DNA from: a virus
IMG/VR virus record: IMGVR_UViG_3300045988_170068
Reading direction: 5' to 3' (one strand)
DNA length: 64,000 nucleotides
Shown here one piece after another: positions 1 to 64,000 of this stretch. How positions within the stretch are numbered: the first letter of the stretch is position 1; each line of letters begins with the position of its first letter. Under the pieces are notes generated by a model. That model ran no database searches. It had not been told where the DNA came from and was given only the letters and a program-made list of their open reading frames with translations. The translations under genes and the position numbers were made by a program.

Positions 1-51
1 TAGAACCTTGTATACTCATGAGTTAAGCTCTTGAAATGAGGAGGTATATTT

Positions 52-735
52 ATGACCCTTTCTGAGGACATGAAGAAAATAGCCCAAGACGATATAGAAG
101 AAATCATTGGTTGGCTTGAAGATGATGGATACAAAGCCAGTTTAGTTTCAATGGAACTTGATCCTGATGAAATTGAAATGGATTTGATTCAAAATGTAAA
201 AGCTGTTTTCAGTGTAAACGGCAAACAAGTTCCTCTCGATTTTTATTACTCAATCAAGACAGAGGCAAAAGATATCTATATAAACAAGCCAGATGATGAG
301 CTTGCAAATGAGTTGAAGAAAGCATCTAGAAATGTATCAGAATCTACTAGAGTTAAATCAAAACCAGTTACTGCTGCTAAGATAACTGCTGCGGATGAAG
401 ATTTTGAAAGCGATGAATTTGATGAGTCTTTTGACGATGCTCCTGAAGACGAAGGTGAAGACAGCTTAGCTGATAGCATTGATAGCATTTCCGATAAAGT
501 TGACGATATGCAAGATACTATTGACGATGCTGAAGTGGAAGACGACATTGACATAGACATAGAAAACAACATAGACAATCATTACATTGCTGAGTGCGAA
601 AGATGCCATGGTATCTTTATTTCATCTGTTGTTGAATCCGATCAGCAGCTTGAAAAAATTCATGGAACTTGCCCTCTTTGCGATAGAGATACCGATCAGT
701 ATCTAAAATGGACTGTCAAGAAGGTAGAAAAATGA
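52..735 (+). CDS. hypothetical, extremely acidic protein with C-terminal zinc ribbon
   Basis: 227-aa ORF with GGAGG about 7 nt upstream of the ATG. Long D/E tract (DEDFESDEFDESFDDAPEDEGED...). C-terminal CERCHG...CPLCDR pair. Confidence 0.6.
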   Translation: MTLSEDMKKIAQDDIEEIIGWLEDDGYKASLVSMELDPDEIEMDLIQNVKAVFSVNGKQVPLDFYYSIKTEAKDIYINKPDDELANELKKASRNVSESTRVKSKPVTAAKITAADEDFESDEFDESFDDAPEDEGEDSLADSIDSISDKVDDMQDTIDDAEVEDDIDIDIENNIDNHYIAECERCHGIFISSVVESDQQLEKIHGTCPLCDRDTDQYLKWTVKKVEK

Positions 736-911
736 AGAGTAAAAAGAAAGGATTTTTAACTTGTGATATATGTGGAAAAGACTTCATAAAGGTTTATGAT
801 AGCATATATCAGTTTCCTTTCAAAGGTAAAATGTGTCACTTCTGCTCATATACATGTTATAGAGTTGGGCAAGCGACTAAGGAGAGATTGAAAAATGAAA
901 AAGATGATTAG
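732..911 (+). CDS. small Cys-rich zinc-ribbon-like protein
   Basis: ATG overlaps the upstream stop (ATGA). Contains CDICGK...CHFCSYTC. The track ORF starts at 708, but 732 fits translational coupling. Confidence 0.45.
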   Translation: MKSKKKGFLTCDICGKDFIKVYDSIYQFPFKGKMCHFCSYTCYRVGQATKERLKNEKDD

Positions 912-1299
912 ATCATTCCGACGTGATGTCAAAGCTTCTTCAATGAATACAAAGATTACTCAAACTAATAAAATTAGAATAGGTGGACATAATTTTAGAG
1001 TGCATACAACAGAATACAATGATGCACCCGATGCAGATGTCATTCAGTTATACAATGATTTCTGCGCGTCTATTTCCATGATTGCACCCTACGATGATGC
1101 AGATTACTTCTGGGCAACAATTACAAGAGGAACAATCAAGTATATTCGAGGCGGAAAAGTAAAAGAAATTGATTACTACATGAACGCTGATGATATGGAC
1201 ATTGAAAACAATGAATGGGCAAACGAAATAATTGAACAGGTTTGTGTTAGACTGAATCAGTTAAATAAAAACATTGAACCTAGAATTATTCACAATTGA
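895..1299 (+). CDS. hypothetical protein
   Basis: 134-aa ORF with GGAGAG upstream of the ATG. No recognisable motif. Confidence 0.5.
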   Translation: MKKMIRSFRRDVKASSMNTKITQTNKIRIGGHNFRVHTTEYNDAPDADVIQLYNDFCASISMIAPYDDADYFWATITRGTIKYIRGGKVKEIDYYMNADDMDIENNEWANEIIEQVCVRLNQLNKNIEPRIIHN

Positions 1300-1309
1300 G
1301 GTGAAATGT

Positions 1310-2482
1310 ATGAAGATAAGCAAAAAGAGAATATGCTGCTCGTTTACCGGTGAACCCGACCCTACAGGTATTTCTGAAGGGTCATTGCGAGATGCGCAGA
1401 AAGCAAAAACATGGCAAGAAGTTCAAAAATTGTTTGATAAAATTGTAGACAAATATATGCCTGATGCTGAAAAGATTGAAAAAGAAGTTTACAACCTCTA
1501 TTCAAAGAATAAAGGCTTAAAACAGTATCAAGAAGCATACGATCATTGGATGGATGAAGCTGATTTATCTATCGAAAATAATGAAGAAGACGAAATAGAG
1601 AGCTCTGTTGATATTGACGAAGAAACAGAAGATCCTAAATGGATATGTCTTGATATTAAGCATGTAAGAGACAGCGACGGAATGCTAACAGATTACGCTC
1701 TTTACACTACCAAAGACGAAGATAAATACATCTGTATGTTCGGAGATGCGGATGTATACGCTCCAGATGAGATGTATGCAGATGCTGAGTTTGATACAGA
1801 AGATGAAGCTCTTGAATGGTTTGAAAACTATGTTGGGCCTGGGGATGAAGAGGATGAAGATGATATCTACTCCTCAGAAGAAACTAATTCTGACGAAGAT
1901 AATGACAATTTTAGAATTGTGTATCACGCTTCTCTCACACCGGTTTCATTTCCTCTTAACTTTAATTTATCTAAAGAAGTAGGACTTCACTGCGGTACAT
2001 TAGAGCAAGCAACAACTAAAAATGGAACTGACTATGTTTATAAAGTAACTCTGAAGCCATCATTTGCTTGCGCCCATCTTAAATCAGATACCGAATCAAG
2101 TTATGGTAGCATGGAGTTTCTGTATAATCTTTTTCACAGCGGTATAATAGACGACCTAGATTTCAATAATCTGCTCATGCTTTTACGCGACAAAGCGGGA
2201 GATAAAGATAAACAAAAAGCATATTCAAAAATATATCGTGATTTTTTACTTGAAAAGGAACTTAAGGCTTTTGACTACCCTAATACTGTAGAAAGTACCT
2301 CCAAGGATAAATCTATTTGTATTATTGATAACAGTATAATTACTGATTTTAAGCAAATTGATATGAAGACTAAAAACGAGGATTATGGCTTATCACACCT
2401 AGATCAAGAATTCGATTCTACTGATAAATATATTAACTCAAGCAAGCTTCTGGATGTGAGCAATCAAATTATATTTATTTGA
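1310..2482 (+). CDS. hypothetical acidic protein
   Basis: In-frame ATG at 1310 is preceded by GAGGTGA, while the track start at 1274 has no SD. EEDE-rich centre and a globular C-terminal part (VYHAS...GLHCGT). Confidence 0.55.
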   Translation: MKISKKRICCSFTGEPDPTGISEGSLRDAQKAKTWQEVQKLFDKIVDKYMPDAEKIEKEVYNLYSKNKGLKQYQEAYDHWMDEADLSIENNEEDEIESSVDIDEETEDPKWICLDIKHVRDSDGMLTDYALYTTKDEDKYICMFGDADVYAPDEMYADAEFDTEDEALEWFENYVGPGDEEDEDDIYSSEETNSDEDNDNFRIVYHASLTPVSFPLNFNLSKEVGLHCGTLEQATTKNGTDYVYKVTLKPSFACAHLKSDTESSYGSMEFLYNLFHSGIIDDLDFNNLLMLLRDKAGDKDKQKAYSKIYRDFLLEKELKAFDYPNTVESTSKDKSICIIDNSIITDFKQIDMKTKNEDYGLSHLDQEFDSTDKYINSSKLLDVSNQIIFI

Positions 2483-2560
2483 GTGAGAAAATATGCAAAT
2501 ACTTTCATACAGATGAAGGAGAAGATAAGATTAAATATGGTTGGAAAGTAGGAAGATTAA

Positions 2561-3967
2561 ATGAAACTATTGAAAATAACTGCTAATATTGATGAAAATG
2601 ATTTCGAATTAAATAACCCTGAACAGGAATTTACATCAGAGAACACATCAATAAACAAGAACAAGCTTCCTGCAGTTTATCGTTTGATAAATATACCTGA
2701 AGGATCTGTAGGAATTGATTTTGGTGGCGGAAAATGGGATACCGCTGTCGAATACATCCGAGACCTAGGAGCCACACTTTGTGTTTACGACCCGTATAAC
2801 AGAACTGCTCAGCACAACAGAGAAATGCTTAAAACACTAAAAGCAAATGGCGGAGCTGATTGGGCTGTAAACTCAAATGTTCTGAACGTTATCAAGGAAC
2901 CAGAAGCAAGACAAAGTGTTCTAAGAAACATTTCTAAGATAACTAAATCTGGCGCCCCTATTTATATTACAGTCTACGAAGGTAGAGGAGACGCAAAGGA
3001 AGGTCCAACAAAATCTGGTTACCAGCTTAACAGAAAGACTCAAGATTATCTAGAAGAAATTCAAGAAGTCTTCCCAGATGCAAAGAGAAAAGGCAAGCTG
3101 ATTGTTGCACACAATGTTAAGTCAGCAAGTTCTTCTAAAAATGTTAATTCGTCTGAAAAAATTCGCCCTATCGATGAATTAAATGATGTAACAGATCAAC
3201 TTAGAGACGACCTGATTCAGAAACTTATTGATGTGATGACAGGACCAAATTTCGGATTTCCAAGAAATGATGTTCTTGATTATTCAAGAGTAGATATTAG
3301 ATTTGATGACGATGAAAACAGGATTGAAGTTGAAGTTGGAGCAGAAGTTAGCTACGACGGTCTAATGCAGATTGCTCAAGAGCTTGATCCTATCATTGAG
3401 TCGTATGATCATGGTGCTTATTTTGATGCAGAAGATGCAGGATTGCTATTAGCAGTTATTCCTTATGAGTCATTAAGAAAGCATACAGATGTTAATTCAG
3501 CTGTTGACGTTCCAGAACCTTCATTAGATCCTACTGAATACGATGATCCTGAGGAAGGTGAAGAAACAGTTGAAGTTGAATGTGACATCAATCAACTTGA
3601 AATAAAAGTTGACGAAGACGGATCATGGGAGTATCAAAGAGATGATTTCCTCGACGAAATGCTTACTGCTGAAGATGAGCTTACTTCCGAAGAGTATGAT
3701 GTATACGTTCGAGACAGAAACGGCTTGATTGAAGACTTTGATTCAATTGTAGAACCTAACATACCTGGAGTACCTGGAACTTATTTAATTTCCTGTTATG
3801 TGAAGATGGTTTATGATGTAACAGGAGTAGAAATTGTAAGTGAATATCAAGGTAAAGACGAAGACGGTGACCCTATAATTGATGAGGATTACTACACCGG
3901 AAATGCTGATGTAGAGTTCAACAGAAATGAAAGCTACATCACAAACTTCTATTCAGAAGAGATCTAA
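2561..3967 (+). CDS. putative class I SAM-methyltransferase-like N-terminal domain fused to a long acidic region
   Basis: GIDFGGGKWD (motif I-like), CVYDPY (motif II-like) and VNSNVLNVI. The remaining ~280 aa are D/E-rich. Assignment rests on motifs only. Confidence 0.4.
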   Translation: MKLLKITANIDENDFELNNPEQEFTSENTSINKNKLPAVYRLINIPEGSVGIDFGGGKWDTAVEYIRDLGATLCVYDPYNRTAQHNREMLKTLKANGGADWAVNSNVLNVIKEPEARQSVLRNISKITKSGAPIYITVYEGRGDAKEGPTKSGYQLNRKTQDYLEEIQEVFPDAKRKGKLIVAHNVKSASSSKNVNSSEKIRPIDELNDVTDQLRDDLIQKLIDVMTGPNFGFPRNDVLDYSRVDIRFDDDENRIEVEVGAEVSYDGLMQIAQELDPIIESYDHGAYFDAEDAGLLLAVIPYESLRKHTDVNSAVDVPEPSLDPTEYDDPEEGEETVEVECDINQLEIKVDEDGSWEYQRDDFLDEMLTAEDELTSEEYDVYVRDRNGLIEDFDSIVEPNIPGVPGTYLISCYVKMVYDVTGVEIVSEYQGKDEDGDPIIDEDYYTGNADVEFNRNESYITNFYSEEI

Positions 3968-3985
3968 ATAGATAAGAATCGTTAT

Positions 3986-4022
3986 AATCAGTGAAGGAGA
4001 AATTCTTCACTGATTATTTTTT
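3986..4022 (+). terminator. rho-independent terminator
   Basis: 11-bp stem AATCAGTGAAG/CTTCACTGATT with an 8-nt loop, followed by ATTTTTT. Confidence 0.75.
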
Positions 4023-4039
4023 ACGGAGGACACATCAAA

Positions 4040-4420
4040 ATGAAAAAATTCAGATCCGTACTTTCTGTAATATTTGGAGTTATCTGTGCATTCAGTTTCT
4101 TTATCTGCATCAGTATCAATGCAGATCATCCTGATTGGTTCAAGTATCTCATGATTGGATTCATTACCTTTGTAGTGTCTTTCTTCCTTGCAAGCTTCTG
4201 CTACAACCCTCATAAATACATTCGTCATTTGTATGCGTCTTTCATGACCATTGCAACTAAGATTCATATTCATCGTAGACCTAATAGCAAACTTGCTGTA
4301 AGTGTCAGAGCAAGATTTTCCTCCAGGTATGGTGGTCGTTATAATAAGAAAATCAACTACAAGAAATTCTATCGTTATGCTCTTAGCTACTATGATAGAG
4401 ATCATTTTCAGGAGGTATGA
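4040..4420 (+). CDS. small membrane protein (two predicted TM helices)
   Basis: GGAGG upstream of the ATG. Hydrophobic N-terminal half and basic C-terminus. Confidence 0.55.
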   Translation: MKKFRSVLSVIFGVICAFSFFICISINADHPDWFKYLMIGFITFVVSFFLASFCYNPHKYIRHLYASFMTIATKIHIHRRPNSKLAVSVRARFSSRYGGRYNKKINYKKFYRYALSYYDRDHFQEV

Positions 4421-6909
4421 AAAAGTTGAATCTGAATGAAGAACAGAAGCGAGCAGTTGAGTGCGATGATGATCTAATTCTATGCATGGCTGGAGCAGGG
4501 TCTGGCAAAACAACTGTTCTCATTGAAAGAATAAGCAGACTTTGTGAAAAAGAAGATCCAAAGAGTATTCTTGCTCTTACATTTACAAATGCCGCAGCAT
4601 TTGAAATGAAGGACAGATACATAAGACGAAATCCTGGAAAGCTTGTACCAGAATTTAGAACATTCCACAGTTTCTGCTATTCTGTTCTTTGCACAGATTA
4701 TGAAATCCGAAATAAACTTGGATATCATTCTGTTCCGAGCATATGCGACGAAGCAAAGATGAAGCGTATTCAGAATACTGTTTATCTTGAATTAGGTCTA
4801 CATCTTTCTAAAGATGAATTAAATGGTAAGGTTAAATTAAGTCCAAAGCATAAGCAAGAATTTATTTTATACAAAAAGCGAATTAAAAAAGTAATGAAAG
4901 ACGAAAACATTATCACTTTCGATGAATTGTCTTCGTCTATCTGTGATTTGTTCTTCAACGAAGACCAATTGACCAATAAATACAAAGATCGATTCAAGTA
5001 TCTTCTTATTGATGAATTTCAGGATACAAGTCCTGAACAGTGGAAATTTGCAACTTCGTTCAAACATTCTAAAATTTTTCTTGTCGGCGATGAGATGCAA
5101 TGTCAACCGGCAGGGTCAATTGTAACTATGGCTGACATGACAAAAAAGAAAATAGAAGACCTTCAAATTGGGGATTATGTCTTATCATACAATAGGCGAG
5201 AAGGACGATATTTAAGATGCCTGAATTACAATAGCGGAAATTTGAATAGATATACAAGCAAAGTTACTGATATTTCTAAACATTTTGCGACAGACGTTGT
5301 TAAATTAGTTACAAGAAACCATGAAAGCAGATATACAAAATCGCATTTAACTTATGCAAGAATACATTTTCCGGGAAACGAAAATGCTTTTGTAACTTAT
5401 CTAATGAGTAACAAAAAAGGATGGTGGAGAGTAGGAAGTACTAAATTGTTTCTAACTTCTCAAAATGACTACTTTGGTCCAAGACTTAGATTGCAAGAAG
5501 AAAAGGGAAATAAAATATGGATACTTGGTGTTTACTCATCTCAAAATGAAGCTTGGATGAATGAACAGCTTGTTGCATATAAATACGGTATTCCTCAAGT
5601 TACATGGCAGCATAAAAATGTTAAATTTTCATTAGATGATGTAGACTATCTTTATTCAAATTTAGGCGATTTATCTGAAAAAGCGAATATTTGCTTGAAA
5701 GCTTACAGCAGGGACATAAACTATCCATTCTTTACAGATAAAGATAAAAATAACCATTTTTCAAAGCTTCATTTATTTGAATGCCGTGTCGGTAATATAA
5801 TCCCTGGTATATTTGATATTGTTGTTCCTGAAGAAAAATTTACATCAAATAATTATGTCGAACTTCGCAATTCATACGAACTAATTGAATCTGTTGTTGA
5901 CGAACCCGACCAGTATGTATATGGGTTAAATATTGATAATACACACAATTATGTTAGTGACGGAATACTAACTCATAATTGCATATACGCCTTCAGGGGC
6001 GCTGACAGCTCTATCATTAAGATGCTGTCAGAACTTGATTCTTGGACTCATATCTATCTTCCTAGAAATTATAGATCAACAACGCAAATATGCAGTTTCG
6101 CAAATAAAATTGTTCGTCAGTCTGGTAGCAAACTGAAGATAGAACTGATTTCTGATAGGTCAGGACCTAGTGTTACTGTTCTTCCTTCTACATCAAACAG
6201 ATATTCTGAACCTATTGGAATAGATGATTTTGCTACTTTCTGCGAAATGAATAGAAAGCTTGAAGGAACAACAGCAATTTTATGTAGATCAAACTCAGAA
6301 GTAGCAGAAGTTTGCAGAATGCTTGATGGTGCAGGACTAAACTATCTTACAGGTAAGAAGAACACAGACTACAAGTATATTCTTAAATCTGTAAAGGATA
6401 ACGAATATCTAGCAGACTGGCTTGCTTCTTACTTGAATGCAGATAAATACGCTGATTTTATTCGTATTCAGTCAATTGAAAATATGAGCAGAATTGATGT
6501 AATTGTAGATTATTTTTCAAATGTAAGGAAGATCCAAGAGAGACTTAGAAAAGTGGTAACTATTAGAAAAGCGTTGAAAGACCCTTCTAGGTCAAGGATG
6601 TCTATGGCAGTCGATATATTGACTATCTGTGGATTCAATCCCTTAGATAATCAAATTGAAGTAGACGAAAATTGTTCGTCTGACGAACTTTTTGAAGCAA
6701 TTACAGCAGTGATTGAAGAGAAGATTGTATCAGATCTATATGTAGGAACAATTCACAGCTCTAAGGGACTTGAATATGACAATGTATTTCTTTTCAATGT
6801 GAACGACTATTCATTCAAATTGAACAAAGAGGATCAGTGGAATCTTTATTATGTAGGTGTTACAAGGGCAAAGACTAATCTTGTTATATTCAAAGGAGAC
6901 GCATACTAA
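4417..6909 (+). CDS. UvrD/PcrA-like superfamily 1 DNA helicase, interrupted by an intein
   Basis: Walker A AGAGSGKTTV. Motif II LLIDEFQDTS. Motif III is split as VGDEMQ | intein | CIYAFRGAD. C-terminal VGVTRAK. The start could instead be TTG 4426, because GGAGG lies only 1 nt from ATG 4417. Confidence 0.85.
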   Translation: MKKLNLNEEQKRAVECDDDLILCMAGAGSGKTTVLIERISRLCEKEDPKSILALTFTNAAAFEMKDRYIRRNPGKLVPEFRTFHSFCYSVLCTDYEIRNKLGYHSVPSICDEAKMKRIQNTVYLELGLHLSKDELNGKVKLSPKHKQEFILYKKRIKKVMKDENIITFDELSSSICDLFFNEDQLTNKYKDRFKYLLIDEFQDTSPEQWKFATSFKHSKIFLVGDEMQCQPAGSIVTMADMTKKKIEDLQIGDYVLSYNRREGRYLRCLNYNSGNLNRYTSKVTDISKHFATDVVKLVTRNHESRYTKSHLTYARIHFPGNENAFVTYLMSNKKGWWRVGSTKLFLTSQNDYFGPRLRLQEEKGNKIWILGVYSSQNEAWMNEQLVAYKYGIPQVTWQHKNVKFSLDDVDYLYSNLGDLSEKANICLKAYSRDINYPFFTDKDKNNHFSKLHLFECRVGNIIPGIFDIVVPEEKFTSNNYVELRNSYELIESVVDEPDQYVYGLNIDNTHNYVSDGILTHNCIYAFRGADSSIIKMLSELDSWTHIYLPRNYRSTTQICSFANKIVRQSGSKLKIELISDRSGPSVTVLPSTSNRYSEPIGIDDFATFCEMNRKLEGTTAILCRSNSEVAEVCRMLDGAGLNYLTGKKNTDYKYILKSVKDNEYLADWLASYLNADKYADFIRIQSIENMSRIDVIVDYFSNVRKIQERLRKVVTIRKALKDPSRSRMSMAVDILTICGFNPLDNQIEVDENCSSDELFEAITAVIEEKIVSDLYVGTIHSSKGLEYDNVFLFNVNDYSFKLNKEDQWNLYYVGVTRAKTNLVIFKGDAY
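5101..5979 (+). mobile_element. intein (293 aa) in helicase motif III
   Basis: Starts with Cys (CQPAGSIV...). Block B TKSH. Ends ...VYGLNIDNTHNYVSDGILTHN, followed by a +1 Cys. The flanking exteins rejoin to the canonical VGDxxQxIYxFRGA. Confidence 0.8.
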
Positions 6910-7238
6910 TGAATAACCCAACCGAAGATTTCTTGACAACAATATCAAAAAGATTATCATCTAGGTCAGATTGTAAGAATGTTATGTATGTTGTTAGAAT
7001 CAAAAGTAACAAAGTGACAATGTTTCCAGATATCTATGTATACAGAAGTAAACACAACAGAAGACCTGAAGATAAGATGAACATACTATGTTATGTTCAG
7101 AATGTAGTTAAGGGACTTCATGTAAATTTAGATGTAGACGGTGGAATCGTTATTGACGATGTAAATCTGCAGGACGGTACATACATTTATCAATCTTCTT
7201 TTGATAACAAGAGAAGAAAATGGATAAGACTTGTCTGA
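6909..7238 (+). CDS. hypothetical protein
   Basis: 109-aa ORF with start overlapping the upstream stop (TAATG). Confidence 0.45.
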   Translation: MNNPTEDFLTTISKRLSSRSDCKNVMYVVRIKSNKVTMFPDIYVYRSKHNRRPEDKMNILCYVQNVVKGLHVNLDVDGGIVIDDVNLQDGTYIYQSSFDNKRRKWIRLV

Positions 7239-7255
7239 AACTATAGGAGGAAAAT

Positions 7256-9040
7256 ATGAGAATTAAATCAGTTGAGATCTGGGGAATGCACAATGTGTTG
7301 CACAAGAAGTATGACTTCAGTAATGTAAACTATTTCTTCGGAAAGAATGGTTCTGGAAAAACAACTGTGCTGCAGGCTGTGCAGCTGGCGCTTCTCGGGT
7401 ATATTCCTGGAACCAATAAGAAGGCACAGGATATCTTTACACATAGCTGCGCGCCAGAGATGAAAGTTTCTCTGGTATTTGACAATGGATACAATATCAC
7501 TAGAAGTTACAAGAAAAATGGTCAGTCTGTGAAATCAGAAACAAAGTGCGTCCCCGATGAATTTGATCCTGCTGATATTGTAAAGGATCTAGAGCTGCCT
7601 GTTTTTAACTTTAGTACTTTTCTTTCAATGTCTCCAAACGCTATGAAGGATTGGTTCATCAAATTCTTACCATCTTCTGAAAATGAAGTAAATTGGAAGG
7701 AAATTTTAGACGGATCTGAAGTAAGCTATGTAAACGATTCTCTTTATCAATATGTTCTTAATTATGCATCAGAGCTGACTCCTGATATTGAAGGTGTTAT
7801 TAAGCTAAATGAATACATGAAATCTTTGCTTTCATTTAAGCAGGCAGAGCAGAAGCGATATCAGTCTACGTTTTCTTCATTGGTTTACTATCAGGACTAT
7901 GATGGTCCAAACAATGAAAACGAAATTACTGCTAAAATCGCTTCTCTTCGTCTTACTAAACAGAAGTATTTGAATGATGTCTCTGCTTATAATTCTCAGC
8001 AGTATACTGAACGATGTCTTTCTGAATATTCAGACTTAAGCGATGAAATAAATAATGATGACGATTTTATTTCCTGCCAGTCTTCTGTACCTGATCTTGA
8101 AACTAAACTTAAAGACATTGATTCTGAAAAGTTTGAAATTGAAAGAGAACTGAATTCAAAGCGCCATGAATATGATGAAGTAAACAAAGTTGTATCAACT
8201 GGTGGAATTTGTTCTTACACAAACGAAGTTTGCTCGTCTATTCAGCCAATGATAAACGGAATGAAAGAGCGTGCAGTAAGGTTGAAAGAAAGCATTTCTA
8301 ATCTAAAAATTCAGCTAGAATCTATTTCTTACTCTAGAGTGTCTGTATGTAAAACTTTGAATGAAACAAAACAGAAAGTTGCGGCTATTATCAAGCGTTA
8401 TGATGAAAGAGATACTATTCTTAAAAGCTATAATCCTGTAAGTAAGCCCGAAGATCTGGATATTTCTTTCATTGATAATGAAATTGCAAGACTTGAGGAA
8501 TGTATTGTTCAGTTGCGAGCAAACCTTCAATATGATAGAATTTCCGAAAATGTTAGCAGAGAAAAGATGGTCATGGAGCAGGACATTGACACACTAAAGA
8601 ATTGGATCAATGCTACCGGGCCAAATGGAATTCAAGCAAGCTTGTCTGAAAAGCCATTCCATGATATGGAAATCATTCTAAATGATTTCCTCCATACAAT
8701 GTATGATCCAAACATCTCCTTCAAGTTTATTCTTGACATCAAGAACAATAGTTTCGGATTTGGAATCATTCGTGATAAACGGTTCATCAAATTTGATACT
8801 CTATCAAGTGGTGAGAAATGCATTGTATCTATTGTACTTGCTACTGGGTTGATTAGCTGCAACAAATCTCAAATTCATCTTATGCTTGTCGACGATGCTC
8901 TTGATCATCTTGATGACGAAAAAGCAGATATGTTCTTCAGCACACTCGCAAAACTTGAAGACACTCAGTTTATCCTTGCAGGTGTTAAGAAATGCAGTGT
9001 TAGTAACAGTGATAACTTCAAAATCACTGAAATAATTTAA
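7256..9040 (+). CDS. SbcC/Rad50-like (gp46-like) ABC-type ATPase
   Basis: N-terminal Walker A FGKNGSGKTT, long coiled-coil middle, signature LSSGEK and Walker B LMLVDDALDHLD. Confidence 0.7.
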   Translation: MRIKSVEIWGMHNVLHKKYDFSNVNYFFGKNGSGKTTVLQAVQLALLGYIPGTNKKAQDIFTHSCAPEMKVSLVFDNGYNITRSYKKNGQSVKSETKCVPDEFDPADIVKDLELPVFNFSTFLSMSPNAMKDWFIKFLPSSENEVNWKEILDGSEVSYVNDSLYQYVLNYASELTPDIEGVIKLNEYMKSLLSFKQAEQKRYQSTFSSLVYYQDYDGPNNENEITAKIASLRLTKQKYLNDVSAYNSQQYTERCLSEYSDLSDEINNDDDFISCQSSVPDLETKLKDIDSEKFEIERELNSKRHEYDEVNKVVSTGGICSYTNEVCSSIQPMINGMKERAVRLKESISNLKIQLESISYSRVSVCKTLNETKQKVAAIIKRYDERDTILKSYNPVSKPEDLDISFIDNEIARLEECIVQLRANLQYDRISENVSREKMVMEQDIDTLKNWINATGPNGIQASLSEKPFHDMEIILNDFLHTMYDPNISFKFILDIKNNSFGFGIIRDKRFIKFDTLSSGEKCIVSIVLATGLISCNKSQIHLMLVDDALDHLDDEKADMFFSTLAKLEDTQFILAGVKKCSVSNSDNFKITEII

Positions 9041-9057
9041 CAAGGAGAATATACTAA

Positions 9058-9513
9058 ATGGGTCTAGAAATTGGTAAATTTGTTGATGTCGAAGTAATTC
9101 GTATCATTGACAAGGGAGCAGTTGTTCGTCTAGAAGACGGACATACCGAGCTCATTCATCTATCTAAAGTTTCTAACAAGTTCGTTAGAGATGTAAACGA
9201 CTATCTTGCTGTAGGCGACAGACTTAAAGCAGAGGTAGTCAAAGGTACATATAAAGAATCTGAGCTGTCAATCAAATATCTAGATCTGTATCCTAAAAAG
9301 AAGGAAGAAAACACTAACGAAAAGCCCGTTGAAAATGCTAAGCCTAAGAAATCATATAATCAAGCTAAAAAGGAATCATTTCCTCAGATGAGCCTCGATG
9401 ACATGATAAAGCAAAGCAACAAGCAGTTCGACGATAAGTTCAGAGGTAAGCGAGAGTTCACAAAGAAGAATAAGAACTATCGAAAGAACAAAAGACCTTA
9501 CGAAGATGATTGA
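9058..9513 (+). CDS. S1 RNA-binding domain protein with basic C-terminal tail
   Basis: GKFVDVEVIRIIDKGAVVRLEDGHTELIHLSKVSNKFV...GDRLKAEVV matches an S1/OB pattern. Confidence 0.65.
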   Translation: MGLEIGKFVDVEVIRIIDKGAVVRLEDGHTELIHLSKVSNKFVRDVNDYLAVGDRLKAEVVKGTYKESELSIKYLDLYPKKKEENTNEKPVENAKPKKSYNQAKKESFPQMSLDDMIKQSNKQFDDKFRGKREFTKKNKNYRKNKRPYEDD

Positions 9514-9696
9514 GACCATATTTCTTCCTGACGGAAATATTAGATACACAAATAGCTGTTCAAACAAATTGTATAACAGTTATTCTGATGCTAAAATAAA
9601 CGAAGAAGAAATGAAGCAATTAGATATCAGGCTGAGGAGAAAATCCTCAGCCAATATCTATATCAACAAAACATTTGTCAAGAAAACAAGAGGTGT

Positions 9697-10944
9697 ATGA
9701 TGTTTAATAAATATCCTGAATTACGAATTGCATATGAAAATGAATGCAGACGACAGGAACAAAACATAGAGCTCATTGCTTCAGAAAATTTTGTAAGTAT
9801 TGATATATTATCAGCACTAGGAAGTGTATTTACAAACAAATACAGCGAGGGTTATCCAAAGTACAGAACTGAAGATAAGGGAAACAAAGGAAGATACTAC
9901 GGAGGGTGTCAATACATTGACGAAGTAGAAGATTTCTGTATTGAGCAATGGAAGAAAGTATTTCATTTAGATCATAAGATATCTGGATTGAATAAAACAA
10001 GTTATCATGTCAATGTTCAGCCTCATTCTGGTTCGCAAGCTAATATGGCTTCGTATATGAGTGTACTTAATCCTGGTGACACTATTCTGTCAATGAACCT
10101 AAACAACGGAGGGCATCTTACACACGGATCCTCTGTTAATTTCTCTGGAAAACTTTATAATGTTGTTTTCTATGATGTAGATGAAAGAGGATACATTGAT
10201 TATCTTGACATTGAAAAGAAGATAAAAGAGTTCAAACCTAAACTTGTTTTAGCAGGAGCAAGTGCCTATTCTAGAACAATTGATTTTGAAAGGATATATA
10301 ACATAATAAATATCTGTTCGACTCATGATTACAGACCGTATTTCATGGTAGATATGAGCCATATAGCAGGATTAGTTGCTACAGGTAACCATCCTTCTCC
10401 CTTTGGTTATGCAGATATTATAACTACCACAACACACAAGACATTAAGAGGGCCTAGAGGCGGTATAATATTTTGTGTAAATGACCTTGCAAAGAAAGTA
10501 GATAGTTCAGTATTTCCTGGTTGTCAAGGTGGTCCGCTTCAGAATGTAATTCTTGCAAAGGCAGTATGTGCTTGTGAAGATTGTCAACCGGAATATTACA
10601 AATACATTGATAGAGTTGTTAGGAACGCAAATGCAATGGCAACTAGATTCAAACAACTTGGTTATGACATAGTAACAGGTGGAACCGATAATCACATGTT
10701 CTTGATTGACTTGTCTAAAACTCATCCTAATTTATCCGGTAGAGATGTTCAGGAATATTTAGACAAATTTAATATAACCGTTAATAAGAATTGTGTACCA
10801 AATGAAAAACGAGGTCCTCAGCAAGCTTCAGGAATACGGATTGGTACACCTGCAATGACAACTAAGGGCTGGTCAGAAACGGATTTCATGATTTGCGCTG
10901 AGAAGATTGACGAGCTTATTAAACAACTAAATAAGAATCGTTAA
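9697..10944 (+). CDS. glyA: serine hydroxymethyltransferase
   Basis: ELIASENF, HLTHGS and the PLP-lysine motif TTTTHKTLRGPRGG. The start is ATG 9697 or 9700. Confidence 0.9.
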   Translation: MMFNKYPELRIAYENECRRQEQNIELIASENFVSIDILSALGSVFTNKYSEGYPKYRTEDKGNKGRYYGGCQYIDEVEDFCIEQWKKVFHLDHKISGLNKTSYHVNVQPHSGSQANMASYMSVLNPGDTILSMNLNNGGHLTHGSSVNFSGKLYNVVFYDVDERGYIDYLDIEKKIKEFKPKLVLAGASAYSRTIDFERIYNIINICSTHDYRPYFMVDMSHIAGLVATGNHPSPFGYADIITTTTHKTLRGPRGGIIFCVNDLAKKVDSSVFPGCQGGPLQNVILAKAVCACEDCQPEYYKYIDRVVRNANAMATRFKQLGYDIVTGGTDNHMFLIDLSKTHPNLSGRDVQEYLDKFNITVNKNCVPNEKRGPQQASGIRIGTPAMTTKGWSETDFMICAEKIDELIKQLNKNR

Positions 10945-10956
10945 TAAGTATGTAGG
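10935..10956 (+). promoter_or_regulatory. 22-nt promoter-like box (GAATCGTTAATAAGTATGTAGG)
   Basis: One of 7 extended copies of AATCGTTAT..(T/C)ATGTAG. This copy overlaps the glyA stop. Confidence 0.45.
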
Positions 10957-11142
10957 CAGACAACATCTGCTTACAACTAGAAGAGAAGGGTCGCGACCTT
11001 CGGGAAGTGCTAATTTTGGGACGAGCACTCAGGCAAGTTGGTGGGTAGCCTTGCCAGTTAAGATTCATTCTTACCAAATCGGAAATGTAGTGTATTTTGG
11101 CTTATCTACAAGCTGAATTTTTAAGCAATCGAAAGAGGTTGA
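10957..11142 (+). ncRNA. ORF-free hairpin-rich segment downstream of a promoter-like box (leader or small RNA)
   Basis: No ORF. Hairpins GCAGA..TCTGC and CAGGCAAG..CTTGCC. Function unknown. Confidence 0.25.
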
Positions 11143-11352
11143 ATGATAGTGAAACCTGAGTCAAATAAATACTACGATCAGATTGATGAAGCTATCAAGT
11201 CGTATGAACAGTTTAGACCTTGTCATCCTATGGGTCCTGATAAAATATGTGACAAGATTGATTGGTGCTGGAAATGGAGAAAAATTTCTGAAAATCAAAT
11301 GCACATCCTTGTCGATAGAATAGTTTATCTTATGGACAATAACTTAGTTTGA
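11143..11352 (+). CDS. hypothetical protein
   Basis: 69-aa ORF with AGAGG upstream of the ATG. Confidence 0.45.
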   Translation: MIVKPESNKYYDQIDEAIKSYEQFRPCHPMGPDKICDKIDWCWKWRKISENQMHILVDRIVYLMDNNLV

Positions 11353-11366
11353 GCTTATTTTAATAT

Positions 11367-11441
11367 TGGGGCGTAGCCAAGCGGAAAGGCAGTAGACTTT
11401 GACTCTATTATTCGCTGGTTCGAATCCAGCCGTCCCAGCCA
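11367..11441 (+). tRNA. tRNA-Gln(TTG)
   Basis: Hand-folded cloverleaf with U1:A72, anticodon loop CTTTGAC, T-loop TTCGAAT and encoded CCA. Confidence 0.85.
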
Positions 11442-11644
11442 GTGGTCAATTAGCTATTGACTGATGTCAGAGTAATCAGCTAACCTGACAAAGAATGAAA
11501 ATGATCGCTGAAAACTGCTACTAAAGGATGCGTCCTCGTTATTTACCTTAAGATAGGGGCTAATCATCTCCGGATTATTAGTTGATAATGAGTAGCGTGA
11601 CAATCTAAGCGGTAAGCTGATGAGTTAGTGTAGGAGGAATATAA

Positions 11645-12028
11645 ATGAAAATTCTTCGTCATCAAAACATAGAAGGAATGGCGAGAGTTGGATTTACTTC
11701 AGATAGCTACGAAGTATACGTCAATACAGACGATGGTGGAAAAATTCCTCACTTTCATTACAGACTGAAAAATGATTGGAATAAGTTTCACACATGTATA
11801 AAAATTGAAAGTCCTGGATATTTTCATCATACAGGCAAAGAAAGCGTGTTGAATTCTAAACAAATTAGATCGCTCATTCGATTTCTTAAGTCACCTGTAT
11901 CTCTATCACAATATAGTGAAAAATTTTCTAACAACTTTGAATTGATTATTTTTCTATGGAACATAAACAATTCGGATGTTATAGTTGATCCTGAAGCAAA
12001 AATTCCTGATTACTATCAACTAAATTAA
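11645..12028 (+). CDS. hypothetical protein (DUF4160-like PHFH motif?)
   Basis: GGAGG upstream of the ATG. GGKIPHFHY motif. Family assignment is weak. Confidence 0.45.
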   Translation: MKILRHQNIEGMARVGFTSDSYEVYVNTDDGGKIPHFHYRLKNDWNKFHTCIKIESPGYFHHTGKESVLNSKQIRSLIRFLKSPVSLSQYSEKFSNNFELIIFLWNINNSDVIVDPEAKIPDYYQLN

Positions 12029-12031
12029 ATC

Positions 12032-12053
12032 CAATCGTTATTAAGTATGTAGC
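12032..12053 (+). promoter_or_regulatory. 22-nt promoter-like box (CAATCGTTATTAAGTATGTAGC)
   Basis: Extended copy of the AATCGTTAT..ATGTAG box, 48 nt upstream of repeat unit C. Confidence 0.45.
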
Positions 12054-12101
12054 AGCTAATAAGCTGTAACATAAGGAGCTCACAATCCTGCCTAAGTAGA
12101 T

Positions 12102-12134
12102 GTCTCATTAGATATATAATGAGTGAATTGAAAT
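12102..12134 (+). repeat. solitary type I-C-like CRISPR repeat unit C
   Basis: GT-CTCATTA-GATATA-TAATGAG-TGAATTGAAAT: perfect 7-bp stem plus an 11-nt tail that differs by 1 nt from the I-C handle TGGATTGAAAT. Confidence 0.6.
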
Positions 12135-12235
12135 CGCACAAACTAGAAAAGAGTGAGTGGCAAGGAATATGCCAGGAATGATTCTAAGCTTGACATGCAA
12201 GTACAACCGGGTGAGAAACTAGTCCCGGTAAATAT

Positions 12236-12310
12236 TGTCAATTAGTTTATTAGGTAAAACATCATAGCTTAAGATATGATAAGTAGGTTCAAATCCTACA
12301 TTGACAGCCA
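12236..12310 (+). tRNA. tRNA-like gene with aberrant anticodon arm (8-nt loop GCTTAAGA; anticodon TAA?)
   Basis: Perfect acceptor stem TGTCAAT/ATTGACA. D arm GTTT/AAAC. T arm GTAGG-TTCAAAT-CCTAC. Encoded CCA. The only well-paired anticodon stem, TCATA/TATGA, leaves 8 loop nt and a 3-nt variable region. Confidence 0.5.
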
Positions 12311-12339
12311 TCGGTCATTGTTGACTGACGCCCTACCGA

Positions 12340-12378
12340 ATATGCTATCTTGGATCATCAGTAGCATATGCAGTTTTT
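12340..12378 (+). terminator. terminator-like hairpin
   Basis: ATATGCTA/TAGCATAT stem with a 14-nt loop, then GCAGTTTTT. Confidence 0.45.
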
Positions 12379-12430
12379 CAACTCTTTTTCTGCTCATCGA
12401 GTGTGTTGATAATAAAAGAGTCATATACAT

Positions 12431-12522
12431 GGCGCGATACCGAAGTGGTCACAACGGAGCGGTCTTGAAAACCGTAGGCGGTGATGAGCCGTCCGTGGGT
12501 TCGAATCCCACTCGCGCCGCCA
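12431..12522 (+). tRNA. tRNA-Ser(TGA)
   Basis: Acceptor GGCGCGA/TCGCGCC, anticodon loop CTTGAAA, long variable arm, T-loop TTCGAAT and encoded CCA. Confidence 0.9.
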
Positions 12523-12747
12523 TGCCTTTTCATATGCTGACATTAGATTGTCAAGTTGATGAAAGTGAAACCAACTATGCTGGCAGGTTGTCGACGGGTT
12601 GAAGAGCCGTAGAGTCTAAACTATTCTCCTCTATTCTAGAAAGAGTCGGAAAGCTAGGTCCCGTAGTAGCAGCCGAAAAGTATCCTAAAACGATAGGCGT
12701 TAAAACATGTTTTATAGGTGACAGCCTGGAAAGACAGGCAAATATAT

Positions 12748-12824
12748 TGCAGGGTGGACAAGTAGCTAAGTCGCCAGCTTCATGCGCTGGAAATCGCAGG
12801 TTCAAATCCTGCCCACTGCAACCA
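12748..12824 (+). tRNA. tRNA-Met-like (CAT) with bulged acceptor stem
   Basis: Anticodon arm CCAGC-TTCATGC-GCTGG and T arm GCAGG-TTCAAAT-CCTGC are clean. The acceptor TGCAGGG pairs with CC(A)CTGCA only if one A is bulged. The D-loop lacks GG. Confidence 0.5.
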
Positions 12825-13152
12825 TTGTCTACTGGTCACCATCTACATACGACAATCAAAACTGCATAGGAGATGGGATGGGCAACGGCAGCCCTGATAA
12901 GTGAAGCGATGTTCGAGTCATCAACCTGATCCTGTTCGACTCAGGCAGGGCATGGTGCAAAACTTATCAAGAGGAACTAAGTACCTGCCTCGCTTCGGAT
13001 AGCAAAGAAGGCGTTAGTAGTAATCGAAAAACTACTCGCGGTTACAGGGAGGGAGCGGCGTTATAGGTAAACCTCCTGGGTGTTCTGCTATCGTGCACCT
13101 TAGAAAGGCGAAGCTTTTCAGTTAGGACTAATCCGGCCAGATAGCAAAATAT

Positions 13153-13226
13153 GCGGATATAGTGTAACGGTAACATGCGACTCTTCCAAAGTCGTGTTGC
13201 GGGTTCGAGTCCCGTTATCCGCTCCA
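13153..13226 (+). tRNA. tRNA-Gly(TCC)
   Basis: Acceptor GCGGATA/TATCCGC, anticodon loop CTTCCAA, T-loop TTCGAGT and encoded CCA. Confidence 0.9.
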
Positions 13227-13244
13227 TAGAGGAAGGTGACAAAT

Positions 13245-13580
13245 ATGTCTGTTTATAAATGCCCAATTTGCGGAGGAAGAGGATTTGTTCCTTGCGGATT
13301 CTATTCAAGTCAAACATATGATGGAAGCTCAGTGACTAATTCTACTTCAAACGAAGTTTGTAGAAGCTGTCATGGTAGAGGAATCGTATTTGATGAATTC
13401 TTAGGATCAACTTCAAATAGTATTCATAGATGTTGCAGTAATTGTGAAATGAACGATGGTTTGGTTTATACATCTAATCCCCCTAAGTACAGATGTACTT
13501 TATCTGGTTATTTCAATGAAGGAACACATGTATGCAATCTAGATGATATTTTGTCAAATGGAAATAACCAATCTAAATAA
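13245..13580 (+). CDS. Cys-rich protein with DnaJ-type CxxCxGxG zinc-finger repeats
   Basis: CPICGGRGFV and CRSCHGRGIV. ATG 13245 is preceded by GGAAGGTGA. Confidence 0.5.
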   Translation: MSVYKCPICGGRGFVPCGFYSSQTYDGSSVTNSTSNEVCRSCHGRGIVFDEFLGSTSNSIHRCCSNCEMNDGLVYTSNPPKYRCTLSGYFNEGTHVCNLDDILSNGNNQSK

Positions 13581-13625
13581 GTTGATACTCGGTAGGGCGC
13601 TGCGGTGTGCTTGACCGTGTGTTTC

Positions 13626-13661
13626 CGTCCAGGTGTTGGCGCACCTGGACGCTTTCTTTTT
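13626..13661 (+). terminator. rho-independent terminator
   Basis: 10-bp GC-rich stem CGTCCAGGTG/CACCTGGACG followed by CTTTCTTTTT. Confidence 0.8.
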
Positions 13662-13668
13662 CTATCTA

Positions 13669-13692
13669 GTAAATTATTAACGAATGATTAAG
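13669..13692 (+). promoter_or_regulatory. 24-nt box GTAAATTATTAACGAATGATTAAG (copy 1)
   Basis: Identical 24-mer at 59339-59362. Both copies lie just upstream of TTGACT -35 elements. Confidence 0.5.
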
Positions 13693-13696
13693 ACTA

Positions 13697-13725
13697 TTGA
13701 CTTTTCACAAGAATCGTTATATAAT
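13697..13725 (+). promoter_or_regulatory. sigma-A-type promoter (TTGACT-17-TATAAT)
   Basis: -35 at 13697-13702, -10 at 13720-13725, 17-nt spacer. The spacer and -10 contain the AATCGTTAT box. Confidence 0.65.
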
Positions 13726-13778
13726 ATGTACATAAGTCAGCCAACACATCAAAAAGCTTCAAAGCTAAGGAGAACAAA

Positions 13779-14009
13779 ATGAACGGATACATTATCAAAG
13801 CTACATACCTCACCGGTCCGAACACAGGAAGATCTTATTTCCTTCAAAAAGCGCTTGAAAGAAGCAACATGCTTGAACACGTATTAGAGAAGAGATACAG
13901 AGAGTATCAATCTAAAAACGGGTACAATGTATCGAAATACATGATCAACGAATTGATGAAATACACACCGTATTTCGTCAAAACTGTTCACAATTCGGAT
14001 GTTCACTGA
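13779..14009 (+). CDS. hypothetical protein
   Basis: 76-aa ORF with AAGGAG upstream of the ATG. Confidence 0.5.
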   Translation: MNGYIIKATYLTGPNTGRSYFLQKALERSNMLEHVLEKRYREYQSKNGYNVSKYMINELMKYTPYFVKTVHNSDVH

Positions 14010-14022
14010 GGAGGTATTCATA

Positions 14023-14295
14023 ATGATCATCAATTCTCGTTTTGAAGCAAGAAAGTCTGTTGAGCATAGTTTCGAGCTTGCGTCCAAGCTTCATATGACT
14101 GTCATCAATGTCTTTCATAAGGACTTGATTACAGGTGAAATTGTTCTCACTGATATGTTCAGCCACGATAGTATTCAAGCCGTTACATGGAGAGACAATT
14201 ACCTTGAATCGTTAAAGAAGCTAGAGGTACCTTACATTTGCTATGTGGGAGATCATTTCACAGAAGCATCTGGCTACTTAGACTTTGAGGAGTGA
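14023..14295 (+). CDS. hypothetical protein
   Basis: ATG 14023 lies 7-8 nt after GAGGAGG. The track start at 13999 lacks an SD. Confidence 0.5.
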   Translation: MIINSRFEARKSVEHSFELASKLHMTVINVFHKDLITGEIVLTDMFSHDSIQAVTWRDNYLESLKKLEVPYICYVGDHFTEASGYLDFEE

Positions 14296-14300
14296 CAATC

Positions 14301-14597
14301 ATGGATAGAAAAGTTTTTGAAGCTTTATCTTCTGCAAATAAATTGATCAACCATCAACTTGATTGTCAAAAGGCCGCTATTCTTGATATAAAAAAGGCCA
14401 TTGAAGAAACATCGAAAGCTTTCAATATCACTTACAAACAGGGCCGCAGTGAAGGATTTGAATCCGAAACTATTGAAGACACAGCAGGAATATATGCTCT
14501 GCTTGTTGGAGCAAAATCTGAAATCGAATGTGCTGTTTCTAAACTTGAGGAAGCTAAGAACATGATGCCCAATTTTGATAAAGGAAAGAATATATGA
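14301..14597 (+). CDS. hypothetical protein
   Basis: ATG 14301 follows GAGGAG. Confidence 0.5.
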   Translation: MDRKVFEALSSANKLINHQLDCQKAAILDIKKAIEETSKAFNITYKQGRSEGFESETIEDTAGIYALLVGAKSEIECAVSKLEEAKNMMPNFDKGKNI

Positions 14598-14989
14598 AAC
14601 GAATAATCAAGAAATCGGCTGTAATCGGGATGGCTAAAGAACCGTCAAGAGGTGTTTTTTGGATAGTTGATGGAAAAGTCCTGTCATTTCCTTTTTACAA
14701 TGACATAACTTCTCCCGGCGTTGCTAAATCCGGATTGACTTACAACCACAAAAATTTGTGGCCCGATGTTAAACCTAAAGGATGCAATAAACCGTATAAT
14801 TACTACCCTCGTGGACGAGTGGAGCTAGGAAAGAAAAATCCTATCATATATGTAAATCCTAACTTCGATAAATATGATTTAGCAGAAGTTAGAAAGGATT
14901 TTGGACTTATCAATGAGCCTAAAGTAGTATTTGATAATTCAGATCATTACAAATGTTATCTAGATGACGGATGGAAGCCAGATAAATAA
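14594..14989 (+). CDS. hypothetical protein (FWIVDG...YYPRGRV motifs)
   Basis: 131-aa ORF coupled to the upstream gene (ATGA). I cannot name the family. Confidence 0.5.
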   Translation: MKRIIKKSAVIGMAKEPSRGVFWIVDGKVLSFPFYNDITSPGVAKSGLTYNHKNLWPDVKPKGCNKPYNYYPRGRVELGKKNPIIYVNPNFDKYDLAEVRKDFGLINEPKVVFDNSDHYKCYLDDGWKPDK

Positions 14990-15011
14990 CAATCGTTATA
15001 TAAAATGTAGT
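14990..15011 (+). promoter_or_regulatory. 22-nt promoter-like box (CAATCGTTATATAAAATGTAGT)
   Basis: Extended box ending 10 nt before tRNA-Leu(TAA). Confidence 0.5.
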
Positions 15012-15021
15012 AATCAAATTT

Positions 15022-15106
15022 GCTGGTGTGGTGGAACAGGCAGACACAGGGGACTTAAAATCCCTCGGAGAAATCCTTACGAGTTCGAATCTCGTCACCA
15101 GCACCA
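15022..15106 (+). tRNA. tRNA-Leu(TAA)
   Basis: Acceptor GCTGGTG/CACCAGC, anticodon loop CTTAAAA, long variable arm, T-loop TTCGAAT and encoded CCA. Confidence 0.9.
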
Positions 15107-15108
15107 CT

Positions 15109-15140
15109 GTCGTAGTCAAATTGATTACGTGGATTGAAAC
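15109..15140 (+). repeat. solitary type I-C-like CRISPR repeat unit A
   Basis: GT-CGTAGTC-AAATT-GATTACG-TGGATTGAAAC, 32 nt. It has a 5' GTCG, a 7-bp stem (one G-U) and the tail CGTGGATTGAAAC, as in canonical I-C repeats. Begins 2 nt after the tRNA CCA. Confidence 0.7.
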
Positions 15141-15160
15141 GAATCCCGTCACCAGCACCA
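15141..15160 (+). repeat. 20-nt duplicate of the tRNA-Leu(TAA) 3' end, directly abutting repeat unit A
   Basis: GAATCCCGTCACCAGCACCA versus 15087-15106 GAATCTCGTCACCAGCACCA: 19 of 20 identical. Confidence 0.85.
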
Positions 15161-16134
15161 AATGAGGGTTTGTCCTCAAGTAATGCTACTGAAAGTGCAT
15201 CCTTACGGTGGAGGTATTGGTTAACCGTTATTAGATTATTGTAAAATACAATAGAAAATAAAAGCGAGGTTCAATTCAACAGTAGTTCAATTTTGTTAAA
15301 TGAATTACTTTTGATGGTCCGGTACGATTCCGGAGGGATTGTCTTCATTCCTAACGCTTAGACCTATCTTTTCTATATAGCTGGCCACTATTCTGCCAAT
15401 CGACGGATTGGATGAGGTTTCGACCATCAGATAAACGGCTGAAAATGTATAGGCGTTTACTGCTTAACGAAATGAAGCGGGCTGTTGTTCATCTCAGGAT
15501 AAGAAGATGGCGTGCCAGCCGACATTGTTAGCCTATTTCGGTAGGTATTCGGTTAGAATAAGGAATGCTACTTATTCGGGAGCTAAATTGAATGTGCATC
15601 CTTCTGAAGTTGGAGTCTCGAAGATAACGTTTCTGAGAGATAGATTTTAAGTTAGTACTTAGAATTGAGGTTAAACTTGTCAGCTCCTAAAAGTTAATAT
15701 CGAGCAAACTCACCATAAAGTGTTCTAGCTGCTAATCTAAAAGAGAATGAGATGATTAGAAGGATTGAGCGAATCTAGATGCTCGTTATTATATTTGCCA
15801 TCTGCTGGTCCTACACAGCAGTGAGGATGGTAGGACATCCAATAACTAAGCGAACAGCCGAAATAGCGCCGGACACCTCGCCCGTTGAGGAGGGAATTTG
15901 AACAAAAAGGTGAGATATGTTCACACCAGAACATAAGGGCATATGGAATGGTGGAAATGCTTACTAAACCAAGCTGCCAGGTTATCTGATAAGAAGTCAG
16001 GATTTGAGGCAGATAAGTGATAGAATGAAGTAATCTCATTTGACTTTGAGAAGAACCTTTCATATTATCACTTAATGAGTTCTATGCGTTGCAAACACTT
16101 CTCTCATTCGGGAAAGAAAAGAAGGGTTAGACAT
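15161..16134 (+). ncRNA. ~1 kb ORF-free, structure-rich block between tRNA genes (candidate large ncRNA and/or ORF-less intron-like element)
   Basis: No plus-strand ORF. Long-range pairs TGATGGTC 15312-15319 with GACCATCA 15422-15429. Pseudoknot-like CTGCTG-GTCCTAC-A-CAGCAG...GTAGGAC near 15800-15838. An 18-mer is shared with the polA intron. Confidence 0.4.
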
Positions 16135-16209
16135 GGCGCCTTGGTCAAGTGGTTAAGACACGGCCCTTTCACGGCTGTAACACGGGTTCGAGTCCCGTAG
16201 GCGTCACCA
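16135..16209 (+). tRNA. tRNA-Glu(TTC)
   Basis: Acceptor GGCGCCT/AGGCGTC, anticodon loop CTTTCAC, T-loop TTCGAGT and encoded CCA. Confidence 0.9.
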
Positions 16210-16300
16210 TCACATCATATAAGATGTGTTAAGTGTGATATATGGTAACAGATTCCGACCTAAGCGCACGGGTCTTCTAGAGGCCTTCGGAATCGAATAT

Positions 16301-16376
16301 CCGGGTGTAGCTCAGATGGTAGAGCGCGTGGTTTGGGACCACGAGGCCGCTGGTTCGAAACCAGTCACTCGGACCA
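16301..16376 (+). tRNA. tRNA-Pro(TGG)
   Basis: C1:G72 acceptor CCGGGTG/CACTCGG, anticodon loop TTTGGGA, T-loop TTCGAAA and encoded CCA. Confidence 0.9.
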
Positions 16377-16406
16377 TTTTTCACCCAACAGGAATGGGGT
16401 AGTAGT

Positions 16407-16949
16407 ATGAAGAAATTGATTAGACGAATGCCTGTAGTGAAAAAGTATATTGATATTATAGTCAATATTGACGACTACAAAAATGATTCATCTATTGCTG
16501 CTAATTCATTCACAAAAGCAAGAACATTTCAACCATCCGTTAAGAAAAAGTTCAAGATTTCAGATGAAGCGTTAAATATGTATACTGATTTCTTAAATTG
16601 CATACTCGAAGTAATTGTTAGAAACGGATTGAAAATATCTAAGCAATATCAATCTAAGAAAGGATACACATACTATATTCAGGTTGATCATATTGGATTA
16701 GTTGACGGAACAAAAATAAAGTACGAAATAACATTCAGGATAAACAATAATGTTAATCCTACTTTGAACAAAGGGCCTAAATTTGAGGGCAGCAGACAAA
16801 TGGTCATGCCTATAATGAAAAATATCAAGCTTGGAAAATTTGATCCTGCTGTCTACTCCGAAGCAATGTTTCATCTAAATAAAGTTTGTAAAGGTATACG
16901 AGAAGACAACAGAGATATTCTAGTAAACGAAGACATCTATTTCAATTGA
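16407..16949 (+). CDS. hypothetical protein
   Basis: 180-aa ORF between tRNA clusters with a weak SD. Confidence 0.5.
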   Translation: MKKLIRRMPVVKKYIDIIVNIDDYKNDSSIAANSFTKARTFQPSVKKKFKISDEALNMYTDFLNCILEVIVRNGLKISKQYQSKKGYTYYIQVDHIGLVDGTKIKYEITFRINNNVNPTLNKGPKFEGSRQMVMPIMKNIKLGKFDPAVYSEAMFHLNKVCKGIREDNRDILVNEDIYFN

Positions 16950-16957
16950 AATATGTA

Positions 16958-16979
16958 GAATCGTTATATAACATGTAGG
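16958..16979 (+). promoter_or_regulatory. 22-nt promoter-like box (GAATCGTTATATAACATGTAGG)
   Basis: Extended box followed by about 100 nt of ORF-free hairpin-containing sequence. Confidence 0.45.
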
Positions 16980-17080
16980 CGGCATCCATCTCGGATACAA
17001 TACTACAACGTAGATAGAGAAAACATTTTCTCTGTAATGAGAGGTAAGATACTCTTGAAGTAGCCTAAAAAAATAAATTA

Positions 17081-17102
17081 GCATCGTTATATATCATGTA
17101 GC
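17081..17102 (+). promoter_or_regulatory. 22-nt promoter-like box (GCATCGTTATATATCATGTAGC)
   Basis: Extended box ending 9-10 nt before tRNA-Thr. The leader CATCAAATAT resembles TAATCAAATT upstream of tRNA-Leu(TAA). Confidence 0.5.
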
Positions 17103-17111
17103 ATCAAATAT

Positions 17112-17187
17112 GCTGGATTAGCTCAGTTGGCAGAGCGCGTGATTTGTAATCTCGAGGTCAAGGGTTCGAGTCCCTTATCCAGCTCCA
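17112..17187 (+). tRNA. tRNA-Thr(TGT)
   Basis: Acceptor GCTGGAT/ATCCAGC, anticodon loop TTTGTAA (one U-U mismatch in the stem), T-loop TTCGAGT and encoded CCA. Confidence 0.85.
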
Positions 17188-17189
17188 TT

Positions 17190-17221
17190 GCCACAATTTA
17201 TTAGATTGTGCGGATTGAAAC
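17190..17221 (+). repeat. solitary type I-C-like CRISPR repeat unit B
   Basis: GC-CACAATT-TATTA-GATTGTG-CGGATTGAAAC, 32 nt, with the same 2+7+5+7+11 layout as unit A. Begins 2 nt after the tRNA-Thr CCA. Confidence 0.65.
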
Positions 17222-17276
17222 CATCTCATCTCCTTCCTGATCCAGTTTCTGGTCTGGATAAAAACCATGTAAATAT

Positions 17277-17352
17277 GCTGATGTAGCTCAACAGGTTAGA
17301 GCCGGCGACTTATAATCGTCAGATTCGAGTTCGACTCTCGGCGTCAGTACCA
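17277..17352 (+). tRNA. tRNA-Ile(TAT)
   Basis: Acceptor GCTGATG/CGTCAGT (two G-U pairs), anticodon loop CTTATAA, T-loop TTCGACT and encoded CCA. Confidence 0.8.
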
Positions 17353-17545
17353 GGGGTAACCAAACTACCTTAATCGTTTGGTGAGGACTCAAGTTACTCG
17401 AGTTAGGTCAGCTTGACATCCAATAGTGAGGACCTACGACAGGTGAGAATGACGGCTTAGTCCTTTCTTGAATAAACAGAACCTGACCCATTGGCCAAAA
17501 GGGTGAACGCTGCTTCAAGGTAAAGAAAGGCAACAAATTCTATAT

Positions 17546-17622
17546 GGGAGCATAGCTCAGTTGGTTAGAGCGCATGACTGTTAATCATGATGTCGAAGGT
17601 TCGAGTCCTTCTGTTCCCGCCA
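17546..17622 (+). tRNA. tRNA-Asn(GTT)
   Basis: Acceptor GGGAGCA/TGTTCCC, anticodon loop CTGTTAA, T-loop TTCGAGT and encoded CCA. Confidence 0.9.
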
Positions 17623-18170
17623 GCGCCTATATCAGTCTAGGTCTTGAAATGATATAGAGACCAATGCATTATCTTTTTAGAAAGGTAGTGTATCTGATGA
17701 AAAAGAGATCATCAACTCTCGGCGAATTATAACTTGACGAATTTTTCTTTTGAAACAAAGAAGTAGCAGGTTCGTCTCTGCGCTTAATCTACTGAACTGC
17801 AATGTTGATGTAAGCAGTAATTAGGTTCCCAAACCAATTCAGGGAGATTAAGAAAAAGTTTGCTTATTTAGTAGAAAGAGGGTTGGAGGGGCACAGCAAG
17901 TAGAATAAAAGGACCTATCCAGAATGCCAGGATTGACATCATAAAATGATGTCAATGAGAGCATCAGTATTAGACCACGGTGAAGCGATGTGATGATGAT
18001 AGGAATTGGGACTATCTAATTTCATCTAATGCCGGTATACATCTGGTTGTGTAGGTAGGCAACAAATTTGAAAGCTATTACAGGATGTGCCAAGGAGTAG
18101 AAGTAATCACCTCTGTCTACTGTGTATTTCTTCTAAATAAGTTCAACTTTTTTATTAAGGAGTTTGAAAA
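17623..18170 (+). ncRNA. ~550-nt ORF-free hairpin-rich block (candidate structured ncRNA)
   Basis: No ORF of 60 aa or more on either strand. Perfect 10-bp hairpin TTGACATCAT-AAA-ATGATGTCAA at 17932-17954. CTATATCA/TGATATAG near 17626-17662. Confidence 0.3.
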
Positions 18171-18386
18171 ATGAAAACAATCACTTTTATCAGTTATGAT
18201 AAATATCCAAAAACATTTAGAAAGTTTCACATTTTTAAGAAGCGTTTTTCTTCGTTATCAGATATTGCTAGATTCCTGCAAGTTTCTAGTAAAATCTATT
18301 TGAAAAATCCGATGAACGAGTTGTCTAAAGACGAACTAAGAATTCTTTCAATGAAAGTTCGATCGTTAAATAAAATGAAGGTGTAG
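18171..18386 (+). CDS. hypothetical protein
   Basis: 71-aa ORF with AAGGAG upstream. Its last 10 nt overlap the start of tRNA-Lys. Confidence 0.4.
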   Translation: MKTITFISYDKYPKTFRKFHIFKKRFSSLSDIARFLQVSSKIYLKNPMNELSKDELRILSMKVRSLNKMKV

Positions 18387-18452
18387 CTCAGTAGGTAGAG
18401 CACCTGCCTTTTAAGCAGGCTGTCAAGAGTTCGAATCTCTTCACCTTCACCA
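18377..18452 (+). tRNA. tRNA-Lys(TTT)
   Basis: Acceptor GAAGGTG/CACCTTC, anticodon loop CTTTTAA, T-loop TTCGAAT and encoded CCA. Confidence 0.9.
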
Positions 18453-18458
18453 AAATAT

Positions 18459-18543
18459 GCACCTGTGGTGGAACTGGCAGACACGCTTGACTTAGGATCA
18501 AGTGCCTTCAGGTTTAAGGGTTCGAGTCCCTTCAGGTGCACCA
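18459..18543 (+). tRNA. tRNA-Leu(TAG)
   Basis: Acceptor GCACCTG/CAGGTGC, anticodon loop CTTAGGA, long variable arm and encoded CCA. Confidence 0.9.
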
Positions 18544-18548
18544 TATAT

Positions 18549-18587
18549 GGAGGATTAGCTCAGCTGGTTAGAGCAACTGACTTACAT
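18549..18587 (+). pseudogene. 5' fragment of a disrupted tRNA-Val(TAC) gene
   Basis: GGAGGAT-TA-GCTC-AGCTGGTTA-GAGC-A-ACTGA-CTTACAT. No complementary TCAGT follows. Confidence 0.7.
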
Positions 18588-18630
18588 CTTTAGTGTAACC
18601 CAAATAGTAATTACCTAATATAAATGTGAG

Positions 18631-19455
18631 GTGATAAATTTGAGCAAACTTAAAGATGTAATGTCAAGAATATCAGATATGACGAACGGGAGGTATTCAA
18701 TAGCAGGAGAATTCAAAGGATATGATCAACCCTTATCAATAAGATGCAATATTCATAAACAAGTATTTGATATAAAACACGCACAATATTTACTTGAGGT
18801 CTGTAAAAATCCTAACAAAATATTCTATGGATGCAAAGAATGTAGAAAAGAAAAGGACGGCACAATTGAATTAAATTGCGAAATTTGTGGAAAGAAAATT
18901 ATCAGACCTAGAGGTTGGGCAAATGGAAACAAAAGCAAATTTGCTTTCTGTTGTAGAGAACATAAGAATATTGCCCAAAGGTTAGAATCAGGATTTGGTG
19001 ATATGATTCCATCGCATTATGGAACAAGAAAAGATTACCGATACATAGCTTTCAGAATATATCCGCATAAATGCGCAGTTTGCGGCTGGGACGAGGATGA
19101 AAGAATATTGGAAGTTCATCATAAAGATATGAACAGAGAAAACAATTCCGACGATAACTTAATTATCCTTTGCCCAAATTGCCATTCAAAAATATCAAAA
19201 GGATTGTATATGCTGCAAGGTAATTTACTTGTTGATCCCGATGATAACTACTTAAAGTTCTTTAGTTTGCATACTTACAGAACTAAATCTCCTGGTATGT
19301 CTTGTAAAGTAATTTGCGTAGAAGATGGCTTAGTTTTCAAGTCAATAACAGAATGTGCAAATCACTACAGAGTATCGGATACAACTATCAATTATGCTAC
19401 TGTATCTGATAATAAATTATGCAAATCCTTAGATAAGCATTTTGAGAGGATATAA
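18631..19455 (+). CDS. HNH homing endonuclease
   Basis: HHKDMNRENNSDDNLIILCPNCH. Several CxxC pairs. C-terminal VFKSITECANHY DNA-binding-like module. The start is GTG 18631, TTG 18640 or ATG 18661. Confidence 0.8.
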   Translation: MINLSKLKDVMSRISDMTNGRYSIAGEFKGYDQPLSIRCNIHKQVFDIKHAQYLLEVCKNPNKIFYGCKECRKEKDGTIELNCEICGKKIIRPRGWANGNKSKFAFCCREHKNIAQRLESGFGDMIPSHYGTRKDYRYIAFRIYPHKCAVCGWDEDERILEVHHKDMNRENNSDDNLIILCPNCHSKISKGLYMLQGNLLVDPDDNYLKFFSLHTYRTKSPGMSCKVICVEDGLVFKSITECANHYRVSDTTINYATVSDNKLCKSLDKHFERI

Positions 19456-19457
19456 AT

Positions 19458-19532
19458 GCACCGTGTCCTCGGTGGTCTGAGGGCTTGGCTTACATCCAAG
19501 TACATTGAGTTCGATTCTCAAACGGTGTACCA
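19458..19532 (+). tRNA. tRNA-Val(TAC), divergent replacement copy
   Basis: Acceptor GCACCGT/ACGGTGT (G1-U72), anticodon arm CTTGG-CTTACAT-CCAAG, T arm TTGAG-TTCGATT-CTCAA and encoded CCA. Starts 2 nt after the HNH stop. Confidence 0.8.
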
Positions 19533-19559
19533 AAAGTTCGAATCTTGCATTCTCCACCA
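19533..19559 (+). pseudogene. 3' fragment of the disrupted tRNA-Val gene
   Basis: ..GTTCGAATCTTGC-ATTCTCC-A-CCA. ATTCTCC pairs with the GGAGGAT acceptor strand at 18549. The 5' strand of the T stem is missing. Confidence 0.6.
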
Positions 19560-19565
19560 TTATTT

Positions 19566-19642
19566 GGCCAAGTAGTTCAGTTGGTTAGAACGCCAGCCTG
19601 TCACGCTGGAGGTCGAGGGTTCGAGCCCCTTCTTGGTCGCCA
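19566..19642 (+). tRNA. tRNA-Asp(GTC)
   Basis: Acceptor GGCCAAG/CTTGGTC, anticodon loop CTGTCAC, T-loop TTCGAGC and encoded CCA. Confidence 0.9.
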
Positions 19643-19647
19643 TATTT

Positions 19648-19722
19648 GGGTCCGTATTTCAATGGGAGAAAGCTTCTTTTGCACGGAAGAGGTTGCGTGT
19701 TCGAATCACGTCGGATCCACCA
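19648..19722 (+). tRNA. tRNA-Ala(TGC)
   Basis: Acceptor GGGTCCG/CGGATCC with the G3-U70 identity pair, anticodon loop TTTGCAC and encoded CCA. Confidence 0.9.
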
Positions 19723-19843
19723 TTTGAGACTTCAGCCAAGTTGGCTAGAAAGTCGTATTAAATGACATACAATGAGACGATACCAAGACTTTAGTTCGTT
19801 ACAGAGCGGTGACTGAATGTCAAATCCCTTATGTCATTTATCT

Positions 19844-19920
19844 GGGCCTTTAGCTCAGTTGGTTAGAGCCTCCGGCTCATAACCGGATCGTCCCGGGTTC
19901 GAATCCCCGAAGGCCCACCA
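19844..19920 (+). tRNA. tRNA-Met(CAT) (elongator or Ile2-type)
   Basis: Acceptor GGGCCTT/AAGGCCC, anticodon loop CTCATAA, one C-C mismatch in the T stem and encoded CCA. Confidence 0.8.
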
Positions 19921-20074
19921 TAATTGGTACAACACGACTGTAACGGCTCCCGCGGTTTAGAGTTGTATCCCGTTTCTTAGTTGAAGCGTGAAGTGTCAAG
20001 AGAGCCTCACCAGACGAGCCATATGGGCACCACCTAGCGGTGAAAAGATATGATAAGCTCGTCAATCATTAAAT

Positions 20075-20151
20075 ACCTCAGTAGCTCAGCTGGATAGAGC
20101 AACTGCCTTCTAAGCAGTAGGCCACAGGTTCGAGTCCTGTTTGAGGTGCCA
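20075..20151 (+). tRNA. tRNA-Arg(TCT)
   Basis: Acceptor ACCTCAG/TTGAGGT, anticodon loop CTTCTAA, T-loop TTCGAGT and encoded CCA. Confidence 0.85.
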
Positions 20152-20224
20152 GAAAGCACATTAAATAACGTGGAATAAAAATAGAGGTTGTGCTGGGACG
20201 TTGAGCCTCTTGTAAAAACAATAA

Positions 20225-20293
20225 GATGCTTTACGCCAGTAGGTAGACGGCTCTTGTACAGAGAAGCCGCTGGTTCGATTCCAGCAATCATCA
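20225..20293 (+). pseudogene. degenerate tRNA-like sequence (GTA/Tyr-like loop), no CCA
   Basis: Good T arm GCTGG-TTCGATT-CCAGC. Acceptor GATGCTT/AATCATC has one mismatch. The D and anticodon arms pair poorly, and only 44 nt precede the T stem. Confidence 0.3.
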
Positions 20294-20574
20294 AAAGCTG
20301 CTCTGATTGGGTCCATGCTTAATCGAAAGTTGCAGGAAGATAAAAGCCTGCACGCTAATCTTCATCACACAGAGAAGAGAAAGGACAGCAGTAACAATCT
20401 GTCAAAGATCAGATAAGACAGAAAACTCCATCGAGCAAGTAGAGATAGCGCTGTCTTGAAAGCTCAAAAATATCCTATCTGCAGTAGGATATTAAATCTA
20501 GCCCTCCGTGACAACACGGATGGCTTCACTATGAATCGTTATAGTACATATATCGATACAGGGGGGATATCAAT

Positions 20575-20754
20575 ATGGATCAACAAGAATCAACTATTCA
20601 GAATAACATAAGGACACAATCAAAACTTATTCAAGACTACATAGAAAAAGTAAGACAGCAAAAGAAAGAAATTGAAATGCTTCAATCCGAAATAGATAGG
20701 CTTACCTTTATCATTCAAGACTATCAATGTATGATGATTGTTAATAAGAGGTGA
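20575..20754 (+). CDS. small coiled-coil protein (59 aa; below the track cutoff)
   Basis: ATG 20575 follows GGGGGGA. Heptad-like KKEIEMLQSEIDRL. Preceded by an AATCGTTAT box at 20533. Confidence 0.35.
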   Translation: MDQQESTIQNNIRTQSKLIQDYIEKVRQQKKEIEMLQSEIDRLTFIIQDYQCMMIVNKR

Positions 20755-20759
20755 AATAA

Positions 20760-22676
20760 ATTAGTTTCAATGCACTTGAAAAGAAAATAAAGGAGAATGC
20801 TCAGAAATACTATACAGATGGGTCTCAGTCAATGACAGACTCAGAATTTGATTCTGCAGTAATCGAACTAAAAAAGTCAAAACCCAATTCAGAATTATTT
20901 ACAACAGGTTGGGGATATGATCCAAATGAAAACAATTCCGGAAAGAAGTTCAAACATAGATACGGAATAGTTGGATCATTAGATAAAGTTCATAATTGGG
21001 AAGAACTGCAGAAAGATCTTAGAGACATAGAAGTAATTGCATCATTGAAGCTTGATGGTCTAAGTGTAGTTTTATATTATATTGACGGCAAACTTGATCA
21101 AGCTCTTACCCGTGGCGACGGAAAAATTGGAATTGACATCACTGACAAGGTCTTGTTCATCAATTCTAAACTGAAGCAAATTGATAAGACATTTACAGGA
21201 GGCGTTAGAGGAGAAATCCTTATGTCCTACCCTGCGTTTGAAAACTACGCTAAAGATCATGAAGACGCTAAGAATCCTAGAAACACTACTGCAGGTCTCA
21301 TAAATGCAAAAGAAATTTCATCGGATTTGAGACTTCTAGATATTGTTTTCTATAAAGTAGTTGGATGTAGTGAAGACAGATTCGATAACTATGTTGATAT
21401 GCTGAACTATATTGAATCTCAGTTCTATCCTTATGTTGTAGATTATGAGAATGTTTCTCTATTTGAGAAAGCAATCATTTACAAGATGAACGATCTAAGA
21501 TCTATATGGTATGGTCATTATCCTGCAGATGGAATTGTGGTTGCAAGAAATGATTTAGGCAGACTTACTCAAAATGAAACTGGAAATATGAATAGCGATG
21601 AAACAAACGAAACAATTTATACATTTGTTTCACAAGCATTCAAATTTCCTGCTGAAACAAAAGAAGCAAAAGTAGAATGTGTTGAATGGTCTTTGAGTAA
21701 AACAAAATATCTCATTCCAAAAGTGAAGATTGAACCTACACAGCTTTCAGGAACAACTGTCCAGTATACAGCAGGATTTAATGCTGAGTATATTATGAAT
21801 AACAAGATAGGTCCGGGATCTGTAGTTGAAATATGCAAGTCAGGAGAAATAATCCCTGATATTCAAAGTGTTGTAAAAATTTCCGATGAAGTTAAACTGC
21901 CTATAATTTGTCCATTCTGCGGAGAATATCTTGAATGGAAAGGTGTGCACTTATTCTGCCCTAATATTGATTGCGGTCATTCTAAGATGACTGATTTGCT
22001 TATTTGGTGTTCAAAACTTGTTCCAATTGATGGGCTTGGAGCTAAAATAAGAGAAAAATTCTTTACAGAAATTTATGGAGAGGAATACTGCACTGTCGAT
22101 CAAATAATGAAATATCCTGTATTGACCCGTGCAAAGGTACCTGATATTGACAAAGGAAAGCAGTATCAGCTATTTAGAGATTCTCTACTAGATCTTTTCA
22201 GAAATAAATTCAATATCGTTAATGTTCTTGAAGCTCTTAATATTCCAAGACTTGGACATGAAACAGCAAAGAAACTGTCTAAGTATCCAGATGTTATCAA
22301 GAAACTTGCAAAAAATGATGAAAATACCTTCATGAACCTTCATTCATTCATTGGAAATGCAAACGCAGATTCTATCAATGAGCATAGAGAAAAGTTCATG
22401 CGTATCAATTTCCTGTTAGATAGAGATGGAATTGATTGGAATGTGACAGAATCTTCTAATATAAGAGTTGCAATAACAGGTAAACTATCATGTAAGCGAG
22501 CGGATTTTGAGAAAGAGCTTGAATCAATTGGAATCTCAGTTGGTTCAATAAATAATGAAACAAAATACTTGATTACTGATGACCCTAATAGTTCTTCAGA
22601 AAAGAATAGAAAGGCAGACAAATTAGGGATCAAAAAGATAACAGAAAAAGATTTCAGAAAACTTTTCAATATTTAG
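20760..22676 (+). CDS. ligA: NAD-dependent DNA ligase (proposed non-AUG ATT start; first ATG at 20832)
   Basis: KLDG adenylation motif. Zn finger CPFCGEYLEW..CPNIDC. HhH and C-terminal BRCT-like regions. The in-frame upstream stretch ..LEKKIKENAQKYYTDGSQS- completes the domain Ia YY..D...sD.E(F/Y)D signature. GAGGTG lies 6 nt before ATT 20760. Confidence 0.8.
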   Translation: MSFNALEKKIKENAQKYYTDGSQSMTDSEFDSAVIELKKSKPNSELFTTGWGYDPNENNSGKKFKHRYGIVGSLDKVHNWEELQKDLRDIEVIASLKLDGLSVVLYYIDGKLDQALTRGDGKIGIDITDKVLFINSKLKQIDKTFTGGVRGEILMSYPAFENYAKDHEDAKNPRNTTAGLINAKEISSDLRLLDIVFYKVVGCSEDRFDNYVDMLNYIESQFYPYVVDYENVSLFEKAIIYKMNDLRSIWYGHYPADGIVVARNDLGRLTQNETGNMNSDETNETIYTFVSQAFKFPAETKEAKVECVEWSLSKTKYLIPKVKIEPTQLSGTTVQYTAGFNAEYIMNNKIGPGSVVEICKSGEIIPDIQSVVKISDEVKLPIICPFCGEYLEWKGVHLFCPNIDCGHSKMTDLLIWCSKLVPIDGLGAKIREKFFTEIYGEEYCTVDQIMKYPVLTRAKVPDIDKGKQYQLFRDSLLDLFRNKFNIVNVLEALNIPRLGHETAKKLSKYPDVIKKLAKNDENTFMNLHSFIGNANADSINEHREKFMRINFLLDRDGIDWNVTESSNIRVAITGKLSCKRADFEKELESIGISVGSINNETKYLITDDPNSSSEKNRKADKLGIKKITEKDFRKLFNI

Positions 22677-22688
22677 GAGGAATTTTCA

Positions 22689-23630
22689 ATGGAACTAATT
22701 AACCCAAGCGTAGAAATGATAAATGAAAGAGATATTTATAAACGAATTGAGCTTGCAGGGAGGACCTGCTATAAGTCAGAAGACAAGATTAAAGAAGACT
22801 CTGCAAAAAAGTTTGTTAGAGCTATGATTAAGAGTAATCATACTGCTATGCTGGAGCATGCGTCACTTGTATTTCAAGTAGATTCATATTTTGTTTGGGA
22901 AAAAATCAAGAGATGTAATAGAAGATATCTGAATCTAACTGAATGCTACGTTCCTACAGGATACAACAACCAAGAGAGACGGCTGCTTGTTTCCGGTAAC
23001 ATTCGAGCTATCAACGAATCTAAAAATCCTTTTCTGCTTGAAGCTATGGTGAATGCAGGATACGGTGACGCAGTATATGGTGACCCTACAGTAGAAACAA
23101 ATAATGAATACGATGTAGAGGTTCGAGTTGTCAATCTCATTGATCTTGAAAATATTCAGAGAGAAGAAATTTTGAACCACTACTATCCCTCTTTCAGATG
23201 CATCACAGATAGGGCAGTAACTCATGAGATGGTTCGTCATCGTCCAGCAAGTTTTGCTCAAGAGTCTCAGAGATATGTAAACTATGAAAAGAAGGGTGGA
23301 CTAGAATTCATCAAGCCCTATTGGTATGATTCGGCTTCCGAGAATGAAAAAATCTCTTTCAAATTCTCTCTTCAGAACTCCGAGGGAATATACAAAGAAC
23401 TGATTGAGGCAGGTTTGAAGCCTCAAGAAGCAAGAGGTGTCCTTCCTAACGCAACTAAAACAGAAATTGTAATGACAGCTCCTATTTATGAATGGCAGCA
23501 TTTTCTGAATCTTAGATATTTCGGAACAACAGGAGCACCTCATCCCGATATCAAGAACATTGCAAAATACATTCATGACTACTTGAAAGACGATATGATT
23601 GTAAGTAAATACGGTGCAATTGTTCTATAA
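22689..23630 (+). CDS. thyX: flavin-dependent thymidylate synthase
   Basis: ThyX signature RHRPASFAQESQRY with GGAGG upstream. Confidence 0.9.
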   Translation: MELINPSVEMINERDIYKRIELAGRTCYKSEDKIKEDSAKKFVRAMIKSNHTAMLEHASLVFQVDSYFVWEKIKRCNRRYLNLTECYVPTGYNNQERRLLVSGNIRAINESKNPFLLEAMVNAGYGDAVYGDPTVETNNEYDVEVRVVNLIDLENIQREEILNHYYPSFRCITDRAVTHEMVRHRPASFAQESQRYVNYEKKGGLEFIKPYWYDSASENEKISFKFSLQNSEGIYKELIEAGLKPQEARGVLPNATKTEIVMTAPIYEWQHFLNLRYFGTTGAPHPDIKNIAKYIHDYLKDDMIVSKYGAIVL

Positions 23631-23705
23631 TCACAACTAAATTGTAAACAGAAAATCACCTTCTGAACCTTGTATACATCCGAACCAGGTCAGGAGGTGA
23701 TTTCT

Positions 23706-23939
23706 ATGTGTAACAATTGTTTTCTTGAAATTCCAGATACATGTATTAAAATTTTTGAAGGATCAAAAGTTCGACTAGGAAGATTTGAAACTCAAGTTTG
23801 GGTTTTGCATCATGGATGGTATACATGTAATGGAAATAGGCCGCACTGTGGGTGGTACTTTGTTAACTTAGATAATCCTTCAATGATAAAACCTGTATCA
23901 TTGCCTGATTTATACGATATATATTTAGTAGAAAACTAA
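23706..23939 (+). CDS. hypothetical small protein, paralog of the N-terminus of the next gene
   Basis: ATG 23706 follows CAGGAGGTGA. VWVLHHGWYTCNGNRPHCGWYF resembles WIVRQGWFSYQGQQRNGWYF in 23962-24591. Confidence 0.5.
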   Translation: MCNNCFLEIPDTCIKIFEGSKVRLGRFETQVWVLHHGWYTCNGNRPHCGWYFVNLDNPSMIKPVSLPDLYDIYLVEN

Positions 23940-23961
23940 ACCTTGAAAGGAGGTGAACGAA

Positions 23962-24591
23962 TTGAACTACATTTCCGTTCCTGGTACCGGAACAAAACTT
24001 TTTGATGGTACAGTAGTTGCTTTAGCAAAATATCCGGGAACAAAATGGATTGTTCGACAAGGATGGTTCTCTTATCAAGGACAACAACGAAATGGATGGT
24101 ATTTCTGTTCAATTTCTACTCAGACGACGATACCTGTTAGCAACGAAGACCTTTTGACGGTGACGGTTATTTCATCTGACGGATGCGGATGTTGTCCACC
24201 TACTCCATGCCCTCCGACACCATTTCCTCCTGGTCCTCCAGGTCCGCCACCAATGGGTAATCAATTCAGCGATAAAGACAAATTTCAAGTAGACCGATCA
24301 TTCATATCTGTTGACACAATAGCTGAAAGAGATTATCTACTTCAAAATCAGCTTATTCCAGATGGTAAAATTGTCAAAGTTAATCAGACCAAGCAAGGAA
24401 CAATGTACTTCACCTGGAATCAAGTTATGTCCCAATGGGAAGAAGAAACCTTTGGTATTAACACAGATAAATTCGTAACCAATGAAGGGCTTGAAACAAA
24501 GATTACTGAAACAATTAAGTCAAGCGACGAAGTTAAAACAGTAATAAAAGAAGTTTCTCAAGCAGACATTGAATGGAATCAATTAAATTAA
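23962..24591 (+). CDS. structural-module protein with Cys/Pro-rich linker
   Basis: TTG 23962 lies 8 nt after GGAGG. Contains DGCGCCPPTPCPPTPFPPGPPGPPPMG. Confidence 0.5.
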   Translation: MNYISVPGTGTKLFDGTVVALAKYPGTKWIVRQGWFSYQGQQRNGWYFCSISTQTTIPVSNEDLLTVTVISSDGCGCCPPTPCPPTPFPPGPPGPPPMGNQFSDKDKFQVDRSFISVDTIAERDYLLQNQLIPDGKIVKVNQTKQGTMYFTWNQVMSQWEEETFGINTDKFVTNEGLETKITETIKSSDEVKTVIKEVSQADIEWNQLN

Positions 24592-24605
24592 GGAGTGAAG
24601 AATAA

Positions 24606-26105
24606 ATGGCCAAAGTTCTATTTAGTTATGGCTCAAAAGCTAACTATTTAGCTCTCTCCGTCAAAGATGAAAATACACTGTATTTCATCACAGACAGCCA
24701 GGAAATCTTCAAAGGTAATCAGCTTGTAGCAGATAAAACAAAGCTGAATGTTTCCTTTGTATATGCTATTCCTACAGCTGAAGCATCCGTTCCTAATGTC
24801 CTTTATGTAGCTACTGTTGACGGTAAGACTACAATGTGGATCAAGAGCGGAGATTCAGTTATTCAGACAGGCGGCGGAGAAGCTACTGAAATTGCTGACG
24901 GTGTAATTACTATCAGCAAGTTTGCAGATGGAACAGTTGCTAAGACTCTTGATGCAGCATCTGATACTACTATTCCTACTTCTAAGGCAGTTGCCGATGC
25001 TATTGCAAATGCTGTCAAGGAACTTGATGGTGCTTTTGTTGATGTGTCAGCTGAAGCTGCTCCTGAAGGCAGCACAGGGACAGTTATCAAGTTTACTGCT
25101 AAAGACGGATCTACAAAGCAAGTAACTGTTGCAGATATCTTCCTTGCGAGTGCAACTTATGATAATGTTACTCATAAGCTGAAGCTGACTCTAAATGACG
25201 CTTCTTCTTCTATTGTAGAGGTTGATCTTTCCGACCTTATTGGAAATTCACTTTCTGATGTAATTGTTGGCGAAGATGAGGCCTTCACAGTAGAACTTGG
25301 AAGCGGTGGTACGCTAGGTGGATTCAAGACAGGTGACAAGGTAGCAAAAGACATGACAGTTGAAAACATTGTCAAGAAACTTCTGATGAAGCAAGTACCT
25401 CCTACTTATACACAGCCTTCTGTTTCTATTTCAAACAACGGTGGTTCTGCTGCTGGAGCATACGAAATTGGTTCTACTGTAACTCCTAAGCTTAGAGCTA
25501 CGTTCACTAAGAACGATGCAGGTGCTCTTACTTCTATTCAGTTTAAGAAAGCAGGTACTGCTGTTGGAGATGCAGCAACTGCTTCTCCTGCTGACTATAC
25601 AGAGGCTGCATTCAATCTTAGCGCTGCTGTTTCGTATTCTGCAACTGCTTCTTATGGGGAAGGTGCTATCAAGAAAGATAACCTGGGCGAGGATTATCCG
25701 ACCGGTCATATTGCTGCTGGTTCCAAGAACACAAGCAACTTCACCTTTACTCCTTACCGTCAAGGTTATTTCTGCGGTTATACAGTTGATACTGCTACGC
25801 TTACTTCTGACGGTATCAGAAACCTTCAGCAGAAGAAGGGCGGAGCTTATGCAGCAGGTACAGTTAAAGTAACTGTTAAGGCAGGAGCCAAGAGAGTTGT
25901 TATTGCTGCACCGCTTGCAAACAAAGGTATGACAAAGGTTCTGAATGAATCTGCACTAAATGCTGATGTTACTTCTACTTTTGTTAAATCCACTGTTGAT
26001 GTCGAAGGTGCAAACAAATACGAAGATGCTACTTACAATGTTTGGACATTTATCCCAGATGTAGCTTATGGCAAGGATGCTGTCCTTGCTGTAACCTTCG
26101 GTTAA
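24606..26105 (+). CDS. tail-fibre-like structural protein (fibre N-terminal motif)
   Basis: N-terminus FSYGSKANYLALSVKDENTLYFITDSQEIFKG. A/T/G/S/V-rich beta-type composition. Confidence 0.55.
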   Translation: MAKVLFSYGSKANYLALSVKDENTLYFITDSQEIFKGNQLVADKTKLNVSFVYAIPTAEASVPNVLYVATVDGKTTMWIKSGDSVIQTGGGEATEIADGVITISKFADGTVAKTLDAASDTTIPTSKAVADAIANAVKELDGAFVDVSAEAAPEGSTGTVIKFTAKDGSTKQVTVADIFLASATYDNVTHKLKLTLNDASSSIVEVDLSDLIGNSLSDVIVGEDEAFTVELGSGGTLGGFKTGDKVAKDMTVENIVKKLLMKQVPPTYTQPSVSISNNGGSAAGAYEIGSTVTPKLRATFTKNDAGALTSIQFKKAGTAVGDAATASPADYTEAAFNLSAAVSYSATASYGEGAIKKDNLGEDYPTGHIAAGSKNTSNFTFTPYRQGYFCGYTVDTATLTSDGIRNLQQKKGGAYAAGTVKVTVKAGAKRVVIAAPLANKGMTKVLNESALNADVTSTFVKSTVDVEGANKYEDATYNVWTFIPDVAYGKDAVLAVTFG

Positions 26106-26130
26106 TCTAAGAAAGGAGTGAAATTGAATT

Positions 26131-27708
26131 ATGGCAGTTATCAAAAAAGATAATTCCTACATGGAGTTTCCTCTTCAGATAAGCCGTCAGTACGGTGGTC
26201 CTATTGATAGATACTCAGTATTCTATTCAATGGACGACGCTACTAACTATGCTACTACTAGCCCTCTGTCCTATGTAGGCCAGATCATTTCTGTTGTAGA
26301 TGAAGCTGCTCAGACTTCTACAGCGTATCAGATTTCAAATACAGCAGGCGACCTTGTCGAAGTAGGTAAGGGAGCTAATAAGCCGATGCTCTTCGTTGCT
26401 GATGAAACTGCTATGCTTGCTTTGCAAGACATTGAAGTTGGTCAGCAGGTTTATCGTGAGGACAAGAAGACCATTTGGATCTTCAAAGGCGGTGACGCTT
26501 CTCAGCTTTCTAACTGGGTTGAATCCGCTGCTCAGAATGATACAGTTTGGAACGGAACAACTAACAAGGTTGTATTCTACTCACTGACGCAGAAACAATA
26601 TGACGCCCTAGGATCAAAGGATGCAAATACTCTGTATTTCACATCCGACACAGGTAAGGTTTACAAAGGAGCAGCAGACATGACAAAATCAGTAATTGTT
26701 ACTGATTCTGTTCCTGCTGTTGCTGATGCTATTCTAGATAAGCTGTATATTGATTCTGCTTCTTTTGAAGCTAAGATTACAGTAGATGGTAGCAATTGGA
26801 TTATCTTGTCTCCGGGCTATCTGACAGACGGAGCTAACTGGGCAAGTGCAGATTCTAAGAAATTTGCAACTATTGGTCTGATTAAGAAAGGCATCAGCTC
26901 TGCTGTTGAAGCTATTTCCCTCAACACTACCTTTGATGGTACTTCTGGTACTGTTAAAGTTGGTCAAGGTGAAGGAGCTACTCTTACAGGAATTGCTCAT
27001 GGGATTGCTTATGATGCTTCTTTGCTTAAGATTACAATTCCTCAGTACGGTAGTGAGGATCTTGTAATCAACATTCCTAAGGATAAGTTCTTAACCGCTG
27101 GTAAGTACTACGAAAATTACCCTGAGACAGATCCTACTCATCATAAGGTTATTGTCCTTACAATCGACAATCAAGTCGATCCAGTTATTATTCCTGCTGA
27201 AGCGCTTGTAAACATCTACACTGCTGACAATACGGCAAAGAACCTTGTTGTTACTATCTCTGATGACAACAAGATTTCTGCTCAGTTAATTATTGATCCA
27301 GCAAGCGGAAATGCTTTAAGATACAGCGATGCAGGATTCATGGTTGACATTTCTGGTAAGCTCGACAAGCTGTCAGGCGCTCTGGGTCAGAAACTGCTTA
27401 TCAGTAATACAGATGGTACAATTACCGAGAGTGGATATGGAATCCAGACAGAAGGGGATCTAACAGACTCTACTTCTGATCTAGCTGTAAACAAAGTTAT
27501 CTACGACGCACTTGCTAAGAAACTTGATGCTGTTGCAGGAACTGAAAACAACATTGTTGTATTTGGTACAGGTAAAGCAATCAAGGATTCAGGAAAGGCT
27601 GTTGGTGGAGACAAACTTAAGGCAACAGTTGATGCTAAAACAGTTGCTACTGAGGCTGCTGTTAAAGCTGCAATTGATGAAGCTCTTGAGTGGTCAACTA
27701 TCGGATAA
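26131..27708 (+). CDS. tail-fibre-like structural protein
   Basis: Internal copy of the motif: VVFYSLTQKQYDALGSKDANTLYFTSDTGKVYKG. Confidence 0.55.
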   Translation: MAVIKKDNSYMEFPLQISRQYGGPIDRYSVFYSMDDATNYATTSPLSYVGQIISVVDEAAQTSTAYQISNTAGDLVEVGKGANKPMLFVADETAMLALQDIEVGQQVYREDKKTIWIFKGGDASQLSNWVESAAQNDTVWNGTTNKVVFYSLTQKQYDALGSKDANTLYFTSDTGKVYKGAADMTKSVIVTDSVPAVADAILDKLYIDSASFEAKITVDGSNWIILSPGYLTDGANWASADSKKFATIGLIKKGISSAVEAISLNTTFDGTSGTVKVGQGEGATLTGIAHGIAYDASLLKITIPQYGSEDLVINIPKDKFLTAGKYYENYPETDPTHHKVIVLTIDNQVDPVIIPAEALVNIYTADNTAKNLVVTISDDNKISAQLIIDPASGNALRYSDAGFMVDISGKLDKLSGALGQKLLISNTDGTITESGYGIQTEGDLTDSTSDLAVNKVIYDALAKKLDAVAGTENNIVVFGTGKAIKDSGKAVGGDKLKATVDAKTVATEAAVKAAIDEALEWSTIG

Positions 27709-27781
27709 TATTTTCATTGTCAACCCTCCGCTTCGGCGGAGGGTAGATATACAATTAACTTAAATTTTTAGGAGTGATTTT

Positions 27782-29128
27782 ATGCCCGAAATTAAAGGTG
27801 TTGTAGATTTTAAGTATGGTCTGCAATCAGCTTACTCTGGCCTGGCAGCCAAAGATGTAAATACTCTTTATTTTACTACTGATACTCAGAGACTATTCGT
27901 CGGTGAAACTGAGTACACCCGTCCTGTAGGTCACGGTACTTCTCTTCCCGGAGATTTCATGCCGCCAGACTCTCTATTCGTTGTAGAGAATGGTACTGCT
28001 CGTTCCCTTTACTACAGTAAGGATGGTGAATCTTGGGACCTTATTTCTCGTCTGCCTGCGTCTATTACTGCCGGTGTAGTAGGTGCTAACGCTGGTGGTC
28101 AGCTTGACTTTGGATCAACAATCAAGATTCCCAAGGTAACTTATGATGATAGAGGCAATGTAACTGCTGCCGAAGATGTCACTGTTAAGCTGCCTGCTAA
28201 GCCTTCAGATATTAAGAACACAGTTACTGTTAGTGGCACCGGAAACGCTGTAACGGCTGCTGAATTTGATAAAGCTGGTCATGCCCTGACACTTACAAAG
28301 GGTGAGACTTTTGCTACAAAGAAAGAGCTGACAGATGCCATCGGTTCAATCACATCTTTTGAGATTGATTCTAATGGTGGTAATGGCTATGCCTCACTTG
28401 CAGCTCTGAAACAAGCGCATGCAACTGGTACTGCTGGAGTGTTTTATCTAGTTGTCAATCCAGATGCAACTGATAGTAACGCATTTGTCGAGTACTTCTG
28501 GACTGGTAAAGCTTATGAAATGGCTGGCAAGTTCGGAGAAGTTGATCACAGCTCACTTGCTACAAAGAAAGAGCTTACTGACGGCCTTGCTGAGAAAGTT
28601 GACAAGACAACTACTGTCAATGGTCAAGCACTTAGCGGCAATGTTCAAATTGATGACATTACTGGCAATGCCGGAACAGCTACTAAGCTGAAGACCGCTA
28701 GAACAATAAACGGCGTAAGCTTCGACGGTAGTGAGGATATCACAATTGATGTTGGTCCTAACACTCTTGCAGGTCAGACTGATGTCAATATTGCTACTCC
28801 TGCTGGGGGTCAGTCTCTCGTTTACGATGCTGCTACAAAGAAGTGGATCAATAAGAAGCTTGCTAAGGCAGATGTAGGTCTTGGCAATGTTGATAACACC
28901 GCCGATGCTAATAAGGTGGTTAAGTCTGCAGGTACGCTGACAAATGCTCGTACCATCTCTCTTGCTGGTGATGCTACTGGCTCTGTTAGCTTCGACGGAT
29001 CTAAGGATGTAACAATCAATGTTACTGGTGTCAAGGCTGCTGCCGATGGCGATGGTAACAATATTGTTGCTACTTATGCTACTAAGGAAGAAGCAGCTGC
29101 TGCTGTCCTTACCTGGCAGTCCATCTAA
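27782..29128 (+). CDS. tail fibre protein with fibre repeats
   Basis: N-terminus DFKYGLQSAYSGLAAKDVNTLYFTTDTQRLFVG. Repeated ATKKELTD and (T/N)ART(I)..SFDGS.D(I/V)TI units typical of phage fibre repeats. Confidence 0.65.
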   Translation: MPEIKGVVDFKYGLQSAYSGLAAKDVNTLYFTTDTQRLFVGETEYTRPVGHGTSLPGDFMPPDSLFVVENGTARSLYYSKDGESWDLISRLPASITAGVVGANAGGQLDFGSTIKIPKVTYDDRGNVTAAEDVTVKLPAKPSDIKNTVTVSGTGNAVTAAEFDKAGHALTLTKGETFATKKELTDAIGSITSFEIDSNGGNGYASLAALKQAHATGTAGVFYLVVNPDATDSNAFVEYFWTGKAYEMAGKFGEVDHSSLATKKELTDGLAEKVDKTTTVNGQALSGNVQIDDITGNAGTATKLKTARTINGVSFDGSEDITIDVGPNTLAGQTDVNIATPAGGQSLVYDAATKKWINKKLAKADVGLGNVDNTADANKVVKSAGTLTNARTISLAGDATGSVSFDGSKDVTINVTGVKAAADGDGNNIVATYATKEEAAAAVLTWQSI

Positions 29129-29143
29129 TCATCTAACTAAGAT

Positions 29144-29188
29144 AGGCAGAGTCAATTGAAATAAGTAAATTGGCTCTGCCTTATTTCT
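29144..29188 (+). terminator. terminator
   Basis: AGGCAGAG...CTCTGCCT stem followed by TATTTCT. Confidence 0.6.
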
Positions 29189-29221
29189 AGAATCCTTATA
29201 TAACAATGAGAGGTGATTGTA

Positions 29222-29602
29222 GTGGCCAACAAAACAGAAGATGTGATTTTTAGAAGAGGTCCGGCAGCTACAATGCCCCAGGAGAAACACTCCGGAACTC
29301 TTCTAGTTGAATCTGATACAGGTAATGTATTTGTAGACGACTCTGATGAAGTCAGAGTACAGCTCACAGATACATCAAAAATATCAAGACACGGTGACAA
29401 GTTCGACAATGATGTTGAACTTGATTTCCCTTCAGAAACAGCAGGAAAATCTTCTAAGTTATCAAGTGATAACATAAATTTCAAAAATGGTGAAAACTTT
29501 GCTAAATTCGACAGTAACGGACTTGATGGAAGCAAAAAAGTCATTGATAATATAAGAAAAAAGTTAGATGTTCCAGATCATTTCGTTTGGGAATCTATCT
29601 AA
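29222..29602 (+). CDS. small fibre-associated protein (degenerate fibre N-motif)
   Basis: GTG 29222 lies 8 nt after GAGAGG. Contains TLLVESDTGNVFVDDSD. Confidence 0.45.
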   Translation: MANKTEDVIFRRGPAATMPQEKHSGTLLVESDTGNVFVDDSDEVRVQLTDTSKISRHGDKFDNDVELDFPSETAGKSSKLSSDNINFKNGENFAKFDSNGLDGSKKVIDNIRKKLDVPDHFVWESI

Positions 29603-29629
29603 TCTACACATGAAAGGGTTGATTCTTGA

Positions 29630-30145
29630 ATGGATCATGTTATTGATTTAGACATAGTGATTTATATTTGTACACTAATTGCTTCAATTTCAGGAGCTGC
29701 GCTAATAATTGGAAAGGTAATAAAGAAATCAGTTTCATCTGCAGCAAAAGAAATAATTGATGAAAGATTAAAGAAGTCTGACGAAGAGCATAAGAAGTCT
29801 ATAGACGAGATGGAATATAGAATGAATACAAAAATTAGTGCTCTTCAAGATTCTGTAGACACTAAAATATCGGAAATTCGTAAGCAGCTGGATGATATAA
29901 CAAGGTCACAGAATGATGTTAATAGTAAAATGCAATCCGCACTGCTTGCCAGTACACGAGACAGAATAAATCAGGCTCATGATTATTATATGAGGAAAGA
30001 TTTTATTGGGACACATTCGTTGTATATAATTGAACAGCTATATGAATCTTACAAAGAGCTTGGAGGAAATAGCTTCATCAAAGATCAGATGAAAGATATT
30101 CATAGCTTAGAAGTAAGAAGTGCTGAAATGAATATTAAAGATTAA
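29630..30145 (+). CDS. membrane-anchored coiled-coil protein
   Basis: N-terminal TM helix (IVIYICTLIASISGAALIIG) followed by a helical, charged region. Confidence 0.5.
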   Translation: MDHVIDLDIVIYICTLIASISGAALIIGKVIKKSVSSAAKEIIDERLKKSDEEHKKSIDEMEYRMNTKISALQDSVDTKISEIRKQLDDITRSQNDVNSKMQSALLASTRDRINQAHDYYMRKDFIGTHSLYIIEQLYESYKELGGNSFIKDQMKDIHSLEVRSAEMNIKD

Positions 30146-30168
30146 GTCTTTGAGAGGAGATATTGTAT

Positions 30169-31341
30169 ATGCCTACTGCAAAGAATGAGGTTAAACTTAA
30201 ATTTGGTACTAAGGCGAAATACACATCAGCTACAAAAAACGCAGACACAGTATATTTCATTACTGACACTAATCAGATTTTTGTTGGATCTTCACTAGTT
30301 TCTTCAAAATGTTACTATGTAACAAATTCTCCTGTATCTTCAAATTACGGAGTTGGAGATGTTGTAGTTTGGAAGCTTTCAGATAATGCTGCAAATATAT
30401 GCGTAGTTAATTCATCTGGAGAATTTGACGTTTTCACTATTTCTATACCAAATGATGAAATAACCGCAAACACGAAATCAAGACATTCGCACGACAACAA
30501 ATCAATTTTAGATAAAATAACCGGAATTGTTACAAAAGATAACTACACCAATCCTAATAAAACAACCGACTTAGTTGACTATTCAGGATTCAGAGCTGGT
30601 AGTAACGATATCCTTGCACAAACTGTTCATACAAATGATGAACAGAAATTAACAGACACCCAGAAAACGCAAGCACGAACTAATATTGGAGCGCTTGGAA
30701 CAGTTGTACCTAATCCTACCAATGACAATGATGCAGCAAACAAAGCTTATGTTGATTCAAAAGTATCTTCAGGAGGAGTTACTGTTGACCCATCACTTTC
30801 TGACACATCTACTAATCCTGTTCAAAATAAAGTTATTAAAGCAGCAATTGATGGAAAATCGTCAGTAACAATCAAATTCTGGACTGCTGATGATGTAGGT
30901 GGGATAGATGTAACCCTTGCTTCTGGAACTACTTATATCATTGACGACCGAAGTTTACAAGCAATTGCAGAAAATATAGAAGAACTAGACGGAAAAATTA
31001 TAATTGAACTTCCGTCAGCAATACTGGCTGACAACAATGGTCAAAGCATTATACAAGAACCTACAAAGCTATATTTAGGATATGGTTACAATCCTATCGG
31101 AGATAGAACGATATATGTGTCTAAATTTAATCCAACTATGTTACTGGGATCAGAAATACTATCAGTTGAATTTACTTATCCATATATAGAATATAGAGCA
31201 GGAGATGTTTCTGGAAGTGGTAAAATAATGAAAGTTCAAAATACAATTAACTCAAATTCGACTATAAATTACGCACAAGTTCAAATACTTTCAAATGTAA
31301 CAGTATCAAGTAAGCAAAAACAGATGCTTTTCGAAGAATAA
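30169..31341 (+). CDS. tail fibre protein
   Basis: ATG 30169 lies 9 nt after AGAGGAG. Contains KLKFGTKAKYTSATKNADTVYFITDTNQIFVG and TQKTQARTNIGALG. Confidence 0.6.
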   Translation: MPTAKNEVKLKFGTKAKYTSATKNADTVYFITDTNQIFVGSSLVSSKCYYVTNSPVSSNYGVGDVVVWKLSDNAANICVVNSSGEFDVFTISIPNDEITANTKSRHSHDNKSILDKITGIVTKDNYTNPNKTTDLVDYSGFRAGSNDILAQTVHTNDEQKLTDTQKTQARTNIGALGTVVPNPTNDNDAANKAYVDSKVSSGGVTVDPSLSDTSTNPVQNKVIKAAIDGKSSVTIKFWTADDVGGIDVTLASGTTYIIDDRSLQAIAENIEELDGKIIIELPSAILADNNGQSIIQEPTKLYLGYGYNPIGDRTIYVSKFNPTMLLGSEILSVEFTYPYIEYRAGDVSGSGKIMKVQNTINSNSTINYAQVQILSNVTVSSKQKQMLFEE

Positions 31342-31351
31342 ATAAAGTAAA

Positions 31352-31385
31352 AGCTCGGTGCAGAAGTGCACCGGGCTTTTTATTT
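31352..31385. terminator. bidirectional terminator between convergent genes
   Basis: AGCTCGGTGCA-GAA-GTGCACCGGGCT is flanked by an A-run on the 5' side and a T-run on the 3' side. Confidence 0.75.
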
Positions 31386-31462
31386 CATAATATCATTTCT
31401 AAGTACTTGTTGAATGAATATTAACCATGAACGTGTAGTTAAAGTTAATGTTGGTATTATTA

Positions 31463-32236
31463 TCACAATTTTCCTATATTCCAAGAATTATATTTCCATC
31501 CATTATTGTATATGAACGGAATCCCATATAAGAACTTACTTCCGTTATAAATCTTAGCGGGTTCTGTATGCTTAGTTGAAACTTGCGTTTGACTGGCAGA
31601 GGTTCCCACTCGAAATTCACACTTATTAGTTGTTGCTGTTCCTCCTGTTGAATCGTCAACAACACAATAAACATAAGTATTATCATAGGTACTATTGTAA
31701 AGTGTCCCAGTCAGATTCTTAGAAGTTCCAACAATAGTAGTTCCTTTATACCACTTATAAGTATATCCTGTTCCTCCCGATGGATTACAAGTTAGCGTAA
31801 AACTATCTCCATCATAGCCAGCTATGAATTCTGGAATAAGCTGAACAGATATAATATTTACGCTTGGAGGAGGTGGGGCAATTTGAGGAAATGTTATTGT
31901 TCCTGACACTGAAAGAGAATATGGAGTATACGTTGTCTCATTTTCAGAACACCACATAGCAGATACATTAAGAGAAGTAGCAGAAGTATCGTATACTTTT
32001 ACAGTTCTACTTCCAATAGTGTACCAACCAGCTGAGCTAAAGTTATATGTCTGATAAGCTTTTTCTCCTTGAATGATATAGTAGGCGCTATTCGTATCTC
32101 CATTGTAAGAGTATCCTGTAGCATCATATACTTTTAGGGTCAAAGTAATTGTGGTGGCTGAAGATGACTGACTATATGAATATTCAAGCCTTGCATACCA
32201 ATTTTTTGAGGATTTTGGGCCATCAAAATAACTCAT
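31463..32236 (-). CDS. fibre-accessory / receptor-binding-module protein with Ig-like C-terminal domain
   Basis: N-terminus WYARLEYSYSQSSSATTITLTLKVY.., PPPP linker, then YKWYKG...VYCVV (Ig-like). The N-terminal pattern resembles that of 33854-34948. Confidence 0.5.
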   Translation of the reverse strand: MSYFDGPKSSKNWYARLEYSYSQSSSATTITLTLKVYDATGYSYNGDTNSAYYIIQGEKAYQTYNFSSAGWYTIGSRTVKVYDTSATSLNVSAMWCSENETTYTPYSLSVSGTITFPQIAPPPPSVNIISVQLIPEFIAGYDGDSFTLTCNPSGGTGYTYKWYKGTTIVGTSKNLTGTLYNSTYDNTYVYCVVDDSTGGTATTNKCEFRVGTSASQTQVSTKHTEPAKIYNGSKFLYGIPFIYNNGWKYNSWNIGKL

Positions 32237-32247
32237 TTACTCACCCC

Positions 32248-32949
32248 TTACGCAGTTCTCTTCCAGATATATATACTTAGATAAGGAGGCATATTGTTGT
32301 GAGAACTTCCTCCACCAGTAGTACCGGTCAAAGAGTTACGGCTGATGTCAAAGGCCACTGGGGCATAGGGATAATATCTCCCAGTACCGCTCTGAACGCC
32401 CATATCACCTACTTCAAACGCTTTACTGCTATTAGTGATGAAGCCATAATATCCTGACTGATTAGCCGGGTTGTGCCCATGGCTGGGCATCTCCGCTGTC
32501 GTTAGGGTGTGGCTGGCTTCACCACCTTGGCTTCCCGCAGGATAGCTACTACTCATTCCAAGTAAGAACTTGCCTTGAATCTGCTCCCAAGTTCCTCCAA
32601 AGAGCGTCCCAGGGTTTGTACTATTTACATTCATATAAATAGAGCCGATTGGATAGACATTATCCAAAACAAAATTAGTCCCAGCTGTCTGGAAAAACAA
32701 CTGATTATTAGCTGGGCTACTAGGTAAAGTAGTACCATAATCTGTACCCGAAGTTAGCTTTATACCTTTGGTAGTAAGTGCACCTGTCATAGTTCCACCA
32801 GAAAGCTGTAAGTAATTAGCTGAATCATCCTCTTCAACTAAATATATCTCGTCATCGTTTATCAGTCCTTGTGTTTTCATCTTTTCAAAAATTGATTTAG
32901 TAGGAACTTTATTTATGACAAAATTGATAACATGTTTTTCTGTAGGCAT
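32248..32949 (-). CDS. tail fibre / receptor-binding protein (minus strand)
   Basis: ATG 32949 follows GGAGG. The N-terminal 45 aa are about 75% identical to 33068-33841. The C-terminus has GSIYMN..LFGGTWEQI..GGEASHTLTTAEMPSHGH..HNNMPPY motifs seen in fibre tip domains. Confidence 0.6.
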   Translation of the reverse strand: MPTEKHVINFVINKVPTKSIFEKMKTQGLINDDEIYLVEEDDSANYLQLSGGTMTGALTTKGIKLTSGTDYGTTLPSSPANNQLFFQTAGTNFVLDNVYPIGSIYMNVNSTNPGTLFGGTWEQIQGKFLLGMSSSYPAGSQGGEASHTLTTAEMPSHGHNPANQSGYYGFITNSSKAFEVGDMGVQSGTGRYYPYAPVAFDISRNSLTGTTGGGSSHNNMPPYLSIYIWKRTA

Positions 32950-33067
32950 GAAAATACCTCCAATTTTCATTAAGATTATCAATCATATGTAGGGTCGACC
33001 TTGTATTTATTTGTAATCAGTAATTTACGCTATCTTAGCGATATTTTGATAAATTGGAGGTAACAAA

Positions 33068-33841
33068 ATGCCGACTTCAAAGAAAATTACAGACTTTGTT
33101 ATCAATAAAGTCCCAACAAAAGCAATTTTCAATAAAATGAAAGAACAAGGTCTAATTAACAATGACGAGATTTATTTGGTTGAGGAAGATGATTCCGATA
33201 ACAAATATGTTTCGTATGAATCTCAATCACTAACTGCTACACAGATGGAACAAGCAAGAAATAATATTGGCGCTTTAGGTTCTACTGATATTGTGTCTAT
33301 TAACCATGGCGGTACTGGTGCATCAACTGCTGCCAATGCTAGAGCTAATATAGGAATTCAATATGGAACAAGTTACCCAACTTCGACTCCTGTTACAGGT
33401 ACAGGATCTCTTTATTTTGTACAGCAGGAGAATGTAGTAACTCCTATTTCAGAAGGAGGTACAGGTGGTACAACACAAGATGCTGCAAGGACCAATCTAG
33501 GATTACCTACACAGGACAAAATGTTATTAACTATATGTAGTGGTACAAGACTTGTATCAGGTTCTAACATAACAATAACATTAGATCCTACCGAAGCCAA
33601 GAAATATAGTGCAATTCTTATTCTTCTTGGTACTCCTCTCGGAGGGAATTATGGTAACATGTATGATTCATTTGTTTTTCCGCTTAGCCCAGATACTTGG
33701 TCATTCAGGTTCTTCAAATATACTCTAGAAGGACAAGATTGGCAGTGTGCAAAAGCAAATCTAAGTAGTGATTGGACAACTTTTACTATTACTGCGGTTT
33801 CAGGAAACACAAATCATCCATGCTGGTGTTACTTAATGTAA
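33068..33841 (+). CDS. tail fibre / receptor-binding protein (plus strand paralog)
   Basis: MPTSKKITDFVINKVPTKAIFNKMKEQGLINNDEIYLVEEDD. Also ATQMEQARNNIGALG, ARANIGI and ARTNLGL motifs. Confidence 0.6.
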   Translation: MPTSKKITDFVINKVPTKAIFNKMKEQGLINNDEIYLVEEDDSDNKYVSYESQSLTATQMEQARNNIGALGSTDIVSINHGGTGASTAANARANIGIQYGTSYPTSTPVTGTGSLYFVQQENVVTPISEGGTGGTTQDAARTNLGLPTQDKMLLTICSGTRLVSGSNITITLDPTEAKKYSAILILLGTPLGGNYGNMYDSFVFPLSPDTWSFRFFKYTLEGQDWQCAKANLSSDWTTFTITAVSGNTNHPCWCYLM

Positions 33842-33853
33842 GGAAGTGATAAT

Positions 33854-34948
33854 ATGGCATATACAACTGTATTATCAAACAAACAATCTACAGTAGGATC
33901 TCCTTATGTAATCTATACTGTTCAGCTTCAACCTTCATCGAGAACTGAATCAACGGTCAACATTGATTGTATAGTCACTCTGCACCTTTCAAGTAGTTCT
34001 TCTTATCTTGGCACAGGCCATGTGCTAACAGGATACATAACAATAAATGGTCAAATCTTTAGTATTGACTTAAAAGGTTGGAGTGAATCTTGGGATGGTA
34101 CAACAAATCATACAGCATCGACATCTTTTCAGGTAACTGGATTATCTTCTAGTACAACATCTTTGTCTTCTACATTTTCAGTTGCAAATTCTGGAGGCAA
34201 CGCAGGAACTTTGAATGAAACAGCGATGTCATCAATTTCAATTGGTTCCGGTAATTCAGCAAGCTTATTCAAAATACAATCTGATATATATGTAGGAGAT
34301 AAAATAACAGCTCACATTACATCATTATCAAGCACAAATTATCATCGTATTTCCATATCATATGAATCTAAATCAAACACCTTCACAACTAACGCATCAT
34401 CAGATTTTGTATGTAATTTTTCATCATCATTATTTAATTCTTGGTTCAGCTCTACAGTAAAAATGATTGAAGCAACTATGACATGCACAACATATTCATC
34501 AAATGGTAGCAACTTAGGAGCAGTTTCTCAAAAAGTTTATTTACATCTACATGAATATCAATATAAACCGTATGGAGGATCTGGAAAGGTTTCATCTGAA
34601 ACTAATACATCTTGCAGAATAGTTTTAACAACTCCAACATTTCAAAATTCTTCGTCATTTAGCAAATGGGAGATTTCGTGCTCATTAGGAAGCTGCTCTT
34701 CATTTAATAACACAATTAGTATAACAGGATTATCTGCATCTAATAATCAGACTGGAGTTTTAGTAGCAGTATGCGTTGATTCAAGAGGGTTTAGAAGTGA
34801 TCCAATTTATGTTCAGTACCACATAAGAAAAGCCGGTATTTGTGTATACAATGGAAATGTATATGTTCCAGCTACAAGTTACTTATATTTAAGTAAATGG
34901 GTCAAAGCAGATGGATACGCTTGGAATGGTTCTAAATATTTGAAATAA
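33854..34948 (+). CDS. S/T-rich fibre-accessory protein
   Basis: 364 aa. N-terminus VIYTVQLQPSSRTESTVNIDCIVTLHL resembles the N-terminus of 31463-32236. Confidence 0.5.
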   Translation: MAYTTVLSNKQSTVGSPYVIYTVQLQPSSRTESTVNIDCIVTLHLSSSSSYLGTGHVLTGYITINGQIFSIDLKGWSESWDGTTNHTASTSFQVTGLSSSTTSLSSTFSVANSGGNAGTLNETAMSSISIGSGNSASLFKIQSDIYVGDKITAHITSLSSTNYHRISISYESKSNTFTTNASSDFVCNFSSSLFNSWFSSTVKMIEATMTCTTYSSNGSNLGAVSQKVYLHLHEYQYKPYGGSGKVSSETNTSCRIVLTTPTFQNSSSFSKWEISCSLGSCSSFNNTISITGLSASNNQTGVLVAVCVDSRGFRSDPIYVQYHIRKAGICVYNGNVYVPATSYLYLSKWVKADGYAWNGSKYLK

Positions 34949-34952
34949 AAAA

Positions 34953-34986
34953 TGGCACACCAAAATAGGTGTGCCAATTTTTTTTT
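34953..34986 (+). terminator. rho-independent terminator
   Basis: TGGCACACC-AAAATA-GGTGTGCCA followed by a T-run of 9. Confidence 0.85.
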
Positions 34987-35238
34987 GATTACAGAAGATA
35001 TATTTGAAAAGAGAAATAACCTTCATCTGTATAGACATTTATCAGATACAAAACTTACTGATTGTTCTATCATAATAGAAATGATTTTTGCTTTTATGAT
35101 AGATCGCCTCCTCATTTCATTCTTTATGAAAAATTAAAAATAAAGTTAAGCTATGACATGAAAATACAAGAGATTTAGTTTAGGACCTTGTATACATTCA
35201 ACATGATGAAATTTACCTTATTTAGGAGGTTGAAATAA

Positions 35239-36867
35239 ATGCCTAGACAAATTTGGAATGAAGGCCGTGTACAAGGCTATTCTGCATACGAAATATATCT
35301 TAAACAAGCGCTTTCCGATGATCCTGATTTACAACCTGCTACTGAAAGAGAGTGGCTAGCTTCAAGTATAGCTTGCGGATCTTCTATGGTTGTTAAGATC
35401 CCAAAAACGAGCAACGATGCTGGATATTTAGATATCTCTCTTCCTGAAAATTCCAAGCTATGCGCAGCAAATGTAATATTTGCTAATTTATTTTTAGGTG
35501 ATTGCGAATACGATATTAACAGTTATTTTGCAAAACGGGTAATTAACTATGGATTCTGCATAAGCAACACATTAAACTTTCACCCTGATACAAACGGAAC
35601 GCAGATACCTACTACTGACGACGATATATCATTAGAAAGCGTTCTTTCCTATTCAGAGGCGTACAACAAGATAATTGATGGTGTAGTCATTCAACCAGGT
35701 AAATGGAAAGAAACAGGCGACGAAGCAGGGCAATATATGGACCTATCTCCGGATATGTCTAAATCGCCTTTCATAAGAATCTTCTATTCTGGAAAGATTG
35801 AATCTACTATACAGATAATGCTTACCGGGTTCACGATTAGATCTGTTATTTCGGGAGTTTGTGGACTAGACGGAAGCTATAATGCTACATCTCCTCAAGA
35901 TGGTACATTCTTGGGCCCAGCTCAGTTTCCTTGGGCAGCTAAAATAATTTTTAGCCAAAGCACTGCAACATCAATCTCTCTAAATATGTCAAATTACATA
36001 CGAAAAATAAAGGGGGAAAAAGCTGTTTCTAAATTAAGGGGTAAATCATTAGTTGATATGGAAACATGCGACCCAAGTATTTTCTATTCATCAAAACAGC
36101 CTGATGCAAAAATTGATTTTGATTCTTGCAGTCTTGACTCTCCTGACGGAAAAGGAAATATTCTAACAATCCATTCAAAATCAGACAAGTATTCTCCTGC
36201 AATATATGCAACTAGATATGATCCAGATAAGGAAAAGTCATTATCTCCTTTCAATGTTGTAGGTAAGGGAGCTGTTCAGATGTTTGACAATTCTACATCT
36301 GACGCTGATATGAAAGGATATGAGAAGACATATCCAGGTACATTCGCACTAAGACGAAAGGATGACGGATCTGTTGAAACTCTAAATGAAAACAATGATG
36401 TGATACCTGTTGCTAGAATAGATCACAAGGAGCTTTCCTATACAAATCTAGTTACAGATGACAAAAAAGCAAAGGGAGTAGTTACATCAGTCGGAAACAA
36501 AAAATCATTATCTGTTTCTTTATCGGATGATGAAACTGATAGTCAACTAACTATAGGTGATGACGGGACAAGCAACGTAAGCATTGGATCTACATCATTT
36601 AATAAGGGAGCAATGAATAAACTTTCTCCAAGTTCTTCAAATATCACACCGGCATACATCCTAGAAGCTATTGCAAATAACAAGTCAATTGATATACTAG
36701 GAGATAGAATGAAAGCTCTCAAGGCTGGATTAGCAAAAGAAACATCTGCAGGTAATGTAGGATACATTCAGTTACCTAATGGATTAAGATTATACATTTC
36801 AGCTACTAAACCAACTGCAACTGATGTTCCTATTGGATCTATTGGAATAGGCTGGACAGAGGAGTGA
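35239..36867 (+). CDS. tail-fibre-like structural protein
   Basis: N-terminus GRVQGYSAYEIYLKQ...EREWLAS (the G-SAYE-I..EW motif common in fibre N-termini). GGAGG upstream. Confidence 0.5.
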   Translation: MPRQIWNEGRVQGYSAYEIYLKQALSDDPDLQPATEREWLASSIACGSSMVVKIPKTSNDAGYLDISLPENSKLCAANVIFANLFLGDCEYDINSYFAKRVINYGFCISNTLNFHPDTNGTQIPTTDDDISLESVLSYSEAYNKIIDGVVIQPGKWKETGDEAGQYMDLSPDMSKSPFIRIFYSGKIESTIQIMLTGFTIRSVISGVCGLDGSYNATSPQDGTFLGPAQFPWAAKIIFSQSTATSISLNMSNYIRKIKGEKAVSKLRGKSLVDMETCDPSIFYSSKQPDAKIDFDSCSLDSPDGKGNILTIHSKSDKYSPAIYATRYDPDKEKSLSPFNVVGKGAVQMFDNSTSDADMKGYEKTYPGTFALRRKDDGSVETLNENNDVIPVARIDHKELSYTNLVTDDKKAKGVVTSVGNKKSLSVSLSDDETDSQLTIGDDGTSNVSIGSTSFNKGAMNKLSPSSSNITPAYILEAIANNKSIDILGDRMKALKAGLAKETSAGNVGYIQLPNGLRLYISATKPTATDVPIGSIGIGWTEE

Positions 36868-36871
36868 TACA

Positions 36872-38089
36872 ATGCCTCAGCTAAGTTATTCGTGGCATCA
36901 AGATGAGTGGTCTTACAGTGCAGAAGGTGTGCTAAAGAAAATAGGCACATTCACAAACAATACAAGCAAGAAGATAAAGATTTCTTCGGTTGAATTGTAT
37001 CTTGGAACGCTTAGAGGCTATGTAAACTCTGGAACAGTATTTACAGGTAACGGAGGTTCAATAGATACTTACATCCAACTCGGTGGTAATGAATCAGATA
37101 CTAAAACTGTTTCAACTGTATGCGGAACTGGAGGTAGTGGAGATAACGTATGGGCTGATACAAACAGCTGCCAAAAATACACTTTCTCTATTTCTCCAAT
37201 AACACTATCAGTTGGGTCATCTGCTGATCTATATATAATGACTCCTTCTCTTCCTGAAGGGAGTACCGGAAAAGTTCTTGTTATGCAGAAGTCTACCGGT
37301 AGAGCAAATTATGAAGAAGTACAAGATACATTTACTATAACATACAATGCTAATGGATATGGAACAGCTCCTTCGTCACAAACAGGACAGCTACCTTTGA
37401 CAATAAAGTCAGGTCCAACGGGCTATGACCAAGATTTGTATCTATTTAATCATTGGAACACAAAGTCAGACGGTACAGGTACAACATATACTGCTGGATC
37501 ATTATACAACGTTCAATCAAATATTACACTGTATGCAACATGGAGTTATGGATCTTGTTATTTAGCGAACGGAGGAATAATTTATCAGTCACCAGGGCTC
37601 CAATACCCAGAAGGAGCTTCGTTTGAGAAAGACATAACATGGTCAACCGCCTACACTAGAAAAGTCTTCATACCTTCAAATGATGTTTGGCAAGTAGATT
37701 TCAATCAAGAAGAAACAGGTGAAATTTTTCAATACTGGGCAGATAGGTCAGACGGATCCGGTAATAAGTACTATCCTGGAGATCAATATACTATAAGCGG
37801 CGGTCATAAGTTTTACGCTGTATCAAATTTACCTAGTTACACTGTCAAATGGTTTGATGGATATACAGATAAAGTACTGAAAACTATGACAGTAAAGCAG
37901 GGAACTACAATACCAAAATCTGACTATCCTTCAGAACCTGTTAGACAAGGATACAAATTTGCTGGATGGTACGGAGATACAACAAATATTAGAGGAAATT
38001 TGAATGTTATCGCTATGTGGGGAGAATCTCCTGTTTGGATAATGACAACAGATGGATGGAAGAAATACATACCAAAGGAGAAGAAGTGA
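36872..38089 (+). CDS. structural protein with Listeria-Bacteroides (Flg_new-type) repeats
   Basis: FTITYNANGYG..LFNHWNTKSDGTGTTYTAGS..ITLYATW and YTVKWFDGYTD..RQGYKFAGWYGD..NLNVIAMW. Confidence 0.6.
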   Translation: MPQLSYSWHQDEWSYSAEGVLKKIGTFTNNTSKKIKISSVELYLGTLRGYVNSGTVFTGNGGSIDTYIQLGGNESDTKTVSTVCGTGGSGDNVWADTNSCQKYTFSISPITLSVGSSADLYIMTPSLPEGSTGKVLVMQKSTGRANYEEVQDTFTITYNANGYGTAPSSQTGQLPLTIKSGPTGYDQDLYLFNHWNTKSDGTGTTYTAGSLYNVQSNITLYATWSYGSCYLANGGIIYQSPGLQYPEGASFEKDITWSTAYTRKVFIPSNDVWQVDFNQEETGEIFQYWADRSDGSGNKYYPGDQYTISGGHKFYAVSNLPSYTVKWFDGYTDKVLKTMTVKQGTTIPKSDYPSEPVRQGYKFAGWYGDTTNIRGNLNVIAMWGESPVWIMTTDGWKKYIPKEKK

Positions 38090-38093
38090 TTTT

Positions 38094-38855
38094 ATGGGAT
38101 GGGAATACTACAACGGAAAACCACAATTCTATTCATATCCTAACTATGTATTCAATACTGGTGCGAGCAAAGTATATTTGAAAAACGGAGTAGATTCTGG
38201 GACTGGGTCGCTTCATTATTGGTCATGGCAGACAGGCTCACTTTTCAAAGGTCATGATATCGTTATAAAATATACAAACGATACAGAAGGCGCTATAAGA
38301 TTAAAAAGCTACAGCATAAAGACAACAGCTTGTGATTCAGGTGGATTAAGCTACTGGGCTTGGGGAGGATTAGTTGAAACACCGTGTGTGGGATATGGAG
38401 GAACTTACTACACATATGTTAATGTAACAAATGACAACGGAAAGACATACGAAAGTTCATCTGTTGTGAATGTGAGTGTTCCAAATCTTTCAAAAACAAA
38501 TATGAACTACAGAGGAAGCGATGCCACGCACAGTGCATCATTTGGAAACCCTCCTCAATATCCTGAAGGTCAACCTGGTGGCATGACAGGAAGAGTATTT
38601 GAATTAACTGATTGCCCTGCAATTCAGCCAGGCGGATACGCCTATGTTCACCTTGGAGTTGGGCATTTCAACGACCCTGCAACTGATCCAATATCTACGG
38701 TTATACGATTCAAGATGGATCCAGGTGAAATGGAAGTAATTGCAGAGCCTGCGGAAAATCCTGTTATCTGGAGATTTAGTGAAGACAAAGATTGGCACCT
38801 AGTTAAAACACTATTTAAGATGACTTCGTCAGGTTGGAAGCAGATAGATAATTGA
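38094..38855 (+). CDS. structural-module hypothetical protein
   Basis: ATG 38094 follows AAGGAGAAGAAG. The track start at 38052 overlaps the upstream gene. Confidence 0.5.
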   Translation: MGWEYYNGKPQFYSYPNYVFNTGASKVYLKNGVDSGTGSLHYWSWQTGSLFKGHDIVIKYTNDTEGAIRLKSYSIKTTACDSGGLSYWAWGGLVETPCVGYGGTYYTYVNVTNDNGKTYESSSVVNVSVPNLSKTNMNYRGSDATHSASFGNPPQYPEGQPGGMTGRVFELTDCPAIQPGGYAYVHLGVGHFNDPATDPISTVIRFKMDPGEMEVIAEPAENPVIWRFSEDKDWHLVKTLFKMTSSGWKQIDN

Positions 38856-38864
38856 GGTGATCAA

Positions 38865-39275
38865 ATGAAAATAGAATGTAAATCTAATCAACCATTATCA
38901 GCAAATCAACAAGTAAATAGATTAGGAAAATTTCTATATAAACATATTGATGGAGCTTTCAACTATAAGAAATCATCAAATATGTATGATTTATACATGA
39001 CAATATTGTATCAACTTCCGGTAGAAAAACAAGATGAGTCAAAAGGAAAAGAACACAATGATCTTCATGAAATGACTCTTGATATCAACATTACAACCTA
39101 CATGAATAAGGTTCGTGTAAATGTAATTGAAATGACTCCCGAAGAAAAGACAATTGGATATGATTTATATGAACCTGAAAAACTTGAAGATTTAGTGAAA
39201 GCAAGTGAAACCATATTGAAAAAGATTCACAGAAGAATATCTAGAGAATTCAGAGAGTATGATTTCTTATTTTAA
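38865..39275 (+). CDS. hypothetical protein
   Basis: 136-aa ORF with GAGGTGA upstream. Confidence 0.5.
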   Translation: MKIECKSNQPLSANQQVNRLGKFLYKHIDGAFNYKKSSNMYDLYMTILYQLPVEKQDESKGKEHNDLHEMTLDINITTYMNKVRVNVIEMTPEEKTIGYDLYEPEKLEDLVKASETILKKIHRRISREFREYDFLF

Positions 39276-39363
39276 TTGAACCGTTATTGTATTTGAATAA
39301 TCGGATGAATCAGATGTAGAAGGAGATGCAAATACTTAATCATCATGTCTGTTGATATATCTG

Positions 39364-39416
39364 ACCTGTGTTTTGTAAATTTCCTGAAATCCACAGGTAA
39401 AACAAAAATAAAGGAG
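39364..39416 (+). promoter_or_regulatory. riboswitch-like SD-sequestering pseudoknot, copy 1 (upstream of yhhQ-like gene)
   Basis: P1 is ACCTGTG/CACAGGT. 21-nt loop TTTTGTAAATTTCCTGAAATC. A-rich tail TAAAACAAAAATAAAGGAG. Loop TTCCT can pair with the SD AGGAG. Confidence 0.45.
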
Positions 39417-39426
39417 TAGCATACAT

Positions 39427-40176
39427 ATGAATAAACTAAAACAAATCATTGTGACAGAAGCAAAGGACTACAAAATCCTTCTAAGAAACGCTCCAACTGT
39501 TACAATGATTTTCTTTACCCTCAGCGTAGTTCTGATGAACATTTTTGCATCAAAAGAACTGCTAAATATTGAATACCTTGCTCTTGACTGTGGATTCCTT
39601 CTGTCTTGGATGAGTTTCCTTTGCATGGATATGCTTACAAAGAGGTTTGGAGCAAGAGCAGCAATCAAGCTATCTCTTTTCGCTGTATTCATGAATCTTA
39701 TTTGCTCTGGAATCTTCTTTTTTGTTTCTAGAATTGGAAACAACTGGAGTGTATTTTATAACTTCAATGATAGCATCGCTAATGATGCAGTGAATGGAGT
39801 ATTCGGTGGAACATGGTATGTACTAGTAGGATCTATGACTGCATTCATCGTTTCCGCTATTGTAAATGCTATCATAAACGATGGAATCGGAAAGCTTATA
39901 AAGAAGAAAAATTTCTTTGAATATGCAATGAGATCATATTTTTCTACAGCTATCGGTCAATTTGTAGACAACTTTGTTTTTGCTACAATTGTTTCCAAAG
40001 TTTTCTTTGAGTGGACATGGACTCAAGTTGTGTTTTGCTCGATTGCAGGCGCAGCAGCTGAGCTTCTTTCCGAGGTTGTATTCAGCCCTGTAGGATTCAA
40101 AGTTTGCAAGCGATGGGAAAAGGAAGAAGTAGGAAAAGAATATATTGATTTTACTAAGGAGGCTGCTAAGACTTGA
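39427..40176 (+). CDS. yhhQ: YhhQ/VUT-family queuosine-precursor transporter-like membrane protein
   Basis: Polytopic membrane protein of about 250 aa. FLCMDMLTKRFGARAA resembles the YhhQ D..tE.yG...A motif. Sits within the que genes. Confidence 0.55.
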   Translation: MNKLKQIIVTEAKDYKILLRNAPTVTMIFFTLSVVLMNIFASKELLNIEYLALDCGFLLSWMSFLCMDMLTKRFGARAAIKLSLFAVFMNLICSGIFFFVSRIGNNWSVFYNFNDSIANDAVNGVFGGTWYVLVGSMTAFIVSAIVNAIINDGIGKLIKKKNFFEYAMRSYFSTAIGQFVDNFVFATIVSKVFFEWTWTQVVFCSIAGAAAELLSEVVFSPVGFKVCKRWEKEEVGKEYIDFTKEAAKT

Positions 40177-40844
40177 TTGTAATTGTTACAGGTTCTTCTA
40201 ACGGTATTGGTCGAGAAACAGCTAAGAAATTTCTTGACAGTGGGGACATTGTGCACGGAATTGACATTAGTCCTGAATATGATAAGGAGTATCTACAAAC
40301 TAAAGTAGGAAGATATTTCCATCATGTAGCAGATGTAGGAAAGTTTGAACAGCTTCCTACCCTCTATGATCCAGCTATTCTCGTCAATAACGCAGGTAGG
40401 CAAAATGGTCCGAATGATATTGAAACAAATTTGATTGGTGTAATGAACTGCACTAAGAAATATGCACTTTCAAACAGAAAGATTAAATCAGTTGTAAATC
40501 TTGCATCTGTATCAGCTCACAATGGATGCGAATTTCCTGAATACACTGCATCAAAGGGCGGAGTCTTATCCTATACTGTTTGGACAGCCAAACAAATTGC
40601 AAAATATCAAGCAACTTGCAACAGCATCTCTTTTGGTGGTGTAGAAACTGAATTGAACGCACAAGTCATGAATGATAAAGAAAAATGGAAAGATATCATG
40701 AGGATGACTCCACTAAAGAAATGGGCGAGTGCAAAAGAAGCAGCAGATTGGATCTACTTTGTTGCAAAAGTAAACAAGTCTATGTCAGGACAAGATATCA
40801 TAATTGATAATCTTGAGATGCTAAATCATAGATTTGTCTGGTGA
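40173..40844 (+). CDS. short-chain dehydrogenase/reductase
   Basis: VTGSSNGIGRE (TGxxxGxG), NNAG and the catalytic YTASK (YxxxK). TTG start overlaps the upstream stop. Confidence 0.75.
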   Translation: MIVIVTGSSNGIGRETAKKFLDSGDIVHGIDISPEYDKEYLQTKVGRYFHHVADVGKFEQLPTLYDPAILVNNAGRQNGPNDIETNLIGVMNCTKKYALSNRKIKSVVNLASVSAHNGCEFPEYTASKGGVLSYTVWTAKQIAKYQATCNSISFGGVETELNAQVMNDKEKWKDIMRMTPLKKWASAKEAADWIYFVAKVNKSMSGQDIIIDNLEMLNHRFVW

Positions 40845-40853
40845 AGTATTCAA

Positions 40854-40906
40854 AGAGAGTTTTGTATTCCTTTGAAACCCTCTCTGAAAATAAAAATAAC
40901 AAGGAG
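40854..40906 (+). promoter_or_regulatory. riboswitch-like SD-sequestering pseudoknot, copy 2 (upstream of queF)
   Basis: P1 is AGAGAG/CTCTCT. 20-nt loop TTTTGTATTCCTTTGAAACC. Tail GAAAATAAAAATAACAAGGAG. The loop is homologous to copy 1 and the stem covaries. Confidence 0.45.
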
Positions 40907-40915
40907 TAATACACA

Positions 40916-41434
40916 ATGTCTGAATCAAACAAATCAAGGACAGCTGAAGAGCTGTCTGGAGTAACTCTACTTGGCAACAATAACACCAAGTATAGCTGCG
41001 ACTACAATCCAGAAGTTCTAGAAACATTTGTAAACAAACATCCTGACAACGATTATGTTGTAACATTTGATGCATATGAATTTACATCAAAGTGTCCAAA
41101 AACAGGTCAGCCTGATTTCGCAAAAGTTGTAATTAGCTACATTCCTGACGATAGAATGGTTGAAAGCAAGTCCCTTAAACTTTATCTCTTCTCTTTCCGA
41201 AATCATGGAGATTTTCATGAAGACTGCATGAACATTATCATGAAAGACTTGATAAAGCTTATGGATCCAAAGTACATTGAAGTGAAGGGTATTTTCTCTC
41301 CCAGGGGTGGTATATCGATCTTTCCTTTCGTAAACTATGCAAATCCAAAATTCAATTATCAGGATTTTGCAAAATCTAGAATGCTTGATGCACTTAGAGA
41401 TGCAAGCAACAGAAAAGTAAGATACGACATGTAA
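40916..41434 (+). CDS. queF: NADPH-dependent 7-cyano-7-deazaguanine (preQ0) reductase
   Basis: [14 protein letters not shown] (catalytic Cys) and the QueF motif ESKSLKLYL. Unimodular YkvM type. Confidence 0.85.
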
Positions 41435-41448
41435 TCATAGGAGGAAAT

Positions 41449-42330
41449 ATGGATGAAAATTGGGTAAGAATTCCAGGATATGAAAATTTTTATCTGATAT
41501 CTTCAATTGGAAGAATAAGAAGCCTTCCTAGAAATATCGTAGCTAAAGATGGAAGGCGAATAAGTTTTCATGAAAGAATTTTGAAACAATCATTAGACGA
41601 AGATGGATATCTAAATATAAGCTTAACAGATGAACATGGTCAAACAAAGCAATACAGAGTGTCTAGATTAGTTGCAATGACATTTATACCTAACCCAGAT
41701 AATCTACCTATTGTTAATCACTTAGATGGAAATAAGCAGAATAACAATGTAGATAACTTAGAATGGTGTACCGTTAGGCGAAATAATTTCCATGCTTATG
41801 AAACAGGACTAAATAAAACAAATGTACCTGTTCCTGTAACTTGTCTAGATAATATGATGAAGTTTGAGTCATATTCTGAAGCAGCTAGATATGTAGGCTG
41901 TGACATAGGAAATATAATTGAATCAATAGAAATGAAATCTTGTTGCAAAAATAGATTATGCTTCTGCAAAACTTCTGAAATTCCAGATGATATAGAAAAG
42001 TATCTATTTCTTGCAAGAAGAAAATATGATAACAACAAAGTTGCGTACAGATCTGAAATAAAATGTTTAGATTCCGGAGAAGTTTATAAAAGTATTGCAG
42101 ACTTCGCAAGACAAATAGAAGGAAAGGCTGGATATATCCAGGAATGTATAGCAAAGAAAAGGCTGTACAAAGGAAAATGTTATGTAAGGACAGAAGATGT
42201 TAGAAAATACCAATGGAATGAAACAGAGTATTGTAGATGGGTGCATGAAAGAAAATTAGCTAACTCTAGAAGAGACTATCGTTATTTAGAAAGGCTTGAT
42301 GAATATGGAAAACAAAAGAAATTTATGTAA
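41449..42330 (+). CDS. HNH homing endonuclease (NUMOD4 + HNH_3 type) with two C-terminal DNA-binding repeats
   Basis: WVRIPGYENFYLISSIGRIRS. VNHLDGNKQNNNVDNLEW. Repeats VTCLDNMMKFESYSEAARYVG and IKCLDSGEVYKSIADFARQIE. Confidence 0.8.
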   Translation: MDENWVRIPGYENFYLISSIGRIRSLPRNIVAKDGRRISFHERILKQSLDEDGYLNISLTDEHGQTKQYRVSRLVAMTFIPNPDNLPIVNHLDGNKQNNNVDNLEWCTVRRNNFHAYETGLNKTNVPVPVTCLDNMMKFESYSEAARYVGCDIGNIIESIEMKSCCKNRLCFCKTSEIPDDIEKYLFLARRKYDNNKVAYRSEIKCLDSGEVYKSIADFARQIEGKAGYIQECIAKKRLYKGKCYVRTEDVRKYQWNETEYCRWVHERKLANSRRDYRYLERLDEYGKQKKFM

Positions 42331-43021
42331 GAAAGCACTTGTGCTCTCGTCAGGGGGTGTGGACTCAACTACTTGCGTAGGTATCGCTGTAAAAGATGTA
42401 GGTTCGGAAAATGTGAGTACTGTTTCTGTCTTTTATGGCCAGAAACATAATAAGGAACTTGAATGTGCTGACAAAGTTGCAGAATTCTACAATGTAAAGC
42501 ATTATGTTCTTGACCTGTCCAATGTTCTTCAGTACAGCAATTGTTCTTTGATGAAGAACAGCACGGAAGACATTCCTATGATGAGTTATGCAGAACAGAT
42601 TGAGAAGAACGGTGAAGGCAAAGTTTCTACCTATGTTCCCTTTAGAAACGGCTTGATGCTATCTGCAGTAGCTGCGCTGGCTCAGTCTATTTATCCCGAT
42701 GACGATGTAGATATCTACTTAGGTGCTCATGCGGACGATGCAGCTGGCAGAGCTTATGCAGATTGTAGTGAAGAATTTACTTCTGCAATGAATACAGCTA
42801 TTGTAATTGGCACATATGGTAAAGTTAGAGTAGTTGCGCCGCTTGTTAATCTAAATAAAGCAGGAGTAGTCAAGCTTGGCTTATCTATTGATGTACCTTA
42901 CAAATACACATGGAGTTGTTATTCAGGCGGAGATAAGCCTTGCGGACATTGTGGTACTTGCATTGATAGGGCTAAAGCATTTGAAGCAAACGGAATTTCC
43001 GATCCGGCTTTGGAGGACTAA
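42299..43021 (+). CDS. queC: 7-cyano-7-deazaguanine synthase
   Basis: PP-loop LSSGGVDST and C-terminal Zn site CGHCGTCIDR. The start overlaps the HNH gene by about 30 nt. Confidence 0.9.
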   Translation: MNMENKRNLCKKALVLSSGGVDSTTCVGIAVKDVGSENVSTVSVFYGQKHNKELECADKVAEFYNVKHYVLDLSNVLQYSNCSLMKNSTEDIPMMSYAEQIEKNGEGKVSTYVPFRNGLMLSAVAALAQSIYPDDDVDIYLGAHADDAAGRAYADCSEEFTSAMNTAIVIGTYGKVRVVAPLVNLNKAGVVKLGLSIDVPYKYTWSCYSGGDKPCGHCGTCIDRAKAFEANGISDPALED

Positions 43022-43024
43022 AAT

Positions 43025-43462
43025 ATGTATGCGGTTAAGACAAAAGTTTCATTTGAAGCTGCTCATCGTTTATACAATGTAGACACTTATTCATCCGAAT
43101 GTAGAGATAATCTTCACGGCCATTCGTACAAAGTTGAAGTTCTTGTTGGTGTAAATGATTTGAATAACGCTGGAATGGTCATTGATTTCAAACTTCTGAA
43201 GAAGATAATCAAGGATGTAATTGAAGACAAATACGATCATTCTTGCATTCTTCGAAATAGCGACCCTATTGCAAAGGTGGTTAAAGAAAACTGTAAGAAG
43301 GTTATCATTGTTGACAACAGTCCCACAGCTGAATGGATGGCTAAAGAGTTCTATGAAATGATTCAATCTAGAATGAACACATTTTCTTCTGATTTACATG
43401 TTATTTCAGTAGGAGTACAAGAAACAGAAAATAACATTGGATATTATCTTCCGGAGGAGTAA
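43025..43462 (+). CDS. queD: 6-carboxy-5,6,7,8-tetrahydropterin synthase
   Basis: FEAAHRL...HGHSYKVEV...GMVIDF...DHSCIL. Confidence 0.85.
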   Translation: MYAVKTKVSFEAAHRLYNVDTYSSECRDNLHGHSYKVEVLVGVNDLNNAGMVIDFKLLKKIIKDVIEDKYDHSCILRNSDPIAKVVKENCKKVIIVDNSPTAEWMAKEFYEMIQSRMNTFSSDLHVISVGVQETENNIGYYLPEE

Positions 43463-43464
43463 AT

Positions 43465-44106
43465 ATGAAAGTTGTTGAAATATTCAAAAGCATTGACGGT
43501 GAAGGTAAGCGGGCTGGTATGCCCGCAACCTTCATTCGACTTGCTTTCTGTAATCTTCGATGCAGTTACTGCGATACTTCATATGCATTTGACGATAAAT
43601 GCGCTGAAGATATGACAGTTGATGAAATTGTACATAAGTGTATTGAGCTGGATTGTCCTTCTATTACAGTTACAGGTGGGGAACCTCTTATTCACAGAGA
43701 TGTTGAAATTCTGCTTGCTGAACTTGACAGAAACAACTTTGATGTAAATGTAGAAACAAATGGAACAATTGACCCATCTTATTACCATAAGCTAAAGAAT
43801 GTTTGGTTCACTATTGACTACAAGTCTCCGTCTAGTGGATGCGAAAATGCTATGAATCCTGAAGCATTCAAAACGCTTCGTCATCAAGATGTATTGAAAT
43901 TTGTAGTAGGAAGCGATGCAGATCTTGAAGCAGCACTGAAAGCTATTCGAGAATATAGACCTTCTGCCCAGGTTTACTTTAGCCCTGTATTTGGATATGA
44001 TGCAAAGAACATTGTAAACTTTCTTCTTTTCAATAAGTTGAATAGCTGCAAAATTCAGCTTCAGATACACAAATACATCTGGCCTGTAGATATGAGAGGT
44101 GTATGA
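43465..44106 (+). CDS. queE: 7-carboxy-7-deazaguanine synthase (radical SAM)
   Basis: EIFKSIDGEG and the CNLRCSYCDT cluster motif. Confidence 0.85.
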   Translation: MKVVEIFKSIDGEGKRAGMPATFIRLAFCNLRCSYCDTSYAFDDKCAEDMTVDEIVHKCIELDCPSITVTGGEPLIHRDVEILLAELDRNNFDVNVETNGTIDPSYYHKLKNVWFTIDYKSPSSGCENAMNPEAFKTLRHQDVLKFVVGSDADLEAALKAIREYRPSAQVYFSPVFGYDAKNIVNFLLFNKLNSCKIQLQIHKYIWPVDMRGV

Positions 44107-44330
44107 TGGACAAAGAAAAAGTGCAAGAAGCTGTAAGAAATCTTCTTATTGCTTTAGGAGAAGATTTTACTAGACCAGGTCTAGTAGAAACTCCTAAGAG
44201 AGTAGCGAAGTATTGGGAAGAATTACTTGAAGGTGAAAATTACACTAACAGGGAAATAGCTGATATGTTCAGGAAGGACTTCCAAGTAAGCTATGATTCA
44301 ATGGTTATCAAAGAGGGTGTAGTAGCATGA
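44103..44330 (+). pseudogene. N-terminal fragment (75 aa) of a second, divergent GTP cyclohydrolase I
   Basis: About 40% identical to residues 1-75 of the following FolE (LLIALGEDFTRPGLVETPKRVAKYWEELLEG vs [31 protein letters not shown]). Stops just before the catalytic core. ATGA overlap at both ends. Confidence 0.6.
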
Positions 44331-44902
44331 AAAATATTGATAAAAATAAAATTGAAGAGCTTACAAGAGAGTTCTTGATAGCTTTAGGCGATAATCCTGA
44401 CAGAGAAGGATTGAAGAAGACTCCAAATCGAGTTGCAAGAATGTGCGATGAATTGTTTGAAGGTATGATTTATACAAATGAGGAAATTGCACATAAGTTT
44501 GATACATGCTTCGAAGATCTAGAAACTGGAGATCTTGTAGTTGAAAGTAACATCCCTATTCATAGTTTTTGTGAACATCATTTAATGTTGATGTATGACA
44601 TGACTGTTGCAATTGGATACATTCCAAACGGAAGAGTAATTGGATTGAGCAAGCTAGCAAGAATTGCAGATATGGTTAGTAAAAGACTTCAGCTTCAAGA
44701 AAAAATTGGAACTGACATAGCAGAAATTCTATCAATCATCTTAAGAACTGAAGATATAATTGTAGTTATTCAAGGGAAACACGGATGCATGACAGCACGT
44801 GGAATTAAATCCAGAGAAGCAATAACTAGAACAGCTACACTTAGAGGAAGATTTGAATCAGATTCAGATCTAAGGTCTGAATTCTATTCGCTCATCAAAT
44901 AA
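44327..44902 (+). CDS. folE: GTP cyclohydrolase I
   Basis: SFCEHH zinc motif, [15 protein letters not shown] and VIQGKHGCM. Confidence 0.9.
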
Positions 44903-44919
44903 ATAGCTTGAATCGTTAT

Positions 44920-44957
44920 TGTAGACGTACTAAAACATAGTGCGTCTACAATTTTTA
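44920..44957 (+). terminator. terminator
   Basis: TGTAGACG...CGTCTACA stem followed by ATTTTTA. Confidence 0.65.
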
Positions 44958-44970
44958 TAGGTGAAATATT

Positions 44971-45432
44971 ATGAAAACAGTAAGAATTTATACAGATGGG
45001 TCGTGTTTAGGTAATCCAGGTCCCGGAGGATGGGCAGCTTGCTTGAAATCAGATAAGCAGTACAAAGAGATTTCAGGTGGAACAAAACATACAACAAACA
45101 ATGCAATGGAACTTACAGCTATTTTAGAAGCGCTAAAATGCTTAAAGAAAGCTCCGCTAATAGTTGAAATCTATTCGGATTCTAAATATGCAGTAGATGC
45201 ATTCAGAAAAGATTGGATTTCAAATTGGAAAGCAAACGGATTTCTAAGGAATCCTATGAACCCTCACCCTGAATACATACCAAATGCTAAGCTATGGATG
45301 GGAATTTTAGAAGAAGTAGCTAAGCATGATGTCTATTTCAACTGGGTGAAAGGGCATTCGGAAGATGTAATGAATGAACGATGCGATCAGCTAGCTAAAG
45401 CTGCTGCACGGTGGTATCGTGATAACGGATAA
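44971..45432 (+). CDS. rnhA: ribonuclease HI
   Basis: IYTDGSCLGNPGPGGWA, NNAMELTA, YSDSKY and KGHSE..NERCDQLA. Confidence 0.85.
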   Translation: MKTVRIYTDGSCLGNPGPGGWAACLKSDKQYKEISGGTKHTTNNAMELTAILEALKCLKKAPLIVEIYSDSKYAVDAFRKDWISNWKANGFLRNPMNPHPEYIPNAKLWMGILEEVAKHDVYFNWVKGHSEDVMNERCDQLAKAAARWYRDNG

Positions 45433-45444
45433 GGAGCGAATCCT

Positions 45445-45915
45445 ATGAAAATATTTGCATTTGCAGATGCAAAAGATAACATAAAGAATAAATTGAAAGA
45501 CAAATCAGATGAGCTAGTTTATCATTTAGTTAAGATATTTATCTTTCCTAATTGCGGAATAACATCTCATTGGTGTCAAGAAGTATATGGATTTATTCAC
45601 TCTGTACCTAAAATGAAAAACAAAAATAAATTTCCAAAGAAGGAATTTATTTTTGACAACACTTTTGGAGTATGGGGTGACACAGTTGAATCCTGTATCA
45701 TAACTGCCATAAAAGATTATCCTAATCTAGTTCCAATGTTTAACAAAGAAAATGGATTAGGTGTTTGTGAAGCAGCAGTTAGAAAGTATTTTAATTGGCT
45801 TTCAGAAGAACTTTCTAACATTGGAAGAGTTGCATCGTCCGATGTATACAAGAAAATTGATTCACTGATTGAGGAGGTCATTCAAGAACTAGACAACAAT
45901 ACGCCTACTCTATGA
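45445..45915 (+). CDS. hypothetical protein
   Basis: 156-aa ORF with AAGGAG upstream. Confidence 0.5.
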   Translation: MKIFAFADAKDNIKNKLKDKSDELVYHLVKIFIFPNCGITSHWCQEVYGFIHSVPKMKNKNKFPKKEFIFDNTFGVWGDTVESCIITAIKDYPNLVPMFNKENGLGVCEAAVRKYFNWLSEELSNIGRVASSDVYKKIDSLIEEVIQELDNNTPTL

Positions 45916-45927
45916 AAAATAAAGAAA

Positions 45928-46413
45928 ATGGAGAAACTAAATATGTATGTTAAGGATTTTATGATTGGTTCTGCTGCTGAAGCGATTCAGACAATGACTA
46001 AGAAGTATGGTGGTCCGTTTGGTGCTGCTGTTGTAAAAAATGGAAAGGTAATAGCTATCTGCTCTAATACTGTACTGAGGGATCATGATCCAACTGCGCA
46101 TGCAGAAGTCAACGCCATCCGAAAAGCATGCCAGGTGTTAAATACACATGACCTAAGCGGATGTGAGCTTTATGCAACTGGCTCACCTTGTCCTATGTGT
46201 ATTAGCGCAATCATCTGGGCAAATATTAAGACTGTTTACTATTCTGGTAAGTATGAAGATTGCAAAAATATCGGGTTCAGAGATGACCACATCTTCAAAT
46301 TTATTCAAGAAGGCGCAAAGGATGAAAATGTAGTCAAGCTTGAACTTCACGATAATGATATTGCAAAAAGTATGTACAATATGTATTATGCAATGTCTGG
46401 AACAATCTACTAA
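45928..46413 (+). CDS. CDA-fold zinc deaminase, guanine-deaminase (GuaD)-like
   Basis: GGPFGAAVVKNGKVIA..DPTAHAEVNAIRKAC...SPCPMCISAI resembles the Bacillus GuaD pattern as I recall it. The start could be ATG 45943. Confidence 0.65.
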   Translation: MEKLNMYVKDFMIGSAAEAIQTMTKKYGGPFGAAVVKNGKVIAICSNTVLRDHDPTAHAEVNAIRKACQVLNTHDLSGCELYATGSPCPMCISAIIWANIKTVYYSGKYEDCKNIGFRDDHIFKFIQEGAKDENVVKLELHDNDIAKSMYNMYYAMSGTIY

Positions 46414-46442
46414 TTGAGGCGAAATTAAGTTATAAATTTAGA

Positions 46443-46478
46443 TAGCTGTGATAATTGAATTTATCACAGCTAATTTTT
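46443..46478 (+). terminator. rho-independent terminator
   Basis: 12-bp stem TAGCTGTGATAA/TTATCACAGCTA followed by ATTTTT. Confidence 0.8.
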
Positions 46479-46538
46479 GATTTTTAACTAATATTAAATT
46501 TATCGTTATTGATATTAAATTTAATGGAGGATATAAGC

Positions 46539-46895
46539 ATGTATGATTTAATGACTTCAAAATTTGATGTAGATGAACATATCAAAAACTATCCTTTTTA
46601 CACAGAGATTGTTATCTTTCCTGACGGACATGTTGAATATGCAACTCCTTCACATCAAGAAAAGCTCTGTCAAGTTTTAAGCAAAATGAAGAACTGGACA
46701 AGACAAGAAGTTATTGACAATACTCCAAAAGAACATTACTTTGACTGGATGACATGGCTGTTAAACGAAACTAGATGTATTTCTGTTTGGTATGATTTCA
46801 TCTTGACACCAGAAGAAGTTACTGATGCACAGACAAAGACAATAGCAATGCTTATTCAGAAAAAGGCAATCAAAATATCAAAAACAGTTCAATGA
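46539..46895 (+). CDS. hypothetical protein
   Basis: ATG 46539 lies 8 nt after GGAGG. Confidence 0.5.
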   Translation: MYDLMTSKFDVDEHIKNYPFYTEIVIFPDGHVEYATPSHQEKLCQVLSKMKNWTRQEVIDNTPKEHYFDWMTWLLNETRCISVWYDFILTPEEVTDAQTKTIAMLIQKKAIKISKTVQ

Positions 46896-46938
46896 ACCTC
46901 ATATAATTGTAAATAAAAATGTAATGAGGTGAAATAAT

Positions 46939-47322
46939 TTGAAAATCCTCATAAGATATCCTGAAATACTATGCTGTCAAATATTTGATTCCAATCATAG
47001 GAAAGAAACAATAAAATGTGCAATTTCCACTAGAGATATCACTAAAGGTATGACAAGATGCAGATCATCTAACATGTGGGGATATACTTTGAATGTAAGA
47101 AACAAAGGTGATAAAGAAGGAGATCTATTCATACAATTCAAAGGCAAAAATGGCGGACCTGATGATATCTACATATATTATGATGTCCCAATAAGGCTGT
47201 ATAGAAAATTAGTAACTGTACCATCTAAAGGACATTTTTTCTGGCAATACATTAGAAATAATTATAAGTACTCGAAGTTGACTGGAAACAAACGTGGTGT
47301 TTTACCTAATGCAATAAATTGA
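46939..47322 (+). CDS. KTSC-domain protein
   Basis: SSNMWGYTL..LFIQFKG..IYIYYDVPIRLYRKLVTVPSKGHFFWQYIRNNYKY. TTG start follows GAGGTGA. Confidence 0.55.
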   Translation: MKILIRYPEILCCQIFDSNHRKETIKCAISTRDITKGMTRCRSSNMWGYTLNVRNKGDKEGDLFIQFKGKNGGPDDIYIYYDVPIRLYRKLVTVPSKGHFFWQYIRNNYKYSKLTGNKRGVLPNAIN

Positions 47323-47332
47323 GGAAAATGAA

Positions 47333-47827
47333 ATGAAAATGAAAAGATATAAATCAACAAAGCTACAATCAGTAACAGCTGCTTCTAATGTAGGAACAAC
47401 ATATTACAGAGCTACATTAGGCACTGTTGTTCAAACACTTGCAAGAAATGATGCAAACCTTTTTCTCCTTTATCTGATTGAAGAATATGGATTTGACGCT
47501 CTAGACTTCAAGAAGCACATGTTTGGAAGTGCTGTTGTTGAAGAAAACAACGAAGATGTAATCTATATTTGTGTTACAGACGGATATGAAATTGAAGTAG
47601 ATGGAGAAATGGTTGATCCGGAAGAAGCACTCGAGAATTATGCTCCTATCTATCTTGAAAATCATATTCAAGATGCAAATGATGATGTTATAATGAAAAA
47701 CATAACTCCTTACGAACTATCAGATTTTGACGAGTCTTCCGTTGCAAGGGGCATACTTATAACCTATGATGTTAGCTTCAAGAAAGTAGTTTCTGATTTT
47801 GAAGAAATTGAAAATATGAATAGATAA
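47333..47827 (+). CDS. hypothetical acidic protein
   Basis: 164-aa ORF. Confidence 0.5.
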   Translation: MKMKRYKSTKLQSVTAASNVGTTYYRATLGTVVQTLARNDANLFLLYLIEEYGFDALDFKKHMFGSAVVEENNEDVIYICVTDGYEIEVDGEMVDPEEALENYAPIYLENHIQDANDDVIMKNITPYELSDFDESSVARGILITYDVSFKKVVSDFEEIENMNR

Positions 47828-47882
47828 GAATCGTTATTATATTTGAACATATCAAGACTATTCAAATTGAGGATATTCAAAT

Positions 47883-48110
47883 ATGAACAATGAAATGTTT
47901 TCTATCAAGTTCAAAGGCATTGTTTATGATGACGCCTGGAGAGATAAAGCAGGGCACATTTGGTTTGGCAGTAACAAATATGAATATGTTCCTGTCAATA
48001 GTATTTTCAATAGACCTGAACATTTAATTATTCACAATTTCGTTCAGACTGAATTCGGTTTTTCTTTGAAGCCAAAAACATCATACGCAAAGATCAAAAT
48101 TTTAGATTAA
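47883..48110 (+). CDS. hypothetical protein
   Basis: 75-aa ORF with GAGGA upstream. Confidence 0.45.
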   Translation: MNNEMFSIKFKGIVYDDAWRDKAGHIWFGSNKYEYVPVNSIFNRPEHLIIHNFVQTEFGFSLKPKTSYAKIKILD

Positions 48111-48123
48111 AATAAGAATCGTT

Positions 48124-48166
48124 AAATACATTGCAAGCAGAATAGTTTGCAATGTATTTTTATTTT
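48124..48166 (+). terminator. rho-independent terminator
   Basis: 13-bp stem AAATACATTGCAA/TTGCAATGTATTT followed by a T-rich tail. Confidence 0.8.
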
Positions 48167-48292
48167 GAGGTGATGCTACTAGAAATTTGAAAAGATATGA
48201 TAGCCAATATAGGATTACACATCAACACATTAACTAATGATCTGCGCCAATCTCGCAATGATCGCAACCTATCAAGAAAGGAATATTTATCA

Positions 48293-48940
48293 ATGGATGT
48301 AGTAAAGAATATGCGAGGAAGTATCTGGTGGTTGAAAGATGAATTTGATAAATACAAAGGAGAAAGAGGAATCCTTAGAGGTTCTCGTCCTGTTATCATT
48401 ATCAACAATCCTGCCAATGAAAATGATAATTGCACCATCACATATCTTCCTATTTCTAAATGCGAATCTCATGCAGGTGATGATAGCCTTATTCAGATGT
48501 TCTATCAGGTACCTATTCAGATTCCCGGTAACAAGTCAAGTTATGTTTGCTGTAACAGCATCATGACTACAACTACTCTTCATCTTGGAGAGTATATTGG
48601 TCAAATTTCTGAAAGTAAACTGAACGAAGTAGAAGCTGAATTGATGAGATATCTTTCTCTTTCTGAAAAAGTCATCACAAGGGAAGTAGTTAAGGAAGTA
48701 AAAAAATCAGAAGATGCTACCAAAACAACTTCTTTCTCAATTACAGACGCAGTTGCTTGTCCGGAACTCAAGAAAGTATTTTCTAACTGCACTGAAATTG
48801 CTAAGGAACTTGATTGCTCTCCTGCTTCTATCAGCAAAGCAAGCAGATGGGGAAGCAAACTGATGCACAAATACACTGTGTTTAAGGTAGCAAACGCTAC
48901 TGGAAACTATATTGGCAAAACTAAGGAGGAAACTAAATGA
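48293..48940 (+). CDS. PemK/MazF-like fold protein with C-terminal HTH-like module
   Basis: RGSIWWLKDEF..GSRPVIIINNP...ITYLPISK matches the PemK pattern G.I.w......RP.lv.s......v.piT. C-terminal VFSNCTEIAKELDCSPASISKA. ATG 48293 is preferred over the track start at 48197. Confidence 0.4.
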   Translation: MDVVKNMRGSIWWLKDEFDKYKGERGILRGSRPVIIINNPANENDNCTITYLPISKCESHAGDDSLIQMFYQVPIQIPGNKSSYVCCNSIMTTTTLHLGEYIGQISESKLNEVEAELMRYLSLSEKVITREVVKEVKKSEDATKTTSFSITDAVACPELKKVFSNCTEIAKELDCSPASISKASRWGSKLMHKYTVFKVANATGNYIGKTKEETK

Positions 48941-49905
48941 GCGAATTACTCTATATTCCTGGTATTCTTTGGCAAGACCTAGGAACAAGAACTGATCCAG
49001 AATGCACAACTATTGACAGCTTGATCAAGAAATCTGGTGCTAACTACACTGTATCTGCATACAAAATGTATACAGAAGTTACAAACAGCGTAGAAGGTTA
49101 TCATGCTGTATACAGAGATGATGACAAGCGTCTTATGTGTGTAGTAAATAATTACTACCCTCAAATCATTCAAAATGGCTTTACATTTTCTATCATGAAA
49201 CCGTTACTTGCAGCAAATCTAGTTTCTCTTGAATTTGTATCTGTTGCAGCTGGAGGGCTTTATCATTACGGTGTATTCAAATCTACAAAGACATACAAAA
49301 TTCTTGACGAAGACATTGAGCATTATTTCCTTGTCGTAAACGACCATAGCAAGCCAGATGGAAAAGTAGCAGTATATAACCTTCCTGTAAGAAAGAAGAA
49401 TAAAACAATCCTCCTTTGTTCAATGACGAATAGTGCATACAAGCTTCGTATGCCGGTTTCTGAAGACGAAAAGTCAAATGAGGCTATTGCAAGCATGATC
49501 ATGTCTTCAGTTGATGACGCATTTCTTTGGTGTGAAATCAAGCTGAAGAAGCTACATGAAAAAGCTATTGATCTTGAAGAAGTTACTAAAGTAATGGACG
49601 AGCTTTTTCCATATGTCTCTACTTCTGATGGAGAAATTCTTGATACGAAAGCAAACGAAAAATTAGACGAACTTAGAAGTACTTTCCAAGAATGTATTGA
49701 TTCGGATGATAATGATCAGTACAGACAGACTGCACTGTATATTTACTTTGGTATGTTGGATTACACACAGCACTATTGGAACGATGCAGGAAAGGGATAT
49801 GACATCAACAAGAAAATGACTATTGTACCAGGATTTTTCGCTTCTATCGATACAGAAGGTGCAAAGGTAGGAAAACTAATGAAAATGATATATCCTAAGA
49901 AGTAA
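48937..49905 (+). CDS. hypothetical protein (possibly DUF932-like)
   Basis: 322-aa ORF with AAGGAGG upstream. Family guess is weak. Confidence 0.5.
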   Translation: MSELLYIPGILWQDLGTRTDPECTTIDSLIKKSGANYTVSAYKMYTEVTNSVEGYHAVYRDDDKRLMCVVNNYYPQIIQNGFTFSIMKPLLAANLVSLEFVSVAAGGLYHYGVFKSTKTYKILDEDIEHYFLVVNDHSKPDGKVAVYNLPVRKKNKTILLCSMTNSAYKLRMPVSEDEKSNEAIASMIMSSVDDAFLWCEIKLKKLHEKAIDLEEVTKVMDELFPYVSTSDGEILDTKANEKLDELRSTFQECIDSDDNDQYRQTALYIYFGMLDYTQHYWNDAGKGYDINKKMTIVPGFFASIDTEGAKVGKLMKMIYPKK

Positions 49906-49921
49906 AAATTTCAAAAATATA

Positions 49922-49954
49922 AGAGATGGGCTAAAAGTCCATCTCTTTTTATTT
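49922..49954. terminator. bidirectional terminator between convergent genes
   Basis: AGAGATGG-GCTAAAAGT-CCATCTCT followed by TTTTATTT, with an A-rich 5' flank. Confidence 0.75.
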
Positions 49955-49961
49955 ATGTAAA

Positions 49962-50726
49962 TCAGAAAGCTTCTCTAAGATCCTGGCTCGATCTTAATCT
50001 AGAATACAGTATTGTTTCTGCTGTTTTTAGTTTACCACGAATAGTCCTATCATCTATTCCATAGATATCACAAATTTCAAAAATATCGTTGTTTGTAAGT
50101 TTCCTTTCTCTGTCTATCATCTCTCTTATCAATAATTCTTCCACTGTATCATATTTATCAGTAAGTTCTTCATCAAATTTACTAAAAGATCCTTCTTCTG
50201 AAGATAAAAATGGTTCATGATTGTCTAAATCTGCTATATAAAGTGTTCCAAATATCGCCTTCAAAGAATTCATCTTTTCGGTAGGTAAATTTAATCTTGG
50301 ATCCATAAGATCATCGTACTTTACCTGTCCCCAGTGTTTGCCAAGTTGTTTTCCTACCTCCATACATAGAGAACGACGTATAGAATATTTAACTTCATTC
50401 AGCTCTCTTTCTATCATCTCTCCTACACGGAGTTTGAAAAACACAGTAAAAGAAAGATCGCACCGGTATCCTTTATGAGTTTCATCACCCTGCCATAGAT
50501 ACCACCACCAGCATTCGCAAAAGTGTAGCAAGGCTGACTGAAGCTTATCTTCGTATGTAACAGAAGTATTGTTTATGAATGTATGTGATGCTATGTACCC
50601 GAAAAAAGAATAGTTAAGTTCAATTACTCTGTCACGTACATCTGTACGTTTCATGCGAAGTTCTTTTTCTTGAGGAAGGGATTGATATAGTCGTATAGTT
50701 TCTTCTTTGATTTCTTTCATATTCAT
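49962..50726 (-). CDS. sigma-70-family-like transcription factor
   Basis: Region-2-like RDRVIELNYSFFGYIASH. C-terminal region-4-like HTH LTNNDIFEICDIYGIDDRTIRGKLKTAETILYSRL. One of only three minus-strand genes. Confidence 0.45.
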   Translation of the reverse strand: MNMKEIKEETIRLYQSLPQEKELRMKRTDVRDRVIELNYSFFGYIASHTFINNTSVTYEDKLQSALLHFCECWWWYLWQGDETHKGYRCDLSFTVFFKLRVGEMIERELNEVKYSIRRSLCMEVGKQLGKHWGQVKYDDLMDPRLNLPTEKMNSLKAIFGTLYIADLDNHEPFLSSEEGSFSKFDEELTDKYDTVEELLIREMIDRERKLTNNDIFEICDIYGIDDRTIRGKLKTAETILYSRLRSSQDLREAF

Positions 50727-51059
50727 AAACAACAACTCACTTTATTTTTCAATTTTGTATTCGCACCTAAAAACCCAACCTTTGATAATCTTGAATGCAC
50801 AATTATTTTCTTCAATATTATTATATTTAACAGAAATAAGAAAGTCAATAGAATTTTGAATATTTATTTGATTTTATTTATTTTATGTATTTGAAAACAC
50901 TAGAATAAACTTAAACTATTAACGAATCGTAAATTTTTTATAAATTTTTAGTTCTTTATGATTTGATTAGAATCATATAATAAGTAAAATGTAATGATGA
51001 ATATTTTCAGCACAATCAAATCAACAACATATTGATATTCTTCATTCCTTTAACCGAAT

Positions 51060-51560
51060 GTAGATAAGTGTCAAAACAATGTAAATTTACCAGAATAGTC
51101 AAAATTGAAGATAAATGAATATTCATAGATAAAATCAATTTAACATAAAATTTGAAATAAAATGTAAATTTAACTGGATTTGAATTTTCAATATTATTTC
51201 AAATTGATAGTTCAATATTTAATATTCTTTCAAATTCAGTAAAATTGGTACATTTTGAATATCACATAATCTTTCAATTTCAATCTAAATATCTCATATT
51301 ATTTCAAATTGAAGGAAAAAGGTCAATTTCTTAATATCTCTAAATCTTTCAATTTCATTCAAATTTTCAAAATATTTCAGTTTGTAAATATCACATAATC
51401 TTTCATATTCATTCAATTTGAAATAAACTGTAAAATTCAGTGCTTCATTCAAATTTTCATATTTTAGAATATTTAATGAAATTGAAAGAAAATGAAAATT
51501 TCAAATTCACATATAATTTCAATTTGATTTCAATTTGAAAGATTTTTCCAGTTTCATCTC
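51060..51560. repeat. AT-rich iteron cluster (candidate replication origin / regulatory hub)
   Basis: Direct repeats: AATATCACATAATCTTTCA at 51258 and 51387. TTCATTCAAATTTTCA at 51354 and 51444. ATTATTTCAAATTGA at 51193 and 51298. No credible ORF. Confidence 0.5.
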
Positions 51561-51801
51561 GCATATATAATATCTTTTGAGATAATAGAGTGAATGAAAT
51601 GAACGATATAAAGAGAAAAAGAAATAATTGAGATAAGGATATAATAGCGCCTCGCCACTCCAGAAATAAAAAATAAGCTCGCAAAGCTCGCATAGAACGC
51701 TTTACGATGTGAACATAAATTTGCTATTTATAGCCGGAACCGAACCGCATTGACCTTTATGTTAGCGAGCAAAAAAAATTCAAAAATTTTCAAGAAAGGT
51801 A

Positions 51802-51830
51802 TTGACTTTTCGACAAATAGGCATTATACT
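51802..51830 (+). promoter_or_regulatory. sigma-A-type promoter (TTGACT-17-TATACT)
   Basis: AAAGGTATTGACTTTT is shared with the promoter at 59377. 17-nt spacer. Confidence 0.65.
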
Positions 51831-52258
51831 ATGCGTGTAGGTTAAGCTAACTGATGAACACTTCGTTTTCAGTTAGCAAAAGTAGCTGCAGCGAAGAGCT
51901 CACCTAGTTGATATAGATAGACCATTGAAGAAGAATCGTTATTCTACTTGCACCTGGTCATAAATTTTCAAACAAAATACATAGTCAAAGTTGGTTCACA
52001 TGGAGTGCCAATTTTGTACTCCCTATCAGTTAATTCAGATTGCTACTGAGCGAAGTGACTGCTTTATATCCGTCAGGGTATCAAGCAGGTCAGTAGGAAT
52101 AAGGATTAACAGGAAAACAGCAGTTTAGTAAGATAGGGCGGAGACGCATAAGCGTACCTTCGTCGTCAGGTGTTCGCTGCACATGACAGCTATTCTGAAA
52201 TCTGCTGGTAGTGAGTGCAAAATTGACACTCTATTTGCTTTATACGGAGGAAATTTGA
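51831..52258 (+). ncRNA. ~430-nt ORF-free leader between a strong promoter and the first replication-module gene
   Basis: No ORF. Contains hairpins such as AGCTAACTGA..TCAGTTAGC, plus an internal AATCGTTAT box at 51933. Confidence 0.3.
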
Positions 52259-53407
52259 ATGGATATTTACACAGCATTGAAATCAGCTTCAAAGCTTGAG
52301 AACTTCATACTAAGCGAGTTTGATTTCAACAAAGGGATGTATAGTACAACATTCGCAAAGCTGAACTCTATTTCAGAAAAGTGCGAAATGGTCCATTCAA
52401 AGATCCAGGATTGCGTCAAAGTCGATAAGAAGATTCTCGAAGAAGATCCTATGAAGAAAGCTATTGATTTAGCAAATCAGCTTAGTGATGTTCTTGACAG
52501 TATATCTTCAAATGGTTCGGCCATATCGTCTTCATATGATGATATGGTCAATTTGCATTATACTGTCAAATGTTGCGCAGATAAAATCGGAATAGATACA
52601 AGTGAACATGACCCACCTAAATCCGGGTTAGATGAAAAATTAGACATGATACTTTCTATGCTGAAAAGTGGTCAAGAACCAAAAGTTTTCATGGATAGCA
52701 GTAGTACTTCAGAAGTGATAGAAGCAAAATTTCAAATTGACGGAGATGAACCTTCGGAGATTGTTGAACCATCGAAATCTGAGCGAGAAGAAATGCCTAA
52801 GAAAGAGATATTGAAGTTATATTCAAGTACAGTGAAATCCGCAAAACTTGTTTCTACTGGGTATAAAGAATCTGATATTTTGAAAGATATCATTTGCAGA
52901 TGGTTTGAAACAAGATTCTCAATGGCGAAGAAAAATAGGTTTACATACAACTTGGCAGATATGTCTAAGTGGATTCAGAGCATTACAATTGCATTTTCTG
53001 AAGCATATTTGTCAGGCAATATGGATGAATTCAACAGGAATTTTGATTCCTGGATTGACGATGTAAATTCTGGTGAAAATAAATACCCTGTTCCCTATTT
53101 TGTAAAGGATGCTTATGAGAATCCATCTGAGGAAGTATTCGGTCAGTTTACATTTTCCGTCTGGGAGCTCATCTTAACTAGAGCTTTTGATAAACTGATA
53201 ATGTTTAAAGCAATTCCTATAAAGTATATTTGTCAATCATCTTGTTTCTTAGGAATAAATGATGTAGCGATGTATCTTGAGAGACTTCGTATGGACGGAA
53301 ACACAAAATACAAAATTACAGATTATTCGGATCCTTATCATGAGGATGAATTTTTTAGAAGTAGATCATACCTAACTTGTTTAGAGGAGGTGAAGGCAGA
53401 TGTCTAA
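52259..53407 (+). CDS. hypothetical protein
   Basis: 382-aa ORF with GGAGG upstream. Confidence 0.55.
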   Translation: MDIYTALKSASKLENFILSEFDFNKGMYSTTFAKLNSISEKCEMVHSKIQDCVKVDKKILEEDPMKKAIDLANQLSDVLDSISSNGSAISSSYDDMVNLHYTVKCCADKIGIDTSEHDPPKSGLDEKLDMILSMLKSGQEPKVFMDSSSTSEVIEAKFQIDGDEPSEIVEPSKSEREEMPKKEILKLYSSTVKSAKLVSTGYKESDILKDIICRWFETRFSMAKKNRFTYNLADMSKWIQSITIAFSEAYLSGNMDEFNRNFDSWIDDVNSGENKYPVPYFVKDAYENPSEEVFGQFTFSVWELILTRAFDKLIMFKAIPIKYICQSSCFLGINDVAMYLERLRMDGNTKYKITDYSDPYHEDEFFRSRSYLTCLEEVKADV

Positions 53408-54578
53408 AGTAAAATTTGAGAACATTACAGATAGTTTATCATATCCTGTTATGAAGGAATCTGCTATTTCTGTTGCACATAATGCTATAGTTTCGTCTGC
53501 TATCTCACTATTCAAGAATACTTATGACTTCAAGAAAAATGTCATAAGAGCAATGAATATAATTTCGTACTGTATCATAAACAACATGGTAATAAATAGC
53601 AAATGGGAATCTAGTAATTTCTGTGAAGGTCTTGAAGACATTCCTGAAGAAAAATTGAAATCTGAATTAGGCAAGACTTATATCAATATGAAAGATATTG
53701 ATTGGAGTAGCTGTTATTCAGAAGTTGAATTTAACGAAGAGATTTCTGAACATACTGATGATAAGGTAGAAGAAAAGAAAACTTACAATATTGATGAAAT
53801 TTTAGCTAACACGAACCCAGAAGATATATATGATGAGCACCCAAAGTCTTCGCCGGAGGACTTGTACTTGAATGGTCCTCGTATTCCTAGAATTGATACT
53901 TCTAAGGTATGGAAGAGCGGAACAGTAGACGGAACAAAACTCTGTATTTATTATTCAATTCCTCGTGTGCCTACCGTTCAATCAGAAATTTCAGTTACAA
54001 CTAATCCTGACGAACTAACCGATTCTGAGCTTCTTCATCTGTATCCAGATTGCATGTTCTATACAAGACCAATGGAAGTATATTCTGTTGCTTGCGGAAT
54101 GGATATTCATCCTACTTATGGAGGAATCCCAAAAATAAAAGGATTTACAAAGAAGCAGATAATTGACAACATTATAAAGTATCCTTGCATTGACGGTCTT
54201 ACTCGTGTTGGTAAGAAGAAAGGACAGCTGGTTTTTGTAGAGTTTGAGAAGTTCATTGAAGTTGACGGTGAGCTATATAAAACAACTGATATGATGGAAA
54301 AGATTCCTGAAATGAAGAATCTTAAGAAAACATGGCCTGTGATAAGAGAATATGTTGTCCGTCGTTATTTGTTAGAGAGAGACATAAAAGGAATCGAGCA
54401 TAAATATCCAATTTTTGGAATTTTAGATCCATTTGTAACTCTTTTCATGCCGTCTAAAATGTATAGAGAAGAAGGATACAAAGATTCTGTAGAAATTGCA
54501 AGACAATGCGTCAAGTCAAGAGTATCTTATCTTCAAAGCAGAAATCCTGTAATAAGGAGGCTTGAGGAAAATGAATAA
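53400..54578 (+). CDS. hypothetical protein
   Basis: 392-aa ORF with GAGGAGGTGA upstream. Confidence 0.55.
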   Translation: MSKVKFENITDSLSYPVMKESAISVAHNAIVSSAISLFKNTYDFKKNVIRAMNIISYCIINNMVINSKWESSNFCEGLEDIPEEKLKSELGKTYINMKDIDWSSCYSEVEFNEEISEHTDDKVEEKKTYNIDEILANTNPEDIYDEHPKSSPEDLYLNGPRIPRIDTSKVWKSGTVDGTKLCIYYSIPRVPTVQSEISVTTNPDELTDSELLHLYPDCMFYTRPMEVYSVACGMDIHPTYGGIPKIKGFTKKQIIDNIIKYPCIDGLTRVGKKKGQLVFVEFEKFIEVDGELYKTTDMMEKIPEMKNLKKTWPVIREYVVRRYLLERDIKGIEHKYPIFGILDPFVTLFMPSKMYREEGYKDSVEIARQCVKSRVSYLQSRNPVIRRLEENE

Positions 54579-55155
54579 TTGCATATATACTCCGTATTGT
54601 ACGTATAAGCAATGTGACCTTGCTTGCCCTGCAAATACAGAGATCAGTTATTGGATGAAGCGATGCGGAATTTCAATGAAAAATCCCTGTCTATCTGCAA
54701 GTAAGAATAAGATTGATAAAGCAAGAGAATTACTAGACGAGCATTCCGGAGAAACTTGCTATTACAAGTCTTCAAATCCTATGGAAGCTGCAGATATCTT
54801 CTGTTATACAGCTATTTGTCTTCACGGTAGAGGAACCGCATTAGGTAACGGAATTTACCACCTTGACTATGCTTCCTATATCGATAAGATAAAAGACAGC
54901 TGGAATGATCACATTGAATCTTACGACCTTCAAATGATTAAGGTTTGGATAAATGCAGCAAAGTATCTCTTCATTTCCAATCTTGATTATGTTAAGTTCG
55001 GAGATTTTGAAAGCCAAACTATGCTGAAGATTTTCAACGATAGAAGAGATTCAGACAAAACAACATTCCTTATTTCAGGTAAAGAAGACTTGATTGGAGT
55101 AGGAAATTTCTTTCCTCGTCTTCAGTCAGTTTTAAAAGGAGTGCTTGTTGAATGA
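54571..55155 (+). CDS. possible DnaC/IstB-like helicase loader with degenerate P-loop
   Basis: KYLFISNLDYVKFGDFESQTMLKIFNDRRDSDKTTFLISG resembles the DnaC Walker B to sensor region. No GxxGxGKT. Lies directly upstream of the helicase. Confidence 0.3.
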   Translation: MNNCIYTPYCTYKQCDLACPANTEISYWMKRCGISMKNPCLSASKNKIDKARELLDEHSGETCYYKSSNPMEAADIFCYTAICLHGRGTALGNGIYHLDYASYIDKIKDSWNDHIESYDLQMIKVWINAAKYLFISNLDYVKFGDFESQTMLKIFNDRRDSDKTTFLISGKEDLIGVGNFFPRLQSVLKGVLVE

Positions 55156-56525
55156 CAAACTCGGTAGAACTTCAGGTCATTTGTAGACTTCTAACTACAC
55201 AAGATGCTAGTGAAGTTGACCGACTTTGCTCATTTGATGATTCTTACTATTCTGTATTCAAGGATCAAATAAATTTCATACTTGAGCATAGGGAGAAGTA
55301 TGGTGATGTACCAGATCTTTTTACTTTTCAAGCTCAATTTGAAGATGTTGTAATTGTAGAAGTAAATGAACCTGTAACATATCTTGAAGATCAGCTAAGA
55401 AAAAATAAGCAACATATTCTTTTTCTTCAAACATTTAATAAGTTAACAGACCTTGGGTCAGCAGATGTTTCTGAAGCATGGGCATATCTTCAATCTCAAT
55501 GTGAAAAAGCTGCATCACTTGATTCATCAAATCCTGTTAATATTGTAACAGAAGCATTCAAACGAAGCGATGAAATCATTGCATTCAACAAGCAAAAAAG
55601 AATTCCTACAGGATTCAAAGAGCTAGATAAAGTTATGTACGGAGGATTATCTACTGTTGAAGAATTATGCTTGATAGTAGCAAGAACCAACTCTGGTAAG
55701 AGCTGGGTTTGCACAAAGATGATGGAGTGCGCTCAGCTAAATGGATTCCCAGTTCTTTACTACAGCCCAGAGATGCAATCTTCTTTCATTGGTACTCGAT
55801 TTGATACTTGGCGAGGTCATTTTAAGAACAGTGAACTTCAAAGAGGTATGTATAATGAAGAATACTTCAATTATCTTAAAAAGCTTGTTACCGAAGAAAC
55901 TGGAGCATTAGTTGTTGAAGATAAAGATATGTCTGAAGGTAAGACAACTGTTCGAGCAATGGAGAATCTTGTAAAGAAACATCATATCAAACTTCTAATC
56001 ATTGACGGTCTGTCTTATATGTCGGACACAGAAAGAGCTGACAGCGATGTTCTACGATACAAAAACATTTGTAACGGATTATTCAGACTCAGCAAAACAT
56101 ATGGCTGCGCAGTTGTTGTTGCAGTTCAAGCCAATCGTGAAACTAAAGGAAACACTGATGAAAAAGGTATTCCATTTCCGGATCTAACAAACATTGAAGG
56201 ATCTGATCATCCAGGTAGAATTGCTACACAAGTATTTGCTCTCAGACAACTTTTTGAGGAACACACTCTTGAAATAAAGTTGCTTAAATCTAGAAATGCA
56301 AAGAATACAAATCAAACTTTCGCATATGTTTGGGACCCGAATACAGGATCCACTGAATACATATCAGATAGTTCTGATTCTGATTCGCCTCCACCTCCTC
56401 CTTCAGCACCCGGTCAGCTTCCTAAGTTATCAACACCTACAGTTTCAGCAAAGATTGTTCATAATGAACCGGATGAAAGCTTAATTTCTGATGACGACGA
56501 TGACCTGGACGATGTCGAATTCTAA
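55152..56525 (+). CDS. DnaB-family replicative DNA helicase
   Basis: GFKELDKVMYGGL, Walker A ARTNSGKS, Walker B LLIIDGLSYM and VVVAVQANRE. Acidic C-terminal tail ..SDDDDDLDDVEF. Confidence 0.8.
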   Translation: MTNSVELQVICRLLTTQDASEVDRLCSFDDSYYSVFKDQINFILEHREKYGDVPDLFTFQAQFEDVVIVEVNEPVTYLEDQLRKNKQHILFLQTFNKLTDLGSADVSEAWAYLQSQCEKAASLDSSNPVNIVTEAFKRSDEIIAFNKQKRIPTGFKELDKVMYGGLSTVEELCLIVARTNSGKSWVCTKMMECAQLNGFPVLYYSPEMQSSFIGTRFDTWRGHFKNSELQRGMYNEEYFNYLKKLVTEETGALVVEDKDMSEGKTTVRAMENLVKKHHIKLLIIDGLSYMSDTERADSDVLRYKNICNGLFRLSKTYGCAVVVAVQANRETKGNTDEKGIPFPDLTNIEGSDHPGRIATQVFALRQLFEEHTLEIKLLKSRNAKNTNQTFAYVWDPNTGSTEYISDSSDSDSPPPPPSAPGQLPKLSTPTVSAKIVHNEPDESLISDDDDDLDDVEF

Positions 56526-56534
56526 TGATTAAGA

Positions 56535-56572
56535 CCTGCTGATCGTTATATGATCAGCGGGTTCGCTTTGTT
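56535..56572 (+). terminator. terminator-like hairpin
   Basis: 10-bp stem CCTGCTGATC/GATCAGCGGG followed by a weak T tract. Confidence 0.45.
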
Positions 56573-56606
56573 GTATCGTTAAAGAAAGTACAAAGAAGGT
56601 GAGTAT

Positions 56607-57605
56607 ATGGATATAAATATTGTAATTGATAAATTGGCTGAGCAAGGTATGCTCAGGCCTAATAGAAAAATAGGTGATTATTACAGTTGCTACTGTCCGT
56701 TTCACAATGATGGTAATGAAAGAAAACCTTCTTCAGGTATTCTTCTTCACGACCAATATAGAAACGGACAGATGTATCCTGCTGGCTGGTTCAACTGTTT
56801 CACCTGTCATCATTCTTACCGGCTTCCTGATTTTATTTCAGAGCTTCTTAAAATTCATTCAATTCATCAAACAGGTAAGGCCTGGCTTGAGGAAAATATT
56901 GAAGGATACAATAATGCAGTAGAATTTGAGCCGCTTATTCCTGAAGATATGATGAAGGGAGTAAACAACGCATTTGCAATACAGTCTATTAAGGAAAGGA
57001 TGAAGACTCAGAAACCTTCATATATTTCTGAGCAAGAGCTTGCGAAATATAGATTTACAGTCGATTACATGTATTCACGAAAATTGACTGACGAAGTTAT
57101 TGAAAAATTTGATGTAGGGTTTGATGCAAATTTCCTTCCTACAGGTAGAAAGAAAAAGATTCCTTGCGTAACGTTTCCAGTTAGAGATGTTAATGGAAAT
57201 ACGCTATTCATATGTAGAAGGTCTGTTGAAGGAAAAGCCTTCTATCTTCCTTCAAAAGTTGAAAAATCAGTATATGGATTGTATGAACTTCCAATAGGAT
57301 GTGAGTCAGTAATAATCGCAGAAAGCTGTTTCAATGTTCTAACATGCTATGTTTACGGCTATCCTGCTGTAGGCCTTCTTGGTACCGGTACGCCGAGGCA
57401 AATTGCTCAACTAAAAAGACTTGGTGTTAAGGAGTTTGTACTTGGAATGGATCCAGACGAAGCAGGAGATTCAGCTTGCAGACGACTGAAAAATGCTCTG
57501 AAGGATGTAGCTATTGTAAGACGAATGATAGATATTCCTATTGGAAAGGACATAAACGATCTTTCTAAAGAAGAATTCGTTAATATATACAACAACAGAA
57601 TTTAA
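56607..57605 (+). CDS. DnaG-like DNA primase
   Basis: Zn finger CYCPFHNDGNERKPS...CFTCHH. TOPRIM region IIAESCFNVL...GMDPDEAGD. Confidence 0.8.
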   Translation: MDINIVIDKLAEQGMLRPNRKIGDYYSCYCPFHNDGNERKPSSGILLHDQYRNGQMYPAGWFNCFTCHHSYRLPDFISELLKIHSIHQTGKAWLEENIEGYNNAVEFEPLIPEDMMKGVNNAFAIQSIKERMKTQKPSYISEQELAKYRFTVDYMYSRKLTDEVIEKFDVGFDANFLPTGRKKKIPCVTFPVRDVNGNTLFICRRSVEGKAFYLPSKVEKSVYGLYELPIGCESVIIAESCFNVLTCYVYGYPAVGLLGTGTPRQIAQLKRLGVKEFVLGMDPDEAGDSACRRLKNALKDVAIVRRMIDIPIGKDINDLSKEEFVNIYNNRI

Positions 57606-57617
57606 GGAGGACACACC

Positions 57618-57926
57618 TTGTATATTTCCAGTCATAACGACAATTTTATGAACAAGAAAATTGATAAGCCTTATGAAGATAGATTTGATTATACAGTATA
57701 TGAGATGATCATTTCTGAAATGAATGCTGAAATTTCTAGACAAAACAAAAGGATTGAAGCGTTTAAGCTTGTAGAAGAGATGAATAATCAGATGATTGAT
57801 GCTTTGATTGAAGCTAATCGTCGTCTTCAAGCTGAACTTGAGAAGGGAATTGATCCGAATGATAGATATTACAGATCTAAGCCTGGACGGGTACCAGTTA
57901 GAAAGAATCCTAGACATAAGGAGTAA
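57618..57926 (+). CDS. hypothetical coiled-coil protein
   Basis: TTG 57618 lies 7 nt after AAGGAGG. An alternative ATG at 57648 has no SD. Confidence 0.4.
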   Translation: MYISSHNDNFMNKKIDKPYEDRFDYTVYEMIISEMNAEISRQNKRIEAFKLVEEMNNQMIDALIEANRRLQAELEKGIDPNDRYYRSKPGRVPVRKNPRHKE

Positions 57927-58143
57927 ATGCAGACGAATCATTGACTGGATGCTGAATGAGAAGTGCTCAATTCGTGATTGTGCAAAAGATGTCGGAATGC
58001 CTAAATCAACTGTTCATCAATATATTCACACATATATCAGAGACGGTTGGGATGAAGAGTATCAAGAGATCAAAGTTATACTTCGATGGAATAAACGAGA
58101 GCGGTTCAAGCCTAAGAAGTATTGGCGCGGCAGACCGTGGTAA
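57859..58143 (+). CDS. SpoIIID-like helix-turn-helix regulator
   Basis: CSIRDCAKDVGMPKSTVHQYI aligns with the SpoIIID segment TVRVIAKEFGVSKSTVHKDL. The start is uncertain (57859, or 57949 which would truncate helix 1). Overlaps the upstream ORF in another frame. Confidence 0.55.
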   Translation: MIDITDLSLDGYQLERILDIRSKCRRIIDWMLNEKCSIRDCAKDVGMPKSTVHQYIHTYIRDGWDEEYQEIKVILRWNKRERFKPKKYWRGRPW

Positions 58144-58152
58144 GGAGATATT

Positions 58153-59331
58153 ATGAACTACGCATGGATGATCCGGCAAGATGGAAAGCCTTTTGAGTGT
58201 TCTCATCATTTCTATTGTATGAATGATGACGACCTTTCTTCTGAAGCTGAATGTTCTGCATTTATCATCAACACTAAATCTAAGGATGTTGATTTAGCTA
58301 ACCAAGTTATTGACGCTTGGCTCGCTCTTGGCATTGAACAAGAAATTGATTATAACGCAGATGTTCATGATATCAACGAAGCTATTTTGAAATTTGTGAA
58401 CAATCTTCCTTACAGATTTCAATATCCTATTTCTGCAAGACAGATTCTTGATATTCATATCAATCAAAATGCTTATTTTGATGTCGATACTCTTTATGAA
58501 TATTGCGATGAAGTTAGAGAAAATCTTTCTACTATTCAAGAGGATATTAAACATTCTATCAATCAGCAGTTCTGCAGAGCTAGATATGGTGGTCAGTACA
58601 ATTCCACATATAGAAACAATACCATGTGGTTCCGAATTTCTAGTGTAGGTTTCAATTGGGCTGATATTGTTTATATATTTACTGCAAAGAACAAAAATAG
58701 ATTGCATATTGATAAAGTAACTATCTGTAGGGACCATGAATCGGATAATGGATATGATTCAGATGAACCTGAATATTTCTACAAAGCCAAAGATGGTACA
58801 GTTTATTATGATATGCCTGTTGATGAATTTCTAAACGAGGAGCATGAACACTCTCTTGTTTTCTCTGCTTCTATGCTTCCCTCAACCGTATTGATCTACG
58901 CAGTAAGTTTCGCTGGTGGAGCTACTGAACGACAGGTAGTTTACTCTGCTAATCGTAGAAGAAACCAATATGATTATAGCACCTGGGATAAGCTGAAGAC
59001 GATTGAGAAGAAAATCAATTGTATTTCTGCATCTGAATTTCTTGACAAAGCGCCTACTCGTACTAGAAATAGAGTTCAAAAAATTCAAGACGACATTTTG
59101 AACACATATCCCGAAATTAAATCTGTTGATGTAGATTTTAAGCATAGGGAAAACACAAGAGGAAAAAATGTTGGCGTAGAATATATTTTCATTGTATCTT
59201 CTGACGATCCTAGAATTGATGGAATTAAAGTAGGAGTAGCTTTCAACAAACCAGAAACTTCTCCAGATTTGATTTTCAGAAGATTCAGAATGGAATATGA
59301 GGAATTCAAAGGGTTCAAAAATATTGAATAA
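58153..59331 (+). CDS. hypothetical protein
   Basis: 392-aa ORF with AAGGAG upstream. Confidence 0.55.
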   Translation: MNYAWMIRQDGKPFECSHHFYCMNDDDLSSEAECSAFIINTKSKDVDLANQVIDAWLALGIEQEIDYNADVHDINEAILKFVNNLPYRFQYPISARQILDIHINQNAYFDVDTLYEYCDEVRENLSTIQEDIKHSINQQFCRARYGGQYNSTYRNNTMWFRISSVGFNWADIVYIFTAKNKNRLHIDKVTICRDHESDNGYDSDEPEYFYKAKDGTVYYDMPVDEFLNEEHEHSLVFSASMLPSTVLIYAVSFAGGATERQVVYSANRRRNQYDYSTWDKLKTIEKKINCISASEFLDKAPTRTRNRVQKIQDDILNTYPEIKSVDVDFKHRENTRGKNVGVEYIFIVSSDDPRIDGIKVGVAFNKPETSPDLIFRRFRMEYEEFKGFKNIE

Positions 59332-59338
59332 AATTCAA

Positions 59339-59362
59339 GTAAATTATTAACGAATGATTAAG
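59339..59362 (+). promoter_or_regulatory. 24-nt box GTAAATTATTAACGAATGATTAAG (copy 2)
   Basis: Identical to 13669-13692 and lies 14 nt upstream of a -35 element. Confidence 0.5.
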
Positions 59363-59376
59363 TCGTCAAAAAGGTA

Positions 59377-59405
59377 TTGACTTTTTCATTAAAATATATT
59401 ATAAT
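59377..59405 (+). promoter_or_regulatory. sigma-A-type promoter (TTGACT-17-TATAAT)
   Basis: -35 at 59377-59382 and -10 at 59400-59405. Confidence 0.7.
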
Positions 59406-59475
59406 ATGTTTGTAGTTAATCAGTCAACATCAAAGCCAGACACATCAAAATTTATCAATATTGGAGGAACCAAAG

Positions 59476-60168
59476 ATGGCAAGAAGACCTTTGTACAAGC
59501 AAGTTTCCGCTTTTGAGAGCACTAATAGACATAGAGTTGCTCGTGGTGTTGAGCCTATTCCGACAGTCAATCCGTTTAAGGCTACTTTCAACATGTTCCG
59601 CGAGTATCTCGGCTACGTCAGACCGCTGACCTATTCCGAGTGGATGGAAGTTGATCCCGAAGATAAGGCAGCGGTTCTTTATGTGCAGTTCTACGATCAG
59701 ATTACACTTGCATGGTACAAGTCTCGTAGTTTCTATGCACAGGAGGAAGACGGAGTATCTACCATGATGCAGTATCTTATCAAGAATGTTCCCGTCCTTG
59801 AGAAAGATCCTAAGCGGTTCTCTGAGCGGTACATCTATCGTGTTGCTTACAATTGTCTGTATTGTATCTGTCACGATATCAAGGTCGACAAAGACCGTTA
59901 CGAGCTTGAAACTAGCAACATTCAGGCTACTGATGGTGATGATGAGGTTGATCTTTTCAATCTTGTTCAGTCTAATTTCTCTATTCAGACAACTATCAAT
60001 AAGGAGAAGTTCTGGGCAGTTGTTATGTCTATGGACGACGATGTATTGACCTTCGTAGATTGTCTTATCAATAAGACTCGTTTTCCTGCAGGAATGAAAG
60101 CTAAGAGTGCCTCTTACATTGAGAAGCTTCGTGTAGCTCTTAAGGATTTCCAGGATATGGATTATTGA
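59476..60168 (+). CDS. possible ECF-like sigma factor / late transcription regulator
   Basis: ATG 59476 follows GGAGGA. AAVLYVQFYDQITLAWYK..EEDGVSTMMQYL..YRVAYNCLY resembles sigma region 2. Weak C-terminal region-4-like segment. Confidence 0.35.
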   Translation: MARRPLYKQVSAFESTNRHRVARGVEPIPTVNPFKATFNMFREYLGYVRPLTYSEWMEVDPEDKAAVLYVQFYDQITLAWYKSRSFYAQEEDGVSTMMQYLIKNVPVLEKDPKRFSERYIYRVAYNCLYCICHDIKVDKDRYELETSNIQATDGDDEVDLFNLVQSNFSIQTTINKEKFWAVVMSMDDDVLTFVDCLINKTRFPAGMKAKSASYIEKLRVALKDFQDMDY

Positions 60169-60189
60169 TTGATAGGGAGGTTAATCAAC

Positions 60190-60363
60190 ATGAAATTCAA
60201 ATACACTATTCAAATTCAGTCCGGTTCAGATGGTAGCTGGCAAGAGATATCTGGATTCTTTCTTTCTGAAGATTCTGCTAAGGCTTACATTGAAAAGAAC
60301 TTTGACAGACTTATCAATGCAGGTATTCCGGTATCTGTATGCAAGGAACCTATATCTTTATGA
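60190..60363 (+). CDS. hypothetical small protein
   Basis: ATG 60190 follows GGGAGG. Confidence 0.45.
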   Translation: MKFKYTIQIQSGSDGSWQEISGFFLSEDSAKAYIEKNFDRLINAGIPVSVCKEPISL

Positions 60364-60383
60364 ATCGTTATTACATATGTAGA
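60362..60383 (+). promoter_or_regulatory. 22-nt promoter-like box (GAATCGTTATTACATATGTAGA)
   Basis: Extended box overlapping the upstream stop and running straight into the GGAGG of the next gene. Confidence 0.4.
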
Positions 60384-60394
60384 GGAGGTGATAG

Positions 60395-60808
60395 ATGTTG
60401 AGCACAACAGTTTCTACTTCAGTTGATTTTGAGTTTGCTTATCTTATGAAGCTGAAAGGTAAACCTATTCTTAATTCGCACAGATATACAATGGTAGCTA
60501 CAGTAGGTTCTTCTGATATCCAAGATGGAATCATTATTGATTATGATGAACTTAAGGATATTCTTCTTTCTTCAGTTCCAGATAAAACATTTGTAGCCTC
60601 CATGGTAAATTCTGATAAGGAATTGAATGTAGCTAAGGCGCTACAGGATTATGGGGTACCTATCAAAATTGTGTCATTTGAGCTATGCACAGAAAGACTT
60701 GTGGAGCTATTCGCAAATACAATTCAATCAAAGCTTGATGAATATCACCTTGGATATGTTCTACTTTCATTGATTCTACAGGAGAACAGCTCTTCTTCTG
60801 TTAATTGA
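60395..60808 (+). CDS. divergent QueD/PTPS-like (T-fold) protein lacking the HxH zinc motif
   Basis: FEFAYLMK..NSHRYTMVATV..GIIIDYDELKDIL..PDKTFV parallels QueD FEAAHRLY..HGHSYKVEV..GMVIDFKLLKKII..DHSCIL. Confidence 0.4.
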   Translation: MLSTTVSTSVDFEFAYLMKLKGKPILNSHRYTMVATVGSSDIQDGIIIDYDELKDILLSSVPDKTFVASMVNSDKELNVAKALQDYGVPIKIVSFELCTERLVELFANTIQSKLDEYHLGYVLLSLILQENSSSSVN

Positions 60809-60862
60809 CAGAATCAGAAATCAAATCTGTAATCATATCAAAACAAACTGGAGGAATTTAAT

Positions 60863-61564
60863 ATGGCATTCAAGACAGTCGAAAGCTACAATGAGGCTCG
60901 CTTTGGTGGGTTCTTCCTTCTTCGAAATGATGGTGACTTCGCAGATGTCGTTTTCATGTATCGAAATAAGGATGATGTCCTTGTAGCTGACACACATTAT
61001 GTGAAAGGTTCGGATTATTCCGGTTATGTTCACTGCTGCGGAAGAGGGTGTCCTGCTTGTTCTAAGGGTATCCGTGTGCAGACAAAGCTCTTCATTCCTG
61101 TTTACAACATCAATGAGAAGAAGATTCAGTTCTGGGATAGGACAATGCGTTTTGAGCCTCAGCTCATGAACGATGTATTCAAGAATTTCCCCGATCCTTC
61201 TAATTATGTATTCCGGATCACTCGTCACGGTCAGGCAGGTAGTGTCGATACTACCTATGAAATTCAGGCCATCGGTAGAAACAACATTATGAGCTACAGT
61301 GATATTCTTGCAGCAAATAACGCTTCTTCTCCTGATTATTATAGTGAAGTTTGCCGCGAGTATACTGCTGCCGATCTAAGCGAACTGTTAAACCAGCATG
61401 CAGACAGTAACAGCAATGTTTCTCCTAGCAGCTTGCCTAGCTATCAGGTGAAGCCTCGTTCGACATCTAATGCTCCTGAGTATGTTCCACCTGCAGTAGA
61501 ACTTCCCGATGAAAATGAACCCGTTGGTACACCTGAAGAGCTTGATGATGACGTAGTATTCTAA
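60863..61564 (+). CDS. putative ssDNA-binding protein with zinc finger and acidic C-terminal tail
   Basis: HCCGRGCPACSKG. C-terminus ..PEELDDDVVF (acidic with terminal Phe, as in SSB and gp2.5 tails). Replication-module context. Confidence 0.4.
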   Translation: MAFKTVESYNEARFGGFFLLRNDGDFADVVFMYRNKDDVLVADTHYVKGSDYSGYVHCCGRGCPACSKGIRVQTKLFIPVYNINEKKIQFWDRTMRFEPQLMNDVFKNFPDPSNYVFRITRHGQAGSVDTTYEIQAIGRNNIMSYSDILAANNASSPDYYSEVCREYTAADLSELLNQHADSNSNVSPSSLPSYQVKPRSTSNAPEYVPPAVELPDENEPVGTPEELDDDVVF

Positions 61565-61578
61565 TAGCAAATTCAAGA

Positions 61579-61615
61579 CCCTACGTGACATCAAAATCAC
61601 GTAGGGCTTATTTTA
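61579..61615 (+). terminator. rho-independent terminator
   Basis: 10-bp stem CCCTACGTGA/TCACGTAGGG followed by CTTATTTT. Confidence 0.75.
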
Positions 61616-61629
61616 TAGGAGGTACAAAT

Positions 61630-62988
61630 TTGAGTTTATTCAATTCGTCTCAAATGGCTAGAATCAATGAAGTAGCCGAACGGACAAAGCAGCTCAATAA
61701 AGAGAAGCCGAAAGCTGTGAGAGTTTCTACAGTTAATGCTGAATTAAATGAGATGTCAAAGGCTGTTCAGGAATACTTCAAAGATTCTAAAGCTATTCTG
61801 ATTAGGACAAAGGATCAACTTCACGATTATGTAACAAGCTGTATTGAAGCCGGTTATGCTGGAATAGATACAGAAACAACAGGACTTGATAGACAAAACG
61901 ACTGGATTGTTGGTGCTTCTCTTTACTATCCAGGCGGAGTAGAGTGTTACATTCCTATGAAGCATCTTGTTCCAATATTTGAAAGTCCTTACAAAGGGCA
62001 GCTAAGTTACGAAGAAGTTTCTGAAGAGTTTAAGCGGATGGAGAACAGCAGCATTCGCCTCATCTTCGCAAATGCAGACTACGACTTGGCCATGATATAC
62101 AAGGATCTAAAAGTTGATTTCTGCGATAGGTTCTACTATGATGTAATCCTTGCATGGAGATGCTTGAAAGAAAACGAACTTCATAACGACTTGAAATTCC
62201 TTTATAACAAGTATGTGCTCAAAGGTAAAGGAGATCCAAAGCGATTTAGCGATTTCTTCTCTGTAAAGTTGTTTCCATTCTCTGATCCAGAGATTGCAAA
62301 GTTGTATGCTGCAAATGACGCAAAGATTACATACGACTTGTTCAAGTGGCAGCTTCCTTATGTTACTGAATCTCATCCTAAATGCAAGAAGGCTCATCTT
62401 GAAGCTATCTCTCGTCTTATATGGGATCTTGAGATGCCTATGGTTAAGGTCTGCCAGAACATGCATCGTACGGGCATGTATATTGACAAGAATGTTGCAA
62501 ATGCTCTAAAGAAGAGATATAGGGAAGATTACAACAAGGAGATGAAGAAACTTCAAGACATGGTACAGGAAATAATTGATAATTCTACTGTATCATATTC
62601 AGGTAAGCGTCCGTTCACCAGGGGATCAGATTTCAACCCAGGTTCACCTCCTCAGGTGAAGTATCTTGTTTATGATCTTCTTCAAGTTCCAAAAGGTAAT
62701 TCTTCTGGTACAGGTAAAGAAGTATTGAACGAAATTAACCTTCCTGTTACAAATCAAATTTTGAAGGTTAGAAGCCTTTCAGTTCTTATCAATACATTCG
62801 TAGATAAGCTTCCTAATTCTGTTGCAAGAGACGGAAGAATTCATGGTCAGTTCAAGCAAATTGGAGCTGATACAGGGCGAATGTCTTCTGCAGAACCTAA
62901 TCTTCAAAATATTCCTTCTCATGCTGTTGATATTCGTCATATGTTTAGAGCTACTCCTGGTTATGTTATGTTAGGAAGCGACTTTAGT
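61630..62988 (+). CDS. polA: family A DNA polymerase, exon 1 (3'-5' exonuclease plus N-terminal part of the polymerase domain)
   Basis: TTG 61630 lies 7 nt after AGGAGG. Exo motifs GIDTETTGLD and YAANDAKITYDLF. ADTGRMSSAEPNLQNIP. The reading frame breaks inside motif A after GSDFS, where (Q)xE.. is expected. Confidence 0.85.
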
Positions 62989-64000
62989 TTACAACTTGTT
63001 GGCTAAAGTAAAACCTTGTTAAGTCGATGAATACTTGATTGATAATTCTATAACCTAAATAAGAGAATTGGTTCGACGATCAAGTTAATATCGAGCAAAA
63101 TAGAACCTTTTATCTTGTTGAGTATATTCTCTTAAAATTGGAGGTATTCAACATGATAATATACAAAATATACAATGATGTTAATTCCAAACTTTACATC
63201 GGTCAAACAACAAAATCGCTTGAAGAAAGAATAAATGGGCACCACGCTTCTATGATAGGAGGGCAAGATACTCATCTTTATCGAGCAATGCGAAAATATG
63301 GTTGGGACAAATTTCATTTTGAGATAATATCTAGAGCTAATAGTCAAGATGAATTAAATTATCTTGAAGAGCATTATATTCGTGAATTAGATACAATAAG
63401 AAATGGATATAACATGGCTACTGGAGGATCAAAAAATGTTATGTACTCACCTATAGTAGCAGCTAAACACGATGCTAAGATGAGAACAGATTCTGTAAGA
63501 AAGAAAATTTCAGAATCAATGAAAAAGTCTTATGCTTCACGCGGAGGTCCTTCAGAAGAACACAGGAAGCACCTTTCACAAGCCAAGAAGGAATATTATC
63601 AAACTCCTGAAAGCGAATTGACACGAGAAAAGTTCAGAAAGTCATTTAAGTTATCTCCTGAACATTACAAGGCATTGAATGACTCGAAAAACAAAAGTGT
63701 ATATTGTATAAATGAATCTAATGAAGTAGTTGCAAAATTTGATAGGGTCAAAGATGCAGCTATTTGGTGGATGTCTACTGGATACAAAGTTAAACACTAT
63801 GATCAGCTTTGCGACAAAATAAAAGAGTCCAGCAAACAAAATAGATTCATAAAGGGGCTAAAATGGTTCTATTGTGTGTAGAGACTATCGAAAGCTAGAA
63901 ATTGACATTCAGAGAAATCTGTAAATGATTTTAGGTAAATCAGGTCAGTTGAGATAACCAAGTGAGTAGAGTACAGCTCAAGTGAGTTAGCATCTGCATG
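62989..64000 (+). mobile_element. group I intron in polA motif A (3' end beyond the window)
   Basis: The exon ends in U (..CTTTAGT). The intron GCTAAAG at 63003-63009 can form P1 with CTTTAGT, giving a U-G pair at the splice site. Carries a GIY-YIG ORF. An AGAGACTA R-like element lies after the ORF. Confidence 0.7.
63153..63881 (+). CDS. GIY-YIG homing endonuclease (intron-encoded)
   Basis: IYKIYNDVNSKLYIGQT..R...H, YRAMRKYG and NGYNMATGG. ATG 63153 lies 8 nt after GGAGG. Confidence 0.85.
   Translation: MIIYKIYNDVNSKLYIGQTTKSLEERINGHHASMIGGQDTHLYRAMRKYGWDKFHFEIISRANSQDELNYLEEHYIRELDTIRNGYNMATGGSKNVMYSPIVAAKHDAKMRTDSVRKKISESMKKSYASRGGPSEEHRKHLSQAKKEYYQTPESELTREKFRKSFKLSPEHYKALNDSKNKSVYCINESNEVVAKFDRVKDAAIWWMSTGYKVKHYDQLCDKIKESSKQNRFIKGLKWFYCV

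Follow-up and report, generated by a model that had tools for sequence, protein, structure and literature searches.

A phage tRNA-Val(TAC) gene interrupted by a probable HNH homing cassette that carries its own divergent tRNA-Val(TAC)

The DNA analysed here, referred to as the window, is a stretch of 64,000 nt from a virus (IMG/VR record IMGVR_UViG_3300045988_170068), in whose tRNA cluster ARAGORN called 17 tRNAs. At positions 18549-19559 on the + strand, a resident tRNA-Val(TAC) gene of this cluster is interrupted by a cassette of approximately 940 bp, in which a short leader is followed by the gene of an HNH endonuclease and then by a tRNA-Val(TAC) that is complete, though unusual. Most probably, this is a free-standing HNH homing cassette which targets the tRNA-Val(TAC) gene of phages, and whose insertion is made harmless by a divergent spare tRNA-Val(TAC) instead of by splicing. 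Because the cassette brings its own copy of the same tRNA, its insertion would cost the phage nothing. An earlier note, made from the letters of the window alone, had already proposed that a tRNA-Val(TAC) gene is split here by an HNH cassette with its own tRNA-Val(TAC), and we found all elements of this arrangement on the + strand. Its further proposal of an intron-less homing event, in which the nuclease destroys the resident tRNA-Val and brings a replacement, is supported by the allele series among relatives, the gene fragments, the retention of the inner tRNA and the recurrence of the layout.

The 5' part of the resident gene was read directly at 18549-18587 (+ strand; GGAGGAT TA GCTC AGCTGGTTA GAGC A ACTGA CTTACAT) and is now a pseudogene fragment. 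It covers the 5' strand of the acceptor stem, the D arm, the 5' strand of the anticodon stem and the anticodon loop CTTACAT, and is collinear with positions 1-38 of an intact tRNA-Val present in two relatives (L007, 2457-2533; L003, 6947-7023 on the minus strand). The 3' remnant at 19536-19559 (+ strand; GTTCGAATCTTGC ATTCTCC A CCA), identified by direct reading and by alignment to the intact allele, comprises the last base of the T-stem 5' strand, the T loop, the T-stem 3' strand, the acceptor 3' strand, A73 and CCA; its versions differ by genome (GTTCGAATCTTGC, GTTCGAGTCCTAC and GTTCTAGTCATAC). The two acceptor strands, GGAGGAT and ATTCTCC, pair over 7 bp, including one G-U pair. The earlier note had placed the matching 3' strand at 19533-19559. 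The remnant is real, but it starts only at 19536, and the preceding AAA at 19533-19535 (+ strand) was recognised by comparison of genomes as the junction between the inner tRNA and the remnant. The same AAA junction is found in L001, L002, L021 and L042, and it is replaced in L157 and L240 by CTG, which is part of another resident T stem; the end of the cassette therefore coincides with the CCA of the inner tRNA. We presume that the 5' part and the 3' remnant serve as the left and right homology arms for homing, respectively.

Adjacent to the 5' part, alignment with relatives identified the hexanucleotide CTTTAG at 18588-18593 (+ strand) as the decayed 3' strand of the resident anticodon stem plus the first bases of the variable loop. 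Its counterpart is TCAGTAG in the intact allele and in L001, ATTTAA in L002 and CTTTAG in L157 and L240, and these differences are consistent with co-conversion tracts that ended at different points. Regarding the 10-15 nt that had been described as missing from the resident gene, the comparison of L001 with the intact allele (GGAGGATTAGCTCAGCTGGTAGAGCAACTGACTTACATTCAGTAGGTTCGTAGGTTCGAGTCCTACATTCTCCACCA) revealed that only 8 nt were truly deleted, namely GTTCGTAG, which includes the T-stem 5' strand; the rest corresponds to the decayed CTTTAG.

The interval between the Leu(TAG) and Asp(GTC) tRNA genes occurs in four states among close relatives. In the empty state, represented by L003 and L007, an intact resident tRNA-Val is present without an HNH gene, and the two fragments of the window, which had been assumed to belong together, are the two ends of this gene. 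Because the uninterrupted gene stands at the same position, with Leu(TAG) and Asp(GTC) on its two sides, the split in the window is not a product of chance. The cassette-bearing state is seen in the window, L001, L002 and L157, whereas L240 has an HNH gene with a premature stop at codon 64. In L021 and L042, the HNH gene and the resident 5' half are deleted via a short ATA microhomology, so that what remains is the terminal 20 nt of the HNH ORF, followed by the inner tRNA and the 3' remnant of the resident gene. L001 corresponds to the intact allele except that the cassette stands in place of GTTCGTAG, which makes the polarity of the events unambiguous. The empty alleles contain an unusual variable loop of 6 nt (AGGTTC) at the presumed target, and they could thus represent resistant instead of naive sensitive alleles. 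All close relatives are metagenome assemblies, many of them from one sample (IMG 3300045988). Because IMG, ENA and Logan each contain assemblies with the nested layout that are independent of each other, an assembly artefact is ruled out. Searches for cultured relatives by blastn and tblastn against 50,697 GenBank phage records revealed nothing beyond tRNA similarity of a generic kind and three HNH matches, all of them weak, the closest named record being MAG TPA Siphoviridae sp. ctgN495. The DNA ligase of the window, with about 33% identity, allows only a loose placement near large Bacillota phages, and the scan of genome contigs gave no clue to the host, as the matches were partial, at 33-53% identity, and came from metagenome bins of many phyla.

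The leader of the cassette spans 46 nt (18594-18639, + strand) and begins with TGTAACCC. It contains the motif ACCTAATATA at 18613-18622 and a Shine-Dalgarno sequence, GAGGTG, at 18628-18633. A motif of the form ACCTTATATA, about 10 nt 5' of the Shine-Dalgarno sequence, is kept across HNH lineages of only about 40% identity (window, L058, L055, L060 and L158) and may have a promoter or regulatory role; scanning the cassette for sigma-70 promoters and terminators yielded nothing above the shuffled expectation. The HNH gene was listed as an ORF at 18631-19455. It is likely to start with TTG at 18640, 6 nt 3' of GAGGTG, resulting in a gene at 18640-19455 (+ strand) for a protein of 271 aa, the alternative being the GTG at 18631. 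The 274-aa ORF matched the Pfam HNH family PF01844 at residues 148-189 with 28.3 bits (cut-off 21.4; E-value 2e-6) and the HNH family phrog_1271 of PHROGs with 1.3e-17; a further match to PF20987 had a value of 0.014. The protein is composed of two N-terminal Cys/His clusters, the HNH catalytic domain and a C-terminal region with weak similarity to the DNA-binding domain of I-TevI. Residues H160, H161, N173 and H182 (271-aa numbering) and the CxxC pairs are invariant in the family alignment. The catalytic domain is of the HNH type, and no match to a GIY-YIG domain was obtained. Comparison of the family profile with solved structures retrieved only the HNH motif of distantly related proteins, namely a group II maturase, McrA and IscB, with E-values of at least 0.003. 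The ORF is unbroken in four genomes (window, L001, L002 and L157), and 26 of its 38 variable sites fall on third codon positions, a pattern by which the gene is judged to be under constraint.

Two nucleotides after the stop codon of the HNH gene follows the inner, or cargo, tRNA-Val(TAC) at 19458-19532 (+ strand; 75 nt including CCA), which is supported by its cloverleaf fold, the Rfam match and its conservation. At the minimum of free energy, it folds into a perfect cloverleaf (-28 kcal/mol, z = -3.0), in which the acceptor stem has 7 bp, the 7-nt anticodon loop CTTACAT contains U33, and the T loop TTCGATT fits the consensus TTCRANY. G1 is paired with U72, position 73 is occupied by A73, and CCA is encoded in the DNA, as it is for every other tRNA of the cluster. 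The earlier note had called this tRNA complete and unrelated to the outer one except for the anticodon loop. It is indeed complete, and what the two tRNAs have in common is limited to the anticodon loop and the core of the T loop, but its structure is not canonical: of the conserved nucleotides for tertiary interactions, the near-universal U8 and A14 as well as A21 are replaced by G8, G14 and U21, and the atypical D arm can form a 6-bp stem with a 4-nt loop. Because of this D arm, ARAGORN did not call the cargo tRNA at default settings, whereas it passed the Rfam tRNA model RF00005 with 31.6 bits, i.e., 2.6 bits above the gathering score of 29. When Rfam matches were selected by E-value, the tRNA-Sec model came first with 37.5 bits, under its gathering score of 47.

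The cargo tRNA is the sole candidate for a tRNA-Val(TAC) in the window, and GTA and GTT together account for 85% of the Val codons in its 19 longest ORFs. The cargo sequence is identical at 75/75 positions in seven genomes, including those with a dead or deleted HNH gene. Thus, 0/75 of its sites vary, whereas the HNH gene varies at 4.7% of its sites (P about 0.03). Among more divergent sequences (the cargo copies from L054, L055 and L058 along with two tRNA-Val of the resident type), all 20 of 20 base pairs were always kept, with double changes in 15 of them, and 0 of 500 shuffles reached the observed pair values; the close cargo copies are identical and hence uninformative in this test. Atypical D arms were observed in the cargo tRNA-Val of the window and in the cargo tRNA-Ala(TGC) of L186, L108, L228, L104 and L065. 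A donor lineage of the cargo was not found among 45 IMG/VR loci matching its anticodon arm: the D arm of the window is confined to the same phage group, and the other loci contain ordinary tRNA-Val. Judging from these features, the cargo tRNA looks functional and is presumably expressed and charged with valine.

Comparison of the window with L002 showed 98.2% identity for the HNH gene and 100% for the cargo tRNA, versus 84.9% for the upstream Lys-Leu segment and 88-96% for the downstream region. Moreover, the same cassette is found in three different resident tRNA-Val contexts. The cassette identity of 98-100% against 85-96% in the flanks, together with these three contexts, indicates that the cassette has moved horizontally.

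The layout also recurs far beyond the close relatives. HNH homologues at 39-46% identity repeat the nested Val(TAC) layout in four further lineages, which differ in their genomic neighbourhoods. L055, L058/L059 and L158 contain the outer Val(TAC) 5' half, the HNH gene, a complete Val(TAC) and the outer 3' remnant, and L054 has the same order without a recognisable outer 3' piece. Shorter HNH relatives occur in nested layouts with Ala(TGC) (L186/L188, L108, L228 and L065) and with Pro(TGG) (L099 and L190). Of the 160 loci encoding HNH relatives, 133 have a tRNA gene at a distance of at most 250 nt; the upstream neighbour is Ala(TGC) in 34, Pro(TGG) in 30 and Gln(TTG) in 10 cases, with one isotype per sub-lineage. 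The layout is common, but not obligatory, as concluded from the exceptions L056/L057, in which the HNH gene adjoins an intact tRNA-Val without any broken gene, and L060, which has the 3' remnant alone without a cargo Val. In L003, a Leu(TAG) gene is nested with an unrelated Vsr-like nuclease, homologues of which are present in L237 and L239. This 216-aa protein gave no match in Pfam, PHROGs, NCBIfam or PDB and was identified only via remote homologues carrying DUF559/Vsr and NUMOD3 domains. Whether these cases represent a general class of tRNA-replacing homing cassettes in phage tRNA clusters, with at least two nuclease families, isotype-specialised lineages and divergent replacements of the same anticodon, appears to us evenly balanced. 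If so, the class would comprise a zinc-finger HNH family and a Vsr/DUF559-like family of nucleases and the isotypes Val-TAC, Ala-TGC, Pro-TGG and Leu-TAG.

The following course of events would explain the locus. During a mixed infection, the HNH enzyme would cut or nick the intact tRNA-Val gene in a phage without the cassette, probably near the variable loop and the T stem (positions ~45-53). The break would be repaired from the cassette-bearing genome, with homology provided on the left by the resident 5' piece of some 38-45 nt and on the right by the 3' remnant of ~24 nt together with the tRNA-Asp gene that follows. Leader, HNH gene and cargo tRNA would thereby be copied in, and the resident gene would be left as two dead pieces. 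The cargo tRNA should itself escape cutting, because it differs from the resident gene across the presumed target region, and would take over the GUA and related Val codons. The HNH gene would then be free to decay, and nonsense as well as deletion alleles are both seen. The net outcome would be the replacement of the phage tRNA-Val allele.

We considered several other explanations of the locus. It is hardly conceivable that the outer pieces are rejoined into a functional tRNA-Val by removal of the insert, be it as a self-splicing intron of group I or II or in another way. Bacterial tRNA genes do host group I introns, and HNH ORFs occur in phage group I introns; however, a cmscan search of 18000-20300 with Rfam 15 (E <= 10) retrieved tRNA-type matches and noise and no intron family, and the non-coding part of the insert is just the 46-nt leader and the tRNA. 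Precise excision would not even yield a tRNA, since the 8 nt with the T-stem 5' strand are missing, and in the window, L002, L157 and L240 the 3' strand of the anticodon stem is decayed as well. In addition, L021 and L042 have kept the cargo tRNA without the 5' piece. At the level of sequence, an intron is ruled out by the lack of an Rfam intron match, the 8-nt deletion and the decayed junctions, in agreement with the earlier reading that the fragments do not splice into a tRNA. Alternatively, an HNH gene with an unrelated target may have been located between tRNA genes, and illegitimate recombination may have produced the fragments. Such clusters are rich in short repeats, as exemplified by GTTCG occurring twice at the junction in the intact allele, the ATA microhomology at the HNH deletion in L021 and L042 points in the same direction, and further tRNA fragments and chimeras occur elsewhere in these clusters. 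Yet such a scar is very improbable in view of a Val(TAC)-in-Val(TAC) nesting found in five HNH lineages that share ~40% identity and differ in their neighbour genes, one cassette in three resident contexts, and family sub-lineages each tied to a single isotype.

Other doubts concern the inner tRNA. It may not be a working tRNA at all, but a decaying pseudogene or a processing signal (an RNase P or RNase Z site) by which the HNH mRNA is released or kept low, the loss of tRNA-Val being tolerated. This would agree with the absence of U8 and A14, the ARAGORN miss and the marginal Rfam score. Moreover, in related lineages the HNH gene ends within the tRNA, with TAG at tRNA positions 8-10 as its stop codon; processing of the tRNA would therefore cut the mRNA, which suggests regulatory coupling. 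We regard this explanation as quite improbable, because the absence of any change in 75 positions where the HNH gene is deleted or stopped implies that the element does not only serve the HNH mRNA. The anticodon TAC is also kept in every lineage, the stems are kept by compensatory changes, and A73 and CCA are encoded. A further explanation, which is compatible with the mechanics of homing and differs only on why the cargo is present, holds that the cargo tRNA itself is under selection, e.g., by escaping a tRNA-cleaving defence of the host or by decoding better, with the HNH gene as its vehicle and the unusual D arms being adaptive and not just tolerated. It fits with the unchanged tRNA after the loss of the HNH gene, the frequency of atypical D arms among cargo tRNAs, and the Thr and Ile slots of the same cluster, which hold canonical and non-canonical alleles without a nuclease gene; phage tRNA loci are also known as anti-defence genes amplified by SegB (PMC13096335). 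Against it, no host defence or fitness effect was identified in these data, there is nothing unusual about the D arms of the Val cargo in L054, L055 and L058, and neutral replacement accounts equally well for the retention of the cargo because the resident copy is destroyed. We thus consider selection on the cargo unlikely and favour the homing cassette with a spare tRNA.

The closest known counterpart in a tRNA cluster is SegB of phages T4 and T6, a free-standing GIY-YIG-type homing endonuclease (PMC2330249, PMC13096335). Like the nuclease of the window, SegB is encoded by a free-standing gene in a phage tRNA cluster and is widely tied to tRNA genes. It cuts the tRNA genes of SegB-less relatives and drives the preferential inheritance of its own region, and we infer a similar behaviour of the cassette. 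In contrast, SegB is located between intact tRNA genes and recognises a generic T-arm motif without isotype preference, whereas the HNH enzyme resides inside a broken gene and the HNH lineages are isotype-specific. SegB has not been reported inside a broken tRNA gene or with a same-anticodon replacement (PMC2330249, PMC13096335), and only the window cassette carries a spare gene with homology arms. SegF, SegG and SegE of T4 as well as MobE also are endonucleases encoded outside introns or inteins, and their cleavage of alleles lacking the gene, followed by repair, co-conversion of the flanks and co-travelling of a resistant allele, resembles the course proposed here. However, they sit in intergenic spacers with whole neighbour genes, while the cassette destroys its target and brings a complete second copy. 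With homing endonucleases housed in introns or inteins, the cassette shares the location in a conserved, useful gene, a device that silences the insertion, and the flanking pieces serving as homology arms; those elements depend on RNA or protein splicing, whereas the cassette would act by gene replacement at the DNA level, without a ribozyme core and without ever repairing the broken gene.

Genomic islands and prophages in tRNA genes likewise are mobile elements that bring sequence preserving a functional tRNA. They use a site-specific recombinase and supply an identical 3' segment only, in contrast to the whole divergent tRNA and the nuclease with homologous repair of the cassette; neither a recombinase gene nor att-like repeats were found in the 1-kb insert, which consists of the HNH ORF and the tRNA only. 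Finally, in the nrdA gene of phage Aeh1, which is split by mobE, and in the 'fractured genes' with split inteins (PMC2677866), a nuclease also interrupts an important gene and the function is retained. In these cases, the two halves still make the product via subunit assembly or trans-splicing, whereas the halves are dead here and the spare gene presumably takes over. The locus is probably a variant of intronless homing for which we found no published description, as the earlier note had suspected.

Homing endonuclease genes persist in conserved genes only if their insertion is harmless. To our knowledge, there are two known solutions to this problem, self-splicing introns and inteins. The locus described here would represent a third one, in which the destroyed gene is replaced from a spare copy on board the element; with a length of only ~75 bp, a tRNA gene makes such a copy affordable. 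The relatives provide a population-level snapshot of the whole homing cycle at one site, with empty, invaded, inactivated and deleted alleles, and the HNH family offers candidate nucleases with tRNA-isotype-specific DNA targets. The cassette also suggests a possible mechanism for the rapid allelic replacement of phage tRNAs, which may account for orphan tRNA halves and for odd tRNAs overlooked or wrongly labelled by annotation pipelines. If a general class of such cassettes exists, repeated invasion and nuclease loss would drive the turnover of tRNA alleles in phages, which would explain the abundance of non-canonical tRNAs and orphan halves in phage clusters, and the cassettes could spread tRNA variants resistant to tRNA-cleaving defences of the host. 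Should the cargo tRNAs indeed resist such defences, a selfish gene drive would be linked to the phage-host arms race.

The cluster of 17 tRNA genes called by ARAGORN at 11367–20151 of the window (G+C content 36.6%) contains a disrupted tRNA-Val(TAC) locus bordered by tRNA-Leu(TAG) (18459–18543) and tRNA-Asp(GTC) (19566–19642). The first 38 positions of the resident tRNA-Val(TAC) are present at 18549–18587 (GGAGGAT TA GCTC AGCTGGTTA GAGC A ACTGA CTTACAT) and are followed by CTTTAG (18588–18593), a leader of 46 nt containing the Shine-Dalgarno sequence GAGGTG (18594–18639), and an ORF at 18640–19455, which is listed from GTG 18631. A two-base spacer (19456–19457) separates the ORF from a tRNA-like element of 75 nt (the cargo tRNA, 19458–19532), behind which AAA (19533–19535) and the 3' remnant of the resident gene (19536–19559; GTTCGAATCTTGC ATTCTCC A CCA) are located. 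The ATTCTCC of this remnant is complementary to the GGAGGAT at 18549. An earlier note, made from the sequence alone, had described a split tRNA-Val with an HNH gene and a second Val(TAC) between its fragments, which was confirmed by reading the sequence, Pfam and PHROG searches, folding and Rfam.

The ORF product was identified as an HNH nuclease (Pfam PF01844, 28.3 bits against a cut-off of 21.4), whose C-terminus showed a weak Pfam match to the I-TevI DNA-binding domain; HNH families of PHROG matched as well, the best at 1e-17. Because the ORF is unbroken in four genomes and 26 of its 38 variable sites fall at third codon positions, the sequences indicate purifying selection on the nuclease in the recent past. 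A ACCTTATATA motif in the leader, 5' of the Shine-Dalgarno sequence, is conserved across HNH lineages. In several lineages, the HNH ORF extends 10 nt into the tRNA and ends at its TAG (positions 8–10), as observed in L055 (964–973), L058 (1180–1189), L121–L129, L090 and L105 (L-numbers denote loci retrieved from databases). RNase P processing would therefore strip the stop codon from the nuclease mRNA, which might restrain expression of the nuclease.

Contigs of close relatives were retrieved from IMG/VR with a 17-nt probe for the outer anticodon arm and a protein scan, and two further relatives came from a metagenome scan and a cluster look-up. Among them, the interval between Leu(TAG) and Asp(GTC) occurs in four states. 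The relatives with an intact gene at this position, which the earlier note had asked for, are L007 and L003, carrying an uninterrupted 77-nt tRNA-Val(TAC) called by ARAGORN and no HNH gene. The cassette is present in the window, L001, L002 and L157. Because the left junction of L001 still reads TCAGTAG, the segment replaced by the cassette is exactly GTTCGTAG, corresponding to positions ~46–52, which cover all but one of the five bases in the T-stem 5' strand. The left junction is CTTTAG in the window and L157 and ATTTAA in L002, a variation expected if older, decayed donor sequence had been co-converted to different extents. In the third state, represented by the 147,043-bp contig L240 (ENA ERZ19693515), a change of TAT GGA to TAT TGA introduces a stop at HNH codon 64. 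In the fourth (L021 and L042), the resident 5' half and the HNH ORF are lost except for the last 20 nt of the ORF, while the cargo tRNA and the resident 3' remnant are retained. The comparison gives a clear polarity, in which insertion leads from the first state to the second and decay from the second to the third and fourth. The protein cluster of the HNH nuclease (P0001) numbers 56 sequences, which lie on ~147-kb contigs of several assemblies, and human gut metagenomes are among the sample names of related matches. One cluster member comes from the public record MAG TPA Siphoviridae sp. ctgN495, whose annotation splits the HNH gene into a 150-aa "NinG" and a 56-aa part, in agreement with the nonsense allele of L240.

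Comparison of the window with L002 gave identities of 98.2% for the HNH gene and 100% for the cargo tRNA, against 84.9% for the Lys-Leu flank and 88–96% for the downstream region. One cassette was found in three different outer contexts, namely with the D loop GGTTAGAG and T arm GAATCTTGC (window, L001), with GG-TAGAG and GAGTCCTAC (L002, L021, L042; loss of the 5' half has removed GG-TAGAG from view in L021 and L042, and GAGTCCTAC is decayed in L042), and with GCGCTTGC TTTACAT as a different anticodon stem and CTGGTTCGAGTCCAGTTGTTCCCACCA as the 3' remnant, directly adjoining the cargo CCA (L157, L240). Judged by these identities and contexts, the cassette has moved.

The cargo tRNA is probably functional, as suggested by its structure and conservation. 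Its minimum-free-energy fold is a cloverleaf (−28 kcal/mol, z = −3.0), its Rfam tRNA score exceeds the gathering threshold (31.6 vs. 29 bits), and its anticodon loop is CTTACAT and its T loop TTCGATT; it has A73 and, like all neighbouring tRNAs, encodes its CCA. ARAGORN, proposed in the earlier note for checking both copies, called the uninterrupted resident gene in L007 and L003 and skipped the cargo copy of the window; in a permissive Rfam scan, the latter scored highest with the tRNA-Sec model. We attribute both results to its atypical G8, G14 and D arm, which can form 6 bp around a 4-nt loop. All 75 positions are identical in the seven genomes, also where the HNH gene is dead or deleted (P ~0.03, given the 4.7% site variability of the HNH gene), whereas the outer remnants vary. 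It is the sole tRNA-Val candidate in the 64-kb window, where GTA and GTT make up 85% of the valine codons in the 19 longest ORFs. When it was aligned with cargo tRNAs from distant lineages and with two resident Val tRNAs, every tRNA kept each of the 20 scored cloverleaf pairs, 15 of which had changes on both sides; these values were reached in 0 of 500 shuffles. A G1–U72 wobble followed by A73 and CCA was seen in the cargo tRNAs of three Val lineages (window, 19458/19529; L054, 4823–4898; L055, 964–1038) and in the cargo Leu(TAG) of L003 (7964–8041, minus strand), while resident tRNA-Val has G1–C72.

Six further full-length HNH lineages with 39–46% identity were recovered from 5.8 billion proteins. 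In L055 (P0005), L058/L059 (P0004) and L158 (P0006), an outer Val(TAC) 5' half up to the anticodon loop is followed by a leader, the HNH gene, a complete Val(TAC) and an outer 3' remnant. The remnant acceptor strand matches the outer acceptor 5' strand in L058/L059 and L158; in L055, the contig end leaves only the last three bases of the latter. L054 (P0003) carries a 5' fragment, the HNH gene and a complete Val(TAC) with no clear 3' remnant, L056/L057 (P0002) an intact Val(TAC), the HNH gene and Ser(TGA) in that order, and L060 (P0007) the HNH gene, then a tRNA 3' remnant and Asp(GTC). Since the surrounding genes differ between loci, the conserved feature is the link between nuclease and tRNA-Val(TAC), and by this comparison the nested layout is characteristic of the nuclease family.

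Scanning IMG/VR and JGI metagenomes with a profile yielded 160 loci with HNH relatives (L061–L140, L157–L236), most of them shorter (about 200 aa) and devoid of the C-terminal domain. A tRNA gene lies within 250 nt of the HNH gene at 133 loci, and the upstream neighbours are skewed towards Ala(TGC) (34), Pro(TGG) (30) and Gln(TTG) (10), so that sub-lineages look isotype-specific. A broken tRNA piece and an intact tRNA of the same anticodon lie beside the nuclease gene for Ala(TGC) in L186/L188, L108 and L228 and for Pro(TGG) in L099 and L190; L065 differs in having two complete Ala(TGC) genes around the HNH gene. In L003 (8075–7035, minus strand), the neighbouring tRNA-Leu(TAG) is likewise broken by a different cassette; a 6-nt resident 5' stub (GCACCG) is followed there by a complete 78-nt "Leu(TAG)" with a short variable arm, a 216-aa ORF and a chimeric fragment ending in the resident Leu 3' part. 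This ORF gave no direct family match, and its remote homologues contain DUF559/Vsr-like and NUMOD3 domains. Homologues with 45% identity (L237, 1360–2240; L239, 1338–2166) again follow a short-type Leu(TAG), in L237 with a tRNA 3' remnant 3' of the ORF.

Other unusual tRNA genes were noted in these clusters. Compared with L007, L021, L001 and L042, the Thr-TGT (window 17112–17187) and Ile-TAT (17277–17352) slots hold two very different alleles of the same anticodon without a nuclease gene, namely a canonical 76-nt Thr in the window and an 85-nt version with an odd D arm and long variable arm, and Ile(TAT) of 76 nt or, owing to an extra arm of 21 nt, of 95–96 nt. Such allele pairs may have been left by earlier replacements. 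A tRNA-like gene of 69–71 nt with a very short anticodon stem (window 20225–20293; L003 6188–6258, minus strand; L007 3078–3146; L021 6018–6088) scored 38.5 bits with Rfam tRNA and was missed by ARAGORN in the window. Its anticodon is GTA in the window and L021, GCA in L007 and TTA in L003, which would read the UAA stop codon. At 12236–12310, ARAGORN called a tRNA of undetermined identity with a two-base "anticodon" (ta), as in L021 (69–143). L055 contains a tRNA 5' half (AGGGACGTAGCTCAACTGGTAGAGC...) and a matching 3' end (...GTTCAAATCCTGTCGTCCCTACCA) within 115 nt (3047–3161), suggesting that ~40 nt are inserted close to the anticodon of a tRNA gene, possibly as a small intron or another disruption.

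The earlier note had named splicing of the fragments into a functional tRNA via an unseen intron as the case against its reading. An Rfam scan gave no match to intron families, even at E ≤ 10; the non-coding insert is too short for a ribozyme, the T-stem 5' strand is gone, the anticodon stem is decayed in several genomes, and the 5' piece is lost altogether in two. At the sequence level, the element has the characteristics of a free-standing HNH homing endonuclease, and it fits neither an intron nor an integrase element. The closest characterised system is SegB of T4/T6, an endonuclease in a tRNA cluster which cuts a T-arm motif of tRNA genes (PMC2330249) and occurs widely alongside tRNA genes, showing no preference for an isotype (PMC13096335), but belongs to the GIY-YIG instead of the HNH class. 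The earlier note knew of no described arrangement of a homing endonuclease gene with a cognate tRNA. Full-text searches, covering a minority of subscription journals, likewise brought up no report of a nuclease gene lying inside a disrupted tRNA gene together with a spare of the same anticodon, and the arrangement seems to recur and to be undescribed.

Intronless homing with gene replacement, as proposed in the earlier note, is the best-supported reading and is extended here by the allele series, the movement of the cassette and its recurrence. We consider the overall model quite probable and are less confident about its individual biochemical steps; the outcome alone is observed, and we infer cleavage, repair and cargo escape from anatomy and comparison. 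In a co-infection, the nuclease would cut the intact tRNA-Val gene of the genome that lacks the cassette, close to the variable loop and T stem. The intact, cassette-free alleles have a 6-nt variable loop, AGGTTC (L007, 2457–2533; L003, 6947–7023, minus strand), and the intact Val adjoining the HNH gene in L056 (220–297) has one of 7 nt, AGGTTTC; such over-long loops at the presumed target might be resistance changes and not the naive target. During repair, the outer tRNA pieces of the donor may serve as portable homology arms. The cargo tRNA, divergent across the target region, would evade cleavage and restore decoding, with the nuclease gene decaying later.

Follow-up and report, generated by a model that had tools for sequence, protein, structure and literature searches.

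Two short RNA elements lie in the window, i.e. the whole 64,000-nt stretch of viral DNA analysed here, and are probably translational OFF riboswitches for preQ1 (or preQ0), folding as H-type pseudoknots related to the class I preQ1 riboswitches, as far as can be judged from sequence. Copy 1 is located directly 5′ of a gene for a YhhQ/Vut_1-type transporter and copy 2 directly 5′ of queF, and the Pfam and TIGR matches given below bear out the yhhQ and queF assignments of the earlier note. Both copies are present at the positions where that note had placed them, and its only slip is an extra T in the spelling of the copy 1 tail ('CACAGGT TAAAAC...' instead of the actual CACAGGT AAAAC...). All parts of its reading that could be put to the test were borne out. 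Each element is about 53 nt in size and is built of helices P1 and P2 only, and the two are homologous, being recovered by the same covariance model. Their parts, all on the + strand, are as follows.

39352-39363, +: possible promoter −10 region UUGAUAUAUCUG, directly upstream of copy 1
39364-39370, +: copy 1, P1 5′ strand ACCUGUG, with G39370 as the invariant closing G
39371-39380, +: copy 1, L1, conserved UUUUGUA followed by AAU
39381-39385, +: copy 1, P2 5′ strand UUCCU (anti-SD), pairing with AGGAG 39412-39416, with P2 covariation
39386-39391, +: copy 1, L2 GAAAUC, with C39391 as the putative specificity cytosine
39392-39398, +: copy 1, P1 3′ strand CACAGGU
39399-39411, +: copy 1, A-rich L3 AAAACAAAAAUAA, with conserved YAAAAAUAA
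39412-39416, +: copy 1, P2 3′ strand, the Shine-Dalgarno (SD) sequence AGGAG of yhhQ
40854-40859, +: copy 2, P1 5′ strand AGAGAG
40860-40866, +: copy 2, L1 UUUUGUA
40867-40872, +: copy 2, P2 5′ strand UUCCUU, pairing with AAGGAG 40901-40906
40873-40879, +: copy 2, unpaired U followed by L2 GAAACC, with C40879 as the putative specificity cytosine
40880-40885, +: copy 2, P1 3′ strand CUCUCU
40886-40900, +: copy 2, A-rich L3 GAAAAUAAAAAUAAC
40901-40906, +: copy 2, P2 3′ strand, the Shine-Dalgarno sequence AAGGAG of queF

The hairpin loop measures 21 nt in copy 1 (39371-39391) and 20 nt in copy 2 (40860-40879), and the start codons follow at 39427 (ATG of yhhQ) and 40916 (ATG of queF). A/T-rich boxes resembling GATATAT/TATAAT are found 3-10 nt 5′ of P1 in relatives of the elements, and a generic sigma-70 promoter scan gave no convincing match. 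The genes surrounding the two copies are listed below.

39427-40176, +: YhhQ/Vut_1-family queuosine-precursor transporter, 249 aa, regulated gene 1 (Pfam PF02592, 2e-22; TIGR00697, 1e-11, at 45 bits and under the cut-off of 50.95)
40173-40844, +: SDR/FabG-like oxidoreductase, encoded between copies 1 and 2 and giving copy 2 a co-transcribed context
40916-41434, +: QueF, NADPH-dependent preQ0 reductase (preQ1 synthase), 172 aa, regulated gene 2 (TIGR03139, 1e-49)
42296-44902, +: queC, queD, queE-like radical SAM, folE fragment and folE, downstream context not directly covered by the elements

In this large phage the elements lead into a queF-queC-queD-queE-folE cluster, and the gene order around the SDR gene recurs in two related loci (L170 and L188).

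Covariation and conserved loops

Both helices of the H-type pseudoknot are backed by covariation. Fifty-six distinct members were aligned with the loop GA and the tail AAAUAA as the only anchors. In this alignment P1 is formed by 28 distinct stems, extending the stem covariation that had been noticed between the two copies, and its six inner pairs are standard in 334 of 336 cells, with double changes at five of the six (in 29, 16, 17, 7 and 25 sequences). The top pair is G-C in all 56 members and in all those retrieved by protein homology, its C being partly imposed by the DNA search patterns. As for P2, the three central pairs between loop and SD are standard in 166 of 168 cells and switch from C-G to U-A in 27, 20 and 26 sequences. 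Loci with other compensated P2 sequences comprise CUCAU:AUGAG in L284/L460, followed by an intact transporter gene, CUACU:AGUAG in L461, and AACCUU:AAGGUU in L342 and L466b, so that the proposed pairing of the loop with the SD-containing 3′ tail is upheld in the relatives by covariation that the earlier note had no means of seeing. The whole structure reached a covariation score of 0.645 compared to 0.226 for shuffles, with none of 500 shuffles attaining 0.645, and sliding of the pairing partners as a control reduced pairing from 85% to 35-68%.

Other ways of looking at the helices were less informative. A comparison of P2 duplex energies between cognate and non-cognate tails singled out only L461, where 2 of 67 non-cognate tails were equal; the test was too blunt and was replaced by the fixed-anchor column test. 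Folding of single sequences was no better than that of shuffles (z = −0.8, 0.0 and −0.6), and the minimum free energy structure of the window copies is not the P1 fold. Two additional helices were also considered. On inspection, an inner hairpin in the loop of P1 was discarded, as its register differs between variants, and a UUUUGU:AYAAAA helix, 96% pairable in register, was not adopted, since it shows zero double changes and would cross both P1 and P2.

The unpaired segments are likewise strongly conserved. L1 carries UUWUGUA in 56/56 aligned members (W being U in 54 and A in 2), and its UU directly after the P1 5′ strand, which includes the equivalent of U6 of the class I aptamers, was left free in one of the tighter search patterns. 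L2 opens with GA and ends with C in every aligned member; this C, directly 5′ of the P1 3′ strand, was confirmed in the loci retrieved by protein homology and is partly imposed by the patterns. The dinucleotide preceding the P1 3′ strand is CC in 32, UC in 12 and GC in 12 members, and AC in none of the 56. L3 is A-rich with a conserved YAAAAAUAA, and a conserved CUA is absent from the tails of the 56-member alignment. In general, the invariance of UGUA, GA, CC and AAAAY is partly imposed by the search patterns and is confirmed by the smaller subset retrieved by protein homology. Both the loop sequence and the stem complementarity, whose loss in related genomes had been named beforehand as counting against a riboswitch, are retained.

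In two copies upstream of queF (L342 and L466b) a terminator/antiterminator arrangement takes the place of the SD. There, an antiterminator shares bases with the P2 3′ strand, and its partner folds into a terminator of 13 bp with a U-tract.

Relatives and the genes they precede

The covariance model, R1, was built from 7 variants. Within the 64-kb window it gave 78.8 bits for copy 1 and 59.3 bits for copy 2, with the next match at 13 bits; among metagenome loci retrieved by pattern, members scored 50 bits or more, whereas noise did not exceed 26. About 55 distinct relatives were found with it in viral, metagenome and MAG contigs, together with one in the pneumococcal phage Dp-1. A first loose DNA pattern and a tail-anchored pattern were swamped by chance matches in A/T-rich DNA, and tighter patterns were used instead. 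A pattern with P1 and SD left unspecified was run on 185,579 species genomes and returned 38 matches, three of which are real, having a 7-bp flanking stem and an SD; of the 35 chance matches, 34 lack flanking pairing and one has a single pair. The two elements of the window exceed this chance expectation. A bacterial origin was rejected, as the three real matches are all on contigs of 127-142 kb, two with the phage gene order of the window and the third with phage-like genes. The element was found almost only on phage contigs, and the phage carrier assumed in the earlier note is the right one.

The association with genes is equally narrow. When the downstream genes of 177 retrieved instances, many of them redundant, were examined by blastp, 113 instances preceded YhhQ-family genes and 34 preceded queF. 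The remainder were mis-picked start codons before yhhQ or queF, short leader ORFs 5′ of yhhQ, the two terminator-type copies and contig ends, with no unrelated downstream gene among the 177. Wherever a downstream gene could be identified, it was yhhQ, queF or a short leader ORF in front of yhhQ, and this is maintained across different phage backbones and three transporter subfamilies.

Phage Dp-1 is the cultured representative of this set. It bears the element upstream of its queF (HQ268735, nt 76-125), between the annotated −10 box, which ends 8 nt before P1, and the RBS, and its QueF shares 68.5% protein identity with that of the window. Dp-1 DNA contains dPreQ1 (PMC6884629). The element was absent from other GenBank phages with related QueF genes, and no homologues of the window transporter were found in cultured phages.

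Ligand, mode of action and alternative readings

In the mechanism that we propose, P1 forms a hairpin stem of 6-8 bp closed by the invariant G-C pair, and the 3′ tail folds back so that its A-rich YAAAAAUAA stretch runs along P1, while the SD bases pair with the CCU-containing segment of the hairpin loop to give P2. The ligand, most likely preQ1 and possibly preQ0, would be placed between P1 and P2. Four bases would read it, namely the invariant C that precedes the P1 3′ strand, the invariant U that follows the P1 5′ strand, one of the L3 adenines and the closing-pair G. Its binding would stabilise P2 and hide the SD, so that the transporter and QueF would no longer be translated. In this way the end product could feed back on how much 7-deazaguanine base is supplied, a base that such phages incorporate into their DNA. 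A DpdA gene was looked for in the 64-kb window and not found, so this suggested link to DNA modification is drawn by analogy with Dp-1.

A different ligand or stoichiometry on the same pseudoknot is an unlikely alternative, yet one with several arguments behind it. The conserved long L1 (UUWUGUA), L2 (GA...) and L3 (YAAAAAUAA) would then build an altered pocket for preQ0, another 7-deazapurine intermediate, a phage-specific derivative, or two stacked ligands as in type I. These three loops are conserved to a much greater extent than class I would require, the nucleotide 5′ of the specificity C is unlike that of types II and III, the cluster contains a conserved SDR, YhhQ is reported to transport preQ0 as well as preQ1 (PMC5372724), and riboswitch variants with altered pocket bases often change ligand, as stated in a review. 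However, all four pocket hallmarks of class I are retained, homologous genes of other phages are preceded by short-loop elements resembling preQ1-I, and repression of queF at high levels of its substrate preQ0 would seem less sensible than feedback by the end product preQ1.

A translational operator for a phage or host protein, or for a trans-acting RNA, in which the conserved loop is the recognition site, P1 a scaffold and no small molecule takes part, appears quite improbable. Hairpin operators bound by proteins likewise typically combine a variable stem and a conserved loop, and the weak folding of single sequences would suit such a reading. On the other hand, the element accompanies yhhQ or queF in phage backbones that are unrelated and have no other conserved neighbour in common, the P2 pairing with the SD covaries, something not needed by an operator that is simply recognised through its loop, the aptamer also occurs fused to a terminator platform, and the conserved positions coincide with the preQ1-I pocket. 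Finally, a ligand-independent leader setting a fixed expression level (an mRNA stabiliser, translation tuner or thermosensor) is very unlikely, even though SD-occluding pseudoknots can act constitutively, given the strong conservation of unpaired L1, L2 and L3 nucleotides, the exclusive association with two genes of one pathway, and the alternative antiterminator/terminator pairing in L342 and L466b, which implies two states.

Returning to the preferred preQ1-related riboswitch, a more far-reaching form of it can be put forward tentatively. The elements might represent a distinct, essentially virus-borne riboswitch, either as a 'type IV' within class I or as a fourth class of preQ1 riboswitches, whose L1/L2/L3 pocket differs from that of canonical class I, which might prefer preQ0, bind two ligands or recognise a phage-specific 7-deazaguanine derivative, and which would meter a precursor for DNA hypermodification and not for tRNA queuosine. 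If the preferred riboswitch reading is confirmed, the smallest known riboswitch fold would be extended by a conserved L1 of 7-12 nt, and phages would carry their own metabolite sensor for the uptake and synthesis of the 7-deazaguanine base used in anti-restriction DNA modification. The presence of the element in cultured Dp-1, in whose DNA dPreQ1 has been measured, makes both genetics and biochemistry feasible. In addition, the roughly 55 distinct sequences, unreported by the Rfam-based annotation used here, are hereby flagged and could serve as a marker for phage 7-deazaguanine clusters in metagenomes.

Comparison with known preQ1 riboswitches

The long-loop element, as the window copies and their relatives can be called, was compared with the three known preQ1 classes. 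Rfam 15 models gave no matches: PreQ1 reported none at the gathering threshold on the window, nor at E<=10 on 1.75-kb or isolated 65-nt segments, and preQ1-II and preQ1-III reported none, including at E<=10 on isolated 65-nt segments. This negative result carries limited weight, the searches having been run without a positive control and a short-loop element of the L432 type being likewise unreported. In the literature searched, outside PMC3019816 (on the genome of Dp-1) and McCown et al. 2014, no description of the long-loop element was found.

PreQ1-II (RF01054) and preQ1-III (RF02680) serve the same pathway with pseudoknotted aptamers, and class II also integrates the SD. Unlike the long-loop element, with its size of about 53 nt and only P1 and P2, they fold as larger pseudoknots of the HLout type, contain one more, embedded hairpin and use a trans C-preQ1 pairing mode.

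The resemblance to preQ1-I (RF00522), especially to type I, e.g. of Carnobacterium antarcticum, and to type III of E. coli, is much closer, as the overall plan had already suggested. Both are H-type pseudoknots with a P1-closing G-C pair whose G is in the 5′ strand, UU as the first bases of L1, C directly before the P1 3′ strand (C39391 of copy 1 being positioned as C17/C15 of preQ1-I), an A-rich L3 after P1, and a P2 between hairpin loop and SD. Queuosine genes are shared as well, with queF and preQ0/preQ1 transporter genes downstream of both, and the OFF logic through SD sequestration, proposed for the long-loop element, would also be common, as is the terminator platform known from the B. 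subtilis riboswitch. The pocket hallmarks match those of the class I alpha binding mode (PMC11625349).

The differences lie in size and in the loops. The hairpin loop has 18-23 nt (19-23 in the alignment, 18 in Dp-1) compared to about 12 (11-12) nt in preQ1-I, so that the window copies exceed the canonical 12 nt by 8-9 nt, close to the excess first noticed, and the compact size of preQ1-I is lost. P1 reaches 6-8 bp in 54/56 aligned members, with L444, L342 and Dp-1 at 5 bp, compared to 5 bp in preQ1-I, and L3 has 12-15 nt or more with YAAAAAUAA, compared to about 8 nt. L2 opens with the invariant GA, unlike in preQ1-I. Directly 5′ of its specificity C the long-loop element has C, U or G and in no member A, compared to U in type I and A in types II and III; only 12/56 members have the type I U, and neither the type-defining dinucleotides (UC in type I, AC in types II and III) nor the CUA of the type I tail characterise the long-loop element. 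L1 has 7-12 nt with invariant UUWUGUA, and since it is so strongly conserved and only 1-2 nt long in class I, the pocket may differ from that of class I.

The two extremes are connected by further elements. Protein homology alone led to 79 loci, of which about 44 are of the long-loop form, about 18 have preQ1-I-like loops of 11-12 nt and about 11 are intermediate, and all three forms share the G-C top pair, the first-loop U, the last-loop C, the A-rich tail and the pairing of loop and SD. Short- or intermediate-loop pseudoknots replace the long-loop form 5′ of homologous phage transporter genes (L432, L424, L456; L441, L443, L451, L463, L468, L470). With loops of 11-19 nt they lack UUWUGUA, and two from other phage contigs (L468 and L465) share L2 GAAAUC with the long-loop element. 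The short-loop groups of L432 and L424 were absent from the R1 matches at E<=1, and the other short- and intermediate-loop elements scored no more than 32 bits with this model (about 32 for L441/L442, 25 for L456, 20.6 for L468). This suggests a graded series leading from canonical preQ1-I to the long-loop form. The evidence thus lands where the earlier hedge, 'variant or new preQ1/preQ0-sensing class', had left it, with a putative ligand, and, because intermediate loop lengths exist, a variant of class I is favoured over a new class.

Two elements and their relatives

The earlier note had placed the two elements exactly, and its transcription was accurate apart from the tail of copy 1, which held one T too many.

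39364-39416, copy 1: ACCUGUG, 21-nt loop UUUUGUAAAUUUCCUGAAAUC, CACAGGU, AAAACAAAAAUAA, AGGAG; ATG at 39427
40854-40906, copy 2: AGAGAG, 20-nt loop UUUUGUAUUCCUUUGAAACC, CUCUCU, GAAAAUAAAAAUAAC, AAGGAG; ATG at 40916

The genes that follow are indeed those named there, a queuosine-precursor transporter of the Vut_1/YhhQ family and QueF. R1, a covariance model of seven variants in which the hairpin stem P1 was the only specified structure, scored 78.8 bits on copy 1 and 59.3 bits on copy 2, and gave no other match above 13 bits in the rest of the 64 kb.

With regard to specificity, a DNA pattern leaving both the P1 5′ strand and the Shine-Dalgarno sequence (SD) unspecified found 36 loci in viral sequences, and 26 of the 28 distinct matches had flanks that pair as a stem of 6-8 bp, together with an SD and its start codon. 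The same pattern in one genome per species (185,579 species) gave 38 matches, just 3 with the stem; flanking pairing was absent in 34 of the 35 chance matches and consisted of a single pair in the other. The three stem-bearing matches come from gut MAGs, on contigs of 127-142 kb that most likely represent phage genomes caught up in the binning, since two have the window's order yhhQ-SDR-queF-queC-queD-queE-folE and the third has phage-like genes. Viral pattern scans, one metagenome scan and protein-only retrieval of 79 transporter-relative loci together yielded 177 instances, many of them redundant, from which 56 distinct sequences were aligned (alignment A7).

Pairing and conserved loops

The register of A7 was set by two landmarks independent of the tested pairing: the loop was right-aligned on an invariant GA, and the tail was aligned from the left, starting behind the final AAAUAA that precedes the SD. 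P1 covaries, as proposed from the two copies, with 28 different inner stems among the 56 sequences, standard pairs in 334 of 336 cells of the inner six pairs, double changes at five of these six (7 to 29 sequences each) and a closing G-C pair in 56/56. In P2, the helix between loop and SD, 166/168 cells of the three central pairs are standard, with C-G and U-A replacing each other, both sides changing, in 20-27 sequences; this alternation arises because the spacing from AAAUAA to AGG changes in step with the count of U residues (0, 1 or 2) that separate CCU from GA. The whole-structure covariation score was 0.645 versus 0.226 for shuffled alignments, with 0 of 500 shuffles reaching 0.645, and pairing fell from 85% to 35-68% when the 3′ partner was shifted by 1-3 columns. 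Sequence covariants of P2 were found as CUCAU:AUGAG in loci L284 and L460, ahead of an intact transporter gene (246 aa), as CUACU:AGUAG in L461, and as AACCUU:AAGGUU in L342 and L466b. The column test and these independent covariants support the suggested H-type pseudoknot in both of its helices, and the element is real and conserved, a pseudoknot carried mostly by phages. Single-sequence thermodynamic folding was uninformative (z = -0.8 to 0.0), as is to be expected of an aptamer so small and A/U-rich.

In regard to the single-stranded segments, L1 starts with UUWUGUA in all 56 members, in L2 (GA-M-R-B-C) neither GA nor the last C ever varies, and L3 ends in Y-AAAAA-UAA. The search patterns themselves fixed some of these positions; loci retrieved by protein, with no selection on RNA sequence, show the same conserved features. 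UUUUGU of L1 is complementary to AYAAAA of L3 in a fixed register (39371-39376 with 39402-39407; A7 columns 8-13 with 60-65), 96% pairable versus about 65% when slid, and the lone G always faces the lone pyrimidine. Such a helix would cross both P1 and P2 and shows zero double changes in A7; the complementarity could represent a tertiary contact or an alternative state.

In one lineage, the yhhQ copy carries a small GAAA-tetraloop hairpin (CAGCAGAAAUGCUG) inserted in L3, after P1 and ahead of the A-rich tract, at these loci:

L003, 8900-8933 (-)
L402/L403, about 2420-2490
L297, L341, L351

Downstream genes, probable ligand and phage setting

No unrelated gene adjoined the element among the retrieved instances. 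The first downstream ORF encodes a YhhQ-family transporter or QueF, the transporters representing three different subfamilies in different phage backbones. In one sub-lineage (L355, L380, L372, the L466 copy at 2277, L462, L457/L275) the element precedes a leader ORF of 8-25 codons ahead of yhhQ. A PRISCLSPP motif recurs in several of the leader peptides, and the end of the L462 leader ORF shares sequence with a terminator-like hairpin, suggestive of attenuation coupled to translation. In L342 and L466b the tail is followed by neither SD nor start codon, and the P2 3′ strand (AAGGUUACA) overlaps an antiterminator upstream of queF that competes with a 13-bp terminator and U-tract. In computed folds, the full transcript forms the terminator (-22.8 kcal/mol, z = -3.4), and the antiterminator forms when the terminator 3′ half is removed.

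Both platforms would turn expression OFF upon ligand binding. One aptamer joined to two kinds of platform with this shared predicted outcome is typical of riboswitches, and such an arrangement argues against a simple protein operator. We infer the ligand throughout, and the element is most likely a preQ1- or preQ0-responsive OFF riboswitch. The genes concerned are the classic preQ1 regulon, and repression of transporter and QueF would be most sensible as end-product (preQ1) feedback; the class I preQ1-contact positions (specificity C, closing-pair G, first L1 uridine, L3 adenine) are all present and invariant. The preQ1-I-like pseudoknots ahead of homologous transporter genes in other phages, described below, point to the same ligand. 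PreQ0 or another 7-deazapurine is a possible alternative ligand.

The phage carrier was confirmed by tail-fibre-like proteins, DnaB, primase, DNA polymerase A and 18 tRNAs encoded in the window. Its close relatives are IMG/VR contigs of ~145 kb, and no near relative was found among GenBank phages. Downstream of QueF follow an HNH/NUMOD endonuclease, queC, queD, a queE-like radical-SAM gene and folE.

11367-20293, +: 18 tRNA genes in one block
40173-40844, +: conserved SDR/FabG-like oxidoreductase between yhhQ and queF, also in L170 and L188
41449-42330, +: HNH/NUMOD homing-endonuclease ORF between queF and queC, overlapping the queC start
44103-44330, +: 75-aa ORF whose match to GTP cyclohydrolase I covers the N-terminal third alone
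44327-44902, +: full-length folE, directly after the 75-aa ORF
48197-48940, +: 247-aa protein with a PemK/MazF-like toxin domain

The 75-aa ORF may be a duplicated fragment or a mobile-element insertion remnant. Since the known preQ1 pathway contains no SDR, the oxidoreductase may make a modified 7-deazaguanine or pterin. Relatives carry similar endonuclease ORFs elsewhere within the que cluster. In some, QueF reaches 503-506 aa (L005, 574-2085, +; L188, ORF of 506 aa, reverse strand), with an intein-like insertion bearing HNH-type motifs that splits the catalytic-cysteine motif (…FTSKC / … / CPKTGQPDF…).

QueF of the window is 68.5% identical to that of Streptococcus phage Dp-1, in whose DNA dPreQ1 was measured by Hutinet et al. 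(PMC6884629), a 2019 paper that does not mention riboswitches. Dp-1 (L472, HQ268735) itself has the element at 78-123, AGCAG-UUUUGUAAACCUGACAUC-CUGCU-AAAUAAAAAUAA-AGGAGG, scored by R1 at 44.6 bits (E about 1e-8) and lying between the annotated -10 box and RBS of gp1/queF; for this stretch the GenBank record marks promoters, RBSs and terminators, and no riboswitch. As no DpdA gene was found within the 64-kb window, the window element is tied to DNA modification by analogy only. The element is of interest for its conserved L1, for the context of phage DNA modification, and because Dp-1 offers a system for testing it.

Relation to known preQ1 riboswitches

A 2024 review distinguishes three classes and five motifs of preQ1 riboswitch. 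No description of the element was found in the literature covered; 'preQ1-IV' gave no match, and no paper combining riboswitch, DpdA, preQ1 and phage was found. Searches with the Rfam preQ1 models did not report the element, a result of limited weight, as the short-loop, preQ1-I-like element of L432 was likewise unreported.

The resemblance to preQ1-I pointed out earlier holds, in that the element would work in the manner of preQ1-I and has the same pocket hallmarks. Nevertheless, its loop has 18-23 nt versus 12 in preQ1-I, L1 has 7-12 nt versus 1-2, and P1 has 6-8 bp in most members versus 5. At the type-defining dinucleotide, UC or AC in preQ1-I, the 56 sequences have CC (32), UC (12), GC (12) and AC (0), and the type I 'CUA' is without counterpart.

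On other phage contigs, about 30-120 nt upstream of homologous transporter genes, there are short-loop (11-12 nt) pseudoknots built like canonical preQ1-I, as in L432 (318-361, ACCUG-U-GCCAG-AGAAC-CAGGU-...AAAAC-UGG), and intermediate forms with 15-19 nt loops, none of which Rfam reported.

Short- and intermediate-loop loci: L432, L424, L456; L441, L443, L451, L463, L468, L470

The earlier note had left the choice between a variant and a new class. Because loop lengths among the phage elements are graded, an unrelated class is disfavoured, and the series suggests that the element is an expanded subtype of class I.
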